A DNA stretch of 64,000 nucleotides, from assembly GCF_030013205.1 (NCBI RefSeq), contig NZ_CP122648.1. The stretch is one strand, 5' to 3'. How positions within the stretch are numbered: position 1 is the first letter of the stretch; each line of letters opens with the position of its first letter. A model generated the notes under the pieces. It was not told the origin of the DNA and searched no databases. It saw only the letters and a program-made list of their open reading frames with translations. This document shows positions 1 through 64,000 of the stretch, one piece after another. Position numbers and translations under genes: made by a program. This stretch comes from Escherichia coli. Lineage in GTDB: Bacteria > Pseudomonadota > Gammaproteobacteria > Enterobacterales > Enterobacteriaceae.

Positions 1-63
1 AGTTCCGGCCAGCAGGTTATAAATTTTTACAGTACGTGATTGTTCACTCATTCTGAATGCCAT
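1..63 (-). CDS. tfa: Tail fibre assembly protein Tfa, N-terminal 21 codons only (gene runs off window start)
   Basis: Reverse complement of 1-63 translates [21 protein letters not shown], matching lambda-type Tfa N-terminus; ATG overlaps stf stop (TAATG). Confidence 0.7.
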   Translation of the reverse strand, partial: MAFRMSEQSRTVKIYNLLAGT

Positions 64-1724
64 TATGCAAGCCTCACAATATAATTAAATGCGATGTTTT
101 TAACGGTGTTTTCCGCGTTACCAGCAGCGTTAACGGTGATGGTGTGTCCATGTGAACCAATCGCAACAGAGTGCGTATGAGCGCCAATACCAACAGTGTG
201 TGCATGTGCCCCAGCACTTGTAGCGGTACCTGATACTGAGTGGGTATGTGCGCCAGAAGAAGGCACAGTTCCATTCCCCACCACCGTGCCACTTGATGCA
301 CCATCAAGCCAGTCGAAATTCATACCTCCACTGTTTGGTCTCCTTAATGGAACGGTATGTGTATGTGCGCCAGCACTATTTGCAGTACCAGATACATTGT
401 GGGTATGTGCACCAGTGTTATTCGTTGATTTAGTACCGTAATCAAACGACGATGTGGTTTTCGTACCCAAATCCGTACTGGATGCGCTGGCACTGTGGGT
501 GTGCGATTTAATGCCATCCTGTTCCTGAGACAATACGGCCCGACCACTGGCGGGTTTGCCCTTGATTGTCCAGCCGCGCATATCTGGAATAACACCAGAA
601 GGATAGGCAATAGCCAGTTTCGGATATGCTGCCTTATCAAACGTCTGCCCCTGCATGATTGCATAACCTGCAGGTGGCGTATCTGATGGCCACGGCAGCG
701 GAACACCTGGCGGAAACGCTTCAATATTTGCCGAGCCGTCAAATTTTACGCCGTTAATTGTCCTTGCCGTTTTCAGCTTTGTTGCTGTAGCAGCATTGCC
801 GGATAGTTCGCCAGAAAGACCACCGCTGAATGTCTGTTTCGCCGCCCATGTCTGAGCTTCGTCGATAATTGGCACACGTCTTGTCGTAATCGTGCGGCTT
901 CCCGGATTTCCTGAAATGCGAACCATAAAAAAGCGGTAATTCGCTTTACTTGCAGTGCTGCGCCATACATGCATTGAGCGCCCCGTACCGAAATCATCAC
1001 TCGGACCAACTGCGATGTTTATCAGGTTGCCATCAATGACGCCCCAGTCCATACCGTCGGGAATATTGGTCATGTTATCAAGCCGAACGGTTATCAGACT
1101 GCCCGGCACAAAATCGTAGGTCTGCCAGTCCAGGCTGGTGAGTTTTGCCACTGCGCCACCGATCCCCATATTCAGGGGCAACGAAAAGGAGTTATACACT
1201 TCTCGCCATTCGGTCCATGTGCTCCCGGCGTAGACGCGCTCAAAAGTGCGCCCCTGTGTGGTTTCTGATTTCCCTGTGGTTGTGTAACGCTGCCAGACAG
1301 ATACACCATCAAAACGCCTGATTACTTCCAGTATCCCAAGCAATGTCGCCCCAGCAGCGTCCAGCATCGGACCGTTTGTCGCCTTTCCTGTAACACTGTA
1401 AATACCGGGGTCGGTTAGAACATTCAAATCACCTTCGTAATAACGGCTCTCTGACTGATGACCGACTCTTAACCACGGTTCCCACTGCGGATTTGATGCA
1501 TCCCAGCTTGCCGCAAGGCAGCGAACGTACATATTCCCACGACGAGTGGTATAACGTTGCGTTCTTCCATAATTCCCGCCTTCGAGGATCTCAAGCGTCC
1601 CCTGAGCAAAGCCGCCTTCCTCTGGATAATTGCGTTCATATGAAGCTATAGCCGAGCTACTGTTACGCCATAAACCAAGATGCTCAGCGGCTCCAAGCGT
1701 ATTCAGGTCTATAGTCGTACTCAA
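63..1724 (-). CDS. Side tail fibre protein, lambda Stf-like C-terminal region
   Basis: 553-aa ORF; C-terminal half has [52 protein letters not shown], His-rich GAHTH/GAHAH boxes and ends NYIVRLA; followed by tfa. Confidence 0.8.
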
Positions 1725-2000
1725 AGGGCGGGTAGTTCAAGAAGCTGTTCCGGAGCGTTTGTTGATGATCCCGATCTGCATAAAAATATTCTTATTTGCT
1801 ATCCGTATGGTAACTATGAATATGACAATATTATCTATGTTGAAAAGAAAACTAATGCATTGGGCGTTGTTGTGACGTATGCACAGACTGCACGAGACGA
1901 TGCTGAATAAGATACTACAGAGATAGTCCACTTTTTTGTTTATTTGTCGGGATAAAAACAAATTACCCCGACTCACCATGTATTAATCTTCCGCTTTAAG

Positions 2001-2384
2001 TTAGTCTTGTAGCTGCGCTGTCCTGCTATGCAGCAAAGCGGCGTACTTTAATGCGTCCTGTGCTTTCTGGAATTTAAGTGCATAGTCAGTGGCGATTTTT
2101 TCCAGTTCAGCGATTCGGTTGTCTTTGGTTTCCAGCCAATCAAGTAGCGCCAATACTTCAGGATCCCCGACATCCAACACTGTTACGCGTGATTTTTCAT
2201 AATGTTCGTCGGCAAGAGTTCGACCAATTTTGAAATCTCCATCATCACCATAACCGGAGCAGCCATAAACAACCTGTGCTCCAGATATTCGCTGAATTGA
2301 CATTTCTTCGCCGCAAATAGGGCATTTTGGTACTGGTGCAGGTGAATAACGTTCACGTAATGCCTGATAGTTGATTTTGCTCAT
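2001..2384 (-). CDS. Hypothetical protein, CPxCG zinc-ribbon-like motif plus predicted C-terminal coiled coil
   Basis: 127-aa ORF with ATG start, same strand as stf; no recognisable family. Confidence 0.4.
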   Translation of the reverse strand: MSKINYQALRERYSPAPVPKCPICGEEMSIQRISGAQVVYGCSGYGDDGDFKIGRTLADEHYEKSRVTVLDVGDPEVLALLDWLETKDNRIAELEKIATDYALKFQKAQDALKYAALLHSRTAQLQD

Positions 2385-2447
2385 TAAGTCGCTCTTCTTG
2401 TTTATGTTCTGAGATGGAGATCAGGGCGAACTCGCCCTGACGTTGTG

Positions 2448-2876
2448 TTATTCAGGAAATAACGCCCTGATATTTCCGGCCATCTGACTGGTTATCTGTG
2501 CGGTTGGTACTGGCTGTGACAGGGGGCGTTCTGTCCTGGTTTGTGTCACTGATAACGCCTCATCGTCAGCCCATGCAGCCAGTCGGTAAGCCTCTGCCGG
2601 ATTCATTTTCAGAAGTGCCAGCCCGGCCAGAAAAGCCACGCGTTGGCCGCTTTTGCGGGCTTCCGGTGTAAGGCTGTCCAGCCAGGCGCATGCTTCGCTT
2701 TCGTTCTTGACGGCCGCAGGCTTCAGATAGAAACTTATCTGAGTAAGTCTGAATGTGTTCAGTTGCTGGATGCACTGGCTGAAAATCCCGATGAACGGCT
2801 GGCTGTCGAAATCCTTCTGTCGACCGGGGCGCGATGGGGCGAGGTAGCGGTACTGGAGCAGCGCCGTGTTCTTCAT
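2448..2876 (-). CDS. Hypothetical ORF, possibly an orphan 3' gene fragment; 5' part is antisense to integrase fragment
   Basis: 142-aa ORF; only the part below ~2700 lies outside the integrase fragment; no convincing RBS for internal starts. Confidence 0.2.
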   Translation of the reverse strand: MKNTALLQYRYLAPSRPGRQKDFDSQPFIGIFSQCIQQLNTFRLTQISFYLKPAAVKNESEACAWLDSLTPEARKSGQRVAFLAGLALLKMNPAEAYRLAAWADDEALSVTQTRTERPLSQPVPTAQITSQMAGNIRALFPE

Positions 2877-3221
2877 TGTCGAATCACTTTTTCAAAAACG
2901 AAGAACAGCAAAAACCGTACCGTTCCTATTTCTGAAAGCCTGTTTGAAAAGATCAAAAAACGGGGCGGGAAACTGGTGTTTCCGACGCTGGATTATCCAT
3001 TGGTTCGCGATGTCATCAAAACGGTCGCATCTGATGTTCCTGACGGCCAGGCTGTTCATGCGCTGCGCCACACCTTCGCCAGTCATTTCATGATGAACGG
3101 CGGCAATATTCTGACGCTCCAGAAAATTCTGGGGCACGCAAAGATTCAGACAACGATGATTTATGCCCATCTTGCGCCGGATTACTTGCAGGATGCGGTG
3201 AGATTTAATCCAATAGCTTGA
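2730..3221 (+). pseudogene. Tyrosine recombinase (P2 Int family), C-terminal catalytic domain only; N-terminal half absent
   Basis: Motifs LSTGARWGE, HALRHTFASHFM, LGHAKIQTTMIYAHL resemble P2 integrase C-terminal half; frames upstream of ~2700 show no integrase-like sequence. Confidence 0.65.
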
Positions 3222-3231
3222 AGGTAGGAAA

Positions 3232-3615
3232 ATGAAAGATATTGAACATTCAGGGGAAATGGAAAAGAAAAAACGGGAGTTTATTAAAAAACTGGAATCG
3301 ATAACGCCAAGAGAATTCTTCCGTTTTTTAAATGAAAAAAACGTCACTGTGGTTTGCCTTGGGTGCGGACTGAAAGATACCCAGATAACTGCCACTACAG
3401 GTAAGTTAAATCTCCAACAACTCCTGGATGGTGAAAAAGGGGAAGAGTTTATGACGTACTTCAGGCTTGAACCAGGTCACCCAGGTGATAGTGATGCGAA
3501 TTATTACTACAAATCTTTTTGTGAGAACTGCGGTTATATAACTATGCATGCAGTGACTCCGGTATTGAACTGGTTGGGATCGCAAAAAAACCAGGAAGGG
3601 TCAGGTGATGAATGA
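3232..3615 (+). CDS. Hypothetical protein with two CxxC pairs (zinc-ribbon-like), low-GC cargo gene
   Basis: 127-aa ORF, AGGTAGGA RBS 5-12 nt upstream of ATG, 10 nt after integrase stop; CLGC and CENC motifs. Confidence 0.55.
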   Translation: MKDIEHSGEMEKKKREFIKKLESITPREFFRFLNEKNVTVVCLGCGLKDTQITATTGKLNLQQLLDGEKGEEFMTYFRLEPGHPGDSDANYYYKSFCENCGYITMHAVTPVLNWLGSQKNQEGSGDE

Positions 3616-3907
3616 GTATACTTATATCACGGGTTTTTCCATTCCGTATCCAGGAGGAATTCAGGTGAGCAATCGCAGAAGTCAGGCAAGTCGTGATGAG
3701 TTCGCTCTTGATAGCCGTGTTGCACGAATGGAGTCTGATATCTCATACATCAAGAGAGATATTGAAGAGCTGAAGAGCGATCTCAAGGATGTGAGAGGCG
3801 ATATTGATAAGATACGCACAACAGATTTCAGGCTCATGTTTGGTGCGTTGATTACTACAGCCTTGGGGTTAGCTGGCTTAATGGCGAGAGGTTTTCACTG
3901 GATTTAA
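3605..3907 (+). CDS. Hypothetical small membrane protein: coiled coil plus C-terminal transmembrane anchor
   Basis: 99-100-aa ORF (GTG 3605 or ATG 3608) overlapping upstream stop (ATGAATGA); AGGAAGG RBS; hydrophobic C-terminus FGALITTALGLAGLMARGF. Confidence 0.55.
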   Translation: MMNEYTYITGFSIPYPGGIQVSNRRSQASRDEFALDSRVARMESDISYIKRDIEELKSDLKDVRGDIDKIRTTDFRLMFGALITTALGLAGLMARGFHWI

Positions 3908-4015
3908 GATCCACAAAGTGACCACATCTCTGTTATTTGTTGTGGTTGGCTGTGTTTTTGTGTGTCTGTAAGTCTTTGATAATTATCTAACTTATTGATT
4001 TTTGTTTGTGTTTAT

Positions 4016-4040
4016 GGCCGCTCTGCGGCCTTTTTTCTTT
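4016..4040 (+). terminator. Rho-independent terminator-like hairpin upstream of btuC
   Basis: GGCCGC-TCTG-CGGCC stem-loop followed by TTTTTTCTTTT. Confidence 0.45.
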
Positions 4041-4098
4041 TCACTGTCGAAGAGTCACCGTAAAATCAACGCCATGACACTTCAGCAGAACGGATACC

Positions 4099-5079
4099 AT
4101 GCTGACACTTGCCCGCCAACAACAGCGACAAAATATTCGCTGGTTATTATGCCTGTCAGTTTTGATGCTGCTGGCGCTTCTCTTAAGCCTTTGCGCCGGT
4201 GAACAATGGATCTCGCCAGGTGACTGGTTTTCTCCTCGAGGCGAACTGTTCGTCTGGCAGATTCGCCTGCCACGTACGCTGGCTGTATTGCTGGTTGGTG
4301 CGGCGTTGGCTATATCCGGCGCTGTAATGCAGGCGTTATTTGAAAATCCTCTGGCAGAACCTGGACTACTTGGCGTCTCTAATGGCGCAGGCGTGGGGCT
4401 TATCGCCGCGGTATTGCTTGGGCAAGGGCAACTCCCCAACTGGGCGCTGGGGCTGTGTGCGATTGCTGGCGCGCTTATCATCACTTTAATACTCTTACGT
4501 TTCGCCCGTCGTCATCTTTCGACCAGTCGGTTATTGCTGGCTGGCGTTGCATTAGGGATTATCTGTAGCGCACTAATGACGTGGGCTATCTACTTTTCCA
4601 CCTCTGTTGATTTACGTCAGCTGATGTACTGGATGATGGGCGGTTTTGGCGGCGTAGACTGGCGGCAAAGCTGGCTGATGCTGGCATTGATCCCCGTGTT
4701 GTTGTGGATCTGTTGTCAGTCCAGACCGATGAATATGTTAGCACTTGGCGAGATCTCGGCGCGGCAACTGGGTTTACCCCTGTGGTTCTGGCGCAATGTG
4801 CTGGTGGCAGCGACCGGCTGGATGGTTGGCGTCAGTGTGGCGTTGGCGGGTGCTATCGGCTTTATTGGTCTGGTGATCCCACATATTCTCCGGTTATGTG
4901 GTTTGACCGATCATCGCGTATTACTTCCCGGCTGCGCGCTGGCAGGGGCGAGCGCATTGCTGCTGGCCGATGTTGTAGCGCGCCTGGCATTAGCTGCTGC
5001 AGAGCTGCCTATTGGCGTGGTCACCGCAACGTTGGGTGCGCCGGTGTTTATCTGGTTATTGTTAAAAGCAGGACGTTAG
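4099..5079 (+). CDS. btuC: Vitamin B12 ABC transporter permease
   Basis: 326-aa ORF matching K-12 BtuC; btuCED order. Confidence 0.95.
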
Positions 5080-5141
5080 CCGCAAAAAGACGGTCTATGA
5101 TTAAAAGCTAAGATTTTTACTGACCACACCCAGGAGAAACG

Positions 5142-5693
5142 ATGCAAGATTCCATTCTGACGACCGTAGTGAAAGATATCGACGGTGAAGTGACCACGCT
5201 GGAGAAGTACGCCGGTAATGTGCTGTTGATTGTCAATGTCGCCTCAAAGTGTGGCTTAACGCCGCAATATGAGCAGTTGGAGAATATTCAGAAAGCCTGG
5301 GCCGATCGTGGTTTTGTGGTGCTGGGATTCCCGTGCAACCAGTTTCTGGAGCAAGAACCGGGCAGCGATGAAGAGATTAAAACTTACTGCACCACTACAT
5401 GGGGGGTGACGTTCCCGATGTTCAGTAAGATTGAAGTTAATGGTGAAGGACGCCATCCGCTGTATCAAAAATTGATTGCCGCAGCGCCGACCGCAGTCGC
5501 GCCGGAAGAGAGCGGATTCTATGCCCGTATGGTCAGCAAAGGTCGTGCACCGCTGTACCCTGATGATATCTTATGGAATTTTGAGAAATTTTTAGTTGGC
5601 AGGGACGGATTGGTCATCCAGCGTTTTTCCCCGGATATGACGCCGGAAGATCCCATTGTGATGGAAAGCATTAAACTGGCGTTGGCAAAATAA
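5142..5693 (+). CDS. btuE: Thioredoxin/glutathione peroxidase
   Basis: 183-aa ORF, glutathione peroxidase family, between btuC and btuD. Confidence 0.95.
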
Positions 5694-6442
5694 TGTCTAT
5701 TGTGATGCAGTTACAGGATGTTGCGGAGTCTACCCGCCTGGGGCCGCTTTCTGGCGAGGTTCGGGCTGGGGAGATCCTGCACCTGGTGGGGCCGAATGGC
5801 GCGGGTAAGAGTACCTTACTGGCGCGAATGGCCGGAATGACCAGCGGTAAGGGAAGCATTCAGTTCGCGGGGCAACCACTGGAAGCATGGTCCGCAACAA
5901 AACTCGCGCTGCATCGCGCCTATCTTTCACAACAACAGACGCCACCGTTTGCAATGCCGGTCTGGCACTACCTGACACTGCATCAGCACGATAAAACGCG
6001 TACCGAACTACTGAATGATGTCGCAGGGGCGCTGGCTCTTGATGACAAACTCGGACGTAGCACCAAGCAACTTTCCGGCGGCGAATGGCAACGCGTACGT
6101 CTTGCTGCGGTGGTGCTGCAAATCACACCACAAGCCAATCCCGCAGGCCAATTGCTGCTTCTTGATGAGCCGATGAACAGTCTTGATGTTGCGCAACAAA
6201 GTGCATTAGACAAAATTCTGAGCGCGCTGTGTCAGCAAGGACTGGCGATTGTGATGAGCAGTCACGATCTCAACCATACATTGCGTCATGCGCATCGGGC
6301 GTGGTTGCTAAAAGGTGGAAAAATGCTGGCCAGTGGACGCAGGGAAGAGGTGCTCACGCCGCCAAATCTGGCGCAGGCCTATGGGATGAATTTTCGCCGT
6401 CTGGATATCGAAGGTCACAGAATGCTGATTTCGACCATCTGA
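5693..6442 (+). CDS. btuD: Vitamin B12 ABC transporter ATP-binding protein
   Basis: 249-aa ORF with Walker [10 protein letters not shown]; start overlaps btuE stop. Confidence 0.95.
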
Positions 6443-6519
6443 TTTCATTAGTATCTTGAAAATCGGGTAATTACGACGCTAAATTAATGCAAGAATAAAA
6501 AACAGAGGAACCGTACGGA

Positions 6520-6984
6520 ATGCGTTTCTGCCTTATTTTGATCACAGCACTGTTTCTGGCCGGGTGTAGCCACCATAAAGCACCGCCGCCAAATGCCAGA
6601 CTTTCTGATTCGATTACCGTTATTGCCGGTTTGAACGACCAGCTACAGAGCTGGCATGGCACGCCGTATCGTTATGGTGGCATGACGCGGCGCGGTGTGG
6701 ACTGTTCGGGGTTTGTGGTTGTGACGATGCGCGATCGTTTCGATTTGCAGCTGCCCCGAGAAACTAAAGAACAAGCCTCTATCGGCACGCAAATTGATAA
6801 AGACGAGTTGCTGCCAGGTGACCTGGTCTTTTTCAAAACGGGCTCCGGACAAAATGGTTTGCATGTAGGTATTTACGATACCAACAACCAATTTATCCAC
6901 GCCTCTACCAGCAAGGGAGTGATGCGTTCCTCACTTGATAATGTCTATTGGCAGAAAAATTTCTGGCAGGCGAGACGAATCTAG
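6520..6984 (+). CDS. nlpC: NlpC/P60 family lipoprotein (putative peptidoglycan endopeptidase)
   Basis: 154-aa ORF, lipobox LAGC, NlpC/P60 Cys motif. Confidence 0.9.
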   Translation: MRFCLILITALFLAGCSHHKAPPPNARLSDSITVIAGLNDQLQSWHGTPYRYGGMTRRGVDCSGFVVVTMRDRFDLQLPRETKEQASIGTQIDKDELLPGDLVFFKTGSGQNGLHVGIYDTNNQFIHASTSKGVMRSSLDNVYWQKNFWQARRI

Positions 6985-7230
6985 TATGTCGAAAAATTGA
7001 CGGCGATGATACATCGCCGTCAATTTACTCCAGAATACGGTAGTATTTTGCAGACAAAAATTCCGTAAATGGATTATTCGTTTATAATCAGGATAATCTA
7101 AAAAAAGGACCCCTGAAAAAGTGGTTAACATGGAACAAATGAAAGTTACTCCTTCTGTAATTGTTATGTCTTATGGCCTCATCCCTTTTAGCCGGATACT
7201 GAAAAACATCCTTCGAGAGGGACGGTTACC

Positions 7231-7944
7231 ATGAAGATTTTTTTGGAGAATCTTTATCATTCTGATTGCTATTTCCTGCCGATAAGAGATAACCAGCAAG
7301 ACCTTGTCGGCGTTGAGTTAATTACCCATTTCTCCAGTGAAGATGGTACGGTTCGTATCCCGACGAGTCGGGTTATAGCGCAACTTACCGAGGAGCAACA
7401 TTGGCAATTATTTTCAGAGCAGTTGGAATTACTAAAATCATGCCAACACTTTTTTATTCAACATAAACTCTTTGCCTGGCTTAATTTAACGCCACAAGTG
7501 GCTACTTTATTATTAGACAGGGATAATTACGCAGGCGAACTATTAAAATATCCGTTTATTGAACTGTTGATTAATGAGAATTACCCGCATCTCGATGAAG
7601 GAAAAGATAATCGCGATCTTTTTTCCTTATCGCAAATGTATCCCCTTGTGTTAGGTAATTTGGGCGCAGGCAATAGCACAATGAAAGCGGTTTTTGATGG
7701 TCTTTTCACCCGCGTCATGCTGGATAAAAGTTTTATTCAGCAACAAATCACGCATCGCTCCTTCGAACCGTTTATTCGTGCGATCCAGGCGCAAATTTCC
7801 CCATGTTGCAATTGCATCATCGCGGGGGGCATTGATACGCCAGAAATAATGGCACAGATTACCCCCTTTGATTTCCATGCTCTCCAGGGATGCCTGTGGC
7901 CTGCCGTTCCCATAAATCAGATAACGACGTTGGTTCAGCGATAA
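7231..7944 (+). CDS. ydiV: Anti-FlhD4C2 factor, degenerate EAL-like protein
   Basis: 237-aa ORF matching K-12 YdiV; synteny. Confidence 0.9.
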   Translation: MKIFLENLYHSDCYFLPIRDNQQDLVGVELITHFSSEDGTVRIPTSRVIAQLTEEQHWQLFSEQLELLKSCQHFFIQHKLFAWLNLTPQVATLLLDRDNYAGELLKYPFIELLINENYPHLDEGKDNRDLFSLSQMYPLVLGNLGAGNSTMKAVFDGLFTRVMLDKSFIQQQITHRSFEPFIRAIQAQISPCCNCIIAGGIDTPEIMAQITPFDFHALQGCLWPAVPINQITTLVQR

Positions 7945-7967
7945 CCCTCCTGTTTGCTGGTGTTTAA

Positions 7968-9443
<1,476 letters not shown>

Positions 9444-9446
9444 AGG

Positions 9447-9638
9447 CTACTTGGTCAACAGCAGCTTGCCAGCCTGAGTTTTACGGAGCAGATATTCTTG
9501 CCCGTCATGATCGATAATCAGTTTGCCATCCGGACCTAACAGTGTCTGGCTGGTAATTCGCCGAATGGGCTGTGGGGAAGCGGTCTTGTGATTGGCATCC
9601 GTTTCAGGCGTGAGTTTTCTGCTATCCGTATAACGCAT
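9447..9638 (-). CDS. ydiE: HemP-like small protein
   Basis: 63-aa protein from internal ATG of 72-aa ORF (MRYTDSRK...), matches K-12 YdiE. Confidence 0.8.
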
Positions 9639-9769
9639 AAAGATTAATAATAATTGATATAACAATGATTCTTATTATCAATATTATGGCGGGCCAGAGC
9701 AAGCAGTAATTTGTTGAGAAGACAACAAGTTGCGCAGAAATGCCCATTCCGTCAGGAATGGGCACGCAT

Positions 9770-10816
9770 TCAGAAACGGGTATCAACTGCAGAGGCGAGT
9801 TTTTCGACCAGGCGTTCGGTATCTTCCCAGCCCAGACACGGGTCGGTAATCGATTGACCGTAAGTGAGCGGCTGACCGCCGGCGATTTTTTGCGTTCCTT
9901 CGCGCAGGAAACTTTCCGCCATAATTCCAGCAATCGCCGTAGAGCCATTGCGGATTTGCTGACAAATATCCTCACAAACTTCTAACTGGCGACGGTGCTG
10001 CTTCTGGCAGTTACCGTGGCTGAAATCCACCACCAGATGTTCAGGTAAATCAAACTCGTGCAGCGTATCGCAGGCTGCGGCGATATCATCGGCATGATAA
10101 TTCGGTTTTTTGCCGCCACGCATAATAATGTGGCCATACGGGTTGCCGCTGGTCTGATAGATGGTCATCTGACCATTTTTGTCTGGCGAGAGGAACATAT
10201 GGCTGGCGCGGGCTGCGCGGATAGCATCCACGGCAATCCGCGTGTTGCCATCGGTACCATTTTTAAAACCTACCGGACAGGAGAGTGCCGAAGCCATTTC
10301 ACGGTGGATCTGACTTTCGGTAGTACGTGCGCCAATCGCACCCCAACTGATTAAATCAGCAATAAACTGACCGGTCACCATATCGAGGAACTCAGTCGCG
10401 GTAGGGACGCCCAGCTCATTTACCTGTAAAAGTAATTTGCGCGCCAGCTCCAGACCGTGATTTACCCGATAGCTGCCGTTTAAATCTGGATCGGAGATTA
10501 GCCCTTTCCAGCCGACAACAGTTCGTGGTTTTTCAAAATAGGTGCGCATTACGATTTCCAGCCGTGACTGGTACTGGTTGCGCAGCGACTGCAGACGGGT
10601 GGCGTACTCCATTGCAGCGGTGAGATCGTGGATCGAGCAGGGGCCAATAATGACCAACAGTCGCTTATCTTCACCATTCAGTATTTTTTCAATTCTGCGG
10701 CGGGAGTCGGTGACATGGGTGGCGACGCCAGGCGTTACGGGATACCGTAGCGCGAGTTCGGCGGGCGTTACCAGGCTCTCAATACGCGCAGTACGGAGTT
10801 CGTCAGTTCTGTTCAT
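9770..10816 (-). CDS. aroH: DAHP synthase, Trp-sensitive
   Basis: 348-aa ORF matching K-12 AroH. Confidence 0.95.
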   Translation of the reverse strand: MNRTDELRTARIESLVTPAELALRYPVTPGVATHVTDSRRRIEKILNGEDKRLLVIIGPCSIHDLTAAMEYATRLQSLRNQYQSRLEIVMRTYFEKPRTVVGWKGLISDPDLNGSYRVNHGLELARKLLLQVNELGVPTATEFLDMVTGQFIADLISWGAIGARTTESQIHREMASALSCPVGFKNGTDGNTRIAVDAIRAARASHMFLSPDKNGQMTIYQTSGNPYGHIIMRGGKKPNYHADDIAAACDTLHEFDLPEHLVVDFSHGNCQKQHRRQLEVCEDICQQIRNGSTAIAGIMAESFLREGTQKIAGGQPLTYGQSITDPCLGWEDTERLVEKLASAVDTRF

Positions 10817-10961
10817 TACAAGTCTCAGAAATTTGTTGCTTCTACGGCAGGACTACCGGGAAGTGATGCGCATCACGATAAACCAATCGCAGCTGATTTC
10901 AAGTGCGAGGTGTGTCACACCTCGCCGGGTGGTTAGCATGATAACAAAAAAACAAGCTAAT

Positions 10962-10979
10962 GCACTAGTTCTCTAGTAC
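10962..10979. promoter_or_regulatory. TrpR operator-like palindrome in aroH upstream region
   Basis: GCACTAGTTCTCTAGTAC, near-perfect inverted repeat of TrpR-box type upstream of aroH. Confidence 0.5.
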
Positions 10980-11806
10980 ATTCGACGGCTAAGGCCCATG
11001 ATATCGAGGATCTTGGTGGCAATCTCTTCTACCGAATAATTGGTACTGTTAATCCACGGGATCTGATTTTTACGGTACAAGGCTTCTACTTCCGCGACTT
11101 CCATCCTGCACTGACGAAGCGAGGCATAGCGACTGTTCTCCCGACGTTCTTCGCGAATCGCCGCCAGACGTTCCGGGTCGATAGTCAGGCCGAACAATTT
11201 ATGCTGAAGCGGTTTGAGCGACGCGGGTAGCACAAGATTATCCATATCGTCGGCAATAAAGGGGTAGTTTGCCGCGCGGATACCAAATTGCATTGCCAGA
11301 TACAGACTGGTGGGGGTTTTACCACAGCGAGAAACGCCGAGCAGGATCACCTGAGCCTGGTCCAGATTGCGTAACGAAATGCCATCATCGTGGGCGAGGG
11401 TGTAATCAATCGCAGCAATGCGCGCATCATATTTATTGAGATTATTAGGGTTAAGGCCATGGGTACGATGAGCAATCGGCGTTGGATCCAGTTTCATCTC
11501 TTGTTGTAGCGGGGCAACCAGCGCCTGAACGATATCCTGGCAAAAGCCTTCACTTTGCAAGATGATGGCGCGAATCTCCGGCAACACGATGGAGTAGAAG
11601 ACCAGCGGGCGCACACCTGTCTGGTGATAAATTGCGTCAATCTGATCCTTCACTGCCCGTGCACGGCTCTCATTTTCGACAAACGGCAGCGTAATGCTGC
11701 TGATAGTGACGGGAAATTGTGACATTACTGCGTGTCCTAATACCTCCGCAGTTATTGCCGTACCATCAGAAATATAAAAAACGTGGCGATCAACAGCATT
11801 ATCCAT
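10973..11806 (-). CDS. ppsR: PEP synthetase regulatory protein (bifunctional kinase/phosphotransferase)
   Basis: 277-aa ORF matching K-12 PpsR/YdiA; divergent from ppsA. Confidence 0.93.
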
Positions 11807-12138
11807 TTTGTTCTTCCCGTGATGCAGACATAATTCTATGAAAGCATAAATTAAAAACGCACAGAAGCGTAGAACGTTATGTCTGGTTTATAAAATGAAC
11901 CTTCAATTTTATTTTTTATGAAAACAGTATTTCATTTTTACGGTTTCGTTTATACCGATGGTTTATGTGGAAATTGTCGAAGAGAGCAGATTTGCGCAAC
12001 GCTGGGATCAGTCTTAAAAAGTAAAAAAATATATTTGCTTGAACGATTCACCGTTTTTTTCATCCGGTTAAATATGCAAAGATAAATGCGCAGAAATGTG
12101 TTTCTCAAACCGTTCATTTATCACAAAAGGATTGTTCG

Positions 12139-14517
12139 ATGTCCAACAATGGCTCGTCACCGCTGGTGCTTTGGTATAACCAACTCGGCATGAATGATGT
12201 AGACAGGGTTGGGGGCAAAAATGCCTCCCTGGGTGAAATGATTACTAACCTTTCCGGAATGGGTGTTTCCGTTCCGAATGGTTTCGCCACAACCGCCGAC
12301 GCGTTTAACCAGTTTCTGGACCAAAGCGGCGTAAACCAGCGCATTTATGAACTGCTGGATAAAACGGATATTGACGATGTTACCCAGCTTGCGAAAGCGG
12401 GCGCGCAAATCCGCCAGTGGATTATCGACACTCCCTTCCAGCCTGAGCTGGAAAACGCCATCCGCGAAGCCTATGCACAGCTTTCCGCCGATGACGAAAA
12501 CGCCTCGTTTGCGGTGCGTTCCTCCGCTACTGCAGAAGATATGCCGGACGCTTCTTTTGCCGGTCAGCAGGAAACTTTCCTCAACGTTCAGGGTTTTGAC
12601 GCCGTTCTCGTGGCAGTGAAACATGTATTTGCTTCTCTGTTTAACGATCGCGCCATCTCTTATCGTATGCACCAGGGTTACGATCACCGTGGCGTGGCGC
12701 TCTCCGCCGGTGTTCAGCGGATGGTGCGCTCCGACCTCGCATCTTCTGGCGTGATGTTCTCCATTGATACCGAATCCGGCTTTGACCAGGTGGTGTTTAT
12801 CACTTCCGCATGGGGCCTTGGTGAAATGGTCGTGCAGGGCGCGGTTAACCCGGATGAGTTTTACGTGCATAAACCGACACTGGCGGCGAATCGCCCGGCT
12901 ATCGTGCGCCGCACCATGGGGTCGAAAAAAATCCGCATGGTTTACGCGCCGACCCAGGAGCACGGCAAGCAGGTTAAAATCGAAGACGTACCGCAGGAAC
13001 AGCGTGACATCTTCTCGCTGACCAACGAAGAAGTGCAGGAACTGGCAAAACAGGCCGTACAAATTGAGAAACACTACGGTCGCCCAATGGATATTGAGTG
13101 GGCGAAAGATGGCCACACCGGCAAACTGTTCATTGTGCAGGCGCGTCCGGAAACCGTGCGCTCACGCGGTCAGGTCATGGAGCGTTATACGCTGCATTCA
13201 CAGGGTAAGATTATCGCCGAAGGCCGTGCTATCGGTCATCGCATCGGCGCGGGTCCGGTGAAAGTCATCCATGACATCAGCGAAATGAACCGCATCGAAC
13301 CTGGCGACGTGCTGGTTACTGACATGACCGACCCGGACTGGGAACCGATCATGAAGAAAGCATCTGCCATCGTCACCAACCGTGGGGGGCGTACCTGTCA
13401 CGCGGCGATCATCGCTCGTGAACTCGGCATTCCGGCGGTAGTGGGCTGTGGTGATGCAACAGAACGGATGAAAGACGGTGAGAACGTCACTGTTTCTTGT
13501 GCCGAAGGTGATACCGGTTATGTCTATGCGGAGTTGCTGGAATTTAGCGTGAAAAGCTCCAGCGTAGAAACGATGCCGGATCTGCCGTTGAAAGTAATGA
13601 TGAACGTCGGTAACCCGGACCGTGCTTTCGACTTCGCCTGCCTGCCGAACGAAGGCGTGGGCCTTGCACGTCTGGAATTTATCATCAACCGTATGATTGG
13701 CGTCCACCCACGCGCACTGCTTGAGTTTGACGATCAGGAACCGCAGTTGCAAAACGAAATCCGCGAGATGATGAAAGGTTTTGATTCTCCGCGTGAATTT
13801 TACGTTGGTCGTCTGACTGAAGGGATCGCGACGCTGGGTGCCGCGTTTTATCCGAAGCGCGTCATTGTCCGTCTCTCTGATTTTAAATCGAACGAATATG
13901 CCAACCTGGTCGGTGGTGAGCGTTACGAGCCAGATGAAGAGAACCCGATGCTCGGCTTCCGTGGCGCGGGCCGCTATGTTTCCGACAGCTTCCGCGACTG
14001 CTTCGCGCTGGAGTGTGAAGCAGTGAAACGTGTGCGCAACGATATGGGGCTGACCAACGTTGAGATCATGATCCCGTTCGTGCGTACCGTAGATCAGGCG
14101 AAAGCGGTGGTTGACGAATTGGCGCGTCAGGGGCTGAAACGTGGTGAGAACGGGCTGAAAATCATCATGATGTGTGAAATTCCGTCCAACGCCTTGCTGG
14201 CAGAGCAGTTCCTCGAATATTTCGACGGCTTCTCAATTGGCTCAAACGACATGACACAGCTGGCGCTCGGTCTGGACCGTGACTCTGGCGTGGTGTCTGA
14301 ACTGTTCGATGAGCGCAACGATGCGGTGAAAGCACTGCTGTCGATGGCGATTCGTGCCGCGAAGAAACAGGGCAAATATGTCGGGATTTGCGGTCAGGGT
14401 CCATCCGACCACGAAGACTTTGCTGCATGGTTGATGGAAGAGGGGATCGATAGCCTGTCTCTGAACCCGGACACCGTGGTGCAAACCTGGTTAAGCCTAG
14501 CTGAACTGAAGAAATAA
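12139..14517 (+). CDS. ppsA: Phosphoenolpyruvate synthase
   Basis: 792-aa ORF matching K-12 PpsA. Confidence 0.97.
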
Positions 14518-14525
14518 AATAAATA

Positions 14526-14548
14526 CCCGGCGGCGTTTTGTCGCCGGG
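14526..14548. terminator. Hairpin between convergent ppsA and fadK (possible bidirectional terminator)
   Basis: CCCGGCG-GCGTTTTGT-CGCCGGG followed by TTTAT. Confidence 0.5.
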
Positions 14549-14573
14549 TTTATGTGATCCCCGAAGATGAAAC

Positions 14574-16274
14574 TTATTCAATCTCTTCACAGACATCCTG
14601 AGTTAATCGCAGCATAATATCTTTCCTTAACAAAAACTTTTGTATTTTACCTGAGGCAGTGCGAGGTAGTTTTTCGATTACCACGATATGTTCAGGATAT
14701 TTATATTTCGCGACCCGTTTACGGCTAAAAAAAGTCACCACGTCTTCCAGCGATAATGAATGATGCGGGGCTTTCAGCACGACATAAGCGCATGAGCGTT
14801 CACCTAAACGTTCATCGGGCATCGCAACCACACAGGCATCGTGAATTTTAGGATGCTGCAATAAAATATCTTCTACTTCACGGCTGCTAATATTTTCGCC
14901 ACCGCGGACAATAATATCTTTCTTGCGCCCGGTTATTTTTATATAGCCAGCTTCATCCATGCGGCAGAGATCGCCGCTGTAATACCAGCCTTCTTCATCC
15001 AGCGCACGGGCGGTTAATTCAGGTTCATCAAAATACCCCATAAACACATTGGGGCCACGCGAGGCTTCTTCACCTTCGCAACCTGGCGGTAAGGTCTTGC
15101 GTGCGTCATCGACCACTTTAATCTCAACACCTGCGGCAGCGTAACCATCGGTGTGCATAAAGCGCGACAAAGGATCGTCGAGATTCACCACTGCGTGCGG
15201 CGAACTTTCTGTGGAACCATAAACACTTAATAATTTAATGCCGCGCTGCTGGCATTCACGCGCCACTTTTTTGGGGATTGTGGTCCCGCCGCAAAGAAAG
15301 AAGCGCAGCGCTGAAAGGTCAGCGGGTTGTTTCTCCAGTAAATTCAAAAGATCATAGACAAACGGCGTTGCGCCGAGCATACAGGTGCAACGCTGCTGCT
15401 CAAGCAACGCGAGACACGCATCAGGAGTGAAAATATCTAACAACACGCTGCGAGCGCCAATTAAGAATGGTGCCGTTACGCCATGCAGAAAGCCCGTTGC
15501 ATGACCAAGTGGCGCAGGCATCATAAAGACATCCTGCCAGGTCAGATTCAACCGCGCGCAATAAGCCCGCTCACTGGCGAGAATATTGTTATGCGTTAGC
15601 ATCACGCCCTTTGGCAGACCCTCGGTTCCGGAGGTAAACAGCACCGCGGCTAATTCATCGCCGTGGACCGTTATCGCCGTGGTCAGAGGAGTATTGTCGG
15701 CGATAATCTGACTTAATGAGAGGGAAGAGGTGGCGGGAGCCAGTTTGTCCACGCCGACAATTTGTTGTAGTTGTAGAAGCTGATTTTGCAGCGGCAGGAT
15801 TAAATCTACCGGACGCGTTTGTTTAAACAACGTCGGTGCAAAGAACATTTTTGCCTGACACTTATTGAGTACCCATACCAGTTCTGCTTCCCGCCAGGAA
15901 GGCAACAGCGGTACGGAAACCGCACCGATTTTCAGGCAGGCAAGATAGATAACGGTAAATTCACACCAGCCAGGCAGTTGAAATGCGATGCGATCGCCTG
16001 ATTCAATACCCTTCGTCAACATCCAGTTTGCCAGACAGCTCGCGGCGTGATCGAGCGCGCTATAGGTGTACGATGCTCCATGATTATCGACCACGGCAAT
16101 TTTGTCTGGCATCGCACGAGCGGTCTGCTGCCAGTAATCGGCCAGCGAAGCATCGCCCCATAGCCCTTGCTGACGATACGCCGCACGACGTTGTTCGTTA
16201 AACGTTAATGTCACTTTCATTTTGAACTCTCGAGACAGAACATCAGGCCCGAGATGCGGGCCTGTGGGATGCAT
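14574..16274 (-). CDS. fadK: Short-chain acyl-CoA synthetase (anaerobic)
   Basis: 566-aa ORF, AMP-binding family; alternative start at 16220 (MKVTLTF) would give 548 aa. Confidence 0.9.
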   Translation of the reverse strand: MHPTGPHLGPDVLSREFKMKVTLTFNEQRRAAYRQQGLWGDASLADYWQQTARAMPDKIAVVDNHGASYTYSALDHAASCLANWMLTKGIESGDRIAFQLPGWCEFTVIYLACLKIGAVSVPLLPSWREAELVWVLNKCQAKMFFAPTLFKQTRPVDLILPLQNQLLQLQQIVGVDKLAPATSSLSLSQIIADNTPLTTAITVHGDELAAVLFTSGTEGLPKGVMLTHNNILASERAYCARLNLTWQDVFMMPAPLGHATGFLHGVTAPFLIGARSVLLDIFTPDACLALLEQQRCTCMLGATPFVYDLLNLLEKQPADLSALRFFLCGGTTIPKKVARECQQRGIKLLSVYGSTESSPHAVVNLDDPLSRFMHTDGYAAAGVEIKVVDDARKTLPPGCEGEEASRGPNVFMGYFDEPELTARALDEEGWYYSGDLCRMDEAGYIKITGRKKDIIVRGGENISSREVEDILLQHPKIHDACVVAMPDERLGERSCAYVVLKAPHHSLSLEDVVTFFSRKRVAKYKYPEHIVVIEKLPRTASGKIQKFLLRKDIMLRLTQDVCEEIE

Positions 16275-16276
16275 GA

Positions 16277-16570
16277 TTAGCCGTAGCGAAAATCAATACC
16301 GAAGGTGCCTGCGGGATATTGCCACTGTTCGAGAATAGTGTTGCCGCACAGCACCCGACAGGTGCCGCATTCCAGACAACCGGCGGGATCGAAATGAATG
16401 TTTCCTGCGTCATCCTGCTTATAAAGTCCGGCAGGGCAGGCTTTCATTAATTTACGGAATTCATTGATATCGGGATTTGCCGCCAAAATGATATGCGGGT
16501 GGCCCTCATCAACATGGAATTTATTGACGCCTAATTTGATGTCGACGTTAACCGTAGCGTTCTGGCTCAT
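16277..16570 (-). CDS. ydiT: Ferredoxin-like protein (FixX-like)
   Basis: 97-aa ORF with Cys cluster; overlaps ydiS stop. Confidence 0.9.
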   Translation of the reverse strand: MSQNATVNVDIKLGVNKFHVDEGHPHIILAANPDINEFRKLMKACPAGLYKQDDAGNIHFDPAGCLECGTCRVLCGNTILEQWQYPAGTFGIDFRYG

Positions 16571-17856
16571 AGCGCGGTTGCTCCCTTAATGCCATCTTTC
16601 AGCAAGTTGATCAGCCCAATTTTCTTCGCGTGTCCCATGATCATTTTGCGTACCGGCTGGTTTGGTTTGCCGTCAATGGTGAACATCTCGTTCATGATGT
16701 CGGCTACCATTCGTGGATATTGGCTAAACAGGCGCGGGTTTTCCATGAGCGCCGGGATCTTGCGAAAATGCTGCATATCACGCATGACGCAGCTTTGTTC
16801 CAGCTCACGTTTGTATTGCGCAAGACTGCTGGCGGAGAAATCCGCGCGTTCTTTGGCGGCGATCACCGTTGTGGCGGCAGCCTGAGCCGATGCAATGGCT
16901 AAATCCATGCCGCGAACTGTAAAACCCAAATTCAGGCAGAAGCCTGCGGCGTCACCAACGATCATCACGCCATCGTTAACCAGCTGCGGCACCATTGCCA
17001 GACCGCCTTCCGGCACCATATGCGCGGAATATTCAAGCAGTTTGCCGCCGCTAATCAGCGGGCGAATGGCGGGGTGTTGTTTAAAATCTTCCAGCATTTG
17101 CGGCACGCTTTTTTGCGCATGGGCGATATCACCCAATCCACAAACCAGCCCCAACGATATGGAATCCTTATTGGTATAGAGAAATCCGCCGCCCATCAGG
17201 CCGTCAGAAGGGGAACCGGCAAACAGCCAGGCGGCACCTTCCTCGCCCGTAATATTAAAGCGATCGTTGATCTGTTCTGGTGTGAGGCCAATAACCTCTT
17301 TAACACCAACAGCGTAATGATGCGGATCGGAAGCGGGAACCATTCCCAGCGAGCGGCCAAGCATCGAGTTAACGCCATCAGCCAGAATCACCACATTCGC
17401 TTCGAGAATATCATCCCCGGCCTGGACGCCAGTGACCTTGTTTCCTTCACGAACCAGCGCATCGACGCGAACGCCCGGGATAAACTGTGCGCCCGCCTGC
17501 TCGGCTTGTTCCATCAACCACGGGTCCAGACGATTACGCAATACGGTATAAGATGCGTGTTGCGGAACATCTGGTTGCTCGCGGTGAAAATCGAGGGTAA
17601 CGGCGCTCTCTTCGGTTAAGAAAGAGATTTTCTCGCGTGTGACCTTGCGTTCTACCGGCGCTGATGCTGCAAAGCCTGGAATAATCGCTTCAAGTGTGTG
17701 GGCATAAAGACGCCCGCCGGTCATGTTTTTACATCCGGCACTGTCGCCGCGTTCTATCACCAGGACATCCAGCCCGGCTCGCGCCATGACCTGTGCGGCA
17801 ACGCTACCGGCAACGCCCGCACCGACCACAATGGCATCAAATTTGTCATCCGACAT
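16567..17856 (-). CDS. ydiS: ETF-quinone oxidoreductase-like flavoprotein (FixC-like)
   Basis: 429-aa ORF with FAD-binding GxGxxG N-terminus. Confidence 0.92.
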   Translation of the reverse strand: MSDDKFDAIVVGAGVAGSVAAQVMARAGLDVLVIERGDSAGCKNMTGGRLYAHTLEAIIPGFAASAPVERKVTREKISFLTEESAVTLDFHREQPDVPQHASYTVLRNRLDPWLMEQAEQAGAQFIPGVRVDALVREGNKVTGVQAGDDILEANVVILADGVNSMLGRSLGMVPASDPHHYAVGVKEVIGLTPEQINDRFNITGEEGAAWLFAGSPSDGLMGGGFLYTNKDSISLGLVCGLGDIAHAQKSVPQMLEDFKQHPAIRPLISGGKLLEYSAHMVPEGGLAMVPQLVNDGVMIVGDAAGFCLNLGFTVRGMDLAIASAQAAATTVIAAKERADFSASSLAQYKRELEQSCVMRDMQHFRKIPALMENPRLFSQYPRMVADIMNEMFTIDGKPNQPVRKMIMGHAKKIGLINLLKDGIKGATAL

Positions 17857-17911
17857 GCGTTATGCTCCCTTCCCGCTGCGTTTACAGCGGGAGATGTGGT
17901 TGAAAGGGGAA

Positions 17912-18850
17912 TTAGCTGCTCAACTGGCTAATCAGGGCAGGGACGACTTTGTAGATATCGCCCACCAGACCGTAGTCGGCATAGTTGAAGATTGGCGCAT
18001 TTTTATCTTTATTGATGGCGACAATCACTTTTGCGCCGTTGCCGCCAACCATATGCTGGATCTGCCCGGAAATCCCCAGCGTCAGGTAGAGATCGGATTT
18101 CAGCAACACGCCGGAGACACCGATATAACGTTCACGCTCCATCCAGTTCTCGCCTTCGGCAATTGGACGTGAACAGCCGACTTCAGCATTCAGCACCGCC
18201 GCCAGTTCGTGGACCATTTTCAGGTCATCCTGCGCCGCCAGACCACGACCGACGCCAACCACACGTTTTGCTTTGCTCAGGTCCACGCTGCTTGCGGCTT
18301 TCGCACGGCGTTCGCGACAGAGAATTTCATGACGCGGAGCAACATAAGGTACCGTTTCTGTCGGGCACTGATGAGCGGTATCACTGGTGCACGGTTCCTG
18401 AACACCGGGTGCAAGGGTAATGATCGCCAGCGGGCTGTTGATCTTTTCCTGTGCGAACGCTAACCCGCCATACATCCGGTGTTCGGCGCAAATGTGACCA
18501 TCGACAATATCCACCGCAGTGGCATCGTTCACCAGCGCCGCATTCAGTTGCACACTTAACCGTGCTGCCAGAGCTTTACCACGTTTCGTCGCGGCCAGCA
18601 GCAACATAGAAGGGTGTTTATCTTTCAGCAGGGCAGCAATGCTTTCGGCGTAATTTTCAGTACGTTGCAGCGCATCATTTTGCTCAAGAACATAAATACA
18701 TTTTGGACCATAAGGCATAACTGCCTGCGCCTGGTCGGTATTTTGTACAATGGCATACACCTGTTGGCCCCATTGCTGCGCGCCGCCAAACAGTTCAGCA
18801 TAACGTTCAGGATTATCGCTAAAGACCCAGACGCTGTTTAATTGACTCAT
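17912..18850 (-). CDS. ydiR: Electron transfer flavoprotein alpha subunit (FixB-like)
   Basis: 312-aa ORF matching K-12 YdiR. Confidence 0.92.
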   Translation of the reverse strand: MSQLNSVWVFSDNPERYAELFGGAQQWGQQVYAIVQNTDQAQAVMPYGPKCIYVLEQNDALQRTENYAESIAALLKDKHPSMLLLAATKRGKALAARLSVQLNAALVNDATAVDIVDGHICAEHRMYGGLAFAQEKINSPLAIITLAPGVQEPCTSDTAHQCPTETVPYVAPRHEILCRERRAKAASSVDLSKAKRVVGVGRGLAAQDDLKMVHELAAVLNAEVGCSRPIAEGENWMERERYIGVSGVLLKSDLYLTLGISGQIQHMVGGNGAKVIVAINKDKNAPIFNYADYGLVGDIYKVVPALISQLSS

Positions 18851-18869
18851 CGTTTCTTCTCCGTAGGCT

Positions 18870-19634
18870 TCAGTTCAGGGCTTTCTTCAGATGTTCCGCC
18901 AGCTCGGCAATGGCCTCCGGCGAATCGTTATCGAGAATGATGTGCTTACGTTCTGTTTGCGGCGGTACGCGAATGCCGGTCAGTTCAGCAAGCGGCGCGC
19001 TCTGGCTCCAGCCAATGTCACTTGCCTGCCACTGATTTACCGGTTTTTTACCCGCGCCGAGAATGGCTTTCATCGAAGGAATGCGTGGCATGTTAATATC
19101 GGAGGTGACGCAGAGCACGGCTGGAACAGAGAGCTCAATAACTTCAACATCATCTTCAAGCGTGCGTTCAATCACCAGTGTATTGCCCTGACGCTGAATA
19201 GCACTCACTGCATTAATCACCGGAAGTTGCAGAATTTCTCCGACCAGCAAGCCAACCTGCTGGGCATAAAGGTCGCCGGAACCTTCACCAAAGATCAGTA
19301 AATCGAAGCCGATTTTTTCAACTGCTGCCGCCAGCGCCTTTGCGGTATCGAGAGGCAGTGCATGTTCAAGTTGCGCATCCTGCACCAAATACAGGCTATG
19401 CGGCCCGCGGGATAGCACGTCTTTACGCACTTTCGAGTTCTGCAACAATGAGCCGCCAATGGTCAGCGCGGCTATCTCATCGTCATCTGTTGCAATCTGG
19501 CTTGCAGCTTCAATGGCATTGAGATCGAACTGGCTGATTTTGGCGTCGGCATTGTCGAAATTCAGGGTATATTCTGGAGTGACAACAATGTCCTGTTCTT
19601 CAGGCACCAGCTTAAAGCAGGTTATTATTTTCAT
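18870..19634 (-). CDS. ydiQ: Electron transfer flavoprotein beta subunit (FixA-like)
   Basis: 254-aa protein from internal ATG (MKIITCF) of 287-aa ORF. Confidence 0.9.
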   Translation of the reverse strand: MKIITCFKLVPEEQDIVVTPEYTLNFDNADAKISQFDLNAIEAASQIATDDDEIAALTIGGSLLQNSKVRKDVLSRGPHSLYLVQDAQLEHALPLDTAKALAAAVEKIGFDLLIFGEGSGDLYAQQVGLLVGEILQLPVINAVSAIQRQGNTLVIERTLEDDVEVIELSVPAVLCVTSDINMPRIPSMKAILGAGKKPVNQWQASDIGWSQSAPLAELTGIRVPPQTERKHIILDNDSPEAIAELAEHLKKALN

Positions 19635-19948
19635 GATTTCTCCTGTGAGTCGCATACGGAACCATCTCCGATGGAAGGTAAAAATGGCCTGAAAATAGTG
19701 TGCGATAGCAGGGCGGGGGGTTCGACGGAGCAAGCTGTTTTCCTTGCCAACAATCTTGCAAAAAAATGCGATCGCTAAAACAAAAGTGCAATTTGCGGCA
19801 ATATAGTTATTCCATGACCGTACAATCTTGCATTCAGTGTAAATAATCTTGTTTAGCTCTCGCTAAACGCGGTTGTATAACCGCAATACACGCCGTATTT
19901 TATCCGGCATATATTGTTTTTGCTTGCTCATGGAATAGGGAGGTTGTC

Positions 19949-20860
19949 ATGTATCAACGCTGTTTTGATAACGCCAGCGAAACGCTGTTTGTTGCCGGTA
20001 AAACGCCACGGCTTTCACGTTTTGCATTTAGCGATGATCCAAAATGGGAGTCCGGACATCACGTTCATGACAATGAAACCGAGTTGATTTACGTCAAGAA
20101 AGGGGTAGCAAGGTTTACCATCGATTCTTCGTTATATGTCGCGCACGCCGATGACATTGTGGTGATAGAACGTGGCAGGCTGCATGCGGTGGCCTCTGAC
20201 GTTAACGATCCGGCAACGACGTGTACCTGTGCGCTGTACGGCTTTCAGTTTCAGGGGGCTGAGGAAAATCAGCTACTGCAACCGCATTCTTGCCCGGTAA
20301 TTGCCGCAGGGCAGGGAAAAGAAGTCATTAAAACCTTATTTAATGAGCTAAGTGTGATTTTGCCGCAAAGTAAAAATAGCCAAACATCTTCGTTATGGGA
20401 CGCCTTTGCCTATACGTTAGCAATTCTTTACTATGAAAACTTTAAAAATGCTTATCGTTCGGAGCAGGGATATATTAAAAAAGATGTTCTGATAAAAGAT
20501 ATTCTTTTCTATCTGAATAATAACTATCGCGAAAAAATCACTTTAGAGCAGTTATCGAAAAAGTTTCGTGCCAGCGTCAGTTATATTTGCCATGAATTTA
20601 CCAAAGAGTATCGTATTTCCCCTATTAACTATGTTATTCAACGGCGTATGACGGAAGCGAAATGGTCACTCACTAATACTGAATTATCACAGGCAGAGAT
20701 CTCCTGGCGTGTGGGTTATGAAAATGTCGATCACTTTGCCAAACTGTTTTTGCGCCATGTCGGCTGTTCGCCCAGCGATTACCGCAGGCAATTTAAAAAC
20801 TGTTTTGCGGAACAAGAAATCTTATCTGAATTTCCTCAACCGGTAAGTCTTGCCGGATAA
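19949..20860 (+). CDS. ydiP: AraC-family transcriptional regulator
   Basis: 303-aa ORF with C-terminal AraC-type HTH. Confidence 0.9.
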   Translation: MYQRCFDNASETLFVAGKTPRLSRFAFSDDPKWESGHHVHDNETELIYVKKGVARFTIDSSLYVAHADDIVVIERGRLHAVASDVNDPATTCTCALYGFQFQGAEENQLLQPHSCPVIAAGQGKEVIKTLFNELSVILPQSKNSQTSSLWDAFAYTLAILYYENFKNAYRSEQGYIKKDVLIKDILFYLNNNYREKITLEQLSKKFRASVSYICHEFTKEYRISPINYVIQRRMTEAKWSLTNTELSQAEISWRVGYENVDHFAKLFLRHVGCSPSDYRRQFKNCFAEQEILSEFPQPVSLAG

Positions 20861-20902
20861 ATCTGGCGGCGCAGTTTGTTAAGAAGCTGCGCCGCCTGCA
20901 GA

Positions 20903-22054
20903 TTATTTGTTCTGATAATCTTTCAGGATCTGCCGACCCGCTACGTAAATCATAATTTCGTCTGTACCGCCGCCGATACGTTCACAACGGACATCACGCC
21001 AGAAGCGAGAGACGCGCGCCTCATCGGTATAGCCCAGACCGCCCATGATTTGAATCGCATCATCAATAACTTCCATTGCGGTACGTGCGCAGTACAGTTT
21101 TGCCAGCGCCGCGCTGGTGCGCAGTGACTGATGCTGATCGGCTTGCCATGCCACTTTCAACACCATGTTGCGCATGTTGTCGATCTTAATCGCCATCAGC
21201 GCCAGTTTTTCCTGGATCATCTGGTTATGACCAATGGGCTTACCAAAAGCGATACGTTGGTTGGCATAGCGGGCGGCATCTTCAAAGGCACACTCGGCAA
21301 AGCCGGTGCTGCGCGCGGCGTTGATCAGGCGCTCCATCTCAAAGTTGTACATCACATTGAGGAAACCCATTCCTTCTTCGCCCACCATGTCGCTCTCTTC
21401 AACTTCCACGTTGTCGAGATAGACTTCGCAGGTGCTGAGCATATGCCAGCCGATTTTATGCAGCGGGTTAATCTTAATGCCGGGCTTACTGGAGTCGACC
21501 CACCACAGGGTGAAGGCTTTTTGGGGATCTTTCGGTTCTGGATCGCGCGCCAGCACCAGCATATACGGGTACTCTTTCGCGCCGGTAATAAAGGTTTTCT
21601 GGCCGTTGATGTAAACCTTGCCGTTTTTACGCGTGTAAGTGGTGGTGGCGCTGTTGTTATCTGAGCCTGCGCCTGGTTCCGTCAATGCCAGGGCATAGGC
21701 GGGATCACCCGTTTCCAGGGTGCTCTCTGCCGTTTTACGTAGCTGCTCTGCAGAACCGAAACGGCGCATACTGTGAATACATTGACCGTTGGTGATCAAA
21801 AATGCCGGGGCACCGCATTTTGACACTTCCATCAGCGCCAGCATTTGGGTGACGTAATCCGCAGGGATACCACCAAATTCTTCCGGCACGCCAAGCATGG
21901 AAATACCGTTATCCGCCAGTGCCCGCATAAATTCACGCGGGTATGTCCCGTTTTGATCGCAGGTGCGGAAATACTCTTCCGGAAAGTTAGTCGTAATCAG
22001 TTCGCGAATACTGGCCAGCAGCAGTTCTTGTTCTTCAGTTAAAGAAAAATCCAT
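20903..22054 (-). CDS. ydiO: Acyl-CoA dehydrogenase family protein
   Basis: 383-aa protein from internal ATG (MDFSLTEEQ) of 401-aa ORF. Confidence 0.9.
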   Translation of the reverse strand: MDFSLTEEQELLLASIRELITTNFPEEYFRTCDQNGTYPREFMRALADNGISMLGVPEEFGGIPADYVTQMLALMEVSKCGAPAFLITNGQCIHSMRRFGSAEQLRKTAESTLETGDPAYALALTEPGAGSDNNSATTTYTRKNGKVYINGQKTFITGAKEYPYMLVLARDPEPKDPQKAFTLWWVDSSKPGIKINPLHKIGWHMLSTCEVYLDNVEVEESDMVGEEGMGFLNVMYNFEMERLINAARSTGFAECAFEDAARYANQRIAFGKPIGHNQMIQEKLALMAIKIDNMRNMVLKVAWQADQHQSLRTSAALAKLYCARTAMEVIDDAIQIMGGLGYTDEARVSRFWRDVRCERIGGGTDEIMIYVAGRQILKDYQNK

Positions 22055-22067
22055 CGTGATACTCCTG

Positions 22068-23663
22068 TTAATGAGCCGCTTCAGGCAGGACAAAACCCAT
22101 CGCCGCATCGATAAATAATCTTTCGTCCATCAGTTTGAGTTCTGGCGAAATCACTGGGGTGAAATCCATTTTGTCGAGAATATCTTTTTGTAAATCGACG
22201 CCAGGGGCGATTTCGATTAAATGCAGGCCGTCTTCTTTCAGCGTGAATACTGCGCGCTCAGTGATATAACGAACATCCAGCCCTCGCTCGAGAGCGATTT
22301 TTCCGCTGAAAGTAATTTCCGGTAGTTCCCGAATAAATTTCTTCACCCGTCCTTCCTGGACGATATTTAATTTGCCGTCGGTAATTTCTGTTTTTAAACT
22401 GCCCGCAGTTAATGTGCCGCAGAAAACGATTTTCTTCGAAGTGGCACTGATATCAATAAATCCACCGGTGCCCATGATTTTACCATTGAATTTATGCACG
22501 CCGACGTTACCGTGCTGGTCGACTTCAGCAAAACTCAAATAACAAACATCCAGACCGCCACCGTGATAAAAATCAAACTGGGACGTCATATCCAGAATGG
22601 CACGGGTATTCACGTTCGCGCCAAAGGCGATCCCCTGTGAAGTAATTCCGCCAATCGGACCTGTTTCTACCGTCAGAATAAAGTCATCAGCACAACCTTC
22701 TTCTCGGGCGACCAGGCCAATGCCGTCAGCAATACCGACGCCGACATTCCCCACCGCGCCTTTACGCATTTCGAATAATGCGCGCCGCGCAACTAATTTA
22801 CGTTGGTTTAGGGGCAGGCTAAGTTTGGTACTGTCATCAAGGGTGAAGTCACCAGAAATAAAGCGGTTAACCGGTGCACCGCCATACAGTTGGGTTTGAT
22901 CCGGATCGACCACCACAATATCCACCAGATAACCCGGAATACGGACAGATTTAGGATGCAGCGTGGCTTTCTTAACCATTTTCTGCACCTGCATCATCAC
23001 AATACCGCCGTTATTGTGCACCGCCTGGGCAATAACCAATGCGTCGAGATACATCACCTCATCTTCAAAAGTGGCGTAGCCTTCGCTGTCGCAGGTGGTA
23101 GCGCGAATGAAGGCGATATCTGGCGCAATCGCTTTGTAATAGAGATATTCTTTGTTATCAAACTCGACCAGTTTAATCAGGTCTTCTTTAGTGACTTCAT
23201 TCAGTTTGCCGCCATGCTGGCGTGGATCGACAAATGTCCCGATGCCAATATCACTAATAATACCAGGCTGGTGGGCTGCGGCGGCGCGTAAGGTTTGTGT
23301 AAGTACACCTTGTGGATAGTTATAAGCAATAATTTTATTTTGTTCTGCGAGATCAGAAATACGCGGCGATTGTCCCCAGTGACCGCATAATGCCCATTTC
23401 ACCAGACCTTCTTGCGCCAGCGGACTAATACCACGGTCGGCGCGATCGCCAAGCCCTGTCGGACTAATAATCGATAAATTACGTGGCGTTTGAGTCTGTT
23501 TATATTTATCAGCAAGAGCAGTAATTAACGTGGTGGCTTCCAGAATACCGCCGCCAGCGCCTAACACACAAAGTGTTGCTTCGTCGGGAATATAATTCAC
23601 CGCTTCCTGTGCCGACAGGACCGGCACTCGTCCATTAATACGAGGTGGTTTTATAGGTTTCAT
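22068..23663 (-). CDS. ydiF: Acyl-CoA:acetate CoA-transferase (fused alpha/beta)
   Basis: 531-aa ORF matching K-12 YdiF. Confidence 0.92.
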   Translation of the reverse strand: MKPIKPPRINGRVPVLSAQEAVNYIPDEATLCVLGAGGGILEATTLITALADKYKQTQTPRNLSIISPTGLGDRADRGISPLAQEGLVKWALCGHWGQSPRISDLAEQNKIIAYNYPQGVLTQTLRAAAAHQPGIISDIGIGTFVDPRQHGGKLNEVTKEDLIKLVEFDNKEYLYYKAIAPDIAFIRATTCDSEGYATFEDEVMYLDALVIAQAVHNNGGIVMMQVQKMVKKATLHPKSVRIPGYLVDIVVVDPDQTQLYGGAPVNRFISGDFTLDDSTKLSLPLNQRKLVARRALFEMRKGAVGNVGVGIADGIGLVAREEGCADDFILTVETGPIGGITSQGIAFGANVNTRAILDMTSQFDFYHGGGLDVCYLSFAEVDQHGNVGVHKFNGKIMGTGGFIDISATSKKIVFCGTLTAGSLKTEITDGKLNIVQEGRVKKFIRELPEITFSGKIALERGLDVRYITERAVFTLKEDGLHLIEIAPGVDLQKDILDKMDFTPVISPELKLMDERLFIDAAMGFVLPEAAH

Positions 23664-23807
23664 TGTTAATTCCTGATTCAGGTGTGATTTTCCCTACGCC
23701 AGATGGAGAATTAGCGCACAGAGACTCACGAAATATTTTTATTAAATACGGTTAAATATATTTTTTTAGTTCGGCGGGGGAGGATATTCCCGCCGAAATA
23801 TTATTGC

Positions 23808-24566
23808 TTATGCCTGATGTAAAATAGTTAACACTGTGCGCAAATCATTTACCGAGATTTGCCCTGGTGCAGAGGCTTTTTTTACCGCACCAAAAGTTGC
23901 CGCCGAGCCAAATACTTCACCAGCCAGACGAGAAATTACGCCAGTTTTTGCCATTGACATCGTGATGATTGGACGATCGGCATACTGCTCCTGCATCTCC
24001 AGGGTCGCGGCAAGCAACGTCAGCACATCGCTGGTACTTTGCGGCATCAGCGCAATCTTAGGAATATCGGCGTCGAAGGATTGCATTTTGCGCAGACGGG
24101 CAATGATTTCTTCGGCTTCCGGCGTTTTATGGAAGTCATGGTTGGACATGACAACTTTCACATCATGCGCGTGGGCGTAGGCGACGGTTTCTTTAACCTG
24201 ATCATCGCCGGTAAATAACTCCAGATCGATCATATCAACCAGGCCACTATCGATGGCTGCACGATTGAGTGCAATATATGCCTCGGTGGAAATCGCCTGC
24301 TCGCCGCCTTCTTTGGCACTGCGGAAGGTAAACAGCAGCGGTTTTTCTGGCATGGTTTCACGGAGAATTTTTGCTGCCGCCATGACAGACTCCACATTGG
24401 AGAGATCGGCATAGTGGTCCACACGCCATTCCAGAATATCAAAGTCCGCTTCACGATAGGCGAGAGCTTCGGATTTCACGCTGGCGATATCTTTCGCCAT
24501 CAGCGAGACGATGATTTTAGGTGCGCCCGTACCAATGACGAGATCTTTTACAGTTACGGTTTTCAT
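23808..24566 (-). CDS. aroD: 3-dehydroquinate dehydratase type I
   Basis: 252-aa ORF matching K-12 AroD. Confidence 0.95.
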
Positions 24567-24596
24567 TTTTTACCCTTTCTGCACGCGGTCAGCCTG

Positions 24597-25463
24597 TCAG
24601 GCACCGAACCCCATGACCTGTTTAACATATTCCAGAGGGAAATCTTTGCCAGTCCATAACGTGAACTGTTCAGCCCCTTGCCACAACAACATGCCGTATC
24701 CATCAATCGTTTTGCAACCAGCTTGTTGCGCCTGCTGCAATAACTTCGTCATATGCGGGTTATACACGCATTCAGTGACCAGAAGTCCCGGATGTAACAG
24801 ACTGATATCATTAACCAATGATTCATTCTCAAGGGGTTTCATGCCCACTTTTGTGCCATTGGTTAAAATGTCGGCGGAAGCCAGGGCTTCAGCAAAGGCT
24901 TGCTGATCGGCGAGATCGGTAACCGTGACGACACAATCGGTGTTTTCGTTAACCCGCTGCGCGAAGGCGAGGGCTTTATCGAAGAACTCATCCCGACGGT
25001 TAAAGAGTTTAATTTCTTTTAAACCTTCAATTGCCCCCTGCGCGCCAATCGCCGTTGAGGCACCTCCGGCCCCTAACAGCACCATCGTTTTGCCTTTGAT
25101 ATCAAAACCGCTCTCTTTAATGGCGCGAATATGGCCCGTGCCGTCGGTGTTATAGCCACGCAGATAGCCATCATCATTAACGATGGTGTTGATGGCCCCC
25201 ACCAGTTTGGCCGCTGGCGTTAATTCATCAACATATTCACACGCCAGTTGTTTGTTCGGCATTGATACACCAGTTCCGCGCATTTTGAGGGCTTTTAATC
25301 CTTCAATTGCTCCGGGAAAACTATCGTTATCCACTTCAAAGGCCATATAGGTAAATGGCAATCCCGCTTTTTCTAAGGCTTTATTCTGCATTTCAGGCGA
25401 TAAACTGTGGCGGATAGGATAAGCCATCAGCCCAATCAATTCGTATTTTGCGGTAACATCCAT
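24597..25463 (-). CDS. ydiB: Quinate/shikimate dehydrogenase
   Basis: 288-aa ORF matching K-12 YdiB. Confidence 0.95.
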
Positions 25464-25474
25464 AATTAACTCCT

Positions 25475-26740
25475 TTAACCTCTATGCTTAATTGTGTTTA
25501 ACCGGGTGCTAAATTTACGCTCGCCAAACCGCACATCATTTTCAGGAATAATGAAAACGCGGTAATAGCGGATAAAGACAATAATTGCGGTAATCAGGGC
25601 CAGCAGCGAGAAAGTAAAATCGAGAGCAATGATATATTGCAGGCCGATGTTCGACAGATAACCGGTAATCAGCGGAATAACAAAGTTAGCCAGTCCACCC
25701 ATCATCATATAAATACTGGTGACTTTGGCTTTGCTTTTGGGGAAAAACTCTGACATGACCGAAACGCCGAGCTGTAAAATGCCGCCAGCTGCTGAGAAAC
25801 CGATAACAAAGGCTCCGGCATTACACACCAGTGGAGAAGGGTACAGGTAGATAATGGCTGCTGTTATTGTTGCCAGTGCAGAGTTAAATACATTAGCCCA
25901 GATGGGCCGGACCATTTTTTTCAGTAGTGCGGCAAAAATAAAGACACAGACCAACGAGCCCATACTGTAATAAGAGATGGTTTTTAATGCTTCAGCTTCT
26001 GACATACCAGCAAAAGCCATCGCATATTTGGGCATCCACACCACAATCACATAAAAGGTCGAGAATGCGGCTACACCGAACAGTACCGATGAAACACCTT
26101 CCAGCCAGACTAACGGTTTGCTGTTCATTTGCGGTAATTCATGAGCTACGCTGGCGTCCACCAACTGGCTGGGGAATTTGCTTTTCAACAGCATCAGTGT
26201 GATCAGTACAAACAGAATACCCGGAATAATCAGCCCATAGCCGTACCAGATGTTATTGAGCAACATATAGCTCACCAGCATTGGGTAGAACATTTGCCCG
26301 AATGACACCATCGCTTTAACCAGTATGACCGCCGAACCAGAGGCTTTCGGAAAGCATTCCATGAGCGCGGGGTAGCCACCCGTATCCAGCGCTGAGTTAG
26401 CGATACCTACGCACACTGCCAGACAGTAGGCGAGAGTTAAATTCGGGCAAGCAGGGATACCAAAGAAGAATAGCAGATACATTATTACTGCCATTAATAT
26501 TACCGCCCGACGACCAAACTTATCGGAGAACACACCGAAGAATAAAATACTGATCAATCGCCCCAAACCGATACCGGAAATTAAATAGGCAATGCCCGCG
26601 TTGTCAGTGGAAAACTTTTCTGCCAGAGATGACATATTTTGGGCAAGCGTAATAACACTAATGCCGTGCAGGAAATAGCTGAAGTAAATACAAAGAACAG
26701 CCAGGATAAATGGCGTGCTGAAAGCCTTATTTTGAGACAT
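25475..26740 (-). CDS. ydiN: MFS transporter
   Basis: 421-aa protein (ORF extends 2 codons further to 26746); polytopic membrane protein. Confidence 0.9.
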
Positions 26741-26966
26741 TTTCACAGCTCCTTGCTGAAAGATAATTTCGTTACCGTACGTATTGTTCTCCGACGGTTT
26801 ACATAATTACTATACTGAAGATGATTTTCCCTGGGTACATGGCATAAAGTTTATGTTTCCAGGAATATTGCATGTCATAGTTTGTTTTTTATCGCGATTT
26901 TCCTTAGTTGGTGCAGAAAGAGTTATTTATCCGTAAGATCTTGCATGACCTGAAAAGAATATTGCA

Positions 26967-28181
26967 TTACCCACCCGGAGCGACATTTTCCTTTAGCGAG
27001 TGATGCTGCGTTTCTTTGCGGCTGCGTAAGCCGATAAACAGTGCCAGTAAAAAGCCGATGGCAGCGATGGCGGTATCGAACCACATAATATCGGCAATAC
27101 TTCTTTGGGACAGATGAGCCGTAATCAACGGAATAGTAAAGGTCGCAATACTGCCCGCACTGTAATAGATCCCTGTAGCTTTACCTTTAGCGTAGGGGAA
27201 ACGTTCAGCCATTAATGTCAGGTCAATTTGCACAACACCTCCAGCAGAGGTAAAACCAATGACAAAAGCAAATATTATCACCACATAAAATGTGGGATGC
27301 AGACAGACGGTAAACAGAGCAATAAATGAGATAAAAGTGTACAGCATCAGTAATGTTGTTGGGCGAACGGTATTACGAATGAGTGGAGCGGTAATAAATA
27401 CACAAAGCAGCGAACCCACGGTGTAGATACTGAGTAGTTTGATCGACATGGTGTATGACATGCCTGCAACAAATTGTCCGTACTGTGCCAGCCACTGGCT
27501 AACCAGATAAAAGGTTGCCATTGAGATATAACCATATAAGGTATAACTGGCTAAATCGATAATTGAACAGCGATGTTCCGTAGAGTTGGTGGTTTTCTTT
27601 ATGACAGGTAAGCGACGACCCGGATGGGGTGGGAACGTACAACGGTATAAAAACAGAGCGTTAATAAACATAATGCCTGCGGCAATCATAAAGGACCAAC
27701 CGAACCACAGTTCAGCCCACACTAACAGGCTAATGATTAGCGGTAATAAAAATTGCCCGCTGGAAACAAATGCTTTAATTAAAATATTGGCTGTACCCGG
27801 TGAGCGTGGAAAAGCTTCCATCAAACTGGGATAGGTGCCTGCATCGAGAAAACTGTTTGCCATTCCCGCCAGAAAGCCAAAAACATAAGCGATAATGATG
27901 TTATTGGTGTGCAGGATGCCAAAAAAGAAGGCCATATAGCAGCACATCCCGAGCATGATAAAAGGGCGGCGACCAAAGCGATCGGATAATAATCCTGCAA
28001 AAAGCAAGACACTTAATCGACCAATGCCCAGTGATGAGATAACTATCGAGACGCCCGCGGCATTAGTCTGCCAAAGCGTCTCCAGCGAGGCCATATTCAG
28101 GCTCATCAAAATGACGCCCATACCATGCACCAGGTAATTAAAATACAACCCCAGTGCGGTAGGGTAATAGGGATTTTTCAT
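26967..28181 (-). CDS. ydiM: MFS transporter
   Basis: 404-aa ORF matching K-12 YdiM. Confidence 0.9.
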   Translation of the reverse strand: MKNPYYPTALGLYFNYLVHGMGVILMSLNMASLETLWQTNAAGVSIVISSLGIGRLSVLLFAGLLSDRFGRRPFIMLGMCCYMAFFFGILHTNNIIIAYVFGFLAGMANSFLDAGTYPSLMEAFPRSPGTANILIKAFVSSGQFLLPLIISLLVWAELWFGWSFMIAAGIMFINALFLYRCTFPPHPGRRLPVIKKTTNSTEHRCSIIDLASYTLYGYISMATFYLVSQWLAQYGQFVAGMSYTMSIKLLSIYTVGSLLCVFITAPLIRNTVRPTTLLMLYTFISFIALFTVCLHPTFYVVIIFAFVIGFTSAGGVVQIDLTLMAERFPYAKGKATGIYYSAGSIATFTIPLITAHLSQRSIADIMWFDTAIAAIGFLLALFIGLRSRKETQHHSLKENVAPGG

Positions 28182-28279
28182 AGGTTCTACTTAGCAAAGG
28201 TGCTTTAAAAAGTGAAGCGATGTTGTGTCAGCATCCGTTCATTATTGTTGTAACAACGACAATTCCTTTCTTTGGAAAA

Positions 28280-28636
28280 TTAACAAAGGCGCTCCAGATC
28301 GTGTGCATATAATTCAGCGGCTACCGATTGATAGATCTTCCAGTCAATAAAATTGCCATCAGGGTAGACTTGTTGAAACGCGGTTAAGTCGGGGAAAAAA
28401 CGCATGGTGTTGTTGCCGATGCGGTTATTTATTTTCTCTATGATGGCATGAAGATGTTTTTTTCTTTGCTGACGCATAGCCAACAGTTGCTCGACTACAC
28501 GATCAGGAATGGCGTATTTGCCATTTTCCCATTGACGCCAGCTTTCACTGTCACCGGTCTGGGCAATCCAGGTCGCGCATTCATCAATAGTCATGGCAAA
28601 AATATGGCGGAGTGCCTGGAGTTCATAAGCGTTCAT
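28280..28636 (-). CDS. ydiL: Uncharacterised protein YdiL
   Basis: 118-aa protein from internal ATG (MNAYELQ) of 127-aa ORF. Confidence 0.85.
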   Translation of the reverse strand: MNAYELQALRHIFAMTIDECATWIAQTGDSESWRQWENGKYAIPDRVVEQLLAMRQQRKKHLHAIIEKINNRIGNNTMRFFPDLTAFQQVYPDGNFIDWKIYQSVAAELYAHDLERLC

Positions 28637-28773
28637 CGTGTAATGGCTGCATGAAATAAACAATAAAATATAAATAACATTATCAGCCTGCTGACGGCTT
28701 GAAGAGAGTCACAGTATCTTGTGCAACATTATTGGAAAGCGTGAGGGGCGAGGTAGCGAAGCGGAAAAATGTT

Positions 28774-28879
28774 AAAAAAAAGCCCATCGTGGGAGATGGG
28801 CAAAGACTACACACAGCAATTCGTTGTTTCACTCAGGGGATTTCCATGCTTATAAATCAATATGTTGATTTATAACCGT
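28774..28879 (-). ncRNA. rprA: Small regulatory RNA RprA
   Basis: Reverse complement matches RprA (ACGGTTATAAATCAACATATTGATTTATAAGCATGG ... GCCCATCTCCCACGATGGGCTTTTTTTT), between ydiK and ydiL. Confidence 0.85.
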
Positions 28880-29064
28880 GAGCTAATAGTAGGCATACGG
28901 ACTTTTTGCGTCGATCAGATTCGTCTCATTAGTTTAAAAACTGTAAAGAATTTGCGACAGGTACTACCAGCTGAATGGCGGTAAGCAGGAAAATATGGGG
29001 AAGAGCAAGCAAATATCAATTAGCGGTGGTTAACAATCAGGCGGCAGAGCCGCCTGATGAGAAA

Positions 29065-30177
29065 TTACTTATTCGGTTTCTCGGTTTCGCCAAGTTCTTC
29101 GAGAATTTCTTCCGGTTGGTCCGTCGGCGGTGGGACCTCTTCCACCCACGCGGCAAACAGACGCCAGGAAACGGCTAAAAGAACCGGACCAATAAATAGA
29201 CCGATCATCCCGAAAGCAATCAAACCACCAATAACACCAGAGAGGATCAGGATCAGCGGTAAATCGGCACCCATGCGAATTAACATTGGGCGGATGACGT
29301 TATCCAGCGTGCCAACCACACCGCTCCACACTAACAATACCGTTCCCCAGGTGGTATCACCGGTCCAGTAGAGCCAGATAATCGCCGGAATCAGTACCGG
29401 CAACGGTCCAAGCTGGACAAGGCAGGAGAGGATCATTAACACCGTGAGCAACGTTGCATAAGGTACGCCGGATACGGCGAGGCCGATACCGCCAAGCACT
29501 GCCTGTACTAACGCTGTCACCACAACACCCAGCGCCACCGCGCGGATAGCTTGTGCCGCTAGCAGCACGGCGGCATCTCCACGAACGCCTGCCAGACGGG
29601 TTGCAAAATGGCGAATGCCTTGCCCCACTTGTTCACCGCGCCAGTACAGCAGGGCGCTGAAGAGAAGCATCAGCGCACAATGCACCATAAAGCGCCCGAT
29701 ATGCGCCGCCTGCCCAACGAACCAGGTGGTGGTGGTGCCAATATAAGGACGGACTTTTGCCATGATCGCCGTCCCCCCCATATCCAGCAAGTTGTGCCAG
29801 CCTGCATACAGCTTCGCGCCAATCACCGGAATGGTATTAAGCCACGCCAGATCGGGTAACGTCATGTCACCGCTGGAAATGGCTTTAATTAGCGGGCCGC
29901 TGCCGTCGACGATACTGTTAACCAGCAAAGCAATAGGGATGATAAACACCATCACTAATAACAGCGTCATCACCAGAACGGCGAGAGAGCGGCGGCCAAA
30001 CATGATCTTTTGCAAACGTAACAATACCGGCCAGGTGGCGATAACCACCGTACCGGCCCATGCAAAGCCGAGAATAAAGGGTTGAACAATCCACAGACAT
30101 GCCACAATCATGATGGCTAAAAACAGCACCGAAAGCAGAATTTGTGCGACATCCCTGGGCTGACGAACATTTACCAT
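29065..30177 (-). CDS. ydiK: AI-2E family transporter
   Basis: 370-aa ORF matching K-12 YdiK. Confidence 0.92.
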   Translation of the reverse strand: MVNVRQPRDVAQILLSVLFLAIMIVACLWIVQPFILGFAWAGTVVIATWPVLLRLQKIMFGRRSLAVLVMTLLLVMVFIIPIALLVNSIVDGSGPLIKAISSGDMTLPDLAWLNTIPVIGAKLYAGWHNLLDMGGTAIMAKVRPYIGTTTTWFVGQAAHIGRFMVHCALMLLFSALLYWRGEQVGQGIRHFATRLAGVRGDAAVLLAAQAIRAVALGVVVTALVQAVLGGIGLAVSGVPYATLLTVLMILSCLVQLGPLPVLIPAIIWLYWTGDTTWGTVLLVWSGVVGTLDNVIRPMLIRMGADLPLILILSGVIGGLIAFGMIGLFIGPVLLAVSWRLFAAWVEEVPPPTDQPEEILEELGETEKPNK

Positions 30178-30565
30178 AACAACTTTTCACCTTTTTTGTG
30201 CGTCAAATCGTCGACGCGACGTGAACACGCGAAACTCACCTGCATAATGATGAGCAATTTCAGCGGTTTTTAACAGGCCGATTCTGCCCTTAATTCTGAT
30301 GGGCGTGTTAGAAAAAAATGTGGTACAACAACTCAGGCAACACGCAAACGATTTACTCGTCGTATTTCAAGTTGCATGTGCTGCGGCTACGTTCGTTCAC
30401 CCCAGTCACTTACTATTGTAAGCTCCTGGAGTTCACTCGCTTGCCGCCTTTCTGCAACACGAAATCCATAGAGTAAACAAACATCACCTTTCAGTGCGCT
30501 ATTGCAGCAGCCTGAAAGAATAGTGTATCGACCTACATCACAGACCGCAGGAAAGGGTCAATATA

Positions 30566-33500
30566 ATGATTCCACAGATTTCCCAGGCACCCGGCGTCGT
30601 TCAACTGGTGCTTAATTTTTTGCAAGAGCTGGAGCAACAGGGGTTTACCGGCGATACGGCGACAAGTTATGCCGATCGTCTGACAATGTCGACCGACAAC
30701 AGTATTTACCAACTTCTCCCCGATGCGGTGGTATTTCCGCGTTCAACCGCAGATGTGGCGCTGATCGCCCGTCTTGCCGCGCAGGAACGCTATTCATCGC
30801 TGATCTTTACCCCCCGCGGCGGCGGCACCGGCACTAACGGTCAGGCGCTCAACCAGGGGATTATTGTTGATATGTCCCGCCATATGAACCGCATCATCGA
30901 AATTAACCCTGAAGAGGGCTGGGTGCGCGTTGAGGCCGGGGTGATAAAAGATCAACTCAATCAGTACCTGAAACCGTTCGGCTACTTTTTTGCGCCGGAA
31001 CTTTCGACCAGCAACCGGGCAACGCTCGGTGGGATGATCAATACCGATGCATCCGGTCAGGGATCGCTGGTCTATGGCAAAACGTCAGATCACGTACTTG
31101 GCGTACGCGCGGTGTTGTTGGGGGGCGATATTCTCGATACGCAACCTTTACCCGTCGAGCTGGCGGAAACGCTGGGTAAATCCAATACCACAATCGGGCG
31201 AATTTATAACACGGTTTATCAACGTTGCCGTCAGCAACGCCAGTTAATCATCGACAACTTCCCCAAACTTAACCGCTTTCTTACCGGTTACGATCTGCGT
31301 CATGTCTTTAACGACGAGATGACCGAGTTTGACCTGACGCGCATTCTGACGGGTTCAGAAGGGACGCTGGCCTTTATTACCGAAGCGCGGCTGGATATTA
31401 CGCCCTTGCCTAAAGTGCGCCGTCTGGTGAACGTCAAATATGACTCTTTTGACTCCGCGCTGCGTAACGCGCCGTTTATGGTTGAGGCGCGGGCGCTTTC
31501 GGTAGAGACGGTGGACTCAAAAGTGCTGAATCTGGCGCGGGAAGATATTGTCTGGCATTCCGTCAGCGAGTTGATTACCGATGTGCCTGACAAAGAAATG
31601 CTCGGGCTGAACATTGTGGAATTTGCTGGTGATGATGAGACGCTGATTGATGAGCGAGTAAATGCACTCTGTGCGCGGCTGGATGAACTTATCGCCAGTC
31701 AGCAAGCAGGTGTGATCGGCTGGCAGGTATGCAGTGAGCTGGCAGGTGTTGAGCGTATTTATGCGATGCGCAAAAAAGCTGTCGGCCTGCTCGGTAATGC
31801 CAAAGGAGCAGCCAAGCCAATTCCGTTTGCTGAGGATACCTGCGTACCGCCGGAACATCTGGCAGATTATATTGCTGAATTTCGCGCGCTGCTCGACAGC
31901 CACGGCTTAAGCTACGGTATGTTTGGTCACGTCGATGCAGGTGTCCTGCACGTCCGTCCGGCACTGGATATGTGCGATCCGCAACAAGAGATTTTGATGA
32001 AGCAAATCTCTGATGATGTAGTGGCGCTTACCGCGAAATACGGTGGTTTGTTGTGGGGCGAGCACGGCAAAGGTTTTCGCGCCGAATACAGCCCGGCGTT
32101 TTTCGGTGAGGAACTTTTTGCAGAACTGCGTAAAGTGAAAGCGGCATTTGACCCGCATAACCGACTCAACCCAGGGAAGATTTGCCCGCCAGAAGGTCTC
32201 GATGCACCGATGATGAAAGTGGACGCGGTGAAGCGTGGCACATATGATCGACAGATCCCCATTGCGGTACGCCAGCAGTGGCGTGGTGCGATGGAGTGTA
32301 ACGGCAACGGTTTATGCTTCAACTTTGATGCCCGCAGTCCGATGTGCCCGTCGATGAAGATTACCCAGAACCGGATTCATTCACCGAAAGGGCGCGCAAC
32401 GCTGGTGCGTGAATGGCTGCGTTTGTTGGCAGATCGCGGTGTTGACCCAGTCAAACTGGAACAAGAGCTGCCTGAATCAGGCGTCAGTTTGCGGACGTTA
32501 ATTGCCCGCACGCGCAATAGCTGGCATGCGAATAAAGGCGAATATGACTTCTCCCACGAAGTCAAAGAGGCGATGTCGGGCTGTCTGGCCTGTAAAGCTT
32601 GTTCGACCCAGTGCCCAATCAAAATTGACGTGCCTGAGTTTCGTTCTCGCTTTCTGCAACTCTATCACACCCGTTATTTGCGCCCGCTGCGCGACCACCT
32701 CGTCGCCACGGTCGAGAGCTACGCACCGCTGATGGCACGCGCGCCGAAAACCTTTAACTTCTTCATTAACCAGCCGCTGGTGCGCAAACTCTCGGAAAAA
32801 CATATCGGCATGGTTGATTTGCCGCTGCTGTCGGTCCCCTCGCTACAACAACAAATGGTGGGGCATCGCTCGGCAAACATGACGCTGGAACAGCTTGAAG
32901 CTCTCAGTGCAGAGCAGAAAGCGCGCACGGTGCTGGTGGTGCAGGACCCCTTTACCAGCTATTACGATGCGCAAGTGGTGGCGGATTTTGTCCGTCTGGT
33001 CGAAAAATTAGGTTTCCAGCCGGTGTTACTGCCATTTTCGCCAAATGGCAAAGCCCAGCATATCAAAGGCTTTCTTAATCGTTTTGCGAAGACGGCGAAA
33101 AAGACGGCGGATTTCCTCAACCGTGTGGCGAAGCTGGGGATGCCAATGGTGGGCGTCGATCCGGCGCTGGTACTTTGTTATCGCGATGAATATAAACTGG
33201 CGCTGGGCGAGGAACGTGGCGAGTTTAACGTCTTACTGGCGAATGAATGGCTGGCAAGCGCACTTGACTCACAGCCAGTGGCTACAGTCAGCGGTGAATC
33301 ATGGTATTTCTTTGGTCACTGTACCGAAGTTACCGCTTTGCCGGGCGCGCCAGCACAATGGGCCGCGATATTTGCCCGTTTTGGCGCGAAACTGGAAAAT
33401 GTCAGCGTGGGTTGCTGCGGCATGGCAGGGACTTACGGACATGAAGCGAAAAACCATAAAAATTCGCTCGGGATCTATGAGTTATCCTGGCATCAGGCGA

Positions 33501-33622
33501 TGCAGCGACTGCCGCGTAACCGCTGTCTGGCGACCGGATATTCCTGCCGTAGTCAGGTCAAACGGGTTGAAGGCACGGGGGTACGCCATCCTGTGCAGGC
33601 TTTACTGGAGATTATTAAATGA
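30566..33622 (+). CDS. ydiJ: FAD-linked oxidase with Fe-S domain (reported D-2-hydroxyglutarate dehydrogenase)
   Basis: 1018-aa ORF; N-terminal FAD-binding domain, C-terminal Cys clusters. Confidence 0.93.
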   Translation: MIPQISQAPGVVQLVLNFLQELEQQGFTGDTATSYADRLTMSTDNSIYQLLPDAVVFPRSTADVALIARLAAQERYSSLIFTPRGGGTGTNGQALNQGIIVDMSRHMNRIIEINPEEGWVRVEAGVIKDQLNQYLKPFGYFFAPELSTSNRATLGGMINTDASGQGSLVYGKTSDHVLGVRAVLLGGDILDTQPLPVELAETLGKSNTTIGRIYNTVYQRCRQQRQLIIDNFPKLNRFLTGYDLRHVFNDEMTEFDLTRILTGSEGTLAFITEARLDITPLPKVRRLVNVKYDSFDSALRNAPFMVEARALSVETVDSKVLNLAREDIVWHSVSELITDVPDKEMLGLNIVEFAGDDETLIDERVNALCARLDELIASQQAGVIGWQVCSELAGVERIYAMRKKAVGLLGNAKGAAKPIPFAEDTCVPPEHLADYIAEFRALLDSHGLSYGMFGHVDAGVLHVRPALDMCDPQQEILMKQISDDVVALTAKYGGLLWGEHGKGFRAEYSPAFFGEELFAELRKVKAAFDPHNRLNPGKICPPEGLDAPMMKVDAVKRGTYDRQIPIAVRQQWRGAMECNGNGLCFNFDARSPMCPSMKITQNRIHSPKGRATLVREWLRLLADRGVDPVKLEQELPESGVSLRTLIARTRNSWHANKGEYDFSHEVKEAMSGCLACKACSTQCPIKIDVPEFRSRFLQLYHTRYLRPLRDHLVATVESYAPLMARAPKTFNFFINQPLVRKLSEKHIGMVDLPLLSVPSLQQQMVGHRSANMTLEQLEALSAEQKARTVLVVQDPFTSYYDAQVVADFVRLVEKLGFQPVLLPFSPNGKAQHIKGFLNRFAKTAKKTADFLNRVAKLGMPMVGVDPALVLCYRDEYKLALGEERGEFNVLLANEWLASALDSQPVATVSGESWYFFGHCTEVTALPGAPAQWAAIFARFGAKLENVSVGCCGMAGTYGHEAKNHKNSLGIYELSWHQAMQRLPRNRCLATGYSCRSQVKRVEGTGVRHPVQALLEIIK

Positions 33623-34029
33623 TATGGAAACGAAAAATCACCCTGGAAGCACTGAATGCTATGGGTGAAGGAAACATGGTGGGGTTGCTGGATATTCGCT
33701 TTGAACATATTGGTGATGACACCCTTGAAGCGACAATGCCAGTAGACTCGCGGACAAAGCAGCCTTTCGGGTTGCTGCATGGAGGAGCATCCGTGGTACT
33801 GGCCGAAAGTATCGGTTCCGTTGCCGGTTATTTATGTACCGAAGGTGAGCAAAAAGTGGTTGGTCTGGAAATCAATGCTAACCACGTCCGCTCGGCACGA
33901 GAAGGGCGGGTGCGCGGCGTATGCAAACCGTTGCATCTCGGTTCGCGTCACCAGGTCTGGCAGATTGAAATCTTCGATGAGAAAGGGCGTTTGTGCTGTT
34001 CGTCACGATTAACGACCGCCATTTTGTGA
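33619..34029 (+). CDS. menI: 1,4-dihydroxy-2-naphthoyl-CoA thioesterase (hotdog fold)
   Basis: 136-aa ORF; start overlaps ydiJ stop. Confidence 0.92.
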   Translation: MIWKRKITLEALNAMGEGNMVGLLDIRFEHIGDDTLEATMPVDSRTKQPFGLLHGGASVVLAESIGSVAGYLCTEGEQKVVGLEINANHVRSAREGRVRGVCKPLHLGSRHQVWQIEIFDEKGRLCCSSRLTTAIL

Positions 34030-34128
34030 CGTTGTCACCAGAAAAGTGTGACGCATATTGCTTTTGGTCATTATCTGCACAGTAAACGGTGGTATACTGT
34101 GCAGGTCTTGTCTAAAAGCGAGGATGCT

Positions 34129-34317
34129 ATGTCTACTCAACTTGATCCCACCCAGCTGGCCATTGAATTTTTACGCCGTGACCAGAGCAATCTTTCACCT
34201 GCCCAATATCTCAAACGTCTGAAACAACTAGAACTTGAATTTGCTGACCTGCTTACTCTCTCTTCTGCTGAATTAAAAGAAGAAATCTACTTTGCCTGGC
34301 GTCTGGGCGTGCATTGA
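34129..34317 (+). CDS. ydiH: Uncharacterised small protein YdiH
   Basis: 62-aa protein from internal ATG (MSTQLDPTQ) of 89-aa ORF. Confidence 0.8.
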   Translation: MSTQLDPTQLAIEFLRRDQSNLSPAQYLKRLKQLELEFADLLTLSSAELKEEIYFAWRLGVH

Positions 34318-34510
34318 TTCTGACTTAATGCCGCAATTTCGCCAAATCGACCTGGATTAACCTCCGTCCAGGTTCGATAACCTTCTTAATACTGCTTATC
34401 TACCCGCCTGATATTGTTCAAAAATAATACTAATCGCAGTTTGTGTTAAAACGGCGGGTTAGCTTTATGAGATTATTCTTATCGCCCCTTCAAGAGCTAA
34501 GCCACTGAGA

Positions 34511-34583
34511 GTGCCGGAGATAAGCGCCGGATGGGGTAGAAACCCTTAAGCCTGTGTCGCACAGACTTAAGGGTTTTCTTATT
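34511..34583 (+). ncRNA. rydB: Candidate small RNA (position and structure consistent with RydB)
   Basis: Structured segment ending in CCCTTAAG...CTTAAGGG hairpin plus TTTTCTT, between ydiH and sufA; RydB sequence not recalled, ends approximate. Confidence 0.4.
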
Positions 34584-34670
34584 TCTGAACGCTGCACTTT
34601 TTTACCTATCTCTTAAATAGTCATTTTCAATACAACTTTTTCTTTTTCATCACAGCCTTAATGCTCCTTA

Positions 34671-34686
34671 GATAATAATCATTATC
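34671..34686. promoter_or_regulatory. Fur-box-like palindrome, distal, suf upstream region
   Basis: GATAATAATCATTATC resembles Fur consensus GATAATGATAATCATTATC. Confidence 0.45.
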
Positions 34687-34803
34687 TAACAATGAGATAC
34701 CTAATTCTTAGCGTGCCTGTTAACCCACACATCAGGGTCTATGCTTATTAAAAGCAGGAAAAAAGCATGTTTTACGGTAAAGCCCCTGCGTTTGCTGGGT
34801 TGA

Positions 34804-34820
34804 ACTGATAATCATTATCA
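34804..34820. promoter_or_regulatory. Fur box at the sufA promoter
   Basis: CTGATAATCATTATCAC about 50 bp upstream of sufA ATG; suf operon is Fur-repressed. Confidence 0.6.
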
Positions 34821-34865
34821 CTAACATGCTGTTATACGCTGAAAGCGATGAAGTGAGGTAAATCG

Positions 34866-35234
34866 ATGGACATGCATTCAGGAACCTTTAATCCACAGGA
34901 TTTCGCCTGGCAGGGCTTAACGCTGACACCCGCAGCCGCTGTCCACATACGCGAGCTGGTGGCAAAGCAGCCGGGTATGGTCGGCGTGCGCTTAGGCGTG
35001 AAGCAAACGGGCTGCGCGGGCTTTGGCTATGTGCTCGACAGTGTTAGCGAGCCGGACAAAGACGATCTGCTGTTTGAACACGACGGCGCGAAGCTGTTTG
35101 TCCCGCTGCAAGCGATGCCGTTTATTGATGGCACGGAAGTCGATTTCGTTCGTGAAGGACTTAATCAGATATTCAAATTTCACAACCCTAAAGCCCAGAA
35201 TGAATGTGGCTGTGGCGAAAGCTTTGGGGTATAG
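34866..35234 (+). CDS. sufA: Fe-S cluster assembly A-type carrier
   Basis: 122-aa ORF with C-terminal CGCGESF motif. Confidence 0.95.
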
Positions 35235-35242
35235 GCGGTACT

Positions 35243-36730
35243 ATGTCTCGTAATACTGAAGCAACTGACGATGTCAAAACCTGGACCGGCGGCCCACTGA
35301 ATTATAAAGAAGGATTCTTCACCCAGTTAGCCACCGATGAGCTGGCAAAGGGGATAAACGAAGAGGTGGTGCGCGCAATTTCGGCGAAGCGTAATGAGCC
35401 GGAGTGGATGCTGGAGTTTCGTCTCAACGCCTATCGCGCATGGCTGGAGATGGAAGAACCGCACTGGTTGAAAGCGCACTACGACAAGCTGAATTATCAG
35501 GATTACAGCTACTACTCAGCACCATCGTGCGGTAATTGTGACGACAACTGCGCGTCTGAACCCGGCGTGGTGCAGCAAACTGGCGCGAACGCCTTTTTAA
35601 GTAAAGAGGTGGAGGCGGCGTTTGAGCAGTTGGGCGTTCCCGTGCGGGAAGGCAAAGAGGTGGCGGTGGATGCCATTTTCGACTCTGTTTCGGTTGCCAC
35701 CACTTATCGCGAAAAACTGGCGGAGCAGGGAATTATTTTCTGTTCCTTTGGCGAGGCGATCCACGATCACCCGGAACTGGTGCGTAAATATCTCGGCACC
35801 GTGGTGCCGGGGAATGACAACTTCTTTGCCGCACTTAATGCGGCGGTAGCCTCTGACGGTACGTTTATTTATGTGCCTAAAGGCGTGCGCTGCCCGATGG
35901 AACTTTCCACCTATTTTCGTATTAACGCGGAAAAAACCGGGCAGTTTGAGCGCACCATTCTGGTGGCCGACGAAGACAGCTACGTTAGCTACATTGAAGG
36001 CTGTTCCGCTCCGGTGCGTGACAGCTATCAGTTACACGCGGCGGTGGTGGAAGTCATCATCCATAAAAACGCCGAGGTGAAATATTCCACGGTACAAAAC
36101 TGGTTCCCTGGCGATAACAACACCGGCGGTATTCTCAACTTCGTCACCAAGCGTGCTTTGTGCGAAGGCGAAAACAGCAAAATGTCATGGACGCAATCAG
36201 AAACCGGGTCAGCGATTACGTGGAAATATCCCAGCTGTATTTTGCGCGGCGATAACTCCATTGGTGAGTTTTACTCAGTGGCGCTGACCAGCGGTCATCA
36301 GCAAGCGGATACCGGCACCAAGATGATCCACATCGGTAAAAACACTAAATCGACCATTATCTCGAAAGGGATCTCTGCCGGACATAGTCAGAACAGTTAT
36401 CGCGGCTTAGTGAAAATCATGCCGACGGCAACCAATGCGCGCAATTTCACTCAGTGCGACTCAATGCTGATTGGCGCTAATTGTGGGGCGCATACCTTCC
36501 CGTATGTCGAATGTCGCAATAACAGCGCACAACTGGAGCACGAGGCAACGACATCACGTATTGGTGAAGATCAACTGTTTTACTGCCTGCAACGCGGGAT
36601 CAGCGAAGAAGACGCCATCTCGATGATTGTTAACGGTTTCTGCAAAGACGTGTTCTCAGAACTGCCGCTGGAATTTGCCGTTGAAGCACAAAAACTCCTC
36701 GCCATCAGTCTTGAACACAGCGTCGGATAA
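35243..36730 (+). CDS. sufB: Fe-S cluster assembly scaffold SufB
   Basis: 495-aa protein from ATG at 35243 ([10 protein letters not shown]); ORF track extends 13 codons upstream. Confidence 0.95.
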
Positions 36731-36739
36731 GGAATAAAC

Positions 36740-37486
36740 ATGTTAAGTATTAAAGATTTACACGTCAGCGTGGAAGATAAAGCTATCCTGCGTGGATTAA
36801 GCCTCGACGTTCGTCCCGGCGAAGTTCACGCCATTATGGGGCCAAACGGTTCTGGCAAAAGTACCTTATCGGCAACGCTTGCCGGGCGAGAAGATTATGA
36901 GGTGACGGGCGGCACGGTTGAGTTCAAAGGCAAAGATTTGCTTGCGCTGTCGCCGGAAGATCGTGCAGGTGAAGGCATCTTTATGGCCTTCCAGTATCCG
37001 GTGGAAATTCCCGGCGTCAGTAACCAGTTTTTCCTGCAAACGGCACTTAATGCGGTGCGCAGCTATCGCGGCCAGGAAACGCTCGACCGCTTTGATTTTC
37101 AGGATTTGATGGAAGAGAAAATCGCTCTCCTGAAGATGCCGGAAGATTTATTAACCCGTTCGGTAAACGTTGGTTTTTCCGGCGGCGAGAAAAAGCGCAA
37201 CGATATTTTGCAAATGGCGGTGCTGGAACCGGAGTTATGTATTCTTGATGAGTCGGACTCCGGGCTGGATATTGACGCATTAAAAGTGGTTGCCGATGGC
37301 GTGAACTCGCTGCGTGACGGCAAGCGCTCATTCATCATTGTTACGCACTACCAACGCATTCTCGACTACATCAAGCCTGATTACGTCCATGTACTATATC
37401 AGGGACGAATTGTGAAATCCGGCGATTTCACGTTGGTCAAACAACTGGAGGAGCAGGGTTATGGCTGGCTTACCGAACAGCAGTAA
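36740..37486 (+). CDS. sufC: Fe-S cluster assembly ATPase SufC
   Basis: 248-aa ORF with Walker A GPNGSGKST. Confidence 0.96.
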   Translation: MLSIKDLHVSVEDKAILRGLSLDVRPGEVHAIMGPNGSGKSTLSATLAGREDYEVTGGTVEFKGKDLLALSPEDRAGEGIFMAFQYPVEIPGVSNQFFLQTALNAVRSYRGQETLDRFDFQDLMEEKIALLKMPEDLLTRSVNVGFSGGEKKRNDILQMAVLEPELCILDESDSGLDIDALKVVADGVNSLRDGKRSFIIVTHYQRILDYIKPDYVHVLYQGRIVKSGDFTLVKQLEEQGYGWLTEQQ

Positions 37487-38732
37487 CGCGCTGCAACAGT
37501 GGCATCACTTGTTTGAAGCTGAAGGGACAAAACGCTCACCGCAAGCACAGCAGCATTTACAACAATTGCTGCGTACCGGACTGCCGACACGGAAACATGA
37601 AAACTGGAAATATACGCCGCTGGAAGGGCTGACCAATAGCCAGTTTGTCAGCATTGCGGGAGAGATATCCCCACAGCAGCGTGATGCCTTAGCGTTAACG
37701 TTAGACGCCGTGCGGCTGGTGTTTGTTGATGGACGTTACGTGCCCGCGCTGAGCGATGCAACTGAAGGCAGCGGATATGAAGTGAGCATTAACGACGACC
37801 GTCAGGGGTTACCCGACGCTATTCAGGCGGAAGTGTTTCTGCATTTGACGGAAAGCCTGGCACAAAGCGTGACGCATATCGCCGTGAAGCGCGGTCAACG
37901 ACCGGCAAAGCGATTGCTGTTAATGCATATAACCCAGGGCGTGGCAGGTGAAGAGGTGAACACTGCCCATTACCGACATCATCTGGATCTGGCGGAAGGT
38001 GCCGAAGCAACGGTGATCGAACATTTTGTCAGCCTTAATGATGCTCGTCATTTTACTGGGGCACGGTTCACTATCAATGTCGCAGCGAACGCCCACTTGC
38101 AGCATATCAAGCTGGCGTTTGAAAACCCGCTCAGTCACCACTTTGCCCATAACGATTTGTTGCTGGCAGACGATGCCACCGCATTTAGCCACAGTTTCCT
38201 GCTGGGTGGCGCAGTGTTACGACACAACACCAGTTCGCAACTCAATGGCGAAAACAGCACGCTGCGGATCAATAGCCTGGCGATGCCGGTGAAAAACGAG
38301 GTGTGTGATACCCGTACCTGGCTGGAACACAATAAAGGTTTTTGTAACAGCCGACAGTTGCACAAAACTATCGTCAGCGACAAAGGCCGCGCGGTATTTA
38401 ACGGTTTGATCAACGTCGCGCAGCACGCCATCAAAACGGATGGTCAGATGACCAACAATAATCTGCTGATGGGCAAACTGGCGGAAGTGGATACGAAACC
38501 ACAGCTGGAAATCTATGCAGATGATGTGAAATGCAGCCACGGCGCGACGGTGGGGCGTATTGATGACGAACAGATGTTTTATCTGCGCTCGCGCGGGATC
38601 AATCAGCAAGATGCCCAGCAGATGATCATCTACGCCTTTGCTGCTGAACTGACGGAAGCACTGCGTGATGAGGGGCTTAAACAGCAGGTGCTGGCCCGAA
38701 TCGGTCAACGACTGCCAGGAGGTGCAAGATGA
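37461..38732 (+). CDS. sufD: Fe-S cluster assembly protein SufD
   Basis: 423-aa ORF; 26-nt overlap with sufC. Confidence 0.95.
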
Positions 38733-39949
38733 CTTTTTCCGTCGACAAAGTGCGGGCCGACTTTCCGGTGCTTTCTCGTGAGGTAAACGGTTTGCCGCTG
38801 GCTTATCTCGACAGCGCCGCCAGTGCGCAGAAACCGAGCCAGGTAATTGACGCCGAGGCCGAGTTTTATCGTCACGGCTACGCCGCGGTGCATCGCGGTA
38901 TTCATACCTTAAGCGCCCAGGCGACCGAGAAAATGGAGAACGTGCGCAAGCGGGCATCGCTGTTTATTAATGCCCGTTCGGCGGAAGAGCTGGTGTTCGT
39001 CCGCGGCACGACGGAAGGGATCAATCTGGTCGCCAATAGCTGGGGCAACAGCAATGTGCGGGCGGGCGATAACATCATCATCAGTCAGATGGAGCACCAC
39101 GCTAACATTGTCCCCTGGCAGATGCTTTGCGCACGCGTTGGCGCAGAGCTGCGTGTGATCCCGCTCAATCCCGACGGTACGTTGCAACTGGAGACGCTAC
39201 CTACGCTGTTTGATGAGAAAACTCGCCTGCTGGCAATTACTCATGTCTCCAACGTGCTGGGAACGGAAAATCCGCTGGCGGAAATGATCACGCTTGCGCA
39301 TCAGCATGGCGCAAAAGTACTGGTGGATGGCGCTCAGGCGGTGATGCATCATCCGGTGGACGTTCAGGCGCTGGATTGCGATTTTTACGTGTTCTCCGGG
39401 CATAAACTGTATGGCCCCACTGGGATTGGCATTCTTTATGTCAAAGAAGCCTTGCTACAGGAGATGCCGCCGTGGGAAGGGGGCGGTTCTATGATCGCCA
39501 CCGTCAGCCTGAGTGAAGGCACTACCTGGACCAAAGCACCATGGCGGTTTGAAGCCGGTACACCCAATACCGGGGGCATCATTGGTCTTGGCGCGGCGCT
39601 GGAGTATGTGTCGGCGCTGGGGCTTAATAACATAGCCGAGTATGAACAGAATCTGATGCACTACGCGCTATCACAGCTGGAATCTGTACCGGATCTCACT
39701 CTCTATGGCCCGCAGAACAGGCTTGGCGTTATTGCTTTTAATCTCGGTAAACACCACGCCTATGATGTTGGCAGTTTTCTCGATAACTACGGCATTGCTG
39801 TGCGTACCGGACATCACTGCGCTATGCCATTAATGGCCTATTACAACGTTCCTGCTATGTGTCGGGCGTCGCTGGCCATGTATAACACCCATGAAGAAGT
39901 GGATCGTCTGGTGACCGGCCTGCAACGAATTCACCGTTTGCTGGGATAA
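38729..39949 (+). CDS. sufS: Cysteine desulfurase SufS
   Basis: 406-aa ORF, PLP aminotransferase class V; 4-nt overlap with sufD. Confidence 0.96.
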
Positions 39950-39961
39950 CAGGGAGGCACT

Positions 39962-40378
39962 ATGGCTTTATTGCCGGATAAAGAAAAATTGCTGCGTAAT
40001 TTTTTACGCTGCGCCAACTGGGAAGAGAAATATCTCTACATTATTGAGCTGGGCCAGCGTCTGCCAGAATTACGCGACGAAGACCGAAGCCCACAAAATA
40101 GCATTCAGGGTTGCCAGAGTCAGGTGTGGATTGTGATGCGTCAGAATGCCCAGGGAATTATTGAATTACAGGGCGACAGCGATGCGGCGATTGTGAAAGG
40201 GCTTATTGCGGTCGTCTTTATTCTCTATGATCAAATGACGCCGCAGGATATTGTCAATTTCGATGTGCGTCCGTGGTTTGAAAAAATGGCGCTCACCCAA
40301 CATCTCACCCCATCTCGTTCACAAGGTCTGGAAGCGATGATTCGCGCAATTCGCGCCAAAGCCGCTGCACTTAGCTAA
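39962..40378 (+). CDS. sufE: Sulfur acceptor SufE
   Basis: 138-aa ORF matching K-12 SufE. Confidence 0.95.
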
Positions 40379-40526
40379 ACTAAAGGGACAGCTTTCATCC
40401 GGTTGGCTCACATTGCCGGATGGTCAATGTTTACACTGACCTGCACAGGAGTGTTTCGGTTTCAGGTGAACATAAGTGCCATCCGACGTTTCAGCGTGAG
40501 TCTCCGGCAAATACAGGAGGTTTACA

Positions 40527-41531
40527 ATGAAACGCGCGTCTTTGCTTACACTCACGCTTATCGGCGCTTTTAGCGCCATCCAGGCTGCCTGGGCGGTTGA
40601 TTATCCGCTACCTCCAACCGGAAGCCGACTGGTTGGGCAAAATCAAACGTATACGGTGCAAGAAGGGGATAAAAACCTTCAGGCCATCGCCCGACGTTTT
40701 GATACTGCGGCAATGTTGATCCTTGAAGCCAATAACACTATCGCCCCGGTGCCAAAACCTGGTACGACGATAACTATTCCTTCGCAACTGTTATTACCTG
40801 ATGCGCCGCGTCAGGGGATTATCGTTAACCTGGCAGAGCTGCGCCTTTATTATTATCCGCCGGGAGAAAATATCGTGCAGGTCTATCCGATAGGTATTGG
40901 TTTGCAGGGGCTGGAAACGCCAGTGATGGAAACGCGTGTGGGGCAGAAAATCCCTAACCCAACCTGGACGCCTACGGCGGGCATTCGTCAGCGTTCGTTG
41001 GAGCGTGGCATTAAATTACCGCCAGTCGTTCCTGCCGGGCCAAATAACCCACTAGGACGTTACGCACTGCGCCTCGCGCATGGTAATGGCGAATACCTCA
41101 TTCATGGCACCAGTGCGCAGGACAGCGTCGGTTTGCGCGTCAGTTCGGGCTGTATTCGCATGAATGCGCCGGATATTAAAGCCTTATTCTCCAGCGTGCG
41201 GACGGGAACGCCGGTGAAAGTGATCAACGAACCGGTGAAATATTCCGTGGAACCGAACGGGATGCGTTATGTTGAAGTACATCGACCACTATCAGCAGAA
41301 GAACAGCAGAACGTTCAGACAATGCCATACACACTGCCAGCAGGCTTTACGCAATTTAAAGACAATAAGGGTGTAGATCAGAAATTAGTCGATAAAGCGT
41401 TGTATCGTCGGGCAGGGTATCCGGTTGCGGTGAGCAGTGGAGCAACTCCCGCAGCCAGCAATGCGCCTTCAGTAGAGTCAGCGCAGAATGGTGAACCAGA
41501 GCAAGGGAATATGTTACGCGCGACGCAGTAG
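40527..41531 (+). CDS. ldtE: L,D-transpeptidase (YkuD family)
   Basis: 334-aa ORF with signal peptide and LHGT..SSGCIRM catalytic motif. Confidence 0.93.
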
Positions 41532-41546
41532 CGGTAAATGGCAGGC

Positions 41547-41578
41547 AAAAAAAATGGCGCACAATGTGCGCCATTTTT
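41547..41578. terminator. Bidirectional rho-independent terminator shared by convergent ldtE and lpp
   Basis: AAAAAAA-ATGGCGCACAATGTGCGCCAT-TTTTT, symmetric A/T-flanked hairpin. Confidence 0.85.
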
Positions 41579-41594
41579 CACTTCACAGGTACTA

Positions 41595-41843
<249 letters not shown>

Positions 41844-42141
41844 CTAGATTGAGTTAATCTCCATGTAGCGTTACAAGTATTACACAAACTTTTTTATGTT
41901 GAGAATATTTTTTTGATGGGAAGGCACTTATTTTTGATCGTTCGCTCAAAGAAGCATCGAACGCTGGGTTTTAGATAAAAAAATTGAGAGAAAACAGGAT
42001 GCTTCCATCGGATTCATCTTAGATAAAGTGAGATTATATAGTGAAATCCGATTTGATTTTTTATTGCTTCTGGTTATCGATTAAATAAAAAAAGCGCCCA
42101 TCAGGGCGCTTCGATATACAAATTAATTCACAAAAGCAATA

Positions 42142-43554
42142 TTACAGGACGTGAACAGATGCTGTGTTAGTAGTGCCGCTCGGTACCAGTGCACCAGAAA
42201 CCATAACTACAACGTCACCTTTGTGTGCCAGACCGCTCTGCAGAGCCAGTTCTTTACCCAGACGGTAGAAATCATCAGTAGAAGTGATCTCTTTAACCAG
42301 TTGCGGTACAACGCCTTTGCTCAGTACCAACTGATGAGCCGTTTTTTCGTTGGTGGTCAGTGCCAGGATGGTGGCATCCGGGAAGTATTTACGTACTGCG
42401 CGAGCAGATTTACCGCCCTGGGTAGCAACCACGATCAGCGGGGCATCCAGTTTTTCAGCAGTTTCAACGGCACCACGGCATACCGCTTCGGTAATGCGCA
42501 GTTTACGGTTGTCATTGTTGAACTCGAGACGGCTGTTCATCACGCGGTCGGTACGTTCGCAGATGGTCGCCATGATAGAAACCGCTTCCAGCGGGTATTT
42601 ACCTTTTGCGGATTCACCAGACAGCATCACTGCGTCAGTACCGTCGAGGATGGCGTTTGCAACGTCACCGGCTTCTGCGCGAGTCGGGCGTGGGTTTTTG
42701 ATCATGGAATCCAGCATCTGGGTCGCAGTGATAACGACTTTACGTGCACGGATACATTTTTCGATCATCATCTTCTGGGCGAAGATAACTTCTTCTACCG
42801 GGATTTCTACACCCAGGTCGCCACGCGCAACCATGATGCCGTCAGAGGCTTCGAGGATTTCGTCGAAGTTGTTGAGGCCTTCCTGGTTTTCGATTTTGGA
42901 GATGATGTGGATGTTTTCGCCGCCGTGCGCTTTCAGGTGCTCACGGATTTCGATAACGTCAGAACGCTTACGAATAAAGGAAGCAGCGACAAAGTCTACG
43001 CCTTGTTCGCAACCAAAGATCAGGTCCTGTTTGTCTTTTTCAGCCAGTGCTGGCAGGGCAATGGAAACGCCAGGCAGGTTCACACCTTTGTTTTCACCCA
43101 GGTCGCCGTTGTTCAGCACTTTACAGATAACTTTGTTACCTTCAATGGCAGTAACTTCCATACCGATCAGACCATCGTCAACCAGTACGGTGTTGCCAAC
43201 AGACAGGTCAGTTGTGAAACCTTCATACGTTACCGCAACCATTTCGCTGTTGCCGATAACAGATTTATCAGTGGTGAAAGTAAAGGTCTGACCCGCTTTC
43301 AGAGAAACGTCGTTACCGCCTTCCAGTTTCATGGTGCGGATTTCCGGACCTTTGGTATCAAGCAGGATAGCGGCGGTTTTACCAGTTTTGCTCATCACGT
43401 TGCGCAGATTCTGAATGCGCTGACCGTGTTCTGCATAGTCACCATGAGAGAAGTTCAGACGCATAACGTTCATGCCAGCGTCCAGCATTTTAGCTAACAT
43501 CTCTTCAGATTCGGTTTTCGGTCCGATGGTGCAAACAATTTTGGTCTTTTTCAT
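42142..43554 (-). CDS. pykF: Pyruvate kinase I
   Basis: 470-aa protein from ATG at 43554 ([16 protein letters not shown]); ORF track extends 72 codons upstream. Confidence 0.97.
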
Positions 43555-44110
43555 GACAGTCTTAGTCTTTAAGTTGAGAAGGATGGGAGAAACTTGCTTT
43601 CTGGGCGCACTGCCGGAAAGCGAATCCGGTATTACGAAAGTGGTGGTGCCTCGCTCTAAGGATAGGTGACATCGAAAAAGCGTGCAGAGGAATGTGTGCT
43701 TGTGTCTCAGCCCAACGTGAGTGCCTGTTTTTGAGTCGTTGAGTTCTACAGTCCAAAGTGCTGAAACCATTCAAGAGTCAATTGGCGCGCATTATACGCT
43801 GAAATTAATCCAAAAGGAAAACAAAAACAGCGTTTCAAAAAATATACAACTTGTTAGACAATAAATTGTTATCAAAGATTTAACGTTCCAGGGAAAAGGT
43901 TACGCAAAAACTTCGCTGTTTGCGCAACGTCTGGTGCCGGGGTTGTCACTGTGAAGATAAGTGAAAGTTCATCCGGTGTATAAATACATCATCGCTCAAT
44001 TGCTACAGTTAAAATAATTTATCGCGTTATTTGTCTGATTTTGTTTGATTTTTGTCTAATTGGTTAGATTGATATATGCTGATAGTTGGCATGATAAATA
44101 GGTATAAAGA

Positions 44111-44320
44111 ATGGGAAACCGGACAAAAGAGGATGAACTGTACCGAGAAATGTGCAGAGTTGTCGGTAAAGTTGTGCTGGAAATGCGCGATCTGGGGCAG
44201 GAACCAAAGCATATTGTTATCGCAGGCGTATTACGTACAGCATTAGCCAATAAACGCATTCAGCGCAGTGAGCTGGAAAAGCAGGCGATGGAAACCGTCA
44301 TTAACGCACTGGTAAAATGA
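44111..44320 (+). CDS. fumD: Small fumarase-like protein FumD (YdhZ)
   Basis: 69-aa ORF matching K-12 YdhZ. Confidence 0.85.
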   Translation: MGNRTKEDELYREMCRVVGKVVLEMRDLGQEPKHIVIAGVLRTALANKRIQRSELEKQAMETVINALVK

Positions 44321-44560
44321 CCATTCAGGATGAGGCGATAAGCTTCATCCTGATATTCTTGCTTCAGTTGCGGTCCAGTTAATCATTCTAAATAACAACT
44401 GCTGAAATTATACGAATTTCGGTATGTATTTTAATTTATAACGATAATGTTATTTTTATTTTCTGCAATGAACGTCACAAATAATTGTCGTTTAAGTTAA
44501 ATTTATTTCAAATGATAATAAATATCAGTTCACTTATAATTTCTTGCTTTGTGATTTTAA

Positions 44561-44574
44561 TTGATAACGATCAA
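44561..44574. promoter_or_regulatory. FNR-binding site upstream of ydhY
   Basis: TTGATAACGATCAA, perfect match to FNR consensus TTGAT-N4-ATCAA, about 200 bp upstream of ydhY. Confidence 0.6.
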
Positions 44575-44776
44575 TGTTAAGAGCTCAGAATAATCACATT
44601 ATTTTTTTCTCCTAACCATAAAGGATTAGTTTATCAGCGTTAAGTTTTTTCTCATACACTATCGGGTTAGGGAAAATATCTGGTGTTGGGGACAGAGTCA
44701 GCAGCGTATTAGTTGAATGCTTAATATCAGTCTGCTGAATTGTCAGCACTGTGTTTGCGAAGAGGATGCGAAATAA

Positions 44777-47526
<2,750 letters not shown>

Positions 47527-47529
47527 GGA

Positions 47530-48177
47530 ATGGGTGAGATGAACCATCAGGATGAATTGCCGTTAGCGAAAGTCAGCGAAGTTGATGAGGCGAAGCGGCA
47601 ATGGTTGCAGGGGATGCGTCACCCCGTTGATACGGTAACCGAACCAGAACCTGCTGAAATCCTGGCAGAGTTCATTCGTCAGCATTCTGCGGCTGGGCAG
47701 CTGGTGGCGCGCGCCGTGTTTCTCTCGCCACCCTATTCGGTTGCAGAAGAGGAACTGTCAGTTTTGCTGGAAAGCATTAAGCAGAACGGAGACCACGCGG
47801 ATATCGCTTGTTTGACGGGAAGCCAGGATGATTACTATTACTCAACTCAGGCCATGAGTGAAAACTACGCGGCGATGTCTTTGCAAGTTGTGGAGCAGGA
47901 CATTTGTCGCGCCATTGCACACGCCGTTCGTTTTGAGTGCCAGACGTATCCTCGTCCTTACAAAGTCGCCATGCTGATGCAAGCGCCATATTACTTCCAG
48001 GAAGCGCAGATCGAATCCGCGATCGCCGCGATGGATATTGCACCTGAATATGCTGATATACGGCAGGTGGAGTCATCGACGGCGGTGTTGTACTTGTTTA
48101 GCGAGCGATTTATGACCTATGGCAAGGCGTATGGCTTATGCGAATGGTTCGAGGTAGAGCAGTTTCAGAACCCCTGA
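47530..48177 (+). CDS. ydhW: Uncharacterised protein YdhW
   Basis: 215-aa ORF matching K-12 YdhW. Confidence 0.88.
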   Translation: MGEMNHQDELPLAKVSEVDEAKRQWLQGMRHPVDTVTEPEPAEILAEFIRQHSAAGQLVARAVFLSPPYSVAEEELSVLLESIKQNGDHADIACLTGSQDDYYYSTQAMSENYAAMSLQVVEQDICRAIAHAVRFECQTYPRPYKVAMLMQAPYYFQEAQIESAIAAMDIAPEYADIRQVESSTAVLYLFSERFMTYGKAYGLCEWFEVEQFQNP

Positions 48178-48240
48178 AATTTCAGGGAGATGTCATGGAT
48201 AGGGTGGACAGTTGCAGCCACTGCATTAGGGGATAATCAG

Positions 48241-48909
48241 ATGTCCTTCACTCGACGCAAATTTGTTCTGGGGATGGGAACAGTAATCTTTTTTACTGGT
48301 TCTGCGTCTTCTCTGTTAGCGAACACGAGGCAAGAAAAGGAAGTTCGGTATGCCATGATTCATGACGAGTCACGGTGCAATGGCTGTAATATTTGCGCCC
48401 GCGCATGCCGTAAAACTAACCACGTCCCCGCTCAGGGAAGCCGTTTATCGATAGCACACATTCCAGTCACCGATAACGACAACGAAACGCAGTATCACTA
48501 TTTTCGCCAGTCATGCCAGCACTGTGAAGATGCTCCTTGCATCGATGTTTGCCCGACAGGGGCGTCGTGGCGTGATGAGCAGGGGATCGTGCGGGTAGAA
48601 AAATCGCAGTGCATCGGCTGCAGTTATTGCATTGGCGCTTGCCCGTACCAGGTTCGCTACCTTAACCCTGTCACTAAAGTGGCAGATAAATGTGATTTCT
48701 GCGCTGAGTCCCGACTGGCAAAAGGCTTTCCGCCCATTTGCGTCAGCGCCTGCCCGGAACACGCCTTGATCTTTGGTCGCGAAGATAGCCCAGAAATTCA
48801 GGCGTGGTTGCAGGAAAATAAATACTATCAATATCAGCTACCTGGTGCCGGGAAACCGCATCTGTATCGCCGATTCGGTCAACATTTGATTAAAAAGGAA
48901 AATGTATGA
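48241..48909 (+). CDS. ydhX: Tat-signal ferredoxin-like 4Fe-4S protein
   Basis: 222-aa protein from ATG at 48241 (MSFTRRKFVLG twin-arginine signal); four Cys clusters. Confidence 0.9.
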   Translation: MSFTRRKFVLGMGTVIFFTGSASSLLANTRQEKEVRYAMIHDESRCNGCNICARACRKTNHVPAQGSRLSIAHIPVTDNDNETQYHYFRQSCQHCEDAPCIDVCPTGASWRDEQGIVRVEKSQCIGCSYCIGACPYQVRYLNPVTKVADKCDFCAESRLAKGFPPICVSACPEHALIFGREDSPEIQAWLQENKYYQYQLPGAGKPHLYRRFGQHLIKKENV

Positions 48910-49691
48910 ACCCGTCGCAACATGCTGAACAGTTTCAGAGCCTGTTGGCGAACTATGTGCCACAGTTCACTCCCGAATTTTGGCCGGTGTGGTTGATCAT
49001 TGCCGGACTATTGCTGGTTGGGATGTGCTTGGTGCTGGGGCTGCATGCCTTGCTTCGTGCTCGTGGCGTGAAGAAATCAGCCACCGATCATGGTGAGAAG
49101 ATTTATCTTTACAGCAAAGCGGTCAGATTATGGCACTGGTCGAATGCGTTACTCTTTGTATTGTTGCTGGCAAGTGGGCTGATAAATCACTTTGCGCTGG
49201 TGGGCGCAACTGCGGTTAAAAGTCTGGTTGCGGTGCATGAAGTTTGCGGATTTTTGTTACTGGCATGCTGGCTTGGCTTTGTTCTGATCAATGCCGTTGG
49301 GGGTAATGGTCACCACTATCGCATTCGTCGTCAGGGTTGGCTGGAGCGAGCGGCAAAACAAACGCGATTTTATTTGTTTGGTATTATGCAGGGGGAAGAA
49401 CATCCTTTCCCGGCAACAACACAGTCTAAATTTAATCCCTTACAGCAGGTCGCCTATGTTGGTGTCATGTATGGATTGCTGCCGTTGTTACTATTGACGG
49501 GGCTGCTGTGTCTCTATCCGCAAGCCGTGGGAGATGTGTTTCCTGGCGTAAGATACTGGTTATTGCAGGCGCATTTTGCTCTGGCATTTATAAGCCTCTT
49601 TTTTATCTTCGGTCATCTTTATCTTTGCACCACGGGGCGTACGCCACACGAAACCTTTAAAAGCATGGTCGATGGCTATCACCGGCACTAA
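48906..49691 (+). CDS. ydhU: Membrane cytochrome b-type subunit (PhsC-like)
   Basis: 261-aa polytopic ORF; 4-nt overlap with ydhX. Confidence 0.9.
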   Translation: MNPSQHAEQFQSLLANYVPQFTPEFWPVWLIIAGLLLVGMCLVLGLHALLRARGVKKSATDHGEKIYLYSKAVRLWHWSNALLFVLLLASGLINHFALVGATAVKSLVAVHEVCGFLLLACWLGFVLINAVGGNGHHYRIRRQGWLERAAKQTRFYLFGIMQGEEHPFPATTQSKFNPLQQVAYVGVMYGLLPLLLLTGLLCLYPQAVGDVFPGVRYWLLQAHFALAFISLFFIFGHLYLCTTGRTPHETFKSMVDGYHRH

Positions 49692-49694
49692 CGA

Positions 49695-50507
49695 ATGATC
49701 ATTACACGAGCAGACCTGCGAGAATGGCGTATCGGAGCGGTGATGTATCGCTGGTTCCTGCGCCATTTCCCACGCGGCGGTAGTTATGCCGATATTCATC
49801 ATGCACTGATTGAGGAAGGATATACGGACTGGGCGGAGAGTCTGGTTGAGTATGCGTGGAAAAAATGGCTGGCGGATGAAAACTTCGCGCATCAGGAAGT
49901 TTCCTCTATGCAAAAATTGGCCACAGATCCCGGAGAGAGAGCATTTTGTAGTCAGTTTGCCCGCAGCGACGATCATGCTCGCATCGGCTGTTGTGACGAT
50001 AACGCCAGAATCGCAACCGCTGGGTATGCTGCACAAATTGCCAGTATGGGTTATAGCGTGCGGATTGGAAGTGTCGGCTTTAACAGTCACATTGGCAGCT
50101 CCGGTGAGCGTGCACGGGTTGCTGTAACCGGCAATTCTTCGCGGATAAGCAGCGCTGGAGATAGTAGTCGGATTGCGAATACCGGAATGCGAGTACGCGT
50201 TTGTACATTGGGTGAACGGTGTCATGTCGCCAGTAATGGTGACCTGGTGCAAATCGCCAGCTTTGGCGCAAACGCCAGAATTGCCAACAGCGGCGACAAT
50301 GTATACATCATTGCCAGCGGTGAAGATTCAACAGTAGTGAGCACGGGCGTGGTCGACTCAATTATTCTCGGGCCAGGGGGAAGCGCCGCACTGGCATATC
50401 ATGACGGCGAAAGAGTTCGCTTCGCCGTCGCCATTGAAGGTGAAAACAATATTCGAGCCGGAGTCCGCTATCGCCTTAATGAACAGCATCAGTTTGTTGA
50501 GTGCTGA
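49695..50507 (+). CDS. ydhT: Uncharacterised protein YdhT with tandem nonapeptide repeats
   Basis: 270-aa ORF; residues ~93-227 show 9-residue periodicity (xxxR[IV]xxxG). Confidence 0.9.
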   Translation: MIITRADLREWRIGAVMYRWFLRHFPRGGSYADIHHALIEEGYTDWAESLVEYAWKKWLADENFAHQEVSSMQKLATDPGERAFCSQFARSDDHARIGCCDDNARIATAGYAAQIASMGYSVRIGSVGFNSHIGSSGERARVAVTGNSSRISSAGDSSRIANTGMRVRVCTLGERCHVASNGDLVQIASFGANARIANSGDNVYIIASGEDSTVVSTGVVDSIILGPGGSAALAYHDGERVRFAVAIEGENNIRAGVRYRLNEQHQFVEC

Positions 50508-50512
50508 TAGCT

Positions 50513-52123
50513 TTACATTTGATTAAACGAAAGACGCTGACGAGCACGGGATGCAGGCTTTACGACCGCCTGAGCCATCGCCTCACCAATTTCTGCACAT
50601 GCCGTAAGTCCCTGTACGAATGGCTGGTCGTGCATCAACCAGGGCAACGCGCCGAACGCTACGCGCCCACGAATTTCTTCGGGTTGCTGTAGCGTATAAT
50701 CTTCGCCAACATCAGGGATTTCATCCCCTGTTTTCTGTAATTGTTCGCGTAGTCCAGGGAAAGGAATATCTTTCACTTTAAGCGGACGCTGCCCGCGGGC
50801 ATCAATAAAAACGTCAAACGAGTAGCTGTTGTCTTCCGTTTTCAGGACGGTGCGCGACTCATTAATTTCCATTTCGTAGTCTTCACCGAGGGCGAGAATA
50901 TGAATGATTCCCGCTTCACGTAAGGCCAGCAGCCGACGAATAGACTCTGAAGGGATTGCCGCATAATTATCGATGAAAACCCGGGCAAGGCTTTTACTGA
51001 ACCGTTTATGGTCGAGTTCATTCAGATGAGGAACAATTTCCTGTACGGCTTCATGCAGGCGCAGAATGACATAACGCCAGGGAACAGTATGTTTTTCTCG
51101 TTTATTGCGTTCGACTTCCTGGAGATTTTTTTCTGCCCAGTCGAACGGGTCGCGTTGTTTGCGCTCGGCAAACCAGGCTTGAGCAAAGGAATCGACATTC
51201 AGGCTTTCTAAGGCTATGCGTTGGCTCCAGTCTGGATCAGCAAATTTGATTTCCTCTACTATCAATCTAAATACCCGATCCAAAAGGCCCTCTTCGCCTT
51301 TTTGAATCTCAGCATTTAATGCTTGATCAGTGACGATGTGTAAGGGCTCGTAGGGAATAGGGCAATAGAAATCGGCTTCGGGTAGAATACCTGTGCGCGA
51401 CATTAACGTAATATTTAGCTTTTCACTTGCGTTATCGCGGTGAAAAATGACGTGTTGTTTATCATCTTCAATGAACGAACCATGCTGAATAGCCACTGCC
51501 ATTGCCGCATCTAGTCCGCTCAAGGATGTTCCCATAATACCCACGTTACACGCATCGACCTTTGCTTCCATCAGGCCTGACCACGGGCTGGGAAAATACG
51601 TTCTGGTTGCTTCTTCTTCATCAGGCCAGACGTGACCCGTCGCGATCACTGCTAAATCAAACGTCTCGCTGGGTAAATCCTGATTTGTAGCGAGCATGAC
51701 GCCAGCATTTATAATTTGCAGATCGGTAACCTGGCATGATTCATAAACAGCCACTGCAAATTTTTGCTGTCGTGCCTGGTCTACTAATCGTAAAAATTGA
51801 TCGCGGAAATATTCGCCCAGCAGAATTCGCGGTAAAAACTGACGATCGTGCAAGGTTTCTTTTTTAACGCCATAACGCTGGAGATGGCTGGCTTCTTGCT
51901 TTTGTAGCCATTCGAGATACGTACAATAAATCGGCGGTATTTCAATACTGGCAATATTTGCCAGCATCATTTTTGAGTTTTCCTCATCACTGTATGGCAT
52001 CCCGACACCGGCTTCATCAGCCTGCTCGAAGATAGAAATAGAAAGTGGAGTTTGTTGCTGTAGAAGCGAGAATAAGGTGTAGATCCCCGTAGGCCCGGCA
52101 CCCACAATAGCAATTTTTTTCAT
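50513..52123 (-). CDS. ydhS: FAD/NAD(P)-binding protein of unknown function
   Basis: 536-aa ORF with N-terminal GAGPTG dinucleotide-binding motif. Confidence 0.9.
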   Translation of the reverse strand: MKKIAIVGAGPTGIYTLFSLLQQQTPLSISIFEQADEAGVGMPYSDEENSKMMLANIASIEIPPIYCTYLEWLQKQEASHLQRYGVKKETLHDRQFLPRILLGEYFRDQFLRLVDQARQQKFAVAVYESCQVTDLQIINAGVMLATNQDLPSETFDLAVIATGHVWPDEEEATRTYFPSPWSGLMEAKVDACNVGIMGTSLSGLDAAMAVAIQHGSFIEDDKQHVIFHRDNASEKLNITLMSRTGILPEADFYCPIPYEPLHIVTDQALNAEIQKGEEGLLDRVFRLIVEEIKFADPDWSQRIALESLNVDSFAQAWFAERKQRDPFDWAEKNLQEVERNKREKHTVPWRYVILRLHEAVQEIVPHLNELDHKRFSKSLARVFIDNYAAIPSESIRRLLALREAGIIHILALGEDYEMEINESRTVLKTEDNSYSFDVFIDARGQRPLKVKDIPFPGLREQLQKTGDEIPDVGEDYTLQQPEEIRGRVAFGALPWLMHDQPFVQGLTACAEIGEAMAQAVVKPASRARQRLSFNQM

Positions 52124-52248
52124 TGTTACTTACCTGTACGCATTCTTTCGAATTTAGTGTTATCAGATAAGTTTGGTTGAGATTTTTAGAATTTGAGAAA
52201 TTTCAGACAGGGATGAAAAGGGCGCTAACCGCCCTTGATTAAATTCTG

Positions 52249-52554
52249 TCAGGCGAGTTTTGCCTGACTGATTTGACTAAGTGGCTCATTGACATCGAAA
52301 ACTTTGGCGACAACTTCCTCAACGCCGAGATTTTTCAGTCGGGCAGTATGTTTTTCCAGATAGGCAAGGGCGTTTTTTTCATCAGTAAAAAGGTAGATCC
52401 CACCGGCTTCGTGGTTCTTTTCACTTTCTGTCCATACCTTCCACAGAAAACCAGGTTCCTGATTAATCGACTCAGCAAGCGGTTTAAGCTGCTCAGCCAT
52501 TGCGTCGCCAAATGGGCCATTGAAAGAAAAATGAAGTTGTAACAAAGTTGCCAT
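52249..52554 (-). CDS. ydhR: Putative monooxygenase YdhR
   Basis: 101-aa ORF matching K-12 YdhR. Confidence 0.88.
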
Positions 52555-52662
52555 AGCGATTCTCCTTCTGATAACGCATACGAAGACAGTGTAAATCTTT
52601 TAACGTATTGGATACAGAGAAGAAACAGAGGGAAAAAAGGAGAAGACCAGATTAAGAAAATC

Positions 52663-52739
52663 TGGTGCGTCCGAGTGGACTCGAACCACCGACCCCCACC
52701 ATGTCAAGGTGGTGCTCTAACCAACTGAGCTACGGACGC
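52663..52739 (-). tRNA. valW: tRNA-Val (anticodon GAC)
   Basis: Reverse complement reads GCGTCCGTAGCTCAGTTGGTTAGAGCACCACCTTGACATGGTGGGGGTCGGTGGTTCGAGTCCACTCGGACGCACCA; valV/valW label by synteny. Confidence 0.93.
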
Positions 52740-52743
52740 AGGA

Positions 52744-52820
52744 TGGTGCGTTCAATTGGACTCGAACCAACGACCCCCACCATGTCAAGGTGGTGCTCTA
52801 ACCAACTGAGCTATGAACGC
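52744..52820 (-). tRNA. valV: tRNA-Val (anticodon GAC)
   Basis: Reverse complement reads GCGTTCATAGCTCAGTTGGTTAGAGCACCACCTTGACATGGTGGGGGTCGTTGGTTCGAGTCCAATTGAACGCACCA; 4-nt spacer to neighbour. Confidence 0.93.
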
Positions 52821-53128
52821 AACGTTGTAGGTGACAACGGGGACGAATATTAGCGGCAGAGTGGGAAGGTGGCAAGAGGCAAAACGTAATTTTCTGCGCT
52901 ATTTCGACCGTTTGCAGAGCTTTTAAGCAAATTGGCTATATTTTGTTGATTTGCAAGGGCGATTTTTATTCAGGATCGCATTTACATCTGACACAACCCA
53001 ATAATCTGTGTATCAGAGTTTAAACAGAGTTGTTTGCCACCATCTCAAAATCTGTCGTGGATAAATCCTCCGTAGCCTTTACACTTAGGTAGCAATAAAG
53101 GCACACAGATGCAGCAAAGGAATAAATC

Positions 53129-54385
53129 ATGGGATCTGATGCGAAAAACTTGATGAGCGACGGGAACGTGCAAATTGTTAAGACCGGCGAGGTCATTGGC
53201 GCGACGCAACTTACTGAAGGTGAGTTAATTGTTGAAGCTGGCGCAAGAGCCGAAAATACCGTGGTCACGGGGGCTGGCTGGTTGAAAGTGGCAACCGGTG
53301 GGATCGCCAAATGTACACAGTACGGCAACAATGGCACGCTATCGGTCAGTGACGGTGCCATTGCCACAGATATTGTTCAGTCAGAGGGAGGCGCAATTAG
53401 TCTCTCTACGCTCGCTACGGTTAATGGCCGCCATCCCGAAGGTGAATTTAGCGTTGATCAGGGTTATGCCTGCGGTTTGTTGCTGGAAAATGGCGGTAAC
53501 CTGCGTGTACTGGAAGGCCATCGCGCGGAAAAAATCATTCTCGATCAAGAGGGCGGCCTGTTGGTCAATGGGACAACCTCAGCGGTCGTGGTAGATGAAG
53601 GTGGTGAATTGTTGGTGTATCCAGGTGGGGAAGCCAGCAATTGTGAGATTAATCAGGGCGGCGTTTTTATGCTGGCCGGGAAAGCCAGTGATACGTTGCT
53701 TGCTGGTGGTACCATGAATAATCTCGGTGGTGAAGACTCTGACACTATTGTTGAGAATGGAGCCATTTATCGTCTGGGGACGGATGGCCTTCAGCTCTAT
53801 AGTTCCGGTAAGACGCAAAACCTGTCCGTTAATGTGGGTGGTCGGGCTGAAGTGCATGCCGGTACGCTGGAAAACGCGGTAATACAAGGTGGGACAGTGA
53901 TCTTGTTGTCACCCACCAGCGCGGACGAAAATTTTGTCGTAGAGGAAGATCGCGCACCGGTTGAACTGACCGGGAGTGTTGCATTACTGGACGGCGCTTC
54001 AATGATTATTGGCTATGGCGCAGATCTGCAACAATCAACGATTACTGTACAGCAGGGCGGTGTGTTGATTCTCGACGGCAGTACGGTAAAAGGTGACAGT
54101 GTCACTTTCAGTGTTGGTAACATCAATCTGAATGGCGGAAAACTGTGGCTGATCACTGATGCGGCAACGCAGGTGCATCTGAAAGTGAAACGCCTGCGTG
54201 GAGAGGGAGCGATTTGCCTGCAAACCAGTGCGAAAGAAATTTCACCTGACTTCATCAATGTGAAAGGGGAAGTTACTGGTGATATACACGTTGAGATAAC
54301 AGATGCCAGTCGGCAAACTCTGTGTAACGCACTGAAACTACAGCCAGACGAAGACGGGATTGGCGCAACGCTCCAGCCTGCGTAA
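53129..54385 (+). CDS. ydhQ: Autotransporter passenger-like beta-helical repeat protein (no signal peptide or barrel evident)
   Basis: 418-aa ORF rich in Gly-containing beta-helix-type repeats. Confidence 0.9.
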   Translation: MGSDAKNLMSDGNVQIVKTGEVIGATQLTEGELIVEAGARAENTVVTGAGWLKVATGGIAKCTQYGNNGTLSVSDGAIATDIVQSEGGAISLSTLATVNGRHPEGEFSVDQGYACGLLLENGGNLRVLEGHRAEKIILDQEGGLLVNGTTSAVVVDEGGELLVYPGGEASNCEINQGGVFMLAGKASDTLLAGGTMNNLGGEDSDTIVENGAIYRLGTDGLQLYSSGKTQNLSVNVGGRAEVHAGTLENAVIQGGTVILLSPTSADENFVVEEDRAPVELTGSVALLDGASMIIGYGADLQQSTITVQQGGVLILDGSTVKGDSVTFSVGNINLNGGKLWLITDAATQVHLKVKRLRGEGAICLQTSAKEISPDFINVKGEVTGDIHVEITDASRQTLCNALKLQPDEDGIGATLQPA

Positions 54386-54425
54386 AAACACAGGCGCAAC
54401 CCGTGAAGGTTGCGCCTTGTCTTTA

Positions 54426-55820
<1,395 letters not shown>

Positions 55821-56013
55821 TTATATGAGAGACTAAAAAGCCGCCTGAATGGGCAGCAAAAAGAAGAAGCAGGGGAAATTCAGTCTATTGTAGCGAGGAT
55901 TTATTAATTCTCCAGTGAAAAAATAGTCATTCTTACCCCTTCACTGGTAAGGGCGTTTGCCACCTGCTATTGTGCTGAACAGAATGTCTTAACTGATTTC
56001 AGGAGTTGTAAGT

Positions 56014-56655
56014 ATGTTTACGGGGATTGTACAGGGCACCGCAAAACTGGTGTCGATTGACGAGAAACCAAATTTTCGCACGCATGTGGTGGAGTTACCC
56101 GACCACATGCTGGACGGCCTGGAAACCGGTGCGTCCGTGGCGCATAACGGTTGCTGCCTGACCGTGACGGAAATTAACGGCAACCATGTCAGTTTTGACC
56201 TGATGAAAGAAACGTTACGCATTACTAATCTTGGCGATTTAAAAGTGGGGGATTGGGTAAACGTTGAGCGTGCGGCGAAATTCAGTGATGAAATTGGCGG
56301 ACACTTAATGTCAGGTCATATTATGACCACCGCTGAAGTGGCGAAAATATTAACCTCGGAAAATAATCGCCAGATCTGGTTTAAAGTCCAGGATAGTCAG
56401 TTGATGAAATATATTCTGTACAAAGGATTTATTGGCATCGACGGTATTAGCCTGACCGTCGGCGAAGTCACGCCAACGCGTTTTTGCGTCCATTTAATTC
56501 CGGAAACACTGGAACGCACGACTCTTGGGAAGAAAAAACTTGGCGCACGCGTCAACATTGAAATCGATCCACAAACTCAGGCAGTGGTAGATACGGTAGA
56601 ACGAGTGCTGGCGGCACGAGAAAATGCCATGAATCAACCAGGTACAGAAGCCTGA
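56014..56655 (+). CDS. ribC: Riboflavin synthase
   Basis: 213-aa [16 protein letters not shown]..., lumazine-binding repeats. Confidence 0.95.
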
Positions 56656-56694
56656 TCTGAAATCGCCCCCGGAGAGGGGGCGATAGAATAGCCT

Positions 56695-57843
56695 TTAGCG
56701 AGCCACTCGAAGGCCGTTTTCAACACCGCGTGAGAACACGACCTGCCAGAGCTGAATATCACGGGCGCGGAAAGCACCTGCACAGGCATTCAGATAATAG
56801 GTAAACATCCGTTTAAAGCGTTCACTGTAGTTATCTGCAATTTCTGGCCATGCGGCGAGGAATCGTTCATACCACGCCATCAAGGTAGTATCGTAATCAG
56901 CACCGAAGTTATGCCAGTCTTCCATCACAAAGTGGGGTTCGCTGGACTGAGCAATCTGGCGTACAGAGGGCAGGCAACCGTTCGGAAAAATATATTTATT
57001 AATCCAGGGATCAACATTCAGATCGGTTTTTTTCGAACCGATAGTATGGAGCAGGAATATGCCTTCCGGTTTCAAATTACGATCCACCACCGCAAAATAA
57101 GTATCGTAATTTTTCGGTCCGACGTGCTCGAACATCCCCACAGAAACAATACGATCAAACTGGTCGTTCAGGTCACGATAATCTTGCAGCAAAATGGTGA
57201 CATCCAGGCCTTCGCAGCGTTCCTGAGCCATTTTTTGCTGTTCGGCAGAAATGGTGACGCCAACCACGCTTACGTCATAATTAGATGCCATGTAGTGCGC
57301 CAGTCCGCCCCAGCCGCAGCCAATATCCAGTACGCGCATCCCTGGTTTTAACTGCAATTTTTCACAAATCATTTTGAGCTTCGCCTGCTGGGCAGATTCC
57401 AGATTATCGGCATCTTTCCAGTAAGCGCAGGAATATTGCATGAAGGGATCAAGCATGCGGCTGAACAAGTCATTACCCAAATCGTAATGCTCTTTGCCGA
57501 CTATCCAGGCACGTTTTTTACTCTGCAGATTGAAGAGACGAGCGCCGGCAATACGCAGCGTGTCTTTGAAATGATGGGGGAGTTGGTTCTCGAGACCTGC
57601 GCGTAAGACTTTGCTAAAAAACATATCCAGTCGGTCACATTCCCACCAGCCATCCATATAACTTTCGCCTAACCCCAACGATCCTTCCTGCAGAACGCGT
57701 TTAAAAAAATCGGGGTTTTTCACATGAATATCCGCCGGGGCAGAACCGTTAATGGCTATACCGGCACGGCTAAGTAATTCGTTGGCGATACGGTACCAGT
57801 TGTCATCCGGTACACTGACTTCTTCTATACACGATGAACTCAT
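56695..57843 (-). CDS. cfa: Cyclopropane fatty acyl phospholipid synthase
   Basis: 382-aa ORF with SAM-binding VLDIGCGWG motif. Confidence 0.96.
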   Translation of the reverse strand: MSSSCIEEVSVPDDNWYRIANELLSRAGIAINGSAPADIHVKNPDFFKRVLQEGSLGLGESYMDGWWECDRLDMFFSKVLRAGLENQLPHHFKDTLRIAGARLFNLQSKKRAWIVGKEHYDLGNDLFSRMLDPFMQYSCAYWKDADNLESAQQAKLKMICEKLQLKPGMRVLDIGCGWGGLAHYMASNYDVSVVGVTISAEQQKMAQERCEGLDVTILLQDYRDLNDQFDRIVSVGMFEHVGPKNYDTYFAVVDRNLKPEGIFLLHTIGSKKTDLNVDPWINKYIFPNGCLPSVRQIAQSSEPHFVMEDWHNFGADYDTTLMAWYERFLAAWPEIADNYSERFKRMFTYYLNACAGAFRARDIQLWQVVFSRGVENGLRVAR

Positions 57844-58133
57844 AGTTTCTCCATCACTGGTCGGTGATCAGAACCTTAAAACAGCGTAGACGCTTTTTGG
57901 GCTTTGTGAGAAATCTCGCAGAAAAAACCGCGAGTCTATAATCCGACGTAGAACAGAGGGAAAGGAGGAACCCTTGCCGAAATGACCATCCATAGCGAGT
58001 CGGGAACGATCCTGTCCCCGTAAAAACATAATATTTATCGTAGCTTTAACAACTCGAAATTAGTATAGGCCGCTAATTTCAATCATACAACAAAATTTTG
58101 TTAGCAGCCTAAGTATAATCATATCGATATAGA

Positions 58134-59345
58134 TCAGTGTGATTCGCTATGAGCGACTTCGGCATTGCCATGATTCTGACAGTCTACTTCTTCACAACGT
58201 TGCATCATGTAACCCAGAGCAACCAGCACTACTGTTGATAACATCACGCTGGTGGTGGTGAGCAATGGCGTGCTGATACTGATAAGCCAGGAAACTACCA
58301 GACTTGCGAGGAAGCACAGACCCAGTTGTAGAGTGTTCTGCAACGCTGCGGCGCGACCAGTTGCATGTGGGAAGGGACGCAGCGCCTGGGCGACAACAAT
58401 CGGGTAGATCGCGCCATTGGCAATCGCCATCACACAGAATGGGATCAGGATTTCGACTAGCGACACATGGCTAATGAAGCCCGCAGCCCAGGTCGCAATG
58501 ACGCTGACAGCAAACAGTACCAGCAACCACGGTAATAACTGCTTGCCTTGCCATTTCTGCAGTGCGGCGCGACAGCCATAACCACCAATCAGAAACGCGA
58601 TAGTTTGCGGGACATAACTTAAACCAATAACTGCCGGGCTGTAGCCCATTTCACTAAGGATGAACGGTGAGCCGGTCAGCCATGCAAAAAAACTGGCTGA
58701 ACAGGCCGCATATATCAGCACGTTGCCGCGATAGGTTTTAGAACGTAGCAGGTCGGTAAAGGTCAGACCATCCTGACTATTGTTACGGGCCTTCGTCGTG
58801 GGTTTGAGCCAGAAAATAGGCAGAATCAGCACCACGGTAATGGCAAACAGGGTGGCGAAAATCGCCTGCCAGGAAAAATGGACCAGCAGCCAGCTTCCTA
58901 ACAGAGGAGCCAGTGCCGGAGATAGACCCACCAGCGGCATGATGGTCGCAAAAATACGGTTAACTTTCTGTGAAGGATAATAATCCGTCACTAACGCTTG
59001 CCAGATAACCGCCGCGGCGCAGACACCCACAGCCTGTACAAAACGCAATACCAGCAGCGTAGCGGCGTTTTCTACCCACAGCATCCCCAGACTACCTAAC
59101 GCAAAAATTGTCAGGCCGATTAATAATACCGGTTTACGACCATAACGGTCGGAGAGCGGCCCCCACAGAAGCTGGGCTGCGGCAAAACCGGCAAGGAACA
59201 GACTAAGGCTGGCACTGACAGCAGACGCAGGCGTTTGCAGGTCGGCCTGTATGGCGGCGAAAGCAGGCAGATACATATCGGTTGCCAGAAAACCGAGTAC
59301 GCTCAAACCCGCCAGCCAGACTAAAAATCTTTTCCCAGGTTGCAT
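58134..59345 (-). CDS. ydhC: MFS transporter (purine nucleoside transporter)
   Basis: 403-aa polytopic ORF, divergent from punR. Confidence 0.92.
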
Positions 59346-59457
59346 GTATATTCTCTAAATCTCTCAATTAAACACCGCCGCAAAGTGTAGGGAGTGAAAT
59401 TAGTGTTGTGAAACGGTAATATTTGATGACTGGTTTCAAAAATTTTGCAGGCAGACT

Positions 59458-60390
59458 ATGTGGTCAGAATATTCACTCGAAGTTGTTGATGCGGTAGCGC
59501 GTAATGGTAGTTTTAGCGCTGCGGCACAGGAGTTGCATCGCGTTCCTTCTGCGGTCAGCTATACCGTGCGTCAGCTGGAAGAGTGGCTGGCGGTGCCGCT
59601 GTTTGAACGACGTCACCGTGATGTGGAACTGACCGCTGCCGGGGCGTGGTTTCTCAAAGAAGGGCGCTCTGTTGTCAAAAAAATGCAGATCACCCGGCAG
59701 CAATGTCAGCAGATAGCGAACGGCTGGCGCGGTCAGTTAGCTATCGCAGTGGATAATATTGTCAGGCCAGAACGTACACGGCAGATGATCGTTGATTTTT
59801 ATCGCCATTTTGATGATGTCGAACTTCTTGTCTTTCAGGAAGTGTTCAACGGTGTCTGGGATGCGCTTTCCGACGGGCGCGTGGAACTGGCGATTGGCGC
59901 AACACGCGCGATTCCGGTAGGCGGTCGTTATGCCTTCCGCGATATGGGGATGCTAAGCTGGAGTTGCGTTGTTGCCAGTCACCACCCGCTGGCGTTGATG
60001 GATGGCCCGTTCAGCGATGATACGTTGCGCAACTGGCCCTCGTTGGTGCGCGAAGACACCTCGCGAACGCTACCTAAACGTATTACCTGGTTGCTGGATA
60101 ACCAAAAAAGACTTGTCGTGCCTGACTGGGAATCATCGGCAACCTGTATCTCGGCAGGATTATGCATAGGGATGGTGCCAACACATTTCGCCAAACCGTG
60201 GCTTAATGAGGGGAAGTGGGTGGCACTAGAACTGGAAAACCCCTTCCCGGATTCGGCATGTTGTCTGACATGGCAGCAAAATGATATGTCGCCTGCGTTA
60301 ACCTGGTTGCTTGAGTATCTCGGCGATAGTGAGACGCTGAATAAGGAGTGGCTGCGGGAGCCGGAAGAGACTCCCGCAACGGGTGATTAA
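59458..60390 (+). CDS. punR: LysR-family transcriptional regulator
   Basis: 310-aa ORF with N-terminal LysR HTH. Confidence 0.92.
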
Positions 60391-61412
60391 CGACGATAGT
60401 CGCGGAACGGGCCGTCAGCCACGGAGCGGCGTTCAATCAACCGCGGATGCACTTCAATGGATTGCGGTTCTTCGCGTTTATTGACGATACGATCCAACAG
60501 CATGTTGAACGCCGTTTCGCCCAGCGAATCTTTTGGCTGATGGATCGTGGTCAGCGCCGGCGTAAAATAGCGGGCGTTGCGCACGTTATCATACCCGATC
60601 AGCGAAACATCCTGCGGGACGCGCAGACCCATTTCATCAGCAGCACAAAGTGCGCCCATTGCCATGATATCGCCACCACAGAAGACGGCAGTAGGGCGAT
60701 GCGGCTGCGACAGGATTTGCTGCATGGCGCGATAACCAGATTCGGGTTCAAAGTCACCCTGCACAATCCAGCTTTCCGGCACCTTGATCATCGCTTCTTC
60801 CATCGCCTTCATAAAACCGGCAAGGCGGCCTGCGCCGGTGTTACGTTCCAGCGGGCCGGGGATAACGCCGATTTCGCGGTGACCGCGTTCAATCAGATAA
60901 CGCCCGGCCATGTAGCCGCCTTCGAACGCGTTATCAATGACCGCATCGGTGAAGTCAGCTTTTGCTTCACCCCAGTCCATCACTACCATTGGGATATGGC
61001 GATACTCTTCCAGCATCGCCAGCAACGGCTCTGGGTACTCAGAACACATCACCAGCAGACCATCGACGCGTTTTTGCGCCATCATCGACAGATAAGCCCG
61101 CTGTTTCTCAAGATTGTTCCACGCATTGCCCAGAATCAGGGTGTAACCTTTCTGGAAGCAATTTTTTTCAACCGCTTCAATGATCTCGGCAAAATAGGCC
61201 GCTTCGCTGCTGGTCGCCAGCAAACCGATAGACTTGGTGTGGTTAACCTTCAGACTACGCGCCACCGCGCTAGGGGAGTAGTGTAATTCTTTGATCGCTG
61301 CCCACACGGCGTTGCGCGTTTCTTCAGCGACGAAACGTGTTTTGTTGATCACGTGTGACACAGTTGTAGTGGAAACGTTTGCTCGTTTCGCTACATCTTT
61401 TATTGTTGCCAT
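60387..61412 (-). CDS. purR: Purine repressor (LacI family)
   Basis: 341-aa [26 protein letters not shown]... Confidence 0.97.
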
Positions 61413-61710
61413 TCCATTTCACTCCAGACCCTAACTTCAGCTCCTGCAAAATCGCAAGGTAAACGTTTGCCTTTACACACCTTACGCACAACAAAAGTGT
61501 TGCGGTACGCCGGAAAAACGACACGGAGCGTCAGGAAGGGGTCAATGGCCAGTACGCAAATAGTGTAAGCGTGGAATTTTGGCCGATCTTGACGAAAAGG
61601 GGAAGTGGTAAAAACACTTATCATTATAAATGACGGGAGATTTTTTCATCACAGTGTGTAAAAATGCGTAATATCACTTTTTGTGTGGTAATAAAAAAGG
61701 AGAAAACTTG

Positions 61711-61800
61711 ATGAGCACCGACCTTAAATTTTCACTGGTAACAACGATTATCGTCCTCGGTTTGATCGTGGCCGTGGGTTTGACTGCCGCGCTGCACTGA
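61711..61800 (+). CDS. ynhF: Small membrane protein YnhF (29 aa)
   Basis: ATG at 61711 after GGAGAAAA RBS encodes MSTDLKFSLVTTIIVLGLIVAVGLTAALH; below ORF-track size cutoff. Confidence 0.7.
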   Translation: MSTDLKFSLVTTIIVLGLIVAVGLTAALH

Positions 61801-61965
61801 TTTCCTCTCGAGGGAGCGCGTTCTCCCTCGCATCTCCTTCCTGTTTGTTAGCAAAATGGCAAAAGTGTTTTCTCTTTTTGTTATTTTCATTTTTTTGTGA
61901 TTGCTGTCATGCTTTCGCCACTTTAATGAATATCGCGTAATGACGCGAAGAGGTGGAGATAAGGC

Positions 61966-63135
61966 ATGAAAATTAACTATCCGTTGCTGGCGCTGGCGAT
62001 TGGTGCGTTTGGTATTGGGACAACGGAGTTCTCGCCAATGGGCTTATTGCCCGTCATTGCGCGCGGTGTGGATGTCTCGATTCCCGCTGCCGGAATGTTA
62101 ATCAGTGCCTATGCAGTTGGCGTAATGGTTGGCGCGCCGCTGATGACGCTTCTACTTTCTCATCGTGCTCGCCGCAGTGCGTTGATTTTCCTAATGGCGA
62201 TTTTCACGCTCGGCAACGTACTTTCCGCCATCGCGCCGGATTATATGACCCTGATGCTTTCTCGCATTTTGACCAGCCTGAATCACGGAGCATTTTTTGG
62301 TTTGGGTTCAGTCGTGGCCGCAAGCGTGGTGCCAAAACATAAACAGGCCAGCGCAGTTGCCACTATGTTTATGGGGTTAACCCTGGCAAATATCGGTGGC
62401 GTGCCGGCGGCGACCTGGTTGGGTGAAACCATCGGCTGGCGGATGTCATTTCTGGCAACGGCGGTGCTGGGAGTGATTTCAATGGTAAGTCTGTTCTTCT
62501 CATTACCTAAAGGTGGTGCAGGGGCACGACCTGAAGTGAAAAAAGAGCTGGCGGTATTAATGCGTCCGCAGGTGCTGTCTGCATTGCTGACGACGGTACT
62601 GGGAGCTGGTGCAATGTTTACCCTCTACACCTATATCTCTCCGGTACTGCAAAGTATTACCCACGCAACGCCGGTGTTCGTCACAGCAATGCTGGTGCTG
62701 ATTGGTGTCGGATTCTCTATCGGTAACTATCTCGGCGGCAAACTGGCAGATCGTTCAGTTAACGGCACGTTGAAAGGCTTTTTGTTGCTGCTGATGGTGA
62801 TTATGCTGGCAATCCCGTTCCTGGCCCGCAATGAGTTCGGCGCAGCTATTAGCATGGTGGTGTGGGGCGCTGCAACCTTTGCGGTCGTACCGCCGTTACA
62901 GATGCGCGTGATGCGTGTCGCCAGTGAAGCGCCAGGTCTGTCTTCATCAGTCAATATTGGTGCCTTTAATCTTGGAAATGCGCTGGGAGCAGCTGCTGGT
63001 GGTGCGGTAATTTCCGCTGGGCTGGGATACAGCTTTGTGCCGGTGATGGGGGCGATTGTCGCGGGACTGGCATTATTGCTGGTGTTTATGTCAGCCAGAA
63101 AACAACCTGAAACAGTTTGCGTTGCCAACAGCTAA
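61966..63135 (+). CDS. ydhP: MFS transporter
   Basis: 389-aa polytopic ORF matching K-12 YdhP. Confidence 0.92.
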   Translation: MKINYPLLALAIGAFGIGTTEFSPMGLLPVIARGVDVSIPAAGMLISAYAVGVMVGAPLMTLLLSHRARRSALIFLMAIFTLGNVLSAIAPDYMTLMLSRILTSLNHGAFFGLGSVVAASVVPKHKQASAVATMFMGLTLANIGGVPAATWLGETIGWRMSFLATAVLGVISMVSLFFSLPKGGAGARPEVKKELAVLMRPQVLSALLTTVLGAGAMFTLYTYISPVLQSITHATPVFVTAMLVLIGVGFSIGNYLGGKLADRSVNGTLKGFLLLLMVIMLAIPFLARNEFGAAISMVVWGAATFAVVPPLQMRVMRVASEAPGLSSSVNIGAFNLGNALGAAAGGAVISAGLGYSFVPVMGAIVAGLALLLVFMSARKQPETVCVANS

Positions 63136-63280
63136 TTAAACAAAAACGCAGAAGGATAACCTTCTGCGTTACAGTTGCTGACAACGTGCGATTTATCTTG
63201 CCGGATGCGGTGTTAACGACTCATCCGTGTTGGCATGGTAAGCGAAGCGCATCAGGCAATGCTGCATTTGCCATCAGTTA

Positions 63281-63862
63281 TTATGCAGCGAGATTTTTCG
63301 CTACGAATTCCCAGTTCACCAGCGCCCAGAAGTGCTCCAGATAGCCAGGACGTGCATTGCGATAGTCGATGTAATAAGCGTGTTCCCAGACATCAACGGT
63401 CAGCAGCGGAGTCGCATCGGTGGTCAGTGGAGTACCCGCGTTAGAGGTTGAAACGATAGCCAGTTTGCCATCGCTGTTTTTCACCAGCCAGGTCCAGCCA
63501 GAACCAAAGTTTTTGATCGCTGCATCAGTAAACTGAGCTTTGAAATCGGCAAAGCTGCCAAAAGATGCGGCGATAGCTTCAGCGACTTTTCCAGTCGGTT
63601 CGCCACCCGCGTTCGGTGCCAGGCAGTTCCAGTAGAAAGTATGGTTCCAGACCTGAGCTGCGTTGTTGAATACGCCACCTTCAGAGCTGCGAATAATCTC
63701 TTCCAGTGATTTACCTTCAAACGCGGTACCTTTAATCAGGTTGTTCAGGTTAGTCACATAAGTCTGATGATGCTTGCCGTAGTGATACTCGATGGTTTCC
63801 GCAGAAATGTGCGGTGCCAGAGCATCTTTAGCATATGGTAGTGCAGGTAATTCGAATGACAT
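63281..63862 (-). CDS. sodB: Superoxide dismutase [Fe]
   Basis: 193-aa [35 protein letters not shown]... Confidence 0.98.
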
Positions 63863-64000
63863 TGCTACTCTCCTTTATTATTAATTTGCATACGTACAAT
63901 AGCCTTATTGTGCGTATGGATAGGGTAGCAAATTAAAAGGTGAGACAAAAGATGAACTTACCCTGTTGCCGTAACAACAGGGTAAAGTTTTAGCGAAGTG

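Follow-up and report, generated by a model that had tools for sequence, protein, structure and literature searches.

The DNA that precedes btuC at positions 1-4015 of the window (the whole 64-kb stretch of Escherichia coli DNA analyzed in this study) almost certainly belongs to a defective P2-like prophage (P88/Xuanwuvirus type) and forms its int-proximal end, at attR; this prophage is inserted in the ihfA terminator and has been worn down by deletions. The btuC gene (4099-5079, plus strand), the first core gene past the prophage, is followed by btuE, btuD, nlpC and ydiV in the same order as in K-12, as given by the ORF list and the RefSeq annotation. On its 5' side lie a truncated tail-fiber gene, three small accessory genes, the C-terminal half of an integrase gene and two further small genes.

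Insertion site at the ihfA terminator

An earlier note had claimed a break of synteny 5' of btuC and had proposed that a prophage was inserted at, or replaced, the ihfA-btuC junction. The break is real: in the alignment to K-12, homology of the ihfA-btuC spacer starts exactly at window 4016. The note was also right that the first 4 kb hold no IhfA-like ORF. A tblastn search with K-12 IhfA (E≤10) gave no match in the whole 64-kb window, and a hidden or fragmented ihfA within the window was thereby ruled out. The gene lies beyond the window start, as the note had suggested might be checked. The positions of ihfA and attL, both upstream of the window, were taken from public genomes with no difference from the window over 25 kb. 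In ETEC1748 and K_EC180, ihfA is intact and ends 12,989 bp and 12,988 bp, respectively, before window position 1.

The att core is an exact 25-bp direct repeat, GGCCGCTCTGCGGCCTTTTTTCTTT, which consists of the intrinsic terminator hairpin and T-run of ihfA. The attR copy is located at 4016-4040 (plus strand). In genomes with an exact match to the window, the other copy is found 16,985 bp upstream, directly after ihfA (at 7031 in L001, the locus of a window-identical genome), and the repeat extends no further on either side. The same repeat brackets the related prophages of isolate F344 (39,730 bp) and of O111:H8 (31,961 bp). Insertion, marked by this duplication, therefore holds, whereas replacement does not, since ihfA is intact. 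ihfA retains its own terminator at attL, and a second copy of the terminator, followed by the unchanged spacer, precedes btuC at attR.

The phage would have entered by Int-mediated site-specific recombination between its attP and the 25-bp sequence. The attR phage arm (3908-4015) contains two matches to the IHF consensus, at 3969-3981 and 3988-4000. These are two of the five matches to WATCAANNNNTTR in the 64-kb window, where 3.05 were expected, and IHF bound to the two predicted sites beside the core may help integration. A promoter-like site (4038-4066) and a terminator-like hairpin are still present at attR, and expression of btuC would probably be essentially unaffected by the insertion.

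The earlier note had also pointed to a drop in GC content. The GC content of 1-4015 is indeed lower than that of the remainder of the window (47.4% vs 49.7%), but the difference is marginal, about one standard deviation of 4-kb core windows (2.2%), and is too small at 4 kb to be diagnostic of foreign origin. Low GC is confined to the accessory segments 1736-2447 and 3232-3907 (42%) and to the att arm (32%), and the tail-fiber, parR and int sequences have 50-55%.

Decay by internal deletions

The prophage of 39,730 bp in F344 corresponds to 16,985 bp in the window version. Three deletions explain the whole difference. The largest, of 13,085 bp, is marked by the microhomology GGTAG and the next, of 7,130 bp, by the microhomology TATC; the third lies at an IS remnant before the window start and accounts for a net 2,530 bp. 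In the blastn comparison, the two versions are collinear at 99.6-100% identity, and the three gap sizes sum exactly to the length difference. The earlier supposition that the element was later eroded by internal deletion is thus borne out, with two of the deletions lying in the window. F344, which carries its own IS66 insertion, serves here as a near-complete reference and not as an established active phage.

At the window start, the first 21 codons of the tail-fiber assembly gene, the equivalent of P2 gpG, occupy 1-63 on the minus strand. The remainder lies upstream; in identical genomes RefSeq annotates a tail fiber assembly protein at L001 19446-20063, which corresponds to window -554 to 63. 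The truncated tail-fiber gene, the equivalent of P2 gpH, follows at 63-1735 (minus strand) and retains the C-terminal ~557 of 885 codons. Its ORF (63-1724, minus strand) matches the C-terminal part of the phrog_295 profile (E 5e-144), and RefSeq lists it as a pseudogene with a missing N-terminus. The remnant is collinear with 18371-20105 of the F344 locus (L006), within a gene of 2,658 nt, and its N-terminus was lost in the first deletion. The junction of this deletion is located at 1731-1735, where the 5-bp GGTAG is shared. It was defined by a three-way alignment in which the window was set against the two F344 flanks, and by the blastn coordinates 20105 and 33186. The lost segment of 13,085 bp comprised the 5' part of H, the genes I, J, W, V, S and R, the lysis genes, X, L, M, N, O, P and Q, and the 5' part of an accessory gene. 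The 3' fragment of this gene remains at 1731-1910 (plus strand) and matches positions 30-87 of the 90 of phrog_1416 (E 2e-35). RefSeq gives it as partial with the N-terminus missing, and its longer version in F344 adjoins the portal gene.

Two further accessory genes follow on the minus strand, an ead/Ea22-like gene of 127 aa (2001-2384; RefSeq name, phrog_368 with E 5e-27) and a parR-like partition/stability gene (2448-2762; phrog_2515 partition protein, E 1e-52, from residue 7). The first ~7 codons of the latter were swapped for antisense int sequence by the second deletion, as seen in the junction alignment. In ETEC1701 and F344, parR is intact (312 nt) and adjoins parM. The second junction is located at the 4-bp TATC at 2736-2739, and the sequence lost there amounts to 4,611 bp when ETEC1701 is the reference and to 7,130 bp when F344 is, according to a three-way alignment, blastn coordinates and the annotation of both strains. 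The start of parR, parM, the replication gene A, early genes, the cox/C region and the N-terminal 151 codons of int were removed. What is left of the P2-family tyrosine integrase gene is the C-terminal 159 of 310 codons at 2740-3221 (plus strand; phrog_1 integrase, E 9e-42). The catalytic domain is present, with its ARWGE, HALRH, GH and IYAH motifs, and the N-terminal half, which binds the arm and core sites, is missing; the full-length gene has 933 nt in ETEC1701 and F344. The distance of ~1 kb between tail-fiber and integrase genes, which had been noticed earlier, is 1,004 bp from 1735 to this integrase-derived segment.

Relative to F344, 22.7 kb is missing, including the portal, terminase, capsid, lysis, baseplate, sheath, tube, gpA and C/cox genes and the N-terminal half of int. 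The set of integrase, excision, immunity, replication, head, tail and lysis genes of an intact prophage is incomplete. A complete, intact prophage between ihfA and btuC, the counter-case named by the earlier note, is not what lies there: the intervening prophage is defective. From its gene content, the remnant would be unable to excise or to form particles unaided. Since both att sites look intact, mobilization in trans is conceivable, and a related superinfecting phage supplying Int and Cox could mobilize the remnant.

Other states of decay were found in pig ETEC strains, a less-decayed state in ETEC1701 and a differently decayed state in ETEC4068. Junction 1 is common to ETEC1701, the O139:H1 strains and the window, and junction 2 is absent from ETEC1701 and O139:H1. 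The states differ by only about 0.1% in sequence. Both the order of the deletions and their mechanism were read from these end states, and the deletions probably arose through illegitimate, microhomology-mediated recombination.

P2-like identity of the prophage

The RefSeq annotation of the window-identical genomes and relatives shows a P2-like gene order (hok, ogr, D, T, U, G, H ... parR, int). The late and tail genes of P2 type in the window-identical genomes are ogr/Delta, gpD, the tape measure gene, gpU, the tail-fiber assembly gene G and the tail-fiber gene H. The F344 and O111:H8 relatives have the full gene set, including the P2-family capsid and GPO scaffold genes. In the parR/ead region, the part of the window covered by the comparison with phage DNA records, identity is 95.7% over 726 bp (2014-2739) with P884B11 of Xuanwuvirus, a genus of Peduoviridae according to the taxonomy lookup, and 93.4% with P88. 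The element thus combines P2-type late genes, nucleotide similarity to P2-like phages, a P2-family integrase at the att site and a flanking repeat. Lambdoid structural, regulatory and integration genes were not found; the ead/Ea22-like gene and the phrog_1416 fragment are the only lambdoid-like parts.

The full-length Int of F344 shows 48% identity to the Int proteins of P2 and Wphi over 309 of 310 residues. Among the phage records of the collection, protein identity to this integrase nowhere exceeded 56%, so the Int specific for the ihfA terminator and the cassette between int and attR are seen here only in prophages.

The F344 homologues of window 1731-2762 sit between Q (L006 31257-32303) and parM/A (L006 34219-38095). 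The interval between gpA and gpQ is an accessory hotspot of P2, in which a partition system is present in about one in four P2-like phages (Rousset et al. 2022, PMC9122126). Both anchor genes of the hotspot, A and Q, are deleted in the window.

The cassette between int and attR

Two small genes occupy the slot between int and attR, and both ORFs are intact in the window. Gene 1 (3232-3615, plus strand; phrog_4293, E 4.5e-16) encodes 127 aa with four cysteines (CxxC...CxxC), which are invariant in an alignment of 16 homologues. Gene 2 (3605-3907, plus strand), which overlaps gene 1 by 11 nt, encodes 100 aa with a coiled coil and a C-terminal hydrophobic segment; its size and position equal those of SPN3UB gp25. 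The two products can be read as a four-cysteine, zinc-ribbon-like protein and a coiled-coil protein with a predicted C-terminal membrane segment.

All 15 homologues of the cassette are annotated as hypothetical, and its PHROGs matches are to families of unknown function only. The Pfam search of the cassette gave no domain below E 0.001, its NCBIfam search yielded no meaningful match, and gene 1 had no significant match in Pfam, PADLOC or NCBIfam. Gene 2 showed only weak coiled-coil matches (XhlA, i-E 0.005) and no PADLOC match; among the PADLOC-DB v2 defense models, no family matched any of seven window proteins at E≤0.01. The AlphaFold2 model of gene 1 had a pLDDT of 64.5, and a Foldseek search of the PDB with it gave no fold match, only generic zinc-ribbon proteins with a best E of 0.67.

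Prophages sharing this Int carry at least three alternative cassettes in the slot. The two genes of the pair stay together in a lambdoid-type phage of Salmonella, following int in Serratia and, in an Aeromonas P2-like prophage, in the gap between repressor and int. The repressor-int position has been reported as a site of defense systems in K139-like phages (PMC9122126). It may be, although we consider it rather unlikely, that the cassette is an uncharacterized phage-exclusion/defense module expressed in lysogeny and the int-attR slot a further accessory hotspot of P2-like prophages.

The HXS operon and hok

Upstream of the window, near attL, lie hok and hxsDBCA (hxsD, hxsB, hxsC and hxsA in one operon). 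By RefSeq annotation only, the operon is present in K_EC180, ETEC1748, ETEC1701, ETEC4068 and F344. HXS has been shown by experiment to be an anti-phage system; it is mostly chromosomal, with about 23% in prophages (PMC13128918). We found hxs-like DNA in 151 E. coli genomes, 45 of which have the allele of this prophage, adjoining ogr in 43. A conflict with the published, mostly chromosomal distribution was considered and rejected, since 45 of 151 roughly fits the published share in prophages.

Alternative explanations

Since copies of prophage genes recur in E. coli genomes, and pieces of our query were matched at 1 to 9 sites in each genome, the juxtaposition of tail-fiber and integrase genes might be an assembly artefact produced by mis-joining, a concern that the earlier note had raised. 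Window 1-4300 is, however, 100% identical in seven complete Korean and Belgian genomes, each sequenced independently, and six of these are identical over 1-25000. ETEC1701 and O139:H1 have junction 1 without junction 2, as real nested deletions would, and both junctions lie at short microhomologies with no long repeats. The identity of the seven genomes excludes the artefact for all practical purposes. It is hardly more credible that at least two independent elements in tandem, such as a P2-like remnant, a lambdoid remnant and a separate integrative island with its own integrase, make up a patchwork. The ead/Ea22-like gene and the phrog_1416 fragment do resemble lambdoid genes (76% DNA identity to 434, 2B8 and ES18), and the partition gene bears a "plasmid" name in RefSeq. 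F344, however, has all these genes within one P2-like prophage, between the portal gene Q and the replication gene A, at the published accessory hotspot. The whole element has just one pair of flanking att cores, and collinearity with F344 is complete save for the three deletions. The "prophage-like mosaic" of the earlier note is therefore a prophage, but a single P2-like one and not a mosaic.

There is another possible interpretation, which is compatible with a decayed P2-like prophage and does not replace it. The remnant may have been domesticated, with the HXS operon, hok and the int-attR cassette benefiting the host while the rest decays. We regard this as possible but doubtful. It would agree with the anti-phage activity of HXS, with the persistence of intact hxsDBCA and hok in every decay state examined and with the intact cassette ORFs. 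On the other hand, ETEC4068 has lost int together with the cassette, which is thus dispensable, and the promoter normally driving int and the cassette (the C/Pc region) is deleted in the window. The decay states lie within about 0.1% divergence, too little time for selection to be visible.

Significance and comparison with known systems

The ihfA-btuC attachment site is already known, published and common for P2-like prophages. The junction is occupied in about 5.7% of complete E. coli genomes; about 307 E. coli genomes have an interrupted junction and 298 have this int, which adjoins btuC in E2348/69, O104:H4 and O157:H7 FRIK2533, for example. As a common, published site holding a defective prophage, the locus is of little importance except for correct annotation. 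In about 300 complete E. coli genomes, the host genes past attR begin with btuC, which invites errors in prophage boundaries. Small uncharacterized cassettes beside int are cheap candidates for defense screens. With the parent, less-decayed and differently decayed states at about 99.9% identity, the decay of a prophage can be followed at single-base resolution within one pig ETEC lineage.

The closest published case is PP_SE11-4 of strain SE11, a P2-like prophage of 35.8 kb "between btuC and ihfA" with a 25-nt duplication (Oshima et al. 2008, PMC2608844). By this description it shares the site and the repeat length with the element studied here, but it is full-sized, whereas the present element was reduced to 17.0 kb by three deletions and carries IS66. 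P88 and P884B11 share 93-96% DNA identity in the parR-ead region and the P2-like layout, with parMR between A and Q in the relatives of the window; unlike these phages, the window-type Int and the int-attR cassette were found only in prophages.

P2 itself has the late genes ogr, D, T, U, G and H, a tyrosine integrase adjoining att, and the gpA-gpQ accessory hotspot. An IHF site lies beside the core of P2 attP, and predicted consensus matches likewise lie beside the core here. P2 differs in its attachment site and accessory genes, and the present element is defective; moreover, in the relatives of the window the tail block from the sheath to U is on the strand opposite to H and G. Cryptic or defective prophages of E. 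coli, such as those of K-12, have lost essential genes through deletions and IS insertions and kept some accessory genes, and the present element, an integrated phage, resembles them in this respect. In contrast to these, its parent and intermediate states are available at about 99.9% identity, and each deletion can be mapped to the base.

Gene content upstream of btuC and the position of ihfA

Features were assigned from the ORF list, family searches and the RefSeq annotation of identical genomes. Positions 1-63 (minus strand) hold the start of a tail-fibre assembly gene, 21 codons of which fall inside the window (RefSeq annotation); a tail-fibre gene without its N-terminus follows (63-1735, minus strand; phrog_295, E 5e-144). 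After it lie a 3' fragment from a small gene whose function is unknown (1731-1910; phrog_1416), an ead/Ea22-like gene (2001-2384, minus strand) and a parR-like partition gene (2448-2762, minus strand; phrog_2515, E 1e-52). A tyrosine integrase is represented by its C-terminal 159 codons (2740-3221; phrog_1, E 9e-42), in whose translation the catalytic motifs ARWGE, HALRH, GH and IYAH are readable. Two small overlapping genes (3232-3615 and 3605-3907), hereafter the int-attR cassette, come next, and the ORF list continues with btuC (4099-5079), btuE, btuD, nlpC and ydiV in the K-12 order. The earlier note had described tail-fibre and integrase fragments about 1 kb apart and no ihfA-like ORF before btuC. 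Both points were borne out, and a tblastn search of the whole 64-kb window with K-12 IhfA gave no match. The drop in GC content that it described does exist (47.4% against 49.7% in the rest), but it is weak and uninformative, since 4-kb core windows themselves vary with a standard deviation of 2.2%; a clear deficit is confined to the accessory segments and the att arm.

Window 1-4300 has 100% identical counterparts in seven complete genomes of pig E. coli, one Korean (K_EC180) and six from Belgian ETEC strains; these six also agree fully with the window over 1-25000. In K_EC180 and ETEC1748, the upstream order is pheS, pheT, an intact ihfA, hok/gef, ogr, hxsDBCA, IS66, a gpD fragment, a transposase remnant, a truncated tape-measure gene, gpU, an acetyltransferase gene and the tail-fibre assembly gene in which the window begins. 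The end of ihfA is separated from window position 1 by 12,989 bp in ETEC1748. The element is inserted beside an intact ihfA, and the suggestion that it might have replaced this gene does not hold. As a separate observation, ydiV/rflP is an intact 237-codon ORF at 7231-7944. The K_EC180 copy is annotated as frameshifted, with an indel at window position ~7828, and it is at this indel that K_EC180 first departs from the window; the Belgian ETEC genomes agree with the window at this gene.

Insertion point and att core

The 100-bp ihfA-btuC spacer of K-12 holds the ihfA terminator. Window position 4016 is exactly where homology starts, both to K-12 and to 5,425 of 5,426 complete E. coli genomes. 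This position is also the first base of a 25-bp att core, GGCCGCTCTGCGGCCTTTTTTCTTT (4016-4040), whose second copy lies 16,985 bp upstream, directly after ihfA; the repeat is limited to these 25 bp at both ends. The duplicated core and the resumption of homology at 4016 place the insertion of a prophage at the ihfA-btuC junction, as had been proposed. The core consists of the terminator hairpin GGCCGC-TCT-GCGGCC and its T-run. Since the insertion duplicates the core, ihfA retains its terminator at attL, the prophage end at ihfA, and the second copy precedes btuC at attR. At 4038-4066 lies a promoter-like site, the putative btuC promoter; it is left unchanged because it begins within the final three bases of the core.

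The 64-kb window has five matches to the IHF consensus, against 3.05 expected in all, and two of them lie in the phage arm to the left of the core (108 bp, 32% GC), at 3969-3981 and 3988-4000, both less than 50 bp from the core. In P2-type attP sites, an IHF site lies beside the core. It is worth mentioning that the att site of this phage is the terminator of ihfA itself and that its integration is probably IHF-dependent, which is probably a coincidence.

A single P2-like prophage reduced by deletions

The E. coli isolate F344 (NZ_OY754421) carries a 39,730-bp P2-like prophage between the same two 25-bp cores. Its head, lysis, baseplate and tail gene sets are full, and it also has parMR, replication gene A, early genes, a gene for an HTH repressor, an int of 310 codons and, ahead of attR, the two small genes seen in the window. 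A 31,961-bp relative occupies the same site in an O111:H8 strain. The F344 counterparts of the ead/Ea22-like gene, the phrog_1416 gene and parR lie between the portal gene Q and parM/A; in a paper on P2 hotspots (PMC9122126), the Q-to-A interval is described as an accessory hotspot of P2-like phages, about a quarter of which carry a partition system. At the DNA level, this segment and its counterparts in Xuanwuvirus P884B11 and phage P88 are 93-96% identical; Xuanwuvirus is a genus of Peduoviridae. The full-length Int is 48% identical to the Int of P2 and Wphi; none above 56% identity was present in the phage records searched. The earlier description of the region as a prophage-like mosaic needs correction: the element is one P2-like prophage, collinear with that of F344.

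Comparison of the K_EC180 element with F344 by blastn gave collinear blocks of 99.6-100% identity and three gaps. At the first (window 1731-1735), GGTAG is common to both parental flanks and 13,085 bp are gone: the 5' parts of the tail-fibre and phrog_1416 genes and, between them, the baseplate, lysis, head, terminase and portal genes. At the second (window 2736-2739), the flanks have TATC in common. This deletion took the first parR codons and the N-terminal 151 codons of int, and amounts to 7,130 bp by comparison with F344 and to 4,611 bp by comparison with ETEC1701, in which the first junction is present while parM, gene A and a full-length int are kept. The third, upstream of the window, has a 416-bp transposase remnant in place of 2,946 bp holding the sheath, tube, E and E' genes and the start of T. 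The net losses (13,085 + 7,130 + 2,530 = 22,745 bp) account for the full difference between the two elements (39,730 - 16,985). These facts support the interpretation as an eroded prophage, with erosion by internal deletion, and the synteny break itself is confirmed. The short microhomologies at the junctions suggest that the deletions arose by illegitimate recombination. Decay took another path in ETEC4068, where int, both small genes and part of the tail-fibre genes are missing, and an additional IS1 is present in some O139:H1 and ETEC strains.

An IS66-family element (ISCro1) upstream of the window splits the gpD region both in K_EC180-type genomes (11871-14789 of the K_EC180 locus) and in F344 (7702-10621), 221 bp apart in prophage DNA otherwise 99.9% identical. 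This offset suggests an independent insertion or a local move.

In the remnant, Int is reduced to its catalytic half, and cox, the C gene, the replication gene and the head genes are absent. To judge from this gene content, it would be unable to excise or to produce particles by itself. Both att sites seem undamaged and might therefore, in principle, be used in trans by a related phage.

Accessory genes at the two ends

Both cassette genes gave no significant match in Pfam, NCBIfam or PADLOC. Gene 1 has four invariant cysteines (CxxC...CxxC) over 16 homologues; its AlphaFold2 model, of modest confidence (pLDDT 64.5), had no significant fold match in the PDB. Gene 2 encodes a coiled coil and a C-terminal hydrophobic segment. 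The pair is kept together in Salmonella phage SPN3UB (gp24/gp25; L007 3453-4122), after int in a Serratia marcescens prophage (L013 5001-5700) and between the repressor gene and int in an Aeromonas hydrophila P2-like prophage (L012 5001-5703). This zinc-ribbon-like and coiled-coil/membrane pair travels as a unit among temperate phages of different genera; P2-like prophages have it before or after int, and a lambdoid-type phage has it in an accessory region.

Prophages with the same integrase carry at least three alternative cassettes here: the 384+303-nt pair of the window, a single 396-nt gene in O111:H8, O127:H6 and O104:H4, and a 501-nt gene with a DUF1640 gene in O157:H7 FRIK2533. The int-attR interval therefore looks like an accessory slot, one that the available text of the P2 hotspot paper (PMC9122126) does not mention. 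The cassette may have a role in phage exclusion; it has been lost from ETEC4068.

Near attL, ogr and gpD of this prophage are separated by an hxsDBCA operon (8163-11560 of the K_EC180 locus, about 8.4-11.8 kb before window position 1). HXS is an anti-phage system that blocks DNA entry, published in 2026 (PMC13128918). Hxs-like DNA occurs in 151 E. coli genomes and this allele (>=99% identity) in 45, directly beside ogr in 43 of them. A PIN-domain gene occupies the ogr-D slot in O111:H8, so that this slot also varies. Between attL and ogr, every prophage version examined has a hok/gef-family toxin gene (7319-7459 of the K_EC180 locus), which may help to stabilise the remnant.

Occurrence and known relatives

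A 401-bp probe of the K-12 junction was contiguous in 5,118 of 5,425 genomes; the junction is therefore interrupted in about 307 (5.7%). The integrase gene is present in 298 genomes, and adjoins btuC in E2348/69, O104:H4 and O157:H7 FRIK2533. In a survey of P2-like viruses published in 2026 (PMC13100340), the BtuC permease appears as one of the putative auxiliary metabolic genes encoded by phages. In about 300 complete E. coli genomes, btuC is the host gene that directly follows attR of a P2-like prophage, so this listing may be a prophage-boundary artefact.

The situation is, overall, an ordinary and previously known one. The exact window sequence is already annotated in RefSeq, and the SE11 genome paper of 2008 listed PP_SE11-4, a 35.8-kb P2-like prophage 'between btuC and ihfA' with a 25-nt duplication (PMC2608844), so that both the site and the kind of element were already known. 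PP_SE11-4 and the element of the window have in common their P2-like nature, the ihfA-btuC site and the 25-nt length of the repeat.

Follow-up and report, generated by a model that had tools for sequence, protein, structure and literature searches.

The open reading frame on the minus strand at positions 63-1724 of the window, a 64,000-nucleotide stretch of Escherichia coli DNA from contig NZ_CP122648.1, raises the question of whether it is a tail-fibre gene in its own right or a piece of a longer one. A preliminary description had read it as a stand-alone stf-tfa cassette starting at 1724, with an atypical N-terminal half joined to a lambda Stf-like C-terminal part. The long frame itself is real, running without interruption through 553 codons. 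Its best explanation is a different one: positions 63..1735 (minus strand) are almost certainly a 5'-truncated pseudogene, consisting of the last 557 codons of an 885-codon gpH gene from a P88-like prophage and owing its present form to a deletion. The deletion and the homologies behind this reading are taken directly from the data. The whole remnant covers codons 329-885 and the stop codon.

Position 1724 does not mark the beginning of a gene. Comparison with the undeleted allele places the TTG at this position at Leu333 of the 885-residue full-length protein, and its choice was mechanical, as it is the first start-type codon after an in-frame TGA at 1737-1739, four codons upstream. The 20 nt preceding the TTG (GCTTCTTGAACTACCCGCCCT) contain neither a Shine-Dalgarno nor a purine-rich motif. 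A promoter scan of the minus strand upstream of the frame, over 1725-2991, gave no promoter-like site, and the terminator-like matches around the frame in the same scan were unremarkable. The start codon and ribosome-binding site expected of a functional gpH gene are missing from the remnant, of which PGAP annotates only 63..716, as 'phage tail protein, incomplete, missing N-terminus'. Lacking a native start, a ribosome-binding site and a nearby promoter-like site, the remnant most likely makes no protein. Against its reading as a pseudogene stand the fully open frame of 553 codons and the intact tfa behind it, and against its silence the possibility that read-through from upstream genes on the same strand yields a little translation, beginning at the TTG or internally. 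The survival of an open frame does not, however, show expression.

Sister genomes reveal how the fragment arose. Window positions 1-1735 are identical (100%) to 20001-21735 of the corresponding locus of isolate F344 (L008), and window positions 1731-2739 are identical (100%) to 34816-35824 of that locus, leaving an exact gap of 13,085 bp with a 5-bp overlap. This overlap, the pentamer GGTAG common to both parental sequences, constitutes deletion junction 1 at window 1731..1735. In F344 the prophage is undeleted and occupies the identical ihfA-btuC site; the Hxs cargo is the same, and an IS66-family element stands at the position corresponding to that in the window-lineage prophage. The 885-residue fibre gene of F344 follows I, J, W and V, and is accompanied by lysis and head genes, terminase, portal and a hypothetical gene, and by ead, stability, ParM and replication genes. 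The 13,085 bp absent from the window took with them the first 328 codons of the fibre, gpI, J, W and V, the genes for tail completion, lysis and the head, as well as terminase and portal, and one further gene lost its start.

The undeleted arrangement is found in other strains as well. In strain 1190 (L002), positions 12001-13735 match window 1-1735 at 100% and lie inside an 885-residue 'tail-collar fiber' gene, which belongs to an intact prophage at serS and stands directly after gpI, gpJ, gpW and gpV. The canonical order of V-W-J-I, fibre and tfa is shared by strain 1190, E-1246 (L004) and F344. In the window genome V-W-J-I do not stand directly upstream of the fibre; an ead-like gene and a gene fragment are located there instead. 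It was thus rightly noted that no baseplate or tail genes precede the frame in this genome. The stand-alone cassette itself gives way to a P2-type gpH gene of which the 13,085-bp deletion left only the 3' part, codons 329-885.

A second junction, with a 4-bp overlap, is located at window 2736..2739. Window 1-2739 equals 15001-17739 of ETEC1701 (L003), and window 2736-4200 equals ETEC1701 22347-23811; relative to ETEC1701 the window lacks the 4,611 bp in between, which hold the 5' end portion of the integrase gene and the genes for ParM and the replication endonuclease. Homology to ETEC1701, E-1246 and F344 stops at window 2739. The distribution of junction 1 was determined with a 500-bp probe across the junction in complete E. 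coli genomes. The junction is entire in 14 of 5,426 genomes, in every case at 100% identity, and all 14 are swine ETEC or O139:H1; the other genomes listed for the probe were matched on one side only. Seven complete E. coli genomes from swine, K_EC180 and several ETEC strains among them, contain window 1-4100 at 100% identity, and in that search four places per genome record matched the query.

These comparisons suggest a stepwise history. An intact P88-like prophage with a complete 885-codon mosaic fibre gene would first have been present between ihfA and btuC. A single illegitimate-recombination event between two GGTAG pentamers, for which the microhomology at junction 1 reads as the characteristic signature, would have removed 13,085 bp in a swine E. 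coli lineage, and further deletions together with insertion sequences would then have shrunk the prophage to about 17 kb. Both flanks of the junction are still 100% identical to the undeleted phage, which indicates that the deletion is recent, and the open frame persists because of this recency.

The upstream part of the frame, residues 1-341 (window 702..1724, minus strand; full-length residues 333-673), corresponds by gpH homology to the middle shaft or knob region of a P2-type gpH fibre. It is 87-93% identical to gpH of many Peduovirus phages and 63% identical to gpH of L-413C, so that colinear homology with gpH of characterised P2-family phages spans 63-93% for these residues; residues 1-673 of the full-length 885-residue protein are colinear with L-413C gpH at 72% identity. 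The undeleted allele carries the attachment domain PF12571 (Phage_tail_fib) at residues 1-151 (E = 1e-57), in addition to PF03406, PF07484 and PF03335. Pfam finds no PF12571 in the window frame, residues 1-151 having been removed by the deletion, and of the 794 positions in profile phrog_295 the frame covers only 501-794. What had been taken for an atypical domain of ~300 N-terminal residues is accordingly the middle of a longer fibre (residues 333-673 of 885); the observation that this half does not resemble a tail-attachment domain was right, and it corresponds to the middle region of a P2-type gpH. Close relatives are named 'pyocin knob domain-containing protein' by their source databases. 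Among the nearest protein-search matches, most are marked as partial by their sources and many come from contigs hardly longer than the gene; several relatives carry PF12571.

Frame residues 1-93 are a tandem duplicate of the preceding 93 residues, which are deleted (z = 32.6 vs shuffles), and the deletion breakpoint falls almost exactly at the boundary between the two tandem knob repeats. Such a position could look designed; it is read as coincidence, because unrelated DNA lies across the junction. The AlphaFold2 model of frame residues 1-337, built from a shallow 26-sequence alignment, reached a mean pLDDT of 52, with only residues ~95-175 confident. Foldseek comparison of this low-confidence model with the PDB returned the R1 and R2 pyocin fibres 6CL5 and 6CL6 as top matches, with E-values of 3.7e-7 (6CL6) and 1.4e-6 (6CL5) and TM-scores of ~0.2. 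A sequence search of the same residues against solved structures gave nothing, even at E = 10. The modelled likeness of the shaft part to R1/R2 pyocin fibres is suggestive only.

The downstream part, at window 66..749 (minus strand), equals frame residues 326-553 and full-length residues 658-885 and forms a lambda Stf / T4 gp37-like receptor-binding tip with a collar domain, an HxH needle and a divergent head. Pfam reports for the window frame only PF07484 (Collar, residues 340-387) and the short Phage_fiber repeat PF03335. Seven HxH motifs occur between frame residues 408 and 527, namely KSHTHS, GAHTHN, GAHTHT, GAHTHS, GAHAHT, GAHTHS and GSHGHT. Full-length residues 658-885 align with lambda orf-314 (the Stf C-terminus) at 64% identity over 256 columns (E = 3e-104); to lambda orf-401 the only similarity is a 40-residue repeat. 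The T4 gp37 tip structure 2XGF aligns with residues 653-885 (E = 5.6e-83); the flanks are near-identical, and a divergent central segment falls at query residues ~795-830. This divergent segment would point to a receptor specificity different from that of T4. The features of a lambda Stf / T4 gp37-type tip are all present, with the Collar and HxH motifs, the sequence similarity and an adjacent downstream Tfa, and the lambda Stf-like character of the C-terminal part, with its GAHTH, GAHAH and GSHGH repeats, holds.

The fibre remnant and tfa are joined by a TAATG stop/start overlap at window 61..65 (minus strand, ...GCA TAA TGG...). The part of the preliminary description that placed a lambda-type tfa with this overlap downstream stands; the gene nevertheless lies almost wholly outside the window, with its first 21 codons at 1..63 (minus strand) and the remainder of its 205 residues past the window start. 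The 21 in-window codons match the start of lambda Tfa at 19 of 21 positions. The complete gene, at 19446-20063 of the K_EC180 locus (L001), is annotated intact, is 81% identical to lambda Tfa and contains PF02413 (E = 1.6e-39), while its similarity to gpG of L-413C and P88 is ~47% identity over 63 residues only. NCBIfam contains no family match for either the fibre or tfa. The intact fibre is a mosaic, in which a P2 gpH attachment domain and a shaft with tandem knobs (residues 1-673) are joined to a lambda Stf/T4 gp37-type collar, HxH needle and tip (residues ~658-885), and a lambda-type Tfa chaperone serves it. Mosaics of this kind, with a tip and chaperone of lambda/T4 type on a P2 shaft, are already known. 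Such fibre-gene mosaics have long been described, with tips moving between unrelated phages, according to the works cited as references 71-74 in PMC3945230. Host range set by P2-family fibres was shown for P88 (PMC5285337).

The K_EC180 locus is part of a badly decayed P2-family prophage that sits between ihfA and btuC. By annotation, its left part contains Hok/Gef, ogr, the Hxs cassette and an IS66 element inserted in gpD, and its middle a transposase fragment, a 5'-truncated tape-measure gene, gpU, an acetyltransferase gene and tfa. The right part holds the incomplete tail protein, a gene fragment, the ead/Ea22-like gene, the stability gene and an integrase fragment, and two small genes and then btuC end the locus. 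Within the window, the 3' remnant of a hypothetical phage gene occupies 1736..1910 (plus strand; PGAP 'incomplete, missing N-terminus'), and its full form is found just after portal in the undeleted prophages of E-1246 (19600-20175) and F344 (34420-34995). An ead/Ea22-like early-region gene, also called by PGAP, follows at 2001..2384 (minus strand; PF13935, E = 3.3e-29), then a plasmid-stability/partition family gene at 2448..2762 (minus strand; PF10784, E = 4.5e-23), whose native 5' end was replaced at junction 2, and the 3' fragment of a P2-type tyrosine integrase at 2763..3221 (plus strand; PF00589, E = 8e-21). Full integrases of 310-325 residues are present in ETEC1701 (21900-22832) and E-1246 (27645-28622). 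The right end of the remnant is the attR core at window 4016..4040, one copy of the 25-bp direct repeat GGCCGCTCTGCGGCCTTTTTTCTTT, which occurs in K_EC180 at 7031-7055 (attL) and 24016-24040 (window 4016-4040). The remnant measures ~17 kb, compared with 35.8 kb for phage P88. Its T-U genes converge on the H-G genes as in P88, and its early-region DNA matches Xuanwuvirus P884B11; in gene order and homology the element is a remnant of a P88-like (Xuanwuvirus, Peduoviridae) prophage.

Several further observations concern this prophage and its surroundings. The attachment core looks like the ihfA terminator stem-loop with its T-run, duplicated by integration. The ead/Ea22-like gene is labelled 'missing C-terminus' by PGAP also in E-1246 and F344, and because both of these are undeleted, its truncation predates both deletions. 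A complete HxsD-HxsB-HxsC-HxsA cassette, encoding a His-Xaa-Ser repeat protein with two radical-SAM maturases, lies outside the window as prophage cargo between ogr and gpD (K_EC180 8163-11560) and is also present in ETEC1701 and F344; strain 1190 has an unrelated hypothetical gene at this position. A Hok/Gef-family toxin gene is found beside ogr at the attL end (K_EC180 7319-7459), as in every examined copy for which the sequence retrieved covers that end. Between the integrase fragment and attR, two small overlapping genes occupy window 3232-3615 and 3605-3907, one with CxxC...CxxC motifs and the other with weak coiled-coil family matches and a hydrophobic C-terminus; their sole matches are PHROGs of unknown function. 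The slot looks like a variable cargo position, since E-1246 carries unrelated genes there (28625-29424). A hexapeptide-repeat O-acetyltransferase gene just left of the window (K_EC180 18937-19482) overlaps the 3' end of tfa in convergent orientation; its product resembles a serine or sugar acetyltransferase, scores below all NCBIfam cut-offs and may be a lysogenic-conversion factor. PADLOC returned no matches for the small neighbouring genes or the acetyltransferase. Further along the window, ydiV (7231-7944) is intact with 237 codons and is annotated as frameshifted in K_EC180, which is identical to the window over 1-7828 and out of register from 7829, consistent with a single-base indel; the window therefore derives from a sister strain of K_EC180.

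Two readings would make the frame a working unit. The first takes it as a functional stand-alone stf-tfa cassette, whose unusual N-terminal half would be a new attachment or adaptor domain in an orphan host-range module. The open frame, the intact tfa and the lack of upstream tail genes in the window genome speak for it. Its supposed N-terminus is nevertheless codon 333 of an 885-codon gene and identical to the undeleted copies, the in-frame stop lies four codons upstream with neither a Shine-Dalgarno motif nor a promoter-like site, the junction is confined to the 14 clonal swine genomes, and the closest relatives are mostly partial entries, with several relatives carrying PF12571. This reading is very improbable, and the exact reconstruction of the deletion against F344 refutes it. 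The other would place the frame in an invertible segment of the Gin/Cin/Pin/Min type as its silent, alternative arm, a promoterless 3' part that is joined by inversion to a constant 5' part. Such an arm would look much like this frame, a promoterless and startless fibre 3' part followed by tfa, and in phage P88, the type phage of the genus, a DNA invertase gene accompanied by an alternative fibre tip and tfa does lie between gpU and the fibre genes. The present prophage, however, has the acetyltransferase gene in that slot. The preliminary description had proposed a search for invertase genes or inverted repeats upstream of the window start; annotation shows no invertase gene either in the remnant or over the ~20 kb that lie left of the window, and the right-hand 10 kb of the remnant, from gpD to attR (K_EC180 14000-24200), are free of inverted repeats of at least 18 nt. 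The window contains no second fibre-like sequence or constant 5' fibre part, none of the latter is annotated elsewhere in the remnant, and the junction is a simple deletion relative to F344. With no annotated invertase, no inverted repeats in those 10 kb and no second fibre-like sequence in the window, an invertible fibre-tip cassette was rejected, and its probability is close to nil.

Two other readings accept the truncation and assign the fragment a use. A truncated fibre translated at a low level could be folded by Tfa into a free receptor-binding trimer; by masking the receptor, this trimer could keep out phages whose tips are of the gp37/Stf type, and would then be a domesticated exclusion factor. 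Nothing observed supports this idea, which is hardly credible. It is less far-fetched, though on balance doubtful, that the remnant is inert as a gene and serves as donor DNA from which P2-like, lambdoid and T-even phages could gain the tip and tfa by homologous recombination. The tip and tfa are 64-81% identical to those of lambda, the tip also matches T4 gp37 (E = 5.6e-83), and recombination of lambda with the stf/tfa genes of Rac and Qin, both defective prophages, is on record (PMC3945230), in keeping with the movement of fibre tips between unrelated phages mentioned above. Conversely, nothing specific to the window locus was observed, and other strains carry the same tip and tfa in intact prophages. 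The 'reservoir for host-range recombination' of the preliminary description is, by analogy, generally plausible. A donor role adds to the explanation of the locus as a deletion remnant and does not replace it.

As a deletion remnant, the locus represents ordinary prophage decay, a kind of feature already known, and its significance is small beyond correct annotation. It illustrates that a long open frame beside the edge of a phage remnant can be the product of a deletion and not a gene, and that comparison with sister genomes quickly settles which of the two applies. It is also a clean case of stepwise prophage decay in swine ETEC/O139 E. coli, in which the exact 13,085-bp event is recoverable, and the surviving fragment could in principle donate a lambda/T4-type tip to incoming phages.

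Among known systems, the closest is gpH of the P2 family (P2, L-413C and P88/Xuanwuvirus), with which the undeleted allele shares PF12571, a position after gpV-W-J-I and a position before tfa. The window remnant differs from it in having lost the first 328 codons and all upstream tail genes, and from P2-family gpH/gpG in that its last ~228 residues and its assembly gene are of the lambda/T4 type. Lambda Stf (orf-401/orf-314) with Tfa and the T4 gp37 tip share the Collar domain, the seven HxH motifs, the Tfa-type chaperone and the TAATG overlap, whereas the shaft and attachment parts here are P2-type. The R-type pyocin fibres (PA0620, PALES_06171; 6CL6, 6CL5) resemble the full protein in their tandem knob-like repeats and are the best structural matches for frame residues 1-337, albeit with a poor model and TM ~0.2. 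An R-type pyocin or tailocin locus was ruled out, as the remnant lacks the sheath, tube, gpE and all baseplate genes, and its gpD and tape-measure genes are truncated by annotation. Finally, the stf/tfa genes of Rac and Qin offer a parallel: there too a fibre gene has outlasted the decay of its prophage together with its tfa, and both could take part in recombination with phages that enter the cell (PMC3945230). The window remnant differs from them in deriving from a P2-family and not a lambdoid prophage, and in that its exact deletion can be reconstructed from a sister genome.

Follow-up and report, generated by a model that had tools for sequence, protein, structure and literature searches.

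A probable internal-deletion scar between two 5'-truncated genes of a P2-like prophage remnant beside btuC in Escherichia coli

Prophages are eroded to cryptic remnants by microhomology-mediated, RecA-independent deletions, examples of which are e14, Rac and Qin of Escherichia coli K-12. P2-like prophages (Peduoviridae) of E. coli are likewise encountered in cryptic form, and their gpA-gpQ interval, the tin/old or 'TO' locus of P2, constitutes a hotspot that was shown by Rousset et al. 2022 (PMC9122126) to act as an anti-phage reservoir. An arrangement of StbA, StbB and Ead_Ea22 is listed in the hotspot table of the same paper.

The locus described here is situated in a window of 64,000 nucleotides of E. 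coli chromosome (NZ_CP122648.1), in which btuC, btuE and btuD occupy positions 4099-6442 and phage-derived genes are located to their left. Its resemblance to the erosion of e14, Rac and Qin is close: direct repeats of 4-5 bp are present at the parental breakpoints, one copy is kept, truncated genes are left abutting each other, and successive events are nested inside a clonal lineage. No difference in kind separates these cases, the present instance being specific to a pig-associated E. coli lineage. In gene order, near-identical sequence and chromosomal site the window agrees with an almost complete P2-like prophage, while it differs from an intact one in that the head, lysis, baseplate, replication and immunity modules are missing by way of two deletions. 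Of the P2 hotspot, only the 59-codon stump of a single hotspot gene is retained here.

Based on these findings, and with a probability of approximately 95%, we conclude that the AT-rich region at positions 1725-2000 is the scar left where a P2-like prophage beside btuC underwent an internal deletion, and that two 5'-truncated genes, both of them pseudogenes, stand head-to-head there. The feature is ordinary prophage decay and has already been recognised as such by public annotation.

The AT-rich spacer and the truncated tail-fibre gene

The initial annotation had described an AT-rich stretch of ~275 bp between a tail-fibre gene (stf) and the next minus-strand ORF, and this description was confirmed. 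The spacer (1725-2000) measures 276 bp, runs from the 5' end of the minus-strand fibre ORF (1724) to the stop codon of an ead/Ea22-like ORF (2001-2003) and has a GC content of 0.384, as compared to 0.507 in the fibre ORF (63-1724) and 0.495 over the entire window, in which only 3.2% of all 276-bp intervals are equally AT-rich. The features of the spacer and its surroundings are as follows.

63-1735, minus strand: remaining 3' part of a tail-fibre gene of the P2 gpH type, with codons 330-885 of 885 intact
63-1724, minus strand: the 553-aa fibre ORF, with tail-collar and fibre-repeat domains
1680-1730, plus strand: fortuitous in-frame extension, antisense to the fibre gene, which supplies an ATG at 1680 and gives a chimeric 76-aa ORF
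1725-1730 (to 1735 if the microhomology is included): residual fibre-derived sequence at the left edge of the spacer
1731-1735: junction 1, GGTAG, a 5-bp microhomology common to both parental sequences (overlap of blastn blocks), one copy kept
1731-1910, plus strand: 3' remnant of a cargo gene of the phrog_1416 membrane-protein family, residues 118-176 and stop codon
1911-1998, plus strand: native 3' flank of the cargo gene, the sole truly non-coding part of the spacer
2001-2384, minus strand: ead/Ea22-like gene, convergent with the cargo-gene remnant (PF13935, E = 3.3e-29)
beyond the ead/Ea22-like ORF, minus strand: ORF with a Plasmid_stab_B domain match
2643-3221, plus strand: ORF of an integrase C-terminal fragment
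2736-2739: junction 2, TATC, a 4-bp microhomology, scar of a 7,130-bp deletion relative to the F344 prophage
2740-3221, plus strand: 3' fragment of a P2-type tyrosine integrase gene (PF00589, E = 8.2e-21), next to the prophage end near btuC

The spacer itself consists mostly of the last 59 codons of an AT-rich cargo gene, followed by the 3' flank of that gene. Neither remnant possesses a start codon with a ribosome-binding site (RBS) or a promoter, from which it would follow that both are pseudogenes and that the region 1725-2000 has no present function; the remnants are also likely to be transcriptionally silent. Both are already flagged in RefSeq by PGAP as N-terminally truncated pseudogenes, so that their status is known: in K_EC180, one of the 14 genomes that carry junction 1, the fibre gene is annotated as 'incomplete, missing N-terminus', while the equivalent of 1728-1910 on the plus strand is a pseudogene annotated as 'hypothetical protein, incomplete, missing N-terminus'.

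The nature of the fibre ORF is evident from comparison with its full-length counterpart in the prophage of strain F344, a gene of 885 codons (positions 10433-13090 of the F344 prophage locus) in whose product PF12571 covers residues 1-151 and PF03406 residues 170-210. Neither of these two domains was found in the window's fibre ORF. The TTG at 1724, taken as the stf start in the initial annotation, corresponds to an internal codon, Leu333, of the 885-aa fibre and is no gene start; four gpH-derived codons lie upstream of it, after which the frame encounters a TGA in cargo-derived sequence, and no Shine-Dalgarno motif precedes the TTG.

The initial annotation had alternatively suggested that the AT-rich stretch is simply the promoter region of stf, and a promoter or regulatory role is a reading to which its position directly 5' of the fibre ORF and its GC content of 0.38 lend some appeal. 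The fibre ORF is, however, cut at this very point and lacks its 329 N-terminal codons, and what now lies upstream, brought there by deletion, is the 3' end of a gene on the other strand. In the intact prophage the fibre gene forms part of a co-oriented tail run (V-W-J-I-H-tfa) in which gene I ends ~10 bp upstream, leaving no room for a promoter belonging to the fibre gene itself. Furthermore, a search of both strands of 1400-2600 for sigma-70-like sites (-35 and -10 hexamers at a spacing of 16-18 nt) returned none, as against 2.0 expected from shuffled sequences, under a strict consensus that weak or non-sigma-70 promoters would escape; nor does a genuine gene start accompany the stretch. Given the truncated fibre, the spacing to gene I and the absence of sigma-70-like sites, the promoter reading fails and is considered highly improbable. 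The 553-aa 'stf' ORF is thus only part of a gene, and no regulatory meaning attaches to its apparent start codon or to the region upstream.

A hairpin (1946-1972, GTCGGG...CCCGAC) is present in the 3' flank of the cargo gene. Its fold energies are -10.1 and -15.4 kcal/mol on the plus and minus strand, respectively, and it is kept in phage 434 by means of one compensatory change from G:C to A:T. The possibility that it represents a conserved RNA element was entertained and dropped: the hairpin is absent downstream of the divergent members of the family examined (Salmonella, Enterobacter and two read-archive assemblies), no U-tract or T-run accompanies it on either strand, as an intrinsic (Rho-independent) terminator would require, no terminator-like site was identified in 1911-2000 and there was no Rfam match in the spacer, all of which characterises it as a local cassette feature. 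Within 1500-2500 the only Rfam match was to RAGATH-17 at 2353-2438, outside the spacer, and at 25 bits (E = 0.98), where the gathering score is 102, it is at chance level.

At its right edge the spacer meets the ead/Ea22-like gene, which covers positions 1-111 of the 139 of the PF13935 profile and is thus truncated at its C-terminus. PGAP labels it 'missing C-terminus' in deleted and undeleted prophages alike, and since the truncation is also present in intact prophages it is an older event.

Two deletions relative to the F344 prophage

The prophage of F344 (NZ_OY754421.1) served as reference. In this genome the two halves of the junction are found on the same strand, 13 kb apart, within a nearly complete P2-like prophage beside btuC that encodes the portal, the terminase, the GPO scaffold, a P2-family capsid protein, gpV, gpW, gpJ and gpI, gpA and an integrase, and the full gene set is present between both breakpoints. 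It occupies the same chromosomal site as the prophage of the window's lineage (K_EC180) and has the same flanking genes, including an identical WP_021565649.1 and btuCED. When the first 7 kb of the window were compared to the F344 locus by blastn, three collinear blocks were obtained. By their shared order and sequence in the gpH fibre with tfa, the cos-proximal gpA-gpQ region and the P2-type integrase at the prophage end, they identify a P2-like prophage remnant.

Block 1: window 1-1735 = F344 locus 10371-12105, 100% identity
Block 2: window 1731-2739 = F344 locus 25186-26194, 100% identity
Block 3: window 2736-7000 = F344 locus 33321-37585, 99.4% identity

The window and the F344 prophage are therefore two deletions apart. 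The first, of 13,085 bp relative to F344, took codons 1-329 of the fibre gene at one end and codons 1-117 of the cargo gene at the other. Lost in between, and with them the baseplate, head and packaging functions, were genes I, J, W and V, the genes for tail completion/virion morphogenesis and for lysis, genes X, L, M, N, O, P and Q, and the stretch that separates Q from the cargo gene. In P2, cos is located in the interval that corresponds to the one between Q and the cargo gene. The second, of 7,130 bp, took the 5' part of a StbB-like gene, parM, the gene of the replication endonuclease gpA, small early genes, the immunity region with a repressor-like HTH gene, and the 5' portion of the gene for the integrase; what is left of the latter (2740-3221) aligns collinearly with its 933-bp counterpart in F344. 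The window consequently does not have the whole set of structural, lysis and replication modules that would be expected of an inducible, functional prophage: as compared to F344 it has lost Q, P, O, N, M and L, the genes for lysis, V, W, J and I, gpA and the immunity region.

The microhomologies at the two junctions bear on how the ends may have been joined. Microhomology of at least 5 bp is expected at a random junction with a probability of only ~0.005, and of at least 4 bp with a probability of ~0.016, and for this reason the 5-bp and 4-bp microhomologies fit RecA-independent illegitimate recombination; they suggest that joining occurred by RecA-independent slippage or by microhomology-mediated joining. 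The ancestral prophage would have matched that of F344 nearly to the base, with the fibre gene H on the minus strand and the small cargo gene on the plus strand 13 kb apart, the latter sited in the cos-proximal gpA-gpQ variable region. A single illegitimate recombination between two GGTAG pentamers would have removed everything in between and left two 5'-truncated genes abutting head-to-head, so that the spacer runs into the convergent and already truncated ead/Ea22-like gene. A later deletion of 7.1 kb (junction at 2736-2739) or, alternatively, insertion of IS1 into the spacer then brought further decay in sub-lineages. F344 is a contemporary relative and not the literal ancestor in this scheme, a caveat that is minor given 100% identity over 2.7 kb.

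A site-specific or transposon-mediated rearrangement, by a Pin/Gin-type invertase or an IS-mediated adjacent deletion, is very unlikely to account for the junction: invertases do rearrange fibre genes in Mu, in P1 and in elements of the e14 type and IS1 does occur nearby in three related genomes, yet the two flanks keep the order and the strand that they have in F344, which indicates a simple deletion and no inversion, the breakpoints have just 5 bp in common, neither a recombinase crossover site nor an IS terminal repeat is visible at the parental breakpoints in F344, no IS sequence or IS end is found at the window junction, and the IS1 copies are ~140 bp away and confined to a sub-lineage.

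The cargo-gene remnant and the family of its parent

With the deletion reading in place, the plus-strand ORF at 1680-1910 can be understood. The initial annotation had reported this ORF, which is present and encodes 76 aa with a translation exactly as quoted there, and had described it as possessing neither an ATG nor an RBS. The latter part holds, as no Shine-Dalgarno motif was found upstream of the ATG at 1680, where the sequence reads GCCATAAACCAAGATG, whereas the former does not, as the ORF opens with that very ATG; it is the coding-like part, 1731-1910, that has no start codon of its own. The suggestion that the fragment is the 3' remnant of a displaced gene proved correct. Positions 1731-1910 contain the last 59 codons and the stop codon of a 176-aa phage cargo gene, are 100% identical to positions 25186-25365 of the F344 locus and to the corresponding sequence of strain 14EC020, and belong in F344 to a complete parent ORF of 176 aa (24835-25365 of the locus, 2286834-2287364 of NZ_OY754421.1). 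The parent gene is also intact in related P2-like prophages, and homologues are found in phages 434, mEp332 and 2B8 as well as in Salmonella and Enterobacter prophages.

The coding-like composition that had been attributed to the fragment is likewise borne out by this identity to the closing codons of a full-length gene in other genomes and by the pattern of substitution. Comparison of the 59 retained codons with the phage 434 allele by the Nei-Gojobori method gave dN = 0.074 and dS = 1.284 (omega = 0.057), and the whole parent gene gave a dN/dS of 0.101 against the same allele; the synonymous excess in the proposed frame is that of a sequence of protein-coding origin. A homologue search and a test of synonymous constraint had been set as checks on the remnant reading, which survives both, since homologues were found and the frame is strongly constrained. 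The remnant itself appears to be a pseudogene from which the start codon and all three transmembrane (TM) helices have been deleted. An antisense ORF of 80 aa (1737-1979, minus strand) lies exactly opposite the remnant, with its stop codon (TGA) immediately ahead of the fibre codons; it was rejected as spurious, the constraint favouring the plus-strand frame.

One could envisage that the chimeric ORF 1680-1910 is a functional new small gene, whose 76-aa product would represent a free C-terminal beta-domain devoid of its anchor. The ORF is uninterrupted, has an ATG and keeps most of the conserved C-terminal domain, including both conserved cysteines. Its first 17 codons are nevertheless antisense fibre sequence, neither an RBS nor a promoter-like site precedes it, the predicted beta-domain is without its first strands (residues 105-116), and the product would lack the signal or TM segments that are needed to reach the periplasm. 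IS1 lies inside the 951-bp match in three genomes that carry junction 1, the copy in ETEC6333 being located just past the stop codon of the fragment; the PGAP call is pseudogene; and all 14 copies of the region are 100% identical, with no sign of selection since the deletion. We consequently regard a functional small gene as a most improbable explanation, and retain the reading of 1731-1910 as a dead remnant.

The parent ORF matches phrog_1416, a family annotated as of unknown function, with E = 1.6e-45 over residues 90-175, and its membership of the family is supported by this profile match. Full-length, the parent protein is 79.5% identical to CPT_434B_36, which is annotated in phage 434 as 'putative membrane protein'. 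At the DNA level the homology with the 434 cassette (76%) starts upstream of the gene and continues, through the 3' flank and the hairpin, to the equivalent of window position ~1998. The phage 434 gene is complete, whereas the window copy represents its last third only; the 434 gene is also differently placed, in the xis-exo region of a lambdoid phage, where it is oriented against its neighbours, and not in a P2 hotspot.

A word-indexed search identified 61 homologous clusters, every source name among them being E. coli, Shigella, E. marmotae, Salmonella or Enterobacter, and an exhaustive search yielded 58 representatives at 50% identity; the family is narrow, and its typical length is 167-200 aa. 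An alignment and an AlphaFold2 model (pLDDT 80.7) place helices at residues 5-31, 38-61 and 69-101 and strands over residues 105-171, and two invariant cysteines are present in the C-terminal domain (positions 123 and 140). This full architecture, consisting of a start, three N-terminal TM helices and a C-terminal beta-domain, is not present in the window, where only residues 118-176 are kept. The positive-inside rule suggests an N-in, C-out topology with a periplasmic domain that is possibly disulfide-bonded, and in the model this beta-domain is predicted to be a small, OB-like beta-barrel with two conserved cysteines.

Searches of the parent protein against Pfam, NCBIfam and PADLOC gave nothing above threshold (in Pfam sub-threshold matches only), and with the full-length protein PADLOC-DB v2 returned no family at E <= 1. 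Foldseek searches of the AlphaFold2 model gave no significant match in the PDB, where the best hits were OB-fold-like (lowest E = 0.028), or in BFVD, where the best hit, at E = 0.0085, was unnamed.

Members of the family occur in the P2 cos-proximal hotspot (in E. coli, in Salmonella and in one member named Enterobacter hormaechei) and among lambdoid early genes. In all seven of the divergent P2-like loci examined (Salmonella genomes, one Enterobacter-type member and read-archive assemblies) the gene lies just after the portal gene, between portal and gpA, and converges on the gpA operon. On the P2 map, old is likewise oriented so as to converge on the gpA operon. Features in common with the P2 defence hotspot are the neighbouring StbA/StbB/Ead_Ea22 arrangement and the location of the parent gene between gpA and gpQ, where it points towards the gpA operon; a difference is that the parent protein matches no PADLOC defence model. 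As the family recurs in the gpA-gpQ anti-phage hotspot, a role in defence or superinfection exclusion is plausible, and the parent, which is under strong purifying selection, may tentatively be viewed as a superinfection-exclusion or anti-phage membrane protein, albeit one with no match in PADLOC, Pfam, the PDB or BFVD, although we consider this proposal rather less probable than its negation. No record of the parent protein having been tested for defence was found. Even if the proposal is true the window copy is dead either way, and the window merely points to the family. Attention is thereby drawn to a small, conserved and uncharacterised family of membrane proteins, phrog_1416, that is habitual in the P2 gpA-gpQ hotspot.

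Two further observations concern this family. PGAP labels the parent gene as 'frameshifted' in F344 (24790-25365) and in 14EC020 (positions 4605-5180 of the locus extracted from it). The core of the gene starts with MKKDS (F344 locus 24835) and continues as an uninterrupted ORF of 176 aa, and lengths of 173-176 aa are usual in Salmonella and Enterobacter; the ORF is probably intact and the label probably derives from reference models that are over-extended at the N-terminus. A protein of 3,074 aa (P0102) contains 11 tandem stretches that match positions 125-164 of the family profile, i.e. the C-terminal beta-domain, which hints that this small domain is a reusable extracellular beta module. 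A Pfam scan of P0102 produced sub-threshold matches only (trimeric-autotransporter Trp-ring and filamin), with no lead on function.

Distribution among genomes and neighbouring genes

The distribution of the junctions was assessed by megablast of window positions 1500-2450 against 5,426 complete E. coli genomes. An end-to-end match at 100% identity was obtained in 14 genomes, all of them from pig or wild boar and either ETEC or O139:H1, while in ~500 further genomes the match does not start until query base 232 (window position 1731), where the cargo side begins. In this second class of genomes the sequence is the 3' end of a gene of ~576 bp situated between the portal and ead/Ea22-like genes of a P2-like prophage. 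A reciprocal search with positions 1100-1790 retrieved 280+ genomes in which matches on the fibre side end at 1735.

Junction 2 was identified in seven of the 5,426 genomes, all of which are among the 14 that carry junction 1. ETEC6333 (NZ_CP122600.1) has junction 1, retains parM and gpA and does not have the second deletion. IS1 was found inside the region matched by 1500-2450 in three pig strains (ETEC6333, ETEC6334 and O139:H1 P15-25); in ETEC6333, the only one of the three examined, it falls within the region 2052-2746 of the extracted locus, equivalent to window ~1911-2012, between the stop codon of the fragment and the ead/Ea22-like gene. Because junction 2 is nested in the set with junction 1 and ETEC6333 keeps parM and gpA, the sequences indicate that deletion 1 came first and that deletion 2 and IS1 are later, alternative steps in sub-lineages. 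GGTAG at 1731-1735, TATC at 2736-2739 and the alternative IS1 insertion provide clean, ordered lineage markers within the pig-associated ETEC/O139:H1 clade.

A number of observations were made in the neighbourhood of the scar. Junction 2 joins the StbB-like remnant to the 3' fragment of the P2-type integrase, and the ORFs that run across it (2448-2876, minus strand, and 2643-3221, plus strand) are chimeric artefacts. Between the integrase fragment and btuC are two overlapping small hypothetical genes on the plus strand (3232-3615 and 3605-3907), both conserved in F344, which could be end-of-prophage cargo; the product of the former has 127 aa and Cys-rich, zinc-ribbon-like motifs, and that of the latter has 100 aa, a coiled coil, a C-terminal TM segment and a weak XhlA-like match.

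In the Salmonella assembly GCA_005632195.1 (positions 3530-5522 of the extracted locus) an independent P2-like remnant was observed. Its gpV spike gene is shortened and directly adjoins the cargo region near cos, so that the genes for head, lysis and packaging were lost by a separate, analogous deletion.

Finally, a block of genes comprising sheath, tube, E, tape measure and U is located on the strand opposite to H and tfa, converging on tfa, both in F344 (3533-9852) and in K_EC180, where it occupies positions 1-1983 of the extracted locus, just left of the start of the window. A serine acetyltransferase gene lies between this block and tfa, IS66 flanks the block in F344, and gpD and ogr were not seen near it in either F344 or K_EC180. 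Such an orientation relative to H and tfa is not the canonical P2 order and suggests an older inversion or rearrangement of the block, common to the F344 and K_EC180 lineages.

What the first reader, a model, noticed from the sequence alone, without database searches (positions are those of the whole stretch)
2001..2439. Small zinc-ribbon/coiled-coil ORF preceded by a perfect palindrome
The 127-aa minus-strand ORF has a CPICG...C..G motif followed by a predicted helical C-terminal half. Immediately upstream on its strand lies a perfect 8-bp-arm inverted repeat (CAGGGCGA-ACT-CGCCCTG, 2420-2439) not followed by a U-tract, which looks more like an operator or processing site than a terminator. 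The ORF lies between the tail-fibre gene and the integrase fragment and does not resemble a standard tail gene.
Basis: seen in the sequence. Interest (0 to 1): 0.45.

Follow-up and report, generated by a model that had tools for sequence, protein, structure and literature searches.

The report
Truncated phage Ead/Ea22 gene plus hairpin
The small ORF is a shortened copy of a well-known but poorly understood phage accessory gene (Ead/Ea22 family) in a decayed P2-like prophage, and the palindrome before it is a stem-loop that belongs to the end of the neighbouring partition gene, not to this ORF, so the finding is ordinary.

Summary
The ORF at 2001-2384 (-) encodes 127 aa. It has an invariant Cys21/Cys24/Cys42/His61 motif and a confidently predicted long C-terminal helix. 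The perfect inverted repeat is 2421-2429/2432-2440.

The ORF is not new. It matches Pfam Ead_Ea22 (PF13935, E=3.7e-29), and RefSeq annotates the identical sequence as an "ead/Ea22-like family protein, missing C-terminus" pseudogene. Its 196-aa full-length relative (96% identical) lies in P88-like (Xuanwuvirus, P2-family) phages, in the variable cargo slot between gpA-parM-parR and the portal gene. Homology stops at window 2014, so the C-terminal domain is lost. Window 1731-2739 is a 1-kb piece of such a phage, stranded between a tail-fibre fragment and an integrase fragment next to btuC.

The palindrome lies 7 nt after the parR stop codon. In 63 of 99 related viral loci the same stem follows parR, with five different loops and four unrelated downstream contexts. 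Ead genes of ES18 and D6 lack it. It therefore marks the parR/cargo-slot boundary and is not an ead operator. Its most likely role is an intercistronic RNA stem-loop; this is inferred, not shown. Interest is low.

The parts
2001..2384 (-). 127-aa ORF: a C-terminally truncated ead/Ea22-like gene. PGAP annotates 2013-2384 as a pseudogene.
   Evidence: Pfam PF13935 E=3.7e-29. phrog_368 E=5e-27. RefSeq annotation 'ead/Ea22-like family protein, incomplete, missing C-terminus'. 96% identical to the 196-aa P0001 over residues 1-124.
2163..2384 (-). N-terminal domain (residues 1-74) with a putative CCCH zinc site (C21, C24, C42, H61)
2007..2162 (-). Long helix (residues 75-126), the coiled-coil stalk of the Ead/Ea22 architecture
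   Evidence: AF2 helix 75-126, pLDDT 91-98. Ea22 is described in the literature as N-terminal segment, then coiled coil, then variable CTD (PMC10834534, PMC7093339).
2013..2014 (.). Breakpoint where homology to the full-length ead gene ends. The last three codons (LQD) and the stop come from unrelated DNA.
   Evidence: blastn of the window against L004 ends at window 2014. Protein alignment A1.
2421..2440 (.). Perfect inverted repeat / GC-rich stem-loop, 7 nt after the parR stop and 36 nt before the ead ATG
   Evidence: The stem core CAGGGCG/CGCCCTG is present after parR in 63/99 IMG/VR loci, with five different loops.
2448..2762 (-). parR/StbB-like partition adaptor gene. Its first ~7 codons are replaced at the 2739/2740 junction.
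   Evidence: phrog_2515 'partition protein' E=3.6e-52. PF10784 Plasmid_stab_B on the L004 homologue. PGAP 'plasmid partitioning/stability family protein'. Homology limits.
1731..2739 (.). 1,009-bp block derived from the cargo slot of a P88-like (Xuanwuvirus) prophage
   Evidence: 100% identical to an intact P2-like prophage of strain EC291, locus L002.
1728..1910 (+). C-terminal fragment of a phrog_1416 gene of unknown function, convergent with the ead ORF
   Evidence: phrog_1416 E=2.5e-36. PGAP pseudogene 'missing N-terminus'.
2763..3221 (+). C-terminal (catalytic) fragment of a tyrosine integrase
   Evidence: NCBIfam and PHROG integrase hits. PGAP CDS. Other strains carry a full-length integrase here (H8-H14).
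63..1724 (-). N-terminally truncated tail-fibre gene that abuts the P88-like block
   Evidence: phrog_295 tail fiber E=5e-144.

Best explanation
The ORF is a truncated allele of an Ead/Ea22-family accessory gene. It is carried in the variable cargo slot (gpA-parM-parR-[cargo]-portal Q) of a P88-like, P2-family prophage that has been reduced to fragments next to btuC.

The protein keeps the family's N-terminal domain, which in this sub-branch has an invariant Cys3-His probable zinc site, and its coiled-coil oligomerisation stalk. It has lost the variable C-terminal domain, which by analogy with lambda and Stx-phage Ea22 is thought to carry partner specificity. In this window the upstream operon (gpA, parM, the first codons of parR and their promoter) is deleted. 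The ORF is therefore most likely a vestigial, poorly expressed or unexpressed remnant.

The palindrome is a conserved GC-rich stem-loop that marks the 3' end of parR and the left boundary of the cargo slot. It most likely acts in the polycistronic RNA as an intercistronic stem-loop. That could mean a 3'-exonuclease barrier or processing boundary, or a weak attenuator without a U-tract, that uncouples parMR expression from whatever cargo follows.

Shown: family membership, the truncation, the genomic context, and the linkage of the hairpin to parR rather than to ead. Inferred: zinc binding, oligomerisation, loss of function, and the RNA-level role of the hairpin.
For: Family membership: PF13935 E=3.7e-29; 283 word-index hits, nearly all named ead/Ea22-like; 452 representatives at E<=1e-3.

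Truncation: alignment to 196-aa relatives ends at residue 124, and DNA homology ends at window 2014. PGAP calls it a pseudogene.

Context: intact P88-like prophages and phages show gpA-parM-parR-ead-...-portal. Deletion junctions lie at 1730/1731 and 2739/2740.

Dispensability: among related viral loci there are 10 full-length alleles and 3 intact 127-aa alleles, plus one frameshifted (111 aa) and one nonsense (82 aa) allele.

Hairpin: the same stem follows the parR stop with loops AGTT, CATC, TATC, TATT and GAAAC, ahead of four unrelated downstream contexts. Mosaic homology breakpoints fall at or just after it. Predicted stability is -13 to -20 kcal/mol. No promoter-like site lies nearby. It has no resemblance to the candidate parC repeats upstream of parM.

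Literature: Ea22 is built as N-terminal segment, coiled coil and mosaic CTD, and is tetrameric and pro-lysogenic (PMC10834534, PMC7093339).
Against: The 127-aa allele is not confined to this remnant. Its junction occurs in 73 of 5,426 complete E. coli genomes, and in at least one of them (strain EC291, L002) it sits in an otherwise intact-looking P2-like prophage. At least three intact sequence variants exist. It may therefore retain some function.

Phage 933W naturally carries an ea22 separated from its C-terminal domain (PMC8614690).

The hairpin core never varies, so there is no covariation evidence for an RNA structure as opposed to a DNA-sequence signal. 36 of 99 parR loci lack it altogether, so it is not essential to parMR.

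There are no expression data. Zinc binding is untested, and no significant structural homologue of the N-domain was found.
Confidence: 0.8

Rival explanations
1. The palindrome is a duplex-DNA operator bound by a dimeric regulator, possibly the ORF's own zinc-ribbon protein, giving autoregulation of the ORF.
Against: The same stem precedes unrelated genes and even an opposite-strand gene. Ead homologues in ES18 and D6 have no intergenic space or palindrome. No sigma-70-like promoter lies within or next to it. A copy with the same arms but a 10-12 nt spacer lies after the full-length gene. Variable half-site spacing is atypical for a dimer operator.
Confidence: 0.06
2. The hairpin is primarily a DNA-level module junction: a short conserved sequence at the edge of the cargo slot at which cassettes are exchanged by recombination between P88-like phages.
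For: Homology between phages with different cargo ends at the parR stop, at the hairpin, or just before the cargo ATG. Loop type travels with the downstream gene: AGTT with ead in 17 loci, CATC with the gp19-like gene in 30. There is one recombinant, CATC followed by ead. The ead cassette in L004/L009 is bracketed by two hairpins with identical 8-nt arms, CAGGGCGA/TCGCCCTG. In 1.15 Mb of related loci this motif occurs only at those two positions.
Against: Arms of 8-9 bp are very short for homologous recombination, and no dedicated recombinase is evident. Conserved functional elements trivially become crossover points. P88's distal hairpin has different arms (AAACGCCCT/AGGGCGTTT) and looks like an ordinary bidirectional terminator.
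Confidence: 0.15
3. The hairpin works on the opposite (+) strand as a terminator. It would stop transcription that enters from the cargo/late-gene side before it runs antisense into parR-parM-gpA.
For: The consensus scan lists it as terminator-like on the + strand only: 8 pairs, 6 of them GC, tail CGTTGTGTTA. The T-rich tail derives from the conserved parR stop region (TTATTC). In the window arrangement a + strand gene (phrog_1416) is convergent with ead.
Against: The T-tract is interrupted and weak. Most cargo arrangements are co-directional with parR. Cargo slots with opposite-strand genes carry their own strong bidirectional terminators (L006 3330-3361).
Confidence: 0.1
4. The 127-aa form is a functional 'headless' Ead/Ea22 variant maintained by selection, not a pseudogene.
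For: Its junction is present in 73 complete E. coli genomes from diverse hosts. Three distinct intact 127-aa sequences occur in viral contigs, and P0007 is a further 127-aa variant (89% identical) with the same LQD end. The AF2 model is very confident for a self-contained N-domain plus helix. 933W ea22 is similarly separated from its CTD (PMC8614690).
Against: The variants differ by a few residues only, so this is compatible with recent spread and mosaic recombination. Frameshifted and nonsense alleles also circulate. [quoted passage not shown] In this window its operon promoter is deleted, and its Shine-Dalgarno is weaker (AAGAAGAG, against AAGGAGAA in full-length loci).
Confidence: 0.15

Closest known systems
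Ead/Ea22-like protein of P88-like phage P88_4B11 (YP_009877445.1, 196 aa; cluster P0001, 'ead/Ea22-like family protein [Escherichia coli]')
   Same: 96-97% identical over residues 1-124. Same position after parM-parR. Same upstream hairpin with loop AGTT.
   Different: The window ORF lacks the C-terminal 72 residues (the F.V.LPD..EYFI..VFQ.LRYERD module) and the distal hairpin. Its last three codons come from unrelated DNA.
Lambda Ea22 / P22 Ead and Stx-phage Ea22 (exo-xis region; Pfam PF13935, IPR025153)
   Same: Same Pfam family. Same modular plan of N-terminal segment plus central coiled coil. Mosaic evolution with exchangeable C-termini. An accessory early-region gene of temperate enterobacterial phages.
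   Different: The zinc-type N-domain of the window ORF was found by tblastn (E<=1e-5) in only 12 deposited phage records: P88_4B11, ES18, ST64B and relatives, D6 and a few others. No record of lambda, 933W or Phi24B is among the 12 listed hits. The gene here lies in a P2-family cargo slot, not an exo-xis region. There is no CTD and no terminal K/R-G-E motif.
933W ea22, split from its C-terminal domain (L0065)
   Same: A naturally occurring Ea22 that retains the N-terminal and coiled-coil parts while the C-terminal domain is no longer part of the protein (PMC8614690).
   Different: In 933W the CTD is still encoded by an adjacent gene. Here it is deleted and replaced by a convergent, unrelated gene fragment.
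Intercistronic GC-rich stem-loops without U-tracts in polycistronic mRNAs, such as REP hairpins in malE-malF (from established knowledge, not tested here)
   Same: A stable GC-rich hairpin a few nucleotides after a stop codon, no U-tract, followed by another cistron with its own Shine-Dalgarno.
   Different: No sequence similarity to REP, and no Rfam family matches. It is a single copy per locus, phage-specific, and its effect on mRNA is untested.

Membership tests
Ead/Ea22-like protein family (Pfam PF13935 / InterPro IPR025153) | Significant match to the family HMM | tested here: met
   PF13935 i-Evalue 3.7e-29, query 2-117 against model 1-111 of 139. The full-length relative matches model 1-134.
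Ead/Ea22-like protein family (Pfam PF13935 / InterPro IPR025153) | N-terminal segment followed by a long central coiled-coil helix | tested here: met
   AF2 model: N-domain 1-74, single helix 75-126, pLDDT above 90. Architecture as described in PMC10834534.
Ead/Ea22-like protein family (Pfam PF13935 / InterPro IPR025153) | A (variable) C-terminal domain after the coiled coil | tested here: not met
   The ORF stops three codons after the homology breakpoint. Relatives continue for 30-200 more residues. The ORF is therefore a truncated member, annotated as a pseudogene.
Ead/Ea22-like protein family (Pfam PF13935 / InterPro IPR025153) | Encoded among early/accessory genes of temperate enterobacterial phages | tested here: met
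   Downstream of gpA-parM-parR, on the early strand of P88-like phages. Next to the eaE and abc2 homologues in ES18.
Ead/Ea22-like protein family (Pfam PF13935 / InterPro IPR025153) | Pro-lysogenic phenotype and tetrameric assembly | not testable with these tools
   Known only from experiments on lambda and Stx-phage Ea22 (PMC7093339, PMC10834534).
Zinc ribbon (Topo I / Zf-GRF-like) | Two zinc knuckles supplying four ligands on beta-hairpins | tested here: inconclusive
Intrinsic (Rho-independent) terminator | GC-rich stem-loop immediately followed by a U-tract on the transcribed strand | tested here: not met
   On the ORF/parR strand the stem is followed by UCUCCAUCUC. Only the opposite strand passes the loose consensus scan.
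Operator / autoregulatory inverted repeat | Overlaps or abuts the promoter of the regulated gene, with fixed half-site spacing, and is associated with that gene across relatives | tested here: not met
   No promoter-like site nearby. The same arms occur with 2-4 nt and 10-12 nt spacers. The motif is associated with parR, not with ead.
Type II (ParMRC) partition centromere parC | Arrays of ParR-binding repeats, normally upstream of parM | tested here: not met
   Candidate repeats (two 38-nt units, each with a CGGGAyT...AAATCCyG dyad) lie upstream of parM in L004 and do not resemble the palindrome. parM and that region are deleted from the window.

The most novel reading that the evidence does not exclude
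The CTD-less 127-aa allele may be a selected, functional 'headless' Ead/Ea22 that co-oligomerises through its conserved zinc domain and coiled coil with full-length Ead/Ea22 proteins of co-resident or superinfecting phages. That would make it a dominant-negative tool of phage-phage competition. The identical-arm hairpins that bracket the cassette may be the junctions at which P88-like phages swap cargo genes.
Probability: 0.06. Interest if true: 0.45.

Novelty: already known. Interest (0 to 1): 0.12.

Why it matters
It matters little as a discovery. The ORF belongs to a catalogued family, and public annotation already flags it as a truncated pseudogene inside a decayed prophage.

Three by-products have modest value.

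- The N-terminal domain of this Ead/Ea22 sub-branch carries an invariant Cys3-His motif. None of the three Ea22 papers read here (PMC7093339, PMC10834534, PMC8614690) describes zinc binding by Ea22. This gives an experimentally testable handle on a family whose mechanism is unknown.
- P88-like P2-family phages have a well-defined cargo slot after parMR. Its left edge is marked by a conserved hairpin and its right edge by TGCACAA repeats. This could help in mining accessory or defence cargo.
- The case shows that an 'upstream palindrome' can belong to the preceding gene rather than to the ORF it precedes.

Tried and rejected
- **Defence-system membership.** PADLOC found no hit for the ORF, parR, the neighbouring small ORFs or the full-length relative.
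- **Known RNA family for the hairpin.** Rfam at E<=1 found nothing in 1600-4200 except a sub-threshold STnc540 hit and a chance Histone3 hit near btuC.
- **The 'third copy' as part of an alternative-pairing attenuator.** Rejected: it is a synonymous minority variant in the Ile-Arg-Ala codons of parR, and it is uncorrelated with hairpin presence.
- **The palindrome as a ParR centromere site.** Rejected: the candidate parC repeats upstream of parM are unrelated in sequence.
- **The zinc-type N-domain shared with lambda/Stx-phage Ea22.** Not supported: tblastn over 50,697 phage records found it in only 12, and the listed hits include no lambda, 933W or Phi24B record.
- **Covariation analysis of the stem.** Not run. 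The seven core pairs never vary among the loci collected, and only the outermost pair changes: T-A, T/C mismatch, or C-G. It would have been uninformative.

Full report
**What is in the sequence**

The minus-strand ORF runs from ATG 2384 to the stop at 2001-2003 and encodes 127 aa. Upstream on the same strand, the layout is as follows:
- the stop codon of the preceding gene, TAA at 2450-2448;
- 7 nt of spacer;
- a perfect inverted repeat, TCAGGGCGA 2440-2432, GT, TCGCCCTGA 2429-2421;
- 36 nt containing a purine-rich Shine-Dalgarno-like AAGAAGAG;
- the ATG.

On the + strand, the repeat finder gives arms 2421-2429 and 2432-2440. As RNA it folds into an 8-9 bp stem with a tetraloop, about -16 kcal/mol. 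Inverted repeats of this quality are rare in composition-matched random sequence: a mean of 1.4 per 64 kb, against about a dozen loci in the window.

On the ORF's strand no U-tract follows the stem. On the + strand, the loose consensus scan lists it as terminator-like.

**What the ORF is**

It matches Pfam Ead_Ea22 (PF13935) at 3.7e-29 over residues 2-117. It also matches PHROG 368 and three related PHROGs of unknown function. A search of 5.8 billion proteins returned 283 hits, essentially all named 'ead/Ea22-like family protein'. The exhaustive search of 50%-identity representatives found 452 at E<=1e-3.

The window DNA is 100% identical to chromosomes of pig enterotoxigenic E. coli. There, RefSeq annotates 2013-2384 as 'ead/Ea22-like family protein, incomplete, missing C-terminus'.

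The nearest full-length protein is P0001, 196 aa and 96% identical. It aligns up to residue 124 (...LHSRTAQ) and then continues with a conserved module, F.V.LPD..EYFI..VFQ.LRYERD. The window ORF instead ends LQD-stop. At the DNA level, homology to a full-length locus (L004) ends at window 2014.

**Protein anatomy**

AlphaFold2 with 138 family representatives gives a confident model, mean pLDDT 91.5. It has a short helix, three short strands forming hairpins, a small helix, and then one uninterrupted helix 75-126. This matches the published three-part description of Ea22: N-terminal segment, coiled coil, variable C-terminal domain. That work also reports that full-length lambda Ea22 is tetrameric and that the C-terminal domains are mosaic (PMC10834534, PMC7093339).

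C21, C24, C42 and H61 are invariant in all 138 representatives. A further Cys, in a 'GCHY' motif, occurs in only 74 of them and not in this ORF. A Cys3-His zinc site is therefore the economical reading.

Support from known zinc-ribbon families is only weak:
- Pfam zinc-ribbon models, E about 0.03;
- an NCBIfam Topo I segment, E=2.9e-4;

No solved structure is detectably related by sequence. The zinc-type N-domain is a sub-branch of the family. Among 50,697 deposited phage genomes, tblastn finds it in 12 records: P88_4B11, ES18, ST64B and relatives, D6 and a few others. No lambda, 933W or Phi24B record is among the hits listed.

**Genomic context**

Window 1731-2739 is 100% identical to part of an intact P2-like prophage, L002 from strain EC291. 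The order there is Cox ... replication endonuclease (gpA) - ParM - ParR/StbB-like - ead' - phrog_1416 gene - portal - terminase. Deposited phages with the same backbone are P88, P88_4B11, Shae_phiSM, 520873 and 503458 (genus Xuanwuvirus, Peduoviridae), and also PhiR44_2 and Chuche, whose records give no genus. Between parR and the portal gene each carries a different set of small genes. This is a variable cargo slot.

In the window the 1-kb piece is stranded:
- To its left, at junction 1730/1731, is an N-terminally truncated tail-fibre gene (63-1724).
- To its right, at junction 2739/2740, it is fused to the C-terminal part of a tyrosine integrase. This removes gpA, parM and the first ~7 codons of parR.
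- Two small ORFs and btuC follow.

A sister strain, ETEC4068 (L003), shows a different deletion of the same prophage. The ORF's natural upstream operon and promoter are therefore absent here. No promoter-like site lies between 2385 and 2480.

**Is the truncated allele just junk?**

The junction that defines the 127-aa form (window 1940-2090) is present in 73 of 5,426 complete E. coli genomes. The full-length junction is present in 167.

Among 102 IMG/VR loci anchored on the parR 3' end I found:
- ten full-length alleles;
- three different intact 127-aa alleles;
- one frameshifted allele (111 aa);
- one nonsense allele (82 aa).

The truncated form thus circulates in at least one otherwise intact-looking prophage (L002). 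The gene is also visibly dispensable and decaying. Published modelling notes that 933W ea22 is likewise separated from its C-terminal domain (PMC8614690), so a residual function for 'headless' forms cannot be excluded. I rate that at about 15%.

**What the palindrome is**

I collected what follows the parR stop codon in those IMG/VR loci without reference to the hairpin. Of 99 usable loci, 63 have the stem core CAGGGCG...CGCCCTG within 30 nt of the stop:

| Loop | Loci | What follows |
|---|---|---|
| AGTT | 17 | ead (all 17) |
| CATC | 33 | P88 gp19-like gene (30), other sequence (2), ead (1, a recombinant) |
| TATC | 2 | gp19-like gene |
| TATT | 8 | opposite-strand gene with its own bidirectional terminator |
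| GAAAC | 3 | yet another sequence, in different flanks |

The remaining 36 loci have unrelated sequence there.

Phage-to-phage homology ends at the parR stop, at the hairpin, or just before the cargo ATG. Ead/Ea22 homologues in ES18 and D6 start by overlapping the upstream gene's stop codon and have no such element. The palindrome therefore belongs to the 3' end of parR and the left edge of the cargo slot. It is not a conserved 'palindrome plus ORF' unit, and it is not an ead-specific operator.

In 1.15 Mb of related loci the motif occurs at only one other place. That is directly after the stop of full-length ead, with the same 8-nt arms and a 10-12 nt loop. This distal copy was lost with the C-terminus in the window allele.

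The additional half-site inside parR (2463-2471) is a synonymous minority variant and is not selected. The candidate parC repeats upstream of parM are unrelated in sequence.

**How it most likely works**

This part is inference. Three features fit an intercistronic RNA stem-loop best:
- It is a stable GC-rich stem.
- It lies seven bases after a stop codon, without a U-tract.
- It is followed by a cistron with its own ribosome-binding site.

Such an element would set the 3' boundary or stability of the parMR message, or weakly attenuate read-through into the cargo. My rough weights for the hairpin's role, conditional on the context established above, are:
- intercistronic RNA stem-loop, about 0.45-0.5;
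- DNA-level module junction for cassette exchange, about 0.15 (supported by the coincidence with mosaic breakpoints and the bracketing of the ead cassette);
- terminator acting on the opposite strand, about 0.1;
- protein operator, about 0.06.

Because the core pairs never vary, the present data cannot separate 'structure' from 'sequence' selection.

**Comparison with the known, and verdict**

The ORF is a truncated member of the Ead/Ea22 family. The HMM match, N-terminal-plus-coiled-coil architecture and early-accessory location are met. The C-terminal domain is not. Phenotype and oligomeric state are untestable here. The ORF is already annotated in public records.

The hairpin is a small, apparently undescribed but unremarkable boundary element of P88-like phages. 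No defence-system model and no Rfam family match. Novelty: already known. Interest is low, 0.12.

The most novel reading still open is a functional dominant-negative headless Ea22 combined with hairpins that act as cassette-exchange junctions. I put that at about 6%.

Noticed in passing
window 3232-3615 (+) and 3605-3907 (+): Two overlapping small ORFs lie between the integrase fragment and btuC. The first is 127 aa, has CLGCG...CENCG (zinc-ribbon-like) and matches phrog_4293 of unknown function. The second is 100 aa, with a coiled-coil segment and a hydrophobic C-terminus, and gives weak hits to XhlA-type 'hemolysin' and other coiled-coil PHROGs. Other strains have the same pair next to a full-length integrase (H8-H14).
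   Followed up: partly
window 63-1724 (-): A continuous 553-aa tail-fibre ORF (phrog_295 E=5e-144) with repeated GAHTH/GAHAH motifs near its C-terminus. PGAP annotates only 63-716 as a pseudogene and leaves 717-1724 unannotated.
   Followed up: no
window 3905-4098 (+): A sub-threshold Rfam match to the enterobacterial sRNA STnc540 (24.2 bits against a gathering score of 38, E=0.019), covering the whole model, in the spacer just upstream of btuC. A strong terminator-like hairpin with a T-run lies at 4016-4030. This may be the native intergenic region at the prophage attachment side.
   Followed up: no
L004 6630-6656 (also L005 4064-4094, L006 4142-4172, L002 7547-7570): Three direct copies of TGCACAA at 10-nt phasing, followed by a T-run. 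They are conserved at the right-hand edge of the cargo slot in P88-like phages, whatever the cargo. They look like a protein-binding array. They are not present in the window, where they have been deleted.
   Followed up: partly
L004 4519-4629: Two 38-nt direct repeats, 73 nt apart, span the gpA 3' end and the gpA-parM spacer. Each contains a CGGGAyT...AAATCCyG dyad. They are a candidate parC centromere or promoter for the phage parMR module.
   Followed up: partly
L002, L004-L012 (P88-like phages): Integrating P2-family phages of the genus Xuanwuvirus carry a complete actin-type ParM plus ParR/StbB partition module directly after the replication gene gpA. Why an integrating phage keeps a plasmid-segregation system is not obvious.
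   Followed up: no
L022 (IMG/VR P88-like locus), ORF after the parR hairpin: The same slot holds a 197-aa Ead/Ea22 variant. Its first 11 residues (MSEINYQALRE) are identical to the zinc-type proteins, but it then switches to the Cys-free N-terminus (LAKQATQGEWVAF...). This is a mosaic junction inside the first helix.
   Followed up: no
L005 3356-3688 (P88 gp19) and L116 2156-2476 (phage D6): A roughly 110-aa gene is annotated 'carboxylate--amine ligase' (note: ClpX zinc-ribbon-like) in P88. There it occupies the position that ead holds in other phages. In D6 a similarly annotated gene lies immediately after the ead gene. The enzyme name looks implausible for so small a protein.
   Followed up: no
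window 1946-1972: An imperfect inverted repeat, GTCGGGATAA / TTACCCCGAC, lies in the 90-nt spacer between the convergent phrog_1416 fragment and the ead ORF. It is preceded by a T-run on the + strand. It may be a shared terminator.
   Followed up: no

Follow-up and report, generated by a model that had tools for sequence, protein, structure and literature searches.

Organization of the ihfA–btuC locus

The analysed stretch, called here the window, covers 64,000 bp of the Escherichia coli chromosome, in which btuC, btuE, btuD, nlpC and ydiV are located from position 4,099 on. To the left of btuC the following features were delineated.

63–1724, minus strand: remnant of a tail-fibre gene belonging to the degraded prophage; GAHTH / HxH motifs recur in it
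2013–2384, minus strand: ead/Ea22-like gene, annotated as partial (phrog_368); together with parMR, cargo of the P2 gpA–portal hotspot
2448–2739, minus strand: parR', remnant of a parR-like partition gene, codons 8–103 plus stop relative to the intact 103-aa protein (phrog_2515, partition protein, E = 1.4e-52)
2643–2735, plus strand: spurious in-frame 5' extension of int', antisense of the parR-like gene
2736–2739, no strand: deletion joint, TATC microhomology common to both parental flanks, whose alignments overlap by 4 bp
2736–3221, plus strand: int', 3' remnant of a P2-family tyrosine integrase gene, 161 C-terminal residues plus the stop codon
3232–3615, plus strand: orfA, 127 aa (phrog_4293), two invariant CxxC pairs (zinc-ribbon-like); 15 homologue clusters
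3608–3907, plus strand: orfB, 99 aa, coiled coil and C-terminal hydrophobic helix (membrane helix), weak XhlA-like match
3908–4015, no strand: phage-derived attachment-site arm (attL side); 3908–4300 corresponds to 9894–10286 of the O104:H4 2011C-3493 prophage sequence (L008) with 99.5% identity and is common to both despite the other cargo cassette there
4016–4040, plus strand: att core, 25-bp direct repeat GGCCGCTCTGCGGCCTTTTTTCTTT, a duplicate of the ihfA terminator with a terminator-like hairpin; prophage end adjoining btuC

A second copy of the att 25-mer is situated directly after ihfA, at the other prophage end, which in strain K_EC180 lies approximately 17 kb to the left. Since the 25-bp repeat stands at both ends and thus delimits the element, the prophage is placed between ihfA and btuC. 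Genes remaining in it are hok, ogr, the Hxs radical-SAM cluster, an IS66-family element, partial gpD, a partial tape-measure gene, genes for a tail protein, a transferase and tail-fibre assembly, partial tail-fibre genes, the partial Ea22-like gene, parR', int' and two small ORFs. By gene content the remnant has no capsid, terminase, portal, lysis or baseplate genes and no C, cox or gpA, all of which are present in intact relatives. Thus, att-repeat bounds at a known integration site are combined with P2-type genes from which essential modules are missing, as expected for a defective P2-like prophage. Its left end, outside the window (L005 33203–37444), carries, as additional cargo, the hok/gef toxin gene and a complete His-Xaa-Ser (HxsDBCA) cluster between ogr and the IS66-family element.

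Intact P2-like prophages occupy the same position between ihfA and btuC in O104:H4 2011C-3493 and TUM9803. They share with the window element both the integration site and the att arm, and int of O104:H4 is 99.4% identical at the nucleotide level to window 2736–3218. The ParM/ParR cargo of these prophages adjoins a gpA gene of 2,841 nt, and TUM9803 has the same orfA–orfB pair. Both retain C, cox, the early operon and a full-length int (323 aa in TUM9803, 324 aa in O104:H4) and TUM9803 also retains the morphogenesis genes, whereas all of these are lost in the window element.

The catalytic domain of a P2-type integrase

The open reading frame at 2643–3221 of the plus strand (192 codons, TTG start) matches the Pfam family Phage_integrase (PF00589) with its residues 32–178 (model positions 2–169 of 172, i-E = 3.1e-20) and also PHROG integrase families (phrog_1, E = 8.4e-45). 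Its integrase-derived part, int', corresponds to residues 163–323 in full-length numbering, or 150–310 of the 310-aa protein annotated in strain ETEC6333, and comprises the complete catalytic (CAT) domain only. In a six-frame comparison of the tblastn type, residues 150–310 of the ETEC6333 protein were found at window 2736–3218 with 100% identity over 161 aa, and the 3' part of int in sister swine ETEC genomes is likewise 100% identical to int'. Conserved motifs are located at 2823–2843 (TGARWGE), 3057–3071 (HALRH) and 3129–3170 (LGHAKIQTTMIYAH, the LGH...Y.H region). All six catalytic residues, that is the pentad R-K-H-R-H and the tyrosine nucleophile, are kept (R at 2832–2834, K at 2901–2903, H at 3057–3059, R at 3066–3068, H at 3135–3137 and Y at 3162–3164). 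In the numbering of the O104:H4 protein these are R195, K218, H270, R273, H296 and Y305, and they are invariant in the alignment with Int of Peduovirus P2.

Relative to the proteins of TUM9803 and O104:H4, the first 162 residues are missing from int', which means the arm-binding (AB) and core-binding (CB) domains; relatives in L009–L013 carry the PF24624 Int_N domain at this place. A tblastn search with the N-termini of the two full-length relatives detected no corresponding coding DNA in six frames of the 64-kb window (best E = 0.9). Since this DNA is absent from the window, no frameshift can restore int. NCBIfam gave sub-threshold C-terminal matches only (Xer and integron-integrase models) and no curated family for int' or the small ORFs.

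Over their whole length the full-length relatives are approximately 48% identical to integrases of Peduovirus P2, Wphi and related phages, and their best match in the phage collection reaches 56%. The PDB was searched with a full-length relative, which agrees with the window in every one of its C-terminal 161 aa; the best matches were P2 integrase (5C6K, E = 7e-79), the P2 catalytic domain (5DOR, E = 2.3e-51) and HP1 integrase (1AIH, E = 9.5e-45). Thus, int' shares with P2 Int and HP1 Int a homologous CAT domain with the entire R-K-H-R-H-Y active site and, as in P2, int of intact relatives is placed downstream of the C repressor and adjoins att of the P2-like prophage. Unlike P2 and HP1 Int, the window copy has no residues 1–162, no start codon and no promoter, being a gene fragment that is presumably unable to recognise att sites. 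Integrases of this group are reported to need the arm-binding domain for their mobility function (tyrosine-recombinase survey, PMC8138268). The crystallised construct 5DOR starts at the equivalent of G149 in the 310-aa annotation and the window fragment at Y150, so that the cut lies within the CAT construct by a single residue; that the deletion hit the boundary between CB and CAT is a coincidence. The window copy derives from a member of the IntP2 subgroup, and without CB and AB domains it should be labelled an integrase gene remnant, not an integrase.

The sequence-only reading had described this region as a fragment of a P2-family integrase with conserved catalytic motifs, reduced to its catalytic domain and deprived of about 165 N-terminal residues. 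Its first part agrees with the PF00589 and PHROG matches and the motif positions found here, its family assignment with the similarity to P2 and Wphi and with the three structures, and its estimate of the loss with the count given above and the absence of DNA coding for CB and AB from all frames of the window.

Deletion joint and its parental sequences

The same reading had proposed a recombination joint near 2700. The joint is real and lies just upstream of the catalytic domain; its position is corrected to 2736–2739 by the split of megablast matches and the shared TATC. When window 1900–4100 was compared with 5,426 complete E. coli genomes, the matches divided sharply at this point. Genomes having the right flank only align with query positions 837–2201 (window 2736–4100), annotated as phage integrase, two hypothetical proteins and btuC. 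Those having the left flank only align with positions 1–840 (window 1900–2739), annotated as ead/Ea22-like and plasmid partitioning/stability protein, and continue there into parM–gpA.

Both flanks were found on one molecule in ETEC6333 (L002), 4.6 kb apart, and the intervening DNA completes both clipped genes. Window 1986–2739 corresponds to L002 2640–3393 (100% identity) and window 2736–4300 to L002 8001–9565 (99.9%); base-by-base comparison revealed TATC at both parental breakpoints. Absent from the window are 4,611 bp (L002 3394–8004), which include codons 1–7 of the parR-like gene (minus strand), parM, the gene of a 946-aa gpA-like replication endonuclease, a 72-aa ORF and the 5' part of int. 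As a test for inversion or translocation, the 64-kb window was searched for the deleted 4.6 kb and the Int N-terminus at another place, and neither was found.

The flanks are thus collinear with undeleted ETEC6333 and share a short TATC at the breakpoints, as is characteristic of microhomology-mediated (illegitimate) deletions. Neither an IS end nor a recombinase site is present there: the nearest IS1 end, which belongs to the sister strain, is approximately 750 bp away (IS1 in L002 ends at 2639, the breakpoints being at 3393/3394 and 8000/8004), and the breakpoints are unlike the att core. An IS1-mediated adjacent deletion was considered and rejected, as neither breakpoint is in contact with this element. 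That 4 bp are shared and no IS end adjoins them leads us to infer a microhomology-mediated mechanism, even if so short a microhomology is no proof by itself. Since ETEC6333, which carries IS1, is a sister and not the literal ancestor of the window, which has no IS1, the direction of the event can be deduced only from gene integrity: as the extra 4.6 kb complete both clipped genes, a deletion here, and not an insertion in ETEC6333, most probably took place.

A junction-spanning query (2600–2880) was fully covered in exactly 7 of the 5,426 complete genomes. All seven are closely related swine isolates, namely K_EC180 (annotated as South Korea) and six strains of the ETEC series, and window 1900–4100 is 100% identical to each of them. 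Positions 1–10,101 of the window match K_EC180 but for one indel in ydiV (7231–7944), which is intact in the window (237 aa) and frameshifted in K_EC180, the sole difference over 10.1 kb.

Left flank of the joint

Deletion removed from the parR-like gene its first seven codons, the partner gene parM and the upstream region. PGAP nevertheless sets a start for parR' at TTG 2762 and annotates the resulting 104-aa protein as intact. Chimeric parR frames were also created: ATG 2876 would give an ORF of 142 aa starting antisense to int', and a promoter-like site, TTGATG-16-GATAAT, is present upstream of this ATG on the minus strand (3019–2992). On the opposite strand, the in-frame extension that starts from TTG 2643 had been noticed to be unlike an integrase, and it proved to be the antisense of codons 8 to ~38 of the parR-like gene.

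The gpA–portal interval is a described hotspot of P2-like phages (PMC9122126). A plasmid-type ParM/ParR partition module, which is an unusual cargo for an integrating phage, and the Ea22-like gene are located in it (window 2001–2739, L002 3102–4377, L008 422–1700). For the DNA to the right of the tail-fibre remnant, from 1731 on, the homologous stretch of an intact P2-like prophage flanks the portal gene (window 1731–2739 corresponds to L003 7832–8840). The junction at ~1725–1731 implies a further large deletion, by which the whole morphogenesis block would have been lost in one event.

Other deletions in the same lineage

ETEC6333 itself bears the trace of an earlier loss. Compared to the O104:H4 prophage, 3,677 bp are gone from it, including the early operon, cox, the C repressor, the Pc region and int codons 1 to ~8, with the junction GGGT[A/G]TCT (L002 7538–7546 versus L008 4861–4869 and 8538–8546). 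The 310-aa Int of ETEC6333 was tried as the full-length form and rejected: homology to the genes of TUM9803 and O104:H4 begins inside the ORF and the N-terminus MSIKSIPGGY... is missing. The 310-aa “phage integrase” of genomes of the ETEC6333 type is therefore itself clipped N-terminally, with an internal Met as start and the native promoter region lost. A third, independent deletion, with a 13-bp overlap, extends in ETEC4068 from inside gpA to the end of orfB (L006 7275–7287) and takes int, orfA and most of orfB. Three separate deletions, with overlaps of 4, ~8 and 13 bp, were thus registered in one swine ETEC lineage.

The downstream pair orfA–orfB

The two genes downstream of int' overlap by 8 nt and are intact; orfA begins 10 nt past the int stop codon and has its own AGGA ribosome-binding site. 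No significant Pfam match was obtained for orfA, and only weak XhlA/coiled-coil Pfam matches for orfB. PADLOC assigned no match to orfA, orfB, the Ea22-like gene or parR'. An AlphaFold2 model of orfA (pLDDT 72.8) had no meaningful match in the PDB (best E = 0.19), and in AFDB it retrieved mostly uncharacterised proteins; a few weak hits (E > 0.003) carried HNH endonuclease, Zn-ribbon or DNA-binding annotations.

P2-like prophages of E. coli, Serratia, Raoultella and Aeromonas have the pair conserved in two arrangements. In E. coli TUM9803, Serratia and Raoultella the order is C-int-orfA-orfB-att, and in the last two orfA starts before int has ended, with the stop of int in the overlap; in Aeromonas it is C-(267-aa gene)-orfA-orfB-int-att. 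Relative to TUM9803, dN/dS is 0.21 for orfA and 0.15 for orfB, which means purifying selection, and dS is 0.72 for the CAT region of int versus 0.12–0.18 for the cargo. In O104:H4 2011C-3493 an unrelated 131-aa ORF replaces orfA–orfB between the int stop and the att arm. This is a cassette swap with sharp borders (window 3219–3907 versus L008 9484–9893), with int (99.4%) and the att arm (99.5%) conserved on its sides. In P2-like phages the int–att interval reportedly serves as a minor hotspot for defence genes (bioRxiv 10.64898/2026.02.27.708500), and the cI–int interval as a hotspot in K139/PhiO18P-like phages (PMC9122126). Based on the conserved pairing in these hotspot positions, orfA–orfB may be regarded as a candidate exclusion or defence module.

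Expression potential of int'

Upstream of the codon for catalytic Arg only two in-frame starts are available, TTG 2643 and TTG 2763, and neither is preceded by a Shine–Dalgarno-like sequence. The second one is used in the PGAP/RefSeq annotation, where the CDS 2763–3221 (152 aa, “tyrosine-type recombinase/integrase”) is listed as intact. A standard scan of the plus strand found no sigma-70-like promoter at 1900–3232, nor did a laxer one, admitting 8/12 matches, at 2380–3240; the native Pc/C promoter region was deleted already in the precursor. As int' has no native start codon, ribosome-binding site, promoter or DNA-targeting domains, it probably cannot integrate or excise. It is regarded as a pseudogene remnant which, judging from these elements, is probably not expressed.

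At the same time int' shows no mutational decay. The lack of such decay fits a recent deletion and is also compatible with retention by selection. Since int' is 100% identical to intact copies, the deletion can be considered recent, and the restriction of the allele to seven closely related genomes fits this. It had further been suggested that the truncated gene may provide promoter or operon context for the two downstream ORFs. Operon context does exist in intact relatives, in the form of the lysogenic C-int-orfA-orfB block, which resembles a transcription unit, but the promoter part of this suggestion did not hold, with Pc/C gone and no plus-strand site found; nothing indicates that int' supplies a promoter.

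Discussion

The data obtained make it highly probable that a P2-like (Peduoviridae) prophage left int' behind as a dead 3' piece of its integrase gene, cut by an illegitimate deletion of 4,611 bp in the course of stepwise decay. Several other explanations have to be weighed against this one. That the joint is a sequencing or assembly artefact, or that the gene is frameshifted but complete, has only a priori support and a practically negligible chance of being true: an artefact is ruled out, as the identical junction occurs in seven independent complete genome assemblies, and the N-terminal coding DNA that a frameshifted full-length gene should contain is found in no frame of the window. An origin of the joint by IS-mediated recombination, by a site-specific event or by homologous exchange between two different prophages is very improbable. 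The remnant does contain IS66 and transposase fragments, IS1 of sister strains is not far to the left, and P2-like prophages are mosaic, as can be seen from the different dS values of int and cargo. However, no IS end adjoins either breakpoint, in one sister genome both flanks belong to a contiguous, collinear stretch at almost complete identity, and the breakpoints have in common only TATC, unlike the 25-bp att core. Still less credit, close to none, is given to an expressed and active protein consisting of the catalytic domain only, which could operate as a sequence-relaxed nicking/topoisomerase enzyme or be dominant-negative towards incoming P2-like integrases. Isolated catalytic domains of lambda Int keep topoisomerase activity; the six catalytic residues of int' are preserved, the fragment almost exactly matches a stably folding crystallised construct (5DOR, 1AIH), and PGAP predicts a CDS. 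Against such a protein speak the TTG starts without Shine–Dalgarno-like sequence, the failure to find a promoter-like site, the confinement of the allele to seven closely related genomes, and the loss of CB and AB, on which recognition of sites and synapsis depend (PMC8138268).

Persistence of the intact orfA–orfB pair next to int' requires separate consideration. One may suppose that decay was not neutral and reduced the remnant to cargo that benefits the host, zinc-ribbon-like orfA and orfB with its coiled coil and membrane anchor, as an exclusion or anti-phage module of the lysogeny operon in the int–att (in Aeromonas C–int) hotspots for defence genes of P2-type phages. A cryptic start located within int' or before it would then drive transcription of the pair, with int' kept as a leader; we consider this unlikely. 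Quite unlikely, too, is that int' itself was retained as the 5' leader or promoter-bearing region of orfA–orfB, the remnant being a domesticated cargo module. These genes are intact and closely spaced to int with a ribosome-binding site of their own, and purifying selection acts on them in relatives; they invariably stand before or after int in the C–int direction and occupy an interval reported to host defence genes. Nevertheless, plus-strand scanning gave no sigma-70-like site for such a leader even under the laxer setting, Pc/C having been lost earlier, the ETEC4068 deletion of these very genes argues against strong selection in this lineage, and the recent date of the deletion accounts equally well for the pair being intact.

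Returning to a dead fragment produced by deletion, we consider the following course of events highly probable. A P2-like prophage integrated into the ihfA terminator, between ihfA and btuC, and then decayed in steps, the earlier 3,677-bp loss taking C, cox, the Pc region and the start of int. After that, in the lineage of the window, one microhomology-mediated deletion at the shared TATC, in the simplest reading independent of RecA and recombinases (slippage or end-joining), removed 4,611 bp and fused codon 8 of the divergent parR-like gene to codon 163 of int. The remnant would now be locked in the chromosome, unless a related phage supplied Int and Cox in trans.

The same features characterize cryptic E. 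coli prophages whose integrases were truncated by stepwise deletion: att repeats are kept, essential genes are gone, IS elements have come in and close relatives carry nested deletion alleles. There is no difference in kind between them and the element described here; only the site, the element and the breakpoints are specific. Erosion of cryptic prophages by short-homology deletions is already well known and the allele is already present in public genomes, so that the locus represents ordinary genome decay, not a new system, and adds nothing new to integrase biology. The value of the finding lies mainly in annotation. RefSeq/PGAP lists int' as an intact integrase of 152 aa and the clipped parR as an intact protein, and programs that detect mobile elements by their integrases would therefore register a functional recombinase at this locus, though the element presumably cannot move by itself. 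The locus also offers a clean example, dated by phylogeny, of stepwise prophage erosion via short-homology deletions.

Follow-up and report, generated by a model that had tools for sequence, protein, structure and literature searches.

A parR/stbB-like gene of a P88-like prophage beheaded by a 4,611-bp deletion in pig-associated Escherichia coli, most likely a nonfunctional remnant

In the 64,000-nt stretch of Escherichia coli chromosome analysed here (the window), the ORF listing contains a 142 amino acid long open reading frame on the minus strand (2448-2876, ATG start), the upstream part of which runs antisense to the remnant of a tyrosine integrase gene. This raises the question whether the ORF is a gene, a part of a gene or an accidental open frame. 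The original prediction described it as an orphan coding fragment, left by a rearrangement that displaced the 5' end of the parent gene and also truncated the integrase. Our analysis indicates that the segment 2448-2739 (-) is a parR/stbB-like gene of a P88-like prophage, which was beheaded by one 4,611-bp deletion and is most likely a nonfunctional pseudogene, and we place the probability of this reading at roughly 93%. The segment is indeed a gene remnant, but it is no orphan, because it belongs to the ParR/StbB adaptor family and is already named as such in RefSeq. The locus comprises the following features:

2001-2384, minus strand: Ead/Ea22-like gene (PF13935, E 3.3e-29), the next gene after the parR remnant on this strand
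2448-2739, minus strand: parR/StbB-like remnant, codons 8-103 (ISFYLKP...NIRALFPE) and TAA stop
2736-2739: deletion junction with a TATC 4-bp microhomology, of which a single copy is left at this site
2736-3221, plus strand: tyrosine integrase remnant, codons 150-310 (catalytic domain) and stop, 99.93% identical to positions 6001-6486 of the ETEC6333 locus (L005)
2739-2876, minus strand: in-frame 5' extension of 46 codons (MKNTALLQ...FRLTQ), antisense of integrase codons ~151-196

The ORF 2448-2876 (-) is thus a chimera of a parR-like 3' part and an antisense-integrase 5' part. Its 3' portion had been judged protein-like, and residues 46-115 of the ORF match the Pfam family PF10784 (Plasmid_stab_B) with 81.3 bits and an E-value of 4.5e-23, covering profile positions 2-71 of 72; an intact relative scores 85.8 bits, and the cutoff of this profile is 25 bits. 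PHROG 2515 ("partition protein") also covers the intact relative from end to end (E 4e-58). A large protein collection contained 84 homologues, all with PF10784 and most of them named "plasmid partitioning/stability family protein", while NCBIfam had no model that matches the protein. At the DNA level, 2448-2739 is 100% identical to positions 1102-1393 of the ETEC6333 locus and also to two further loci, L002 and L004. A chance open frame without coding history is therefore refuted for 2448-2739 by the Pfam match, by the 84 homologues and by the 100% match to a gene that phages and prophages have conserved, and we give this reading no weight, although the 5' third of the ORF (2740-2876) does have no ancestry as minus-strand coding sequence. 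The extension 2739-2876, in which no Pfam match was found, exists as coding sequence solely through the deletion.

ParR of plasmid ParMRC systems is a DNA-binding adaptor that links the centromere to ParM filaments, and in the solved ParR structures the N-terminal DNA-binding region is a ribbon-helix-helix. Relatedness to these proteins was seen with a profile of 14 homologues, which aligned by hhalign with residues 3-67 of plasmid R1 ParR/StbB (97.7% probability, E 2.4e-12, 31% identity); the R1 sequence had first been verified by its 100% identity to, and its position adjoining parM in, plasmid records. The best PDB match of the same profile was 2jd3, the StbB/ParR protein of pB171, with profile positions 8-75 aligned to residues 10-76 (E 0.0096). 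The 14-homologue profile was needed to reach 2jd3, because a single-sequence phmmer search of the intact protein against the PDB returned a chance match alone (3r3l, E 1.1). Likewise, tblastn of the protein against plasmids (E 1e-3) retrieved seven records and no classical R1-type ParR, so the assignment to the family depends on profile methods. An AlphaFold2 monomer model of the protein has a mean pLDDT of 57, with residues 1-17 below 50; such low confidence is expected for a small protein, the solved relative of which (2jd3) was deposited as two chains.

The gene order of the relatives agrees with this assignment. In the EC291 prophage, ETEC4068, ETEC6333, phage P88, Citrobacter phage Shae_phiSM and phage 520873, parR immediately follows parM on the same strand, and the ParM gene of the relatives matches both ParM domains (PF06406, E 4.9e-82; PF21523, E 1.1e-68). 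The position downstream of parM is found in the relatives L002-L005, L007 and L008 but not in the window, where parM has been deleted; for this reason the remnant stands outside any ParMR operon and is a family member by descent. By homology and synteny, the parent gene is a ParR/StbB-type partition adaptor of P2-type phages (Peduoviridae, Xuanwuvirus, P88-like). By analogy to its plasmid counterparts, the phage protein would bind a centromere-like site and couple this site to ParM filaments. The C-terminal segment of the family, in which a N-I-x-x-x-F-P motif is invariant in the alignment and kept in the window, presumably binds ParM.

The event that shaped the ORF can be read from ETEC6333, a related pig enterotoxigenic E. 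coli (ETEC) that keeps the undeleted layout at the same chromosomal site. Its gene order is ead (-), parR (-), parM (-), a replication endonuclease gene (-), a small hypothetical gene (-), the integrase gene (+), two small genes and btuC. The partition gene comprises 312 nt (L005 1102-1413, minus strand), and the integrase is intact (310 aa, L005 5554-6486, plus strand). The intact partition protein, as translated from ETEC6333, is MTTPTRRISFYLKPAAV...NIRALFPE and consists of 103 amino acids. In local BLAST, window positions 1986-2739 correspond to L005 640-1393 with 100% identity, and positions 2736-4200 correspond to L005 6001-7465 with 99.93% identity. The window thus differs from ETEC6333 by a single 4,611-bp deletion, and side-by-side reading shows the tetranucleotide TATC at both ends of the missing segment (L005 1390-1393 and 6001-6004). 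The deleted DNA contained parR codons 1-7, parM, the candidate centromere repeats, the replication endonuclease gene, the small gene and integrase codons 1-149, and at the junction codon 8 of the parR-like gene (-) now adjoins codon 150 of the integrase gene (+). Deletion is the only sensible direction of the event, because the missing segment restores two intact and widely conserved genes; generation of the ETEC6333 layout by insertion into a junction of the window type is implausible, as the insert would have to restore both genes precisely.

A 4-bp microhomology is a signature of illegitimate recombination. In the mechanism that we propose, illegitimate recombination between the two TATC tetranucleotides would have deleted the 4,611 bp and the same deletion would have beheaded both parR and the integrase gene, which then came to abut head to head; the decapitated parR would persist as a nonfunctional marker of prophage decay. 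The comparison with ETEC6333 confirms that one rearrangement removed the 5' end of the parent gene and truncated the integrase, as was originally suggested, and it also supports a boundary within the ORF; this boundary is sharper than proposed, and it lies at 2736-2739, upstream of the predicted position of about 2700. The remnant is not small, since only 7 of the 103 codons were lost. What remains is I8 to E103 (96 codons) and the stop codon, corresponding to 93% of the gene, while codons 1-7 (MTTPTRR) were deleted together with the original start codon and ribosome-binding site, the latter a GGAG that overlaps the parM stop codon. The 142-aa ORF arises because the parR frame stays open across the junction and through 46 antisense-integrase codons up to an ATG.

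On the other strand, the claim that the 5' portion of the ORF is antisense to an integrase fragment is borne out by the plus-strand frame 2736-3221, which matches PF00589 (E 8.2e-21) and is 99.93% identical to the intact ETEC6333 integrase gene. The fragment lacks the first 149 of 310 codons and the promoter, and a tyrosine recombinase with N-terminal core-binding domain and catalytic domain in one ORF is not present here, the catalytic domain being left alone.

The junction could also be conceived as a recombination chimera of two prophages, i.e. of a P88-like prophage and an unrelated element at the btuC site. P88-like prophages elsewhere use other integrases and other sites, such as the EC291 prophage, which is located between flk and pdxB and the integrase gene of which is about 79% identical over 167 nt only; from this we conclude that the element at btuC is a mosaic. 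In ETEC6333, however, both flanks are contiguous at the same site, with 100% and 99.93% identity and exactly 4,611 bp apart, so any mosaicism predates the event that produced the junction, and the 4-bp microhomology fits an illegitimate deletion and not a homologous exchange. We therefore consider a two-prophage origin of the junction extremely improbable and retain an internal deletion within one prophage as the explanation.

Whether the chimeric ORF is still used as a gene is a separate question. RefSeq/PGAP annotates 2448-2762 (-) as an intact CDS (WP_161418380.1, "plasmid partitioning/stability family protein") and 2763-3221 (+) as an intact CDS for a "tyrosine-type recombinase/integrase", and these two models stand back to back on opposite strands, with a CTG start at 2762 (-) and a TTG start at 2763 (+). 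The 142-aa ORF starting at ATG 2876, or the 104-aa RefSeq model starting at CTG 2762, might accordingly be a functional, expressed ParR variant with a new N-terminus: the frame is open, an ATG is available 46 codons upstream, 93% of the gene and an almost complete PF10784 domain are kept, and PGAP calls the 104-aa model an intact CDS. Yet the new N-terminus consists of antisense integrase codons that occur in seven identical genomes only. R6 and R7, which are invariant across the family alignment and directly precede the likewise invariant ISFYLKP, were deleted and are replaced by T and Q. In the profile alignments to 2jd3 and R1 ParR, ISFYLKP falls at the beginning of the ParR DNA-binding region, and with the loss of codons 1-7 the N-terminal DNA-binding region is incomplete.

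Expression signals likewise argue against a working variant. The original ribosome-binding site and the operon promoter region were deleted, and the remnant has neither the start codon nor the ribosome-binding site nor the promoter of the intact gene. As already noted in the original prediction, the available starts lack good ribosome-binding sites: by sequence reading, no Shine-Dalgarno-like motif precedes the ATG at 2876 (CGTTTTTGAAAAAGTGATTCGACA) or the CTG at 2762. A consensus scan of the minus strand found one weak promoter-like site (3019-2992, 9/12 matches) versus 1.7 expected by chance, i.e. no promoter above chance, and a terminator-like hairpin (2927-2901) lies between this site and the ATG at 2876. 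The partner gene parM is absent from the entire 64-kb window, and the candidate centromere is gone as well. The CTG start adjoining a TTG start on the opposite strand (2762/2763) resembles homology-driven gene calling, and these back-to-back non-ATG starts are probably an artefact of homology-guided annotation. Taken together, a functional ParR variant appears very unlikely.

A related scenario is weak transcription of the chimera, the product of which would interfere with the ParMR system of P88-like phages that enter the cell or already reside in it. Both the dimerisation helices and the C-terminal motif are kept, and the product could act as a domesticated fragment similar to an incompatibility or exclusion factor; we regard this as highly improbable. 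We infer from the sequence features of the remnant that it is most likely neither expressed nor functional. In the 63-nt spacer between the parR stop codon and the ead start codon, we also noticed a perfect, GC-rich hairpin (2421-2440, TCAGGGCGA-ac-TCGCCCTGA), which is conserved in the relatives; it has no T-run on the minus strand and is thus not a typical terminator for parR.

The distribution of the junction is narrow. Window positions 1700-4100 are 100% identical in seven pig-associated E. coli chromosomes, namely K_EC180 and ETEC1748, 4067, 4069, 4070, 4071 and 4079, and of 5,426 complete E. coli genomes, 7 carry the junction, with 100% identity in all cases. The 142-aa product does not behave like a conserved intact gene, in line with the original prediction: the exact product occurs on 7 contigs, whereas one 103-aa protein among those listed for its cluster (793 sequences at 90% identity) is recorded on 647. 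Together with the sequence features described above, this pattern points to a recent, clonal and probably nonfunctional remnant.

The surroundings of the remnant, directly upstream of btuC-btuE-btuD, show further signs of erosion. The order parR-ead is the same in L002, L004 and L005, and the P88-like block that survives in the window is confined to 1731-2739. A second prophage scar is located at 1730/1731 (1724-1731), where homology to the intact P88-like prophage of EC291 starts exactly at 1731. Here, a 5'-truncated tail-fibre gene (63-1724, minus strand) meets the last 60 codons of a PHROG 1416 gene (1728-1910, plus strand), and the portal, terminase, capsid, lysis and baseplate genes that are expected between the tail-fibre and PHROG 1416 genes are absent. 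A simple deletion within an EC291-like prophage was considered for this scar and rejected, since nothing in that prophage matches the tail-fibre DNA to the left of 1730. Towards its C-terminus (63-460, minus strand), the tail-fibre ORF contains repeated histidine-rich units (SGTA-SAGAH-HTV, GAHTHSV), which show up as internal repeats of ~65 nt with 80% identity (192-256 and 351-415).

In ETEC4068, a separate deletion occurred at the same locus (L004 8101-8707 compared to window 3866-4100). It joined a 3' fragment of the replication endonuclease gene almost directly to btuC and removed the integrase gene and the two small genes, while parM and parR remained intact; this deletion is independent of the one in the window. 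ETEC6333 carries an IS1 element left of ead. The site as a whole is a prophage graveyard, in which erosion takes different courses in related strains.

Between the integrase remnant and btuC, two small overlapping genes (3232-3615 and 3605-3907, both plus strand) are conserved beside the integrase in many E. coli genomes. One encodes a 127 amino acid long protein with two Cys-x-x-Cys pairs, which matches phrog_4293 and no Pfam family, and the other encodes a protein of 100 amino acids that has a hydrophobic C-terminus and gives weak matches to XhlA and to coiled coils. Elsewhere in the window, RprA, rydB, two tandem tRNA-Val(GAC) genes and STnc550 (28772-28879, 34484-34544, 52663-52820 and 61413-61803) are landmarks of an ordinary E. 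coli backbone; an Rfam match to HPnc0260 (52538-52701, plus strand) lies partly antisense to one of the two tRNA-Val genes, which probably accounts for the match.

Upstream of parM, the relatives carry two direct repeats of ~39 nt that are 73 bp apart (L005 2409-2447 and 2482-2520) and that are also present in L002, L003, L007 and L008. Each repeat holds an 18-nt palindrome, ACGGGATT-N-AATCCCGT, and a 4-nt spacer differs between the two copies. The repeats cover the end of the replication gene and the short gap that separates it from parM; they lie inside the 4,611-bp deletion, and no similar repeat sequence is present anywhere in the 64-kb window. They are about 97% conserved in the five loci, a conservation that is too high to be informative. 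The repeats are a candidate parC-like centromere or operator of the phage ParMR module; our literature search did not find them described.

The phage family is homologous to the ParR (StbB) proteins of the type II ParMRC systems of R1/NR1 and pB171, with PF10784 scores of 81-86 bits. Both proteins are small (103 aa for the phage protein, 117 aa for R1 ParR), both have a basic pair in front of the conserved N-terminal stretch (RRISFYL in the phage family, RRTIAFKL in R1 ParR), and in the intact phage-type relatives the gene directly follows parM on the same strand, as in plasmid ParMRC. In contrast to R1 ParR, the phage protein ends at the conserved NIRALFPE and lacks the longer tail, the candidate centromere comprises two ~39-nt palindromic repeats instead of ten 11-bp iterons, and the carriers are integrating P2-type phages, whereas R1 and pB171 ParR are encoded on plasmids. 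The copy in the window further differs from plasmid ParR by the absence of codons 1-7, of parM and of the repeats.

Among the closest known counterparts are the partition proteins encoded by Xuanwuvirus members including Escherichia phage P88 (PHROG 2515; called "parP" in Citrobacter phage Shae_phiSM), which belong to the same family and share 88-95% DNA identity. The module is the same as well, in the order replication endonuclease, parM, parR, accessory genes and portal. The phage copies are complete, with 103 amino acids, their own start and coupling to parM, whereas the copy in the window is 5'-truncated within a decayed prophage. On ParM/ParR in P2-like prophages, our literature search retrieved no work dealing with P88-type phages in particular, and only the analogous AlpAC system of the Corynebacterium prophage CGP3. 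AlpA/AlpC is a prophage-encoded pair of an actin-like ATPase and a DNA-binding adaptor, and according to two reports (PMC4446434, PMC5539076) the system supports viral DNA transport and replication. AlpA/AlpC may serve as a functional analogy for a phage that carries a ParMR module, in a host of a different phylum. That P2-type Xuanwuvirus phages carry a putative ParM/ParR module is a mildly interesting side point of our analysis. With respect to decay, the locus is a typical example of grounded or cryptic E. coli prophages, in which replication, integration and morphogenesis genes are lost by internal deletions and truncated genes abut each other.

In conclusion, the ORF belongs to a known gene family that is already publicly annotated, and the locus is an ordinary deletion scar of a decaying prophage that holds no new biology. 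Both RefSeq CDS models (2448-2762 and 2763-3221) are better treated as pseudogene remnants, and the junction is a lineage marker of use in annotation and strain typing. With 2736-2739, the exact breakpoints are fixed for a 4.6-kb internal deletion in the btuC-adjacent P88-like prophage, a deletion that, in a small clone of enterotoxigenic E. coli from pigs, disabled its replication, partition and integration/excision functions.
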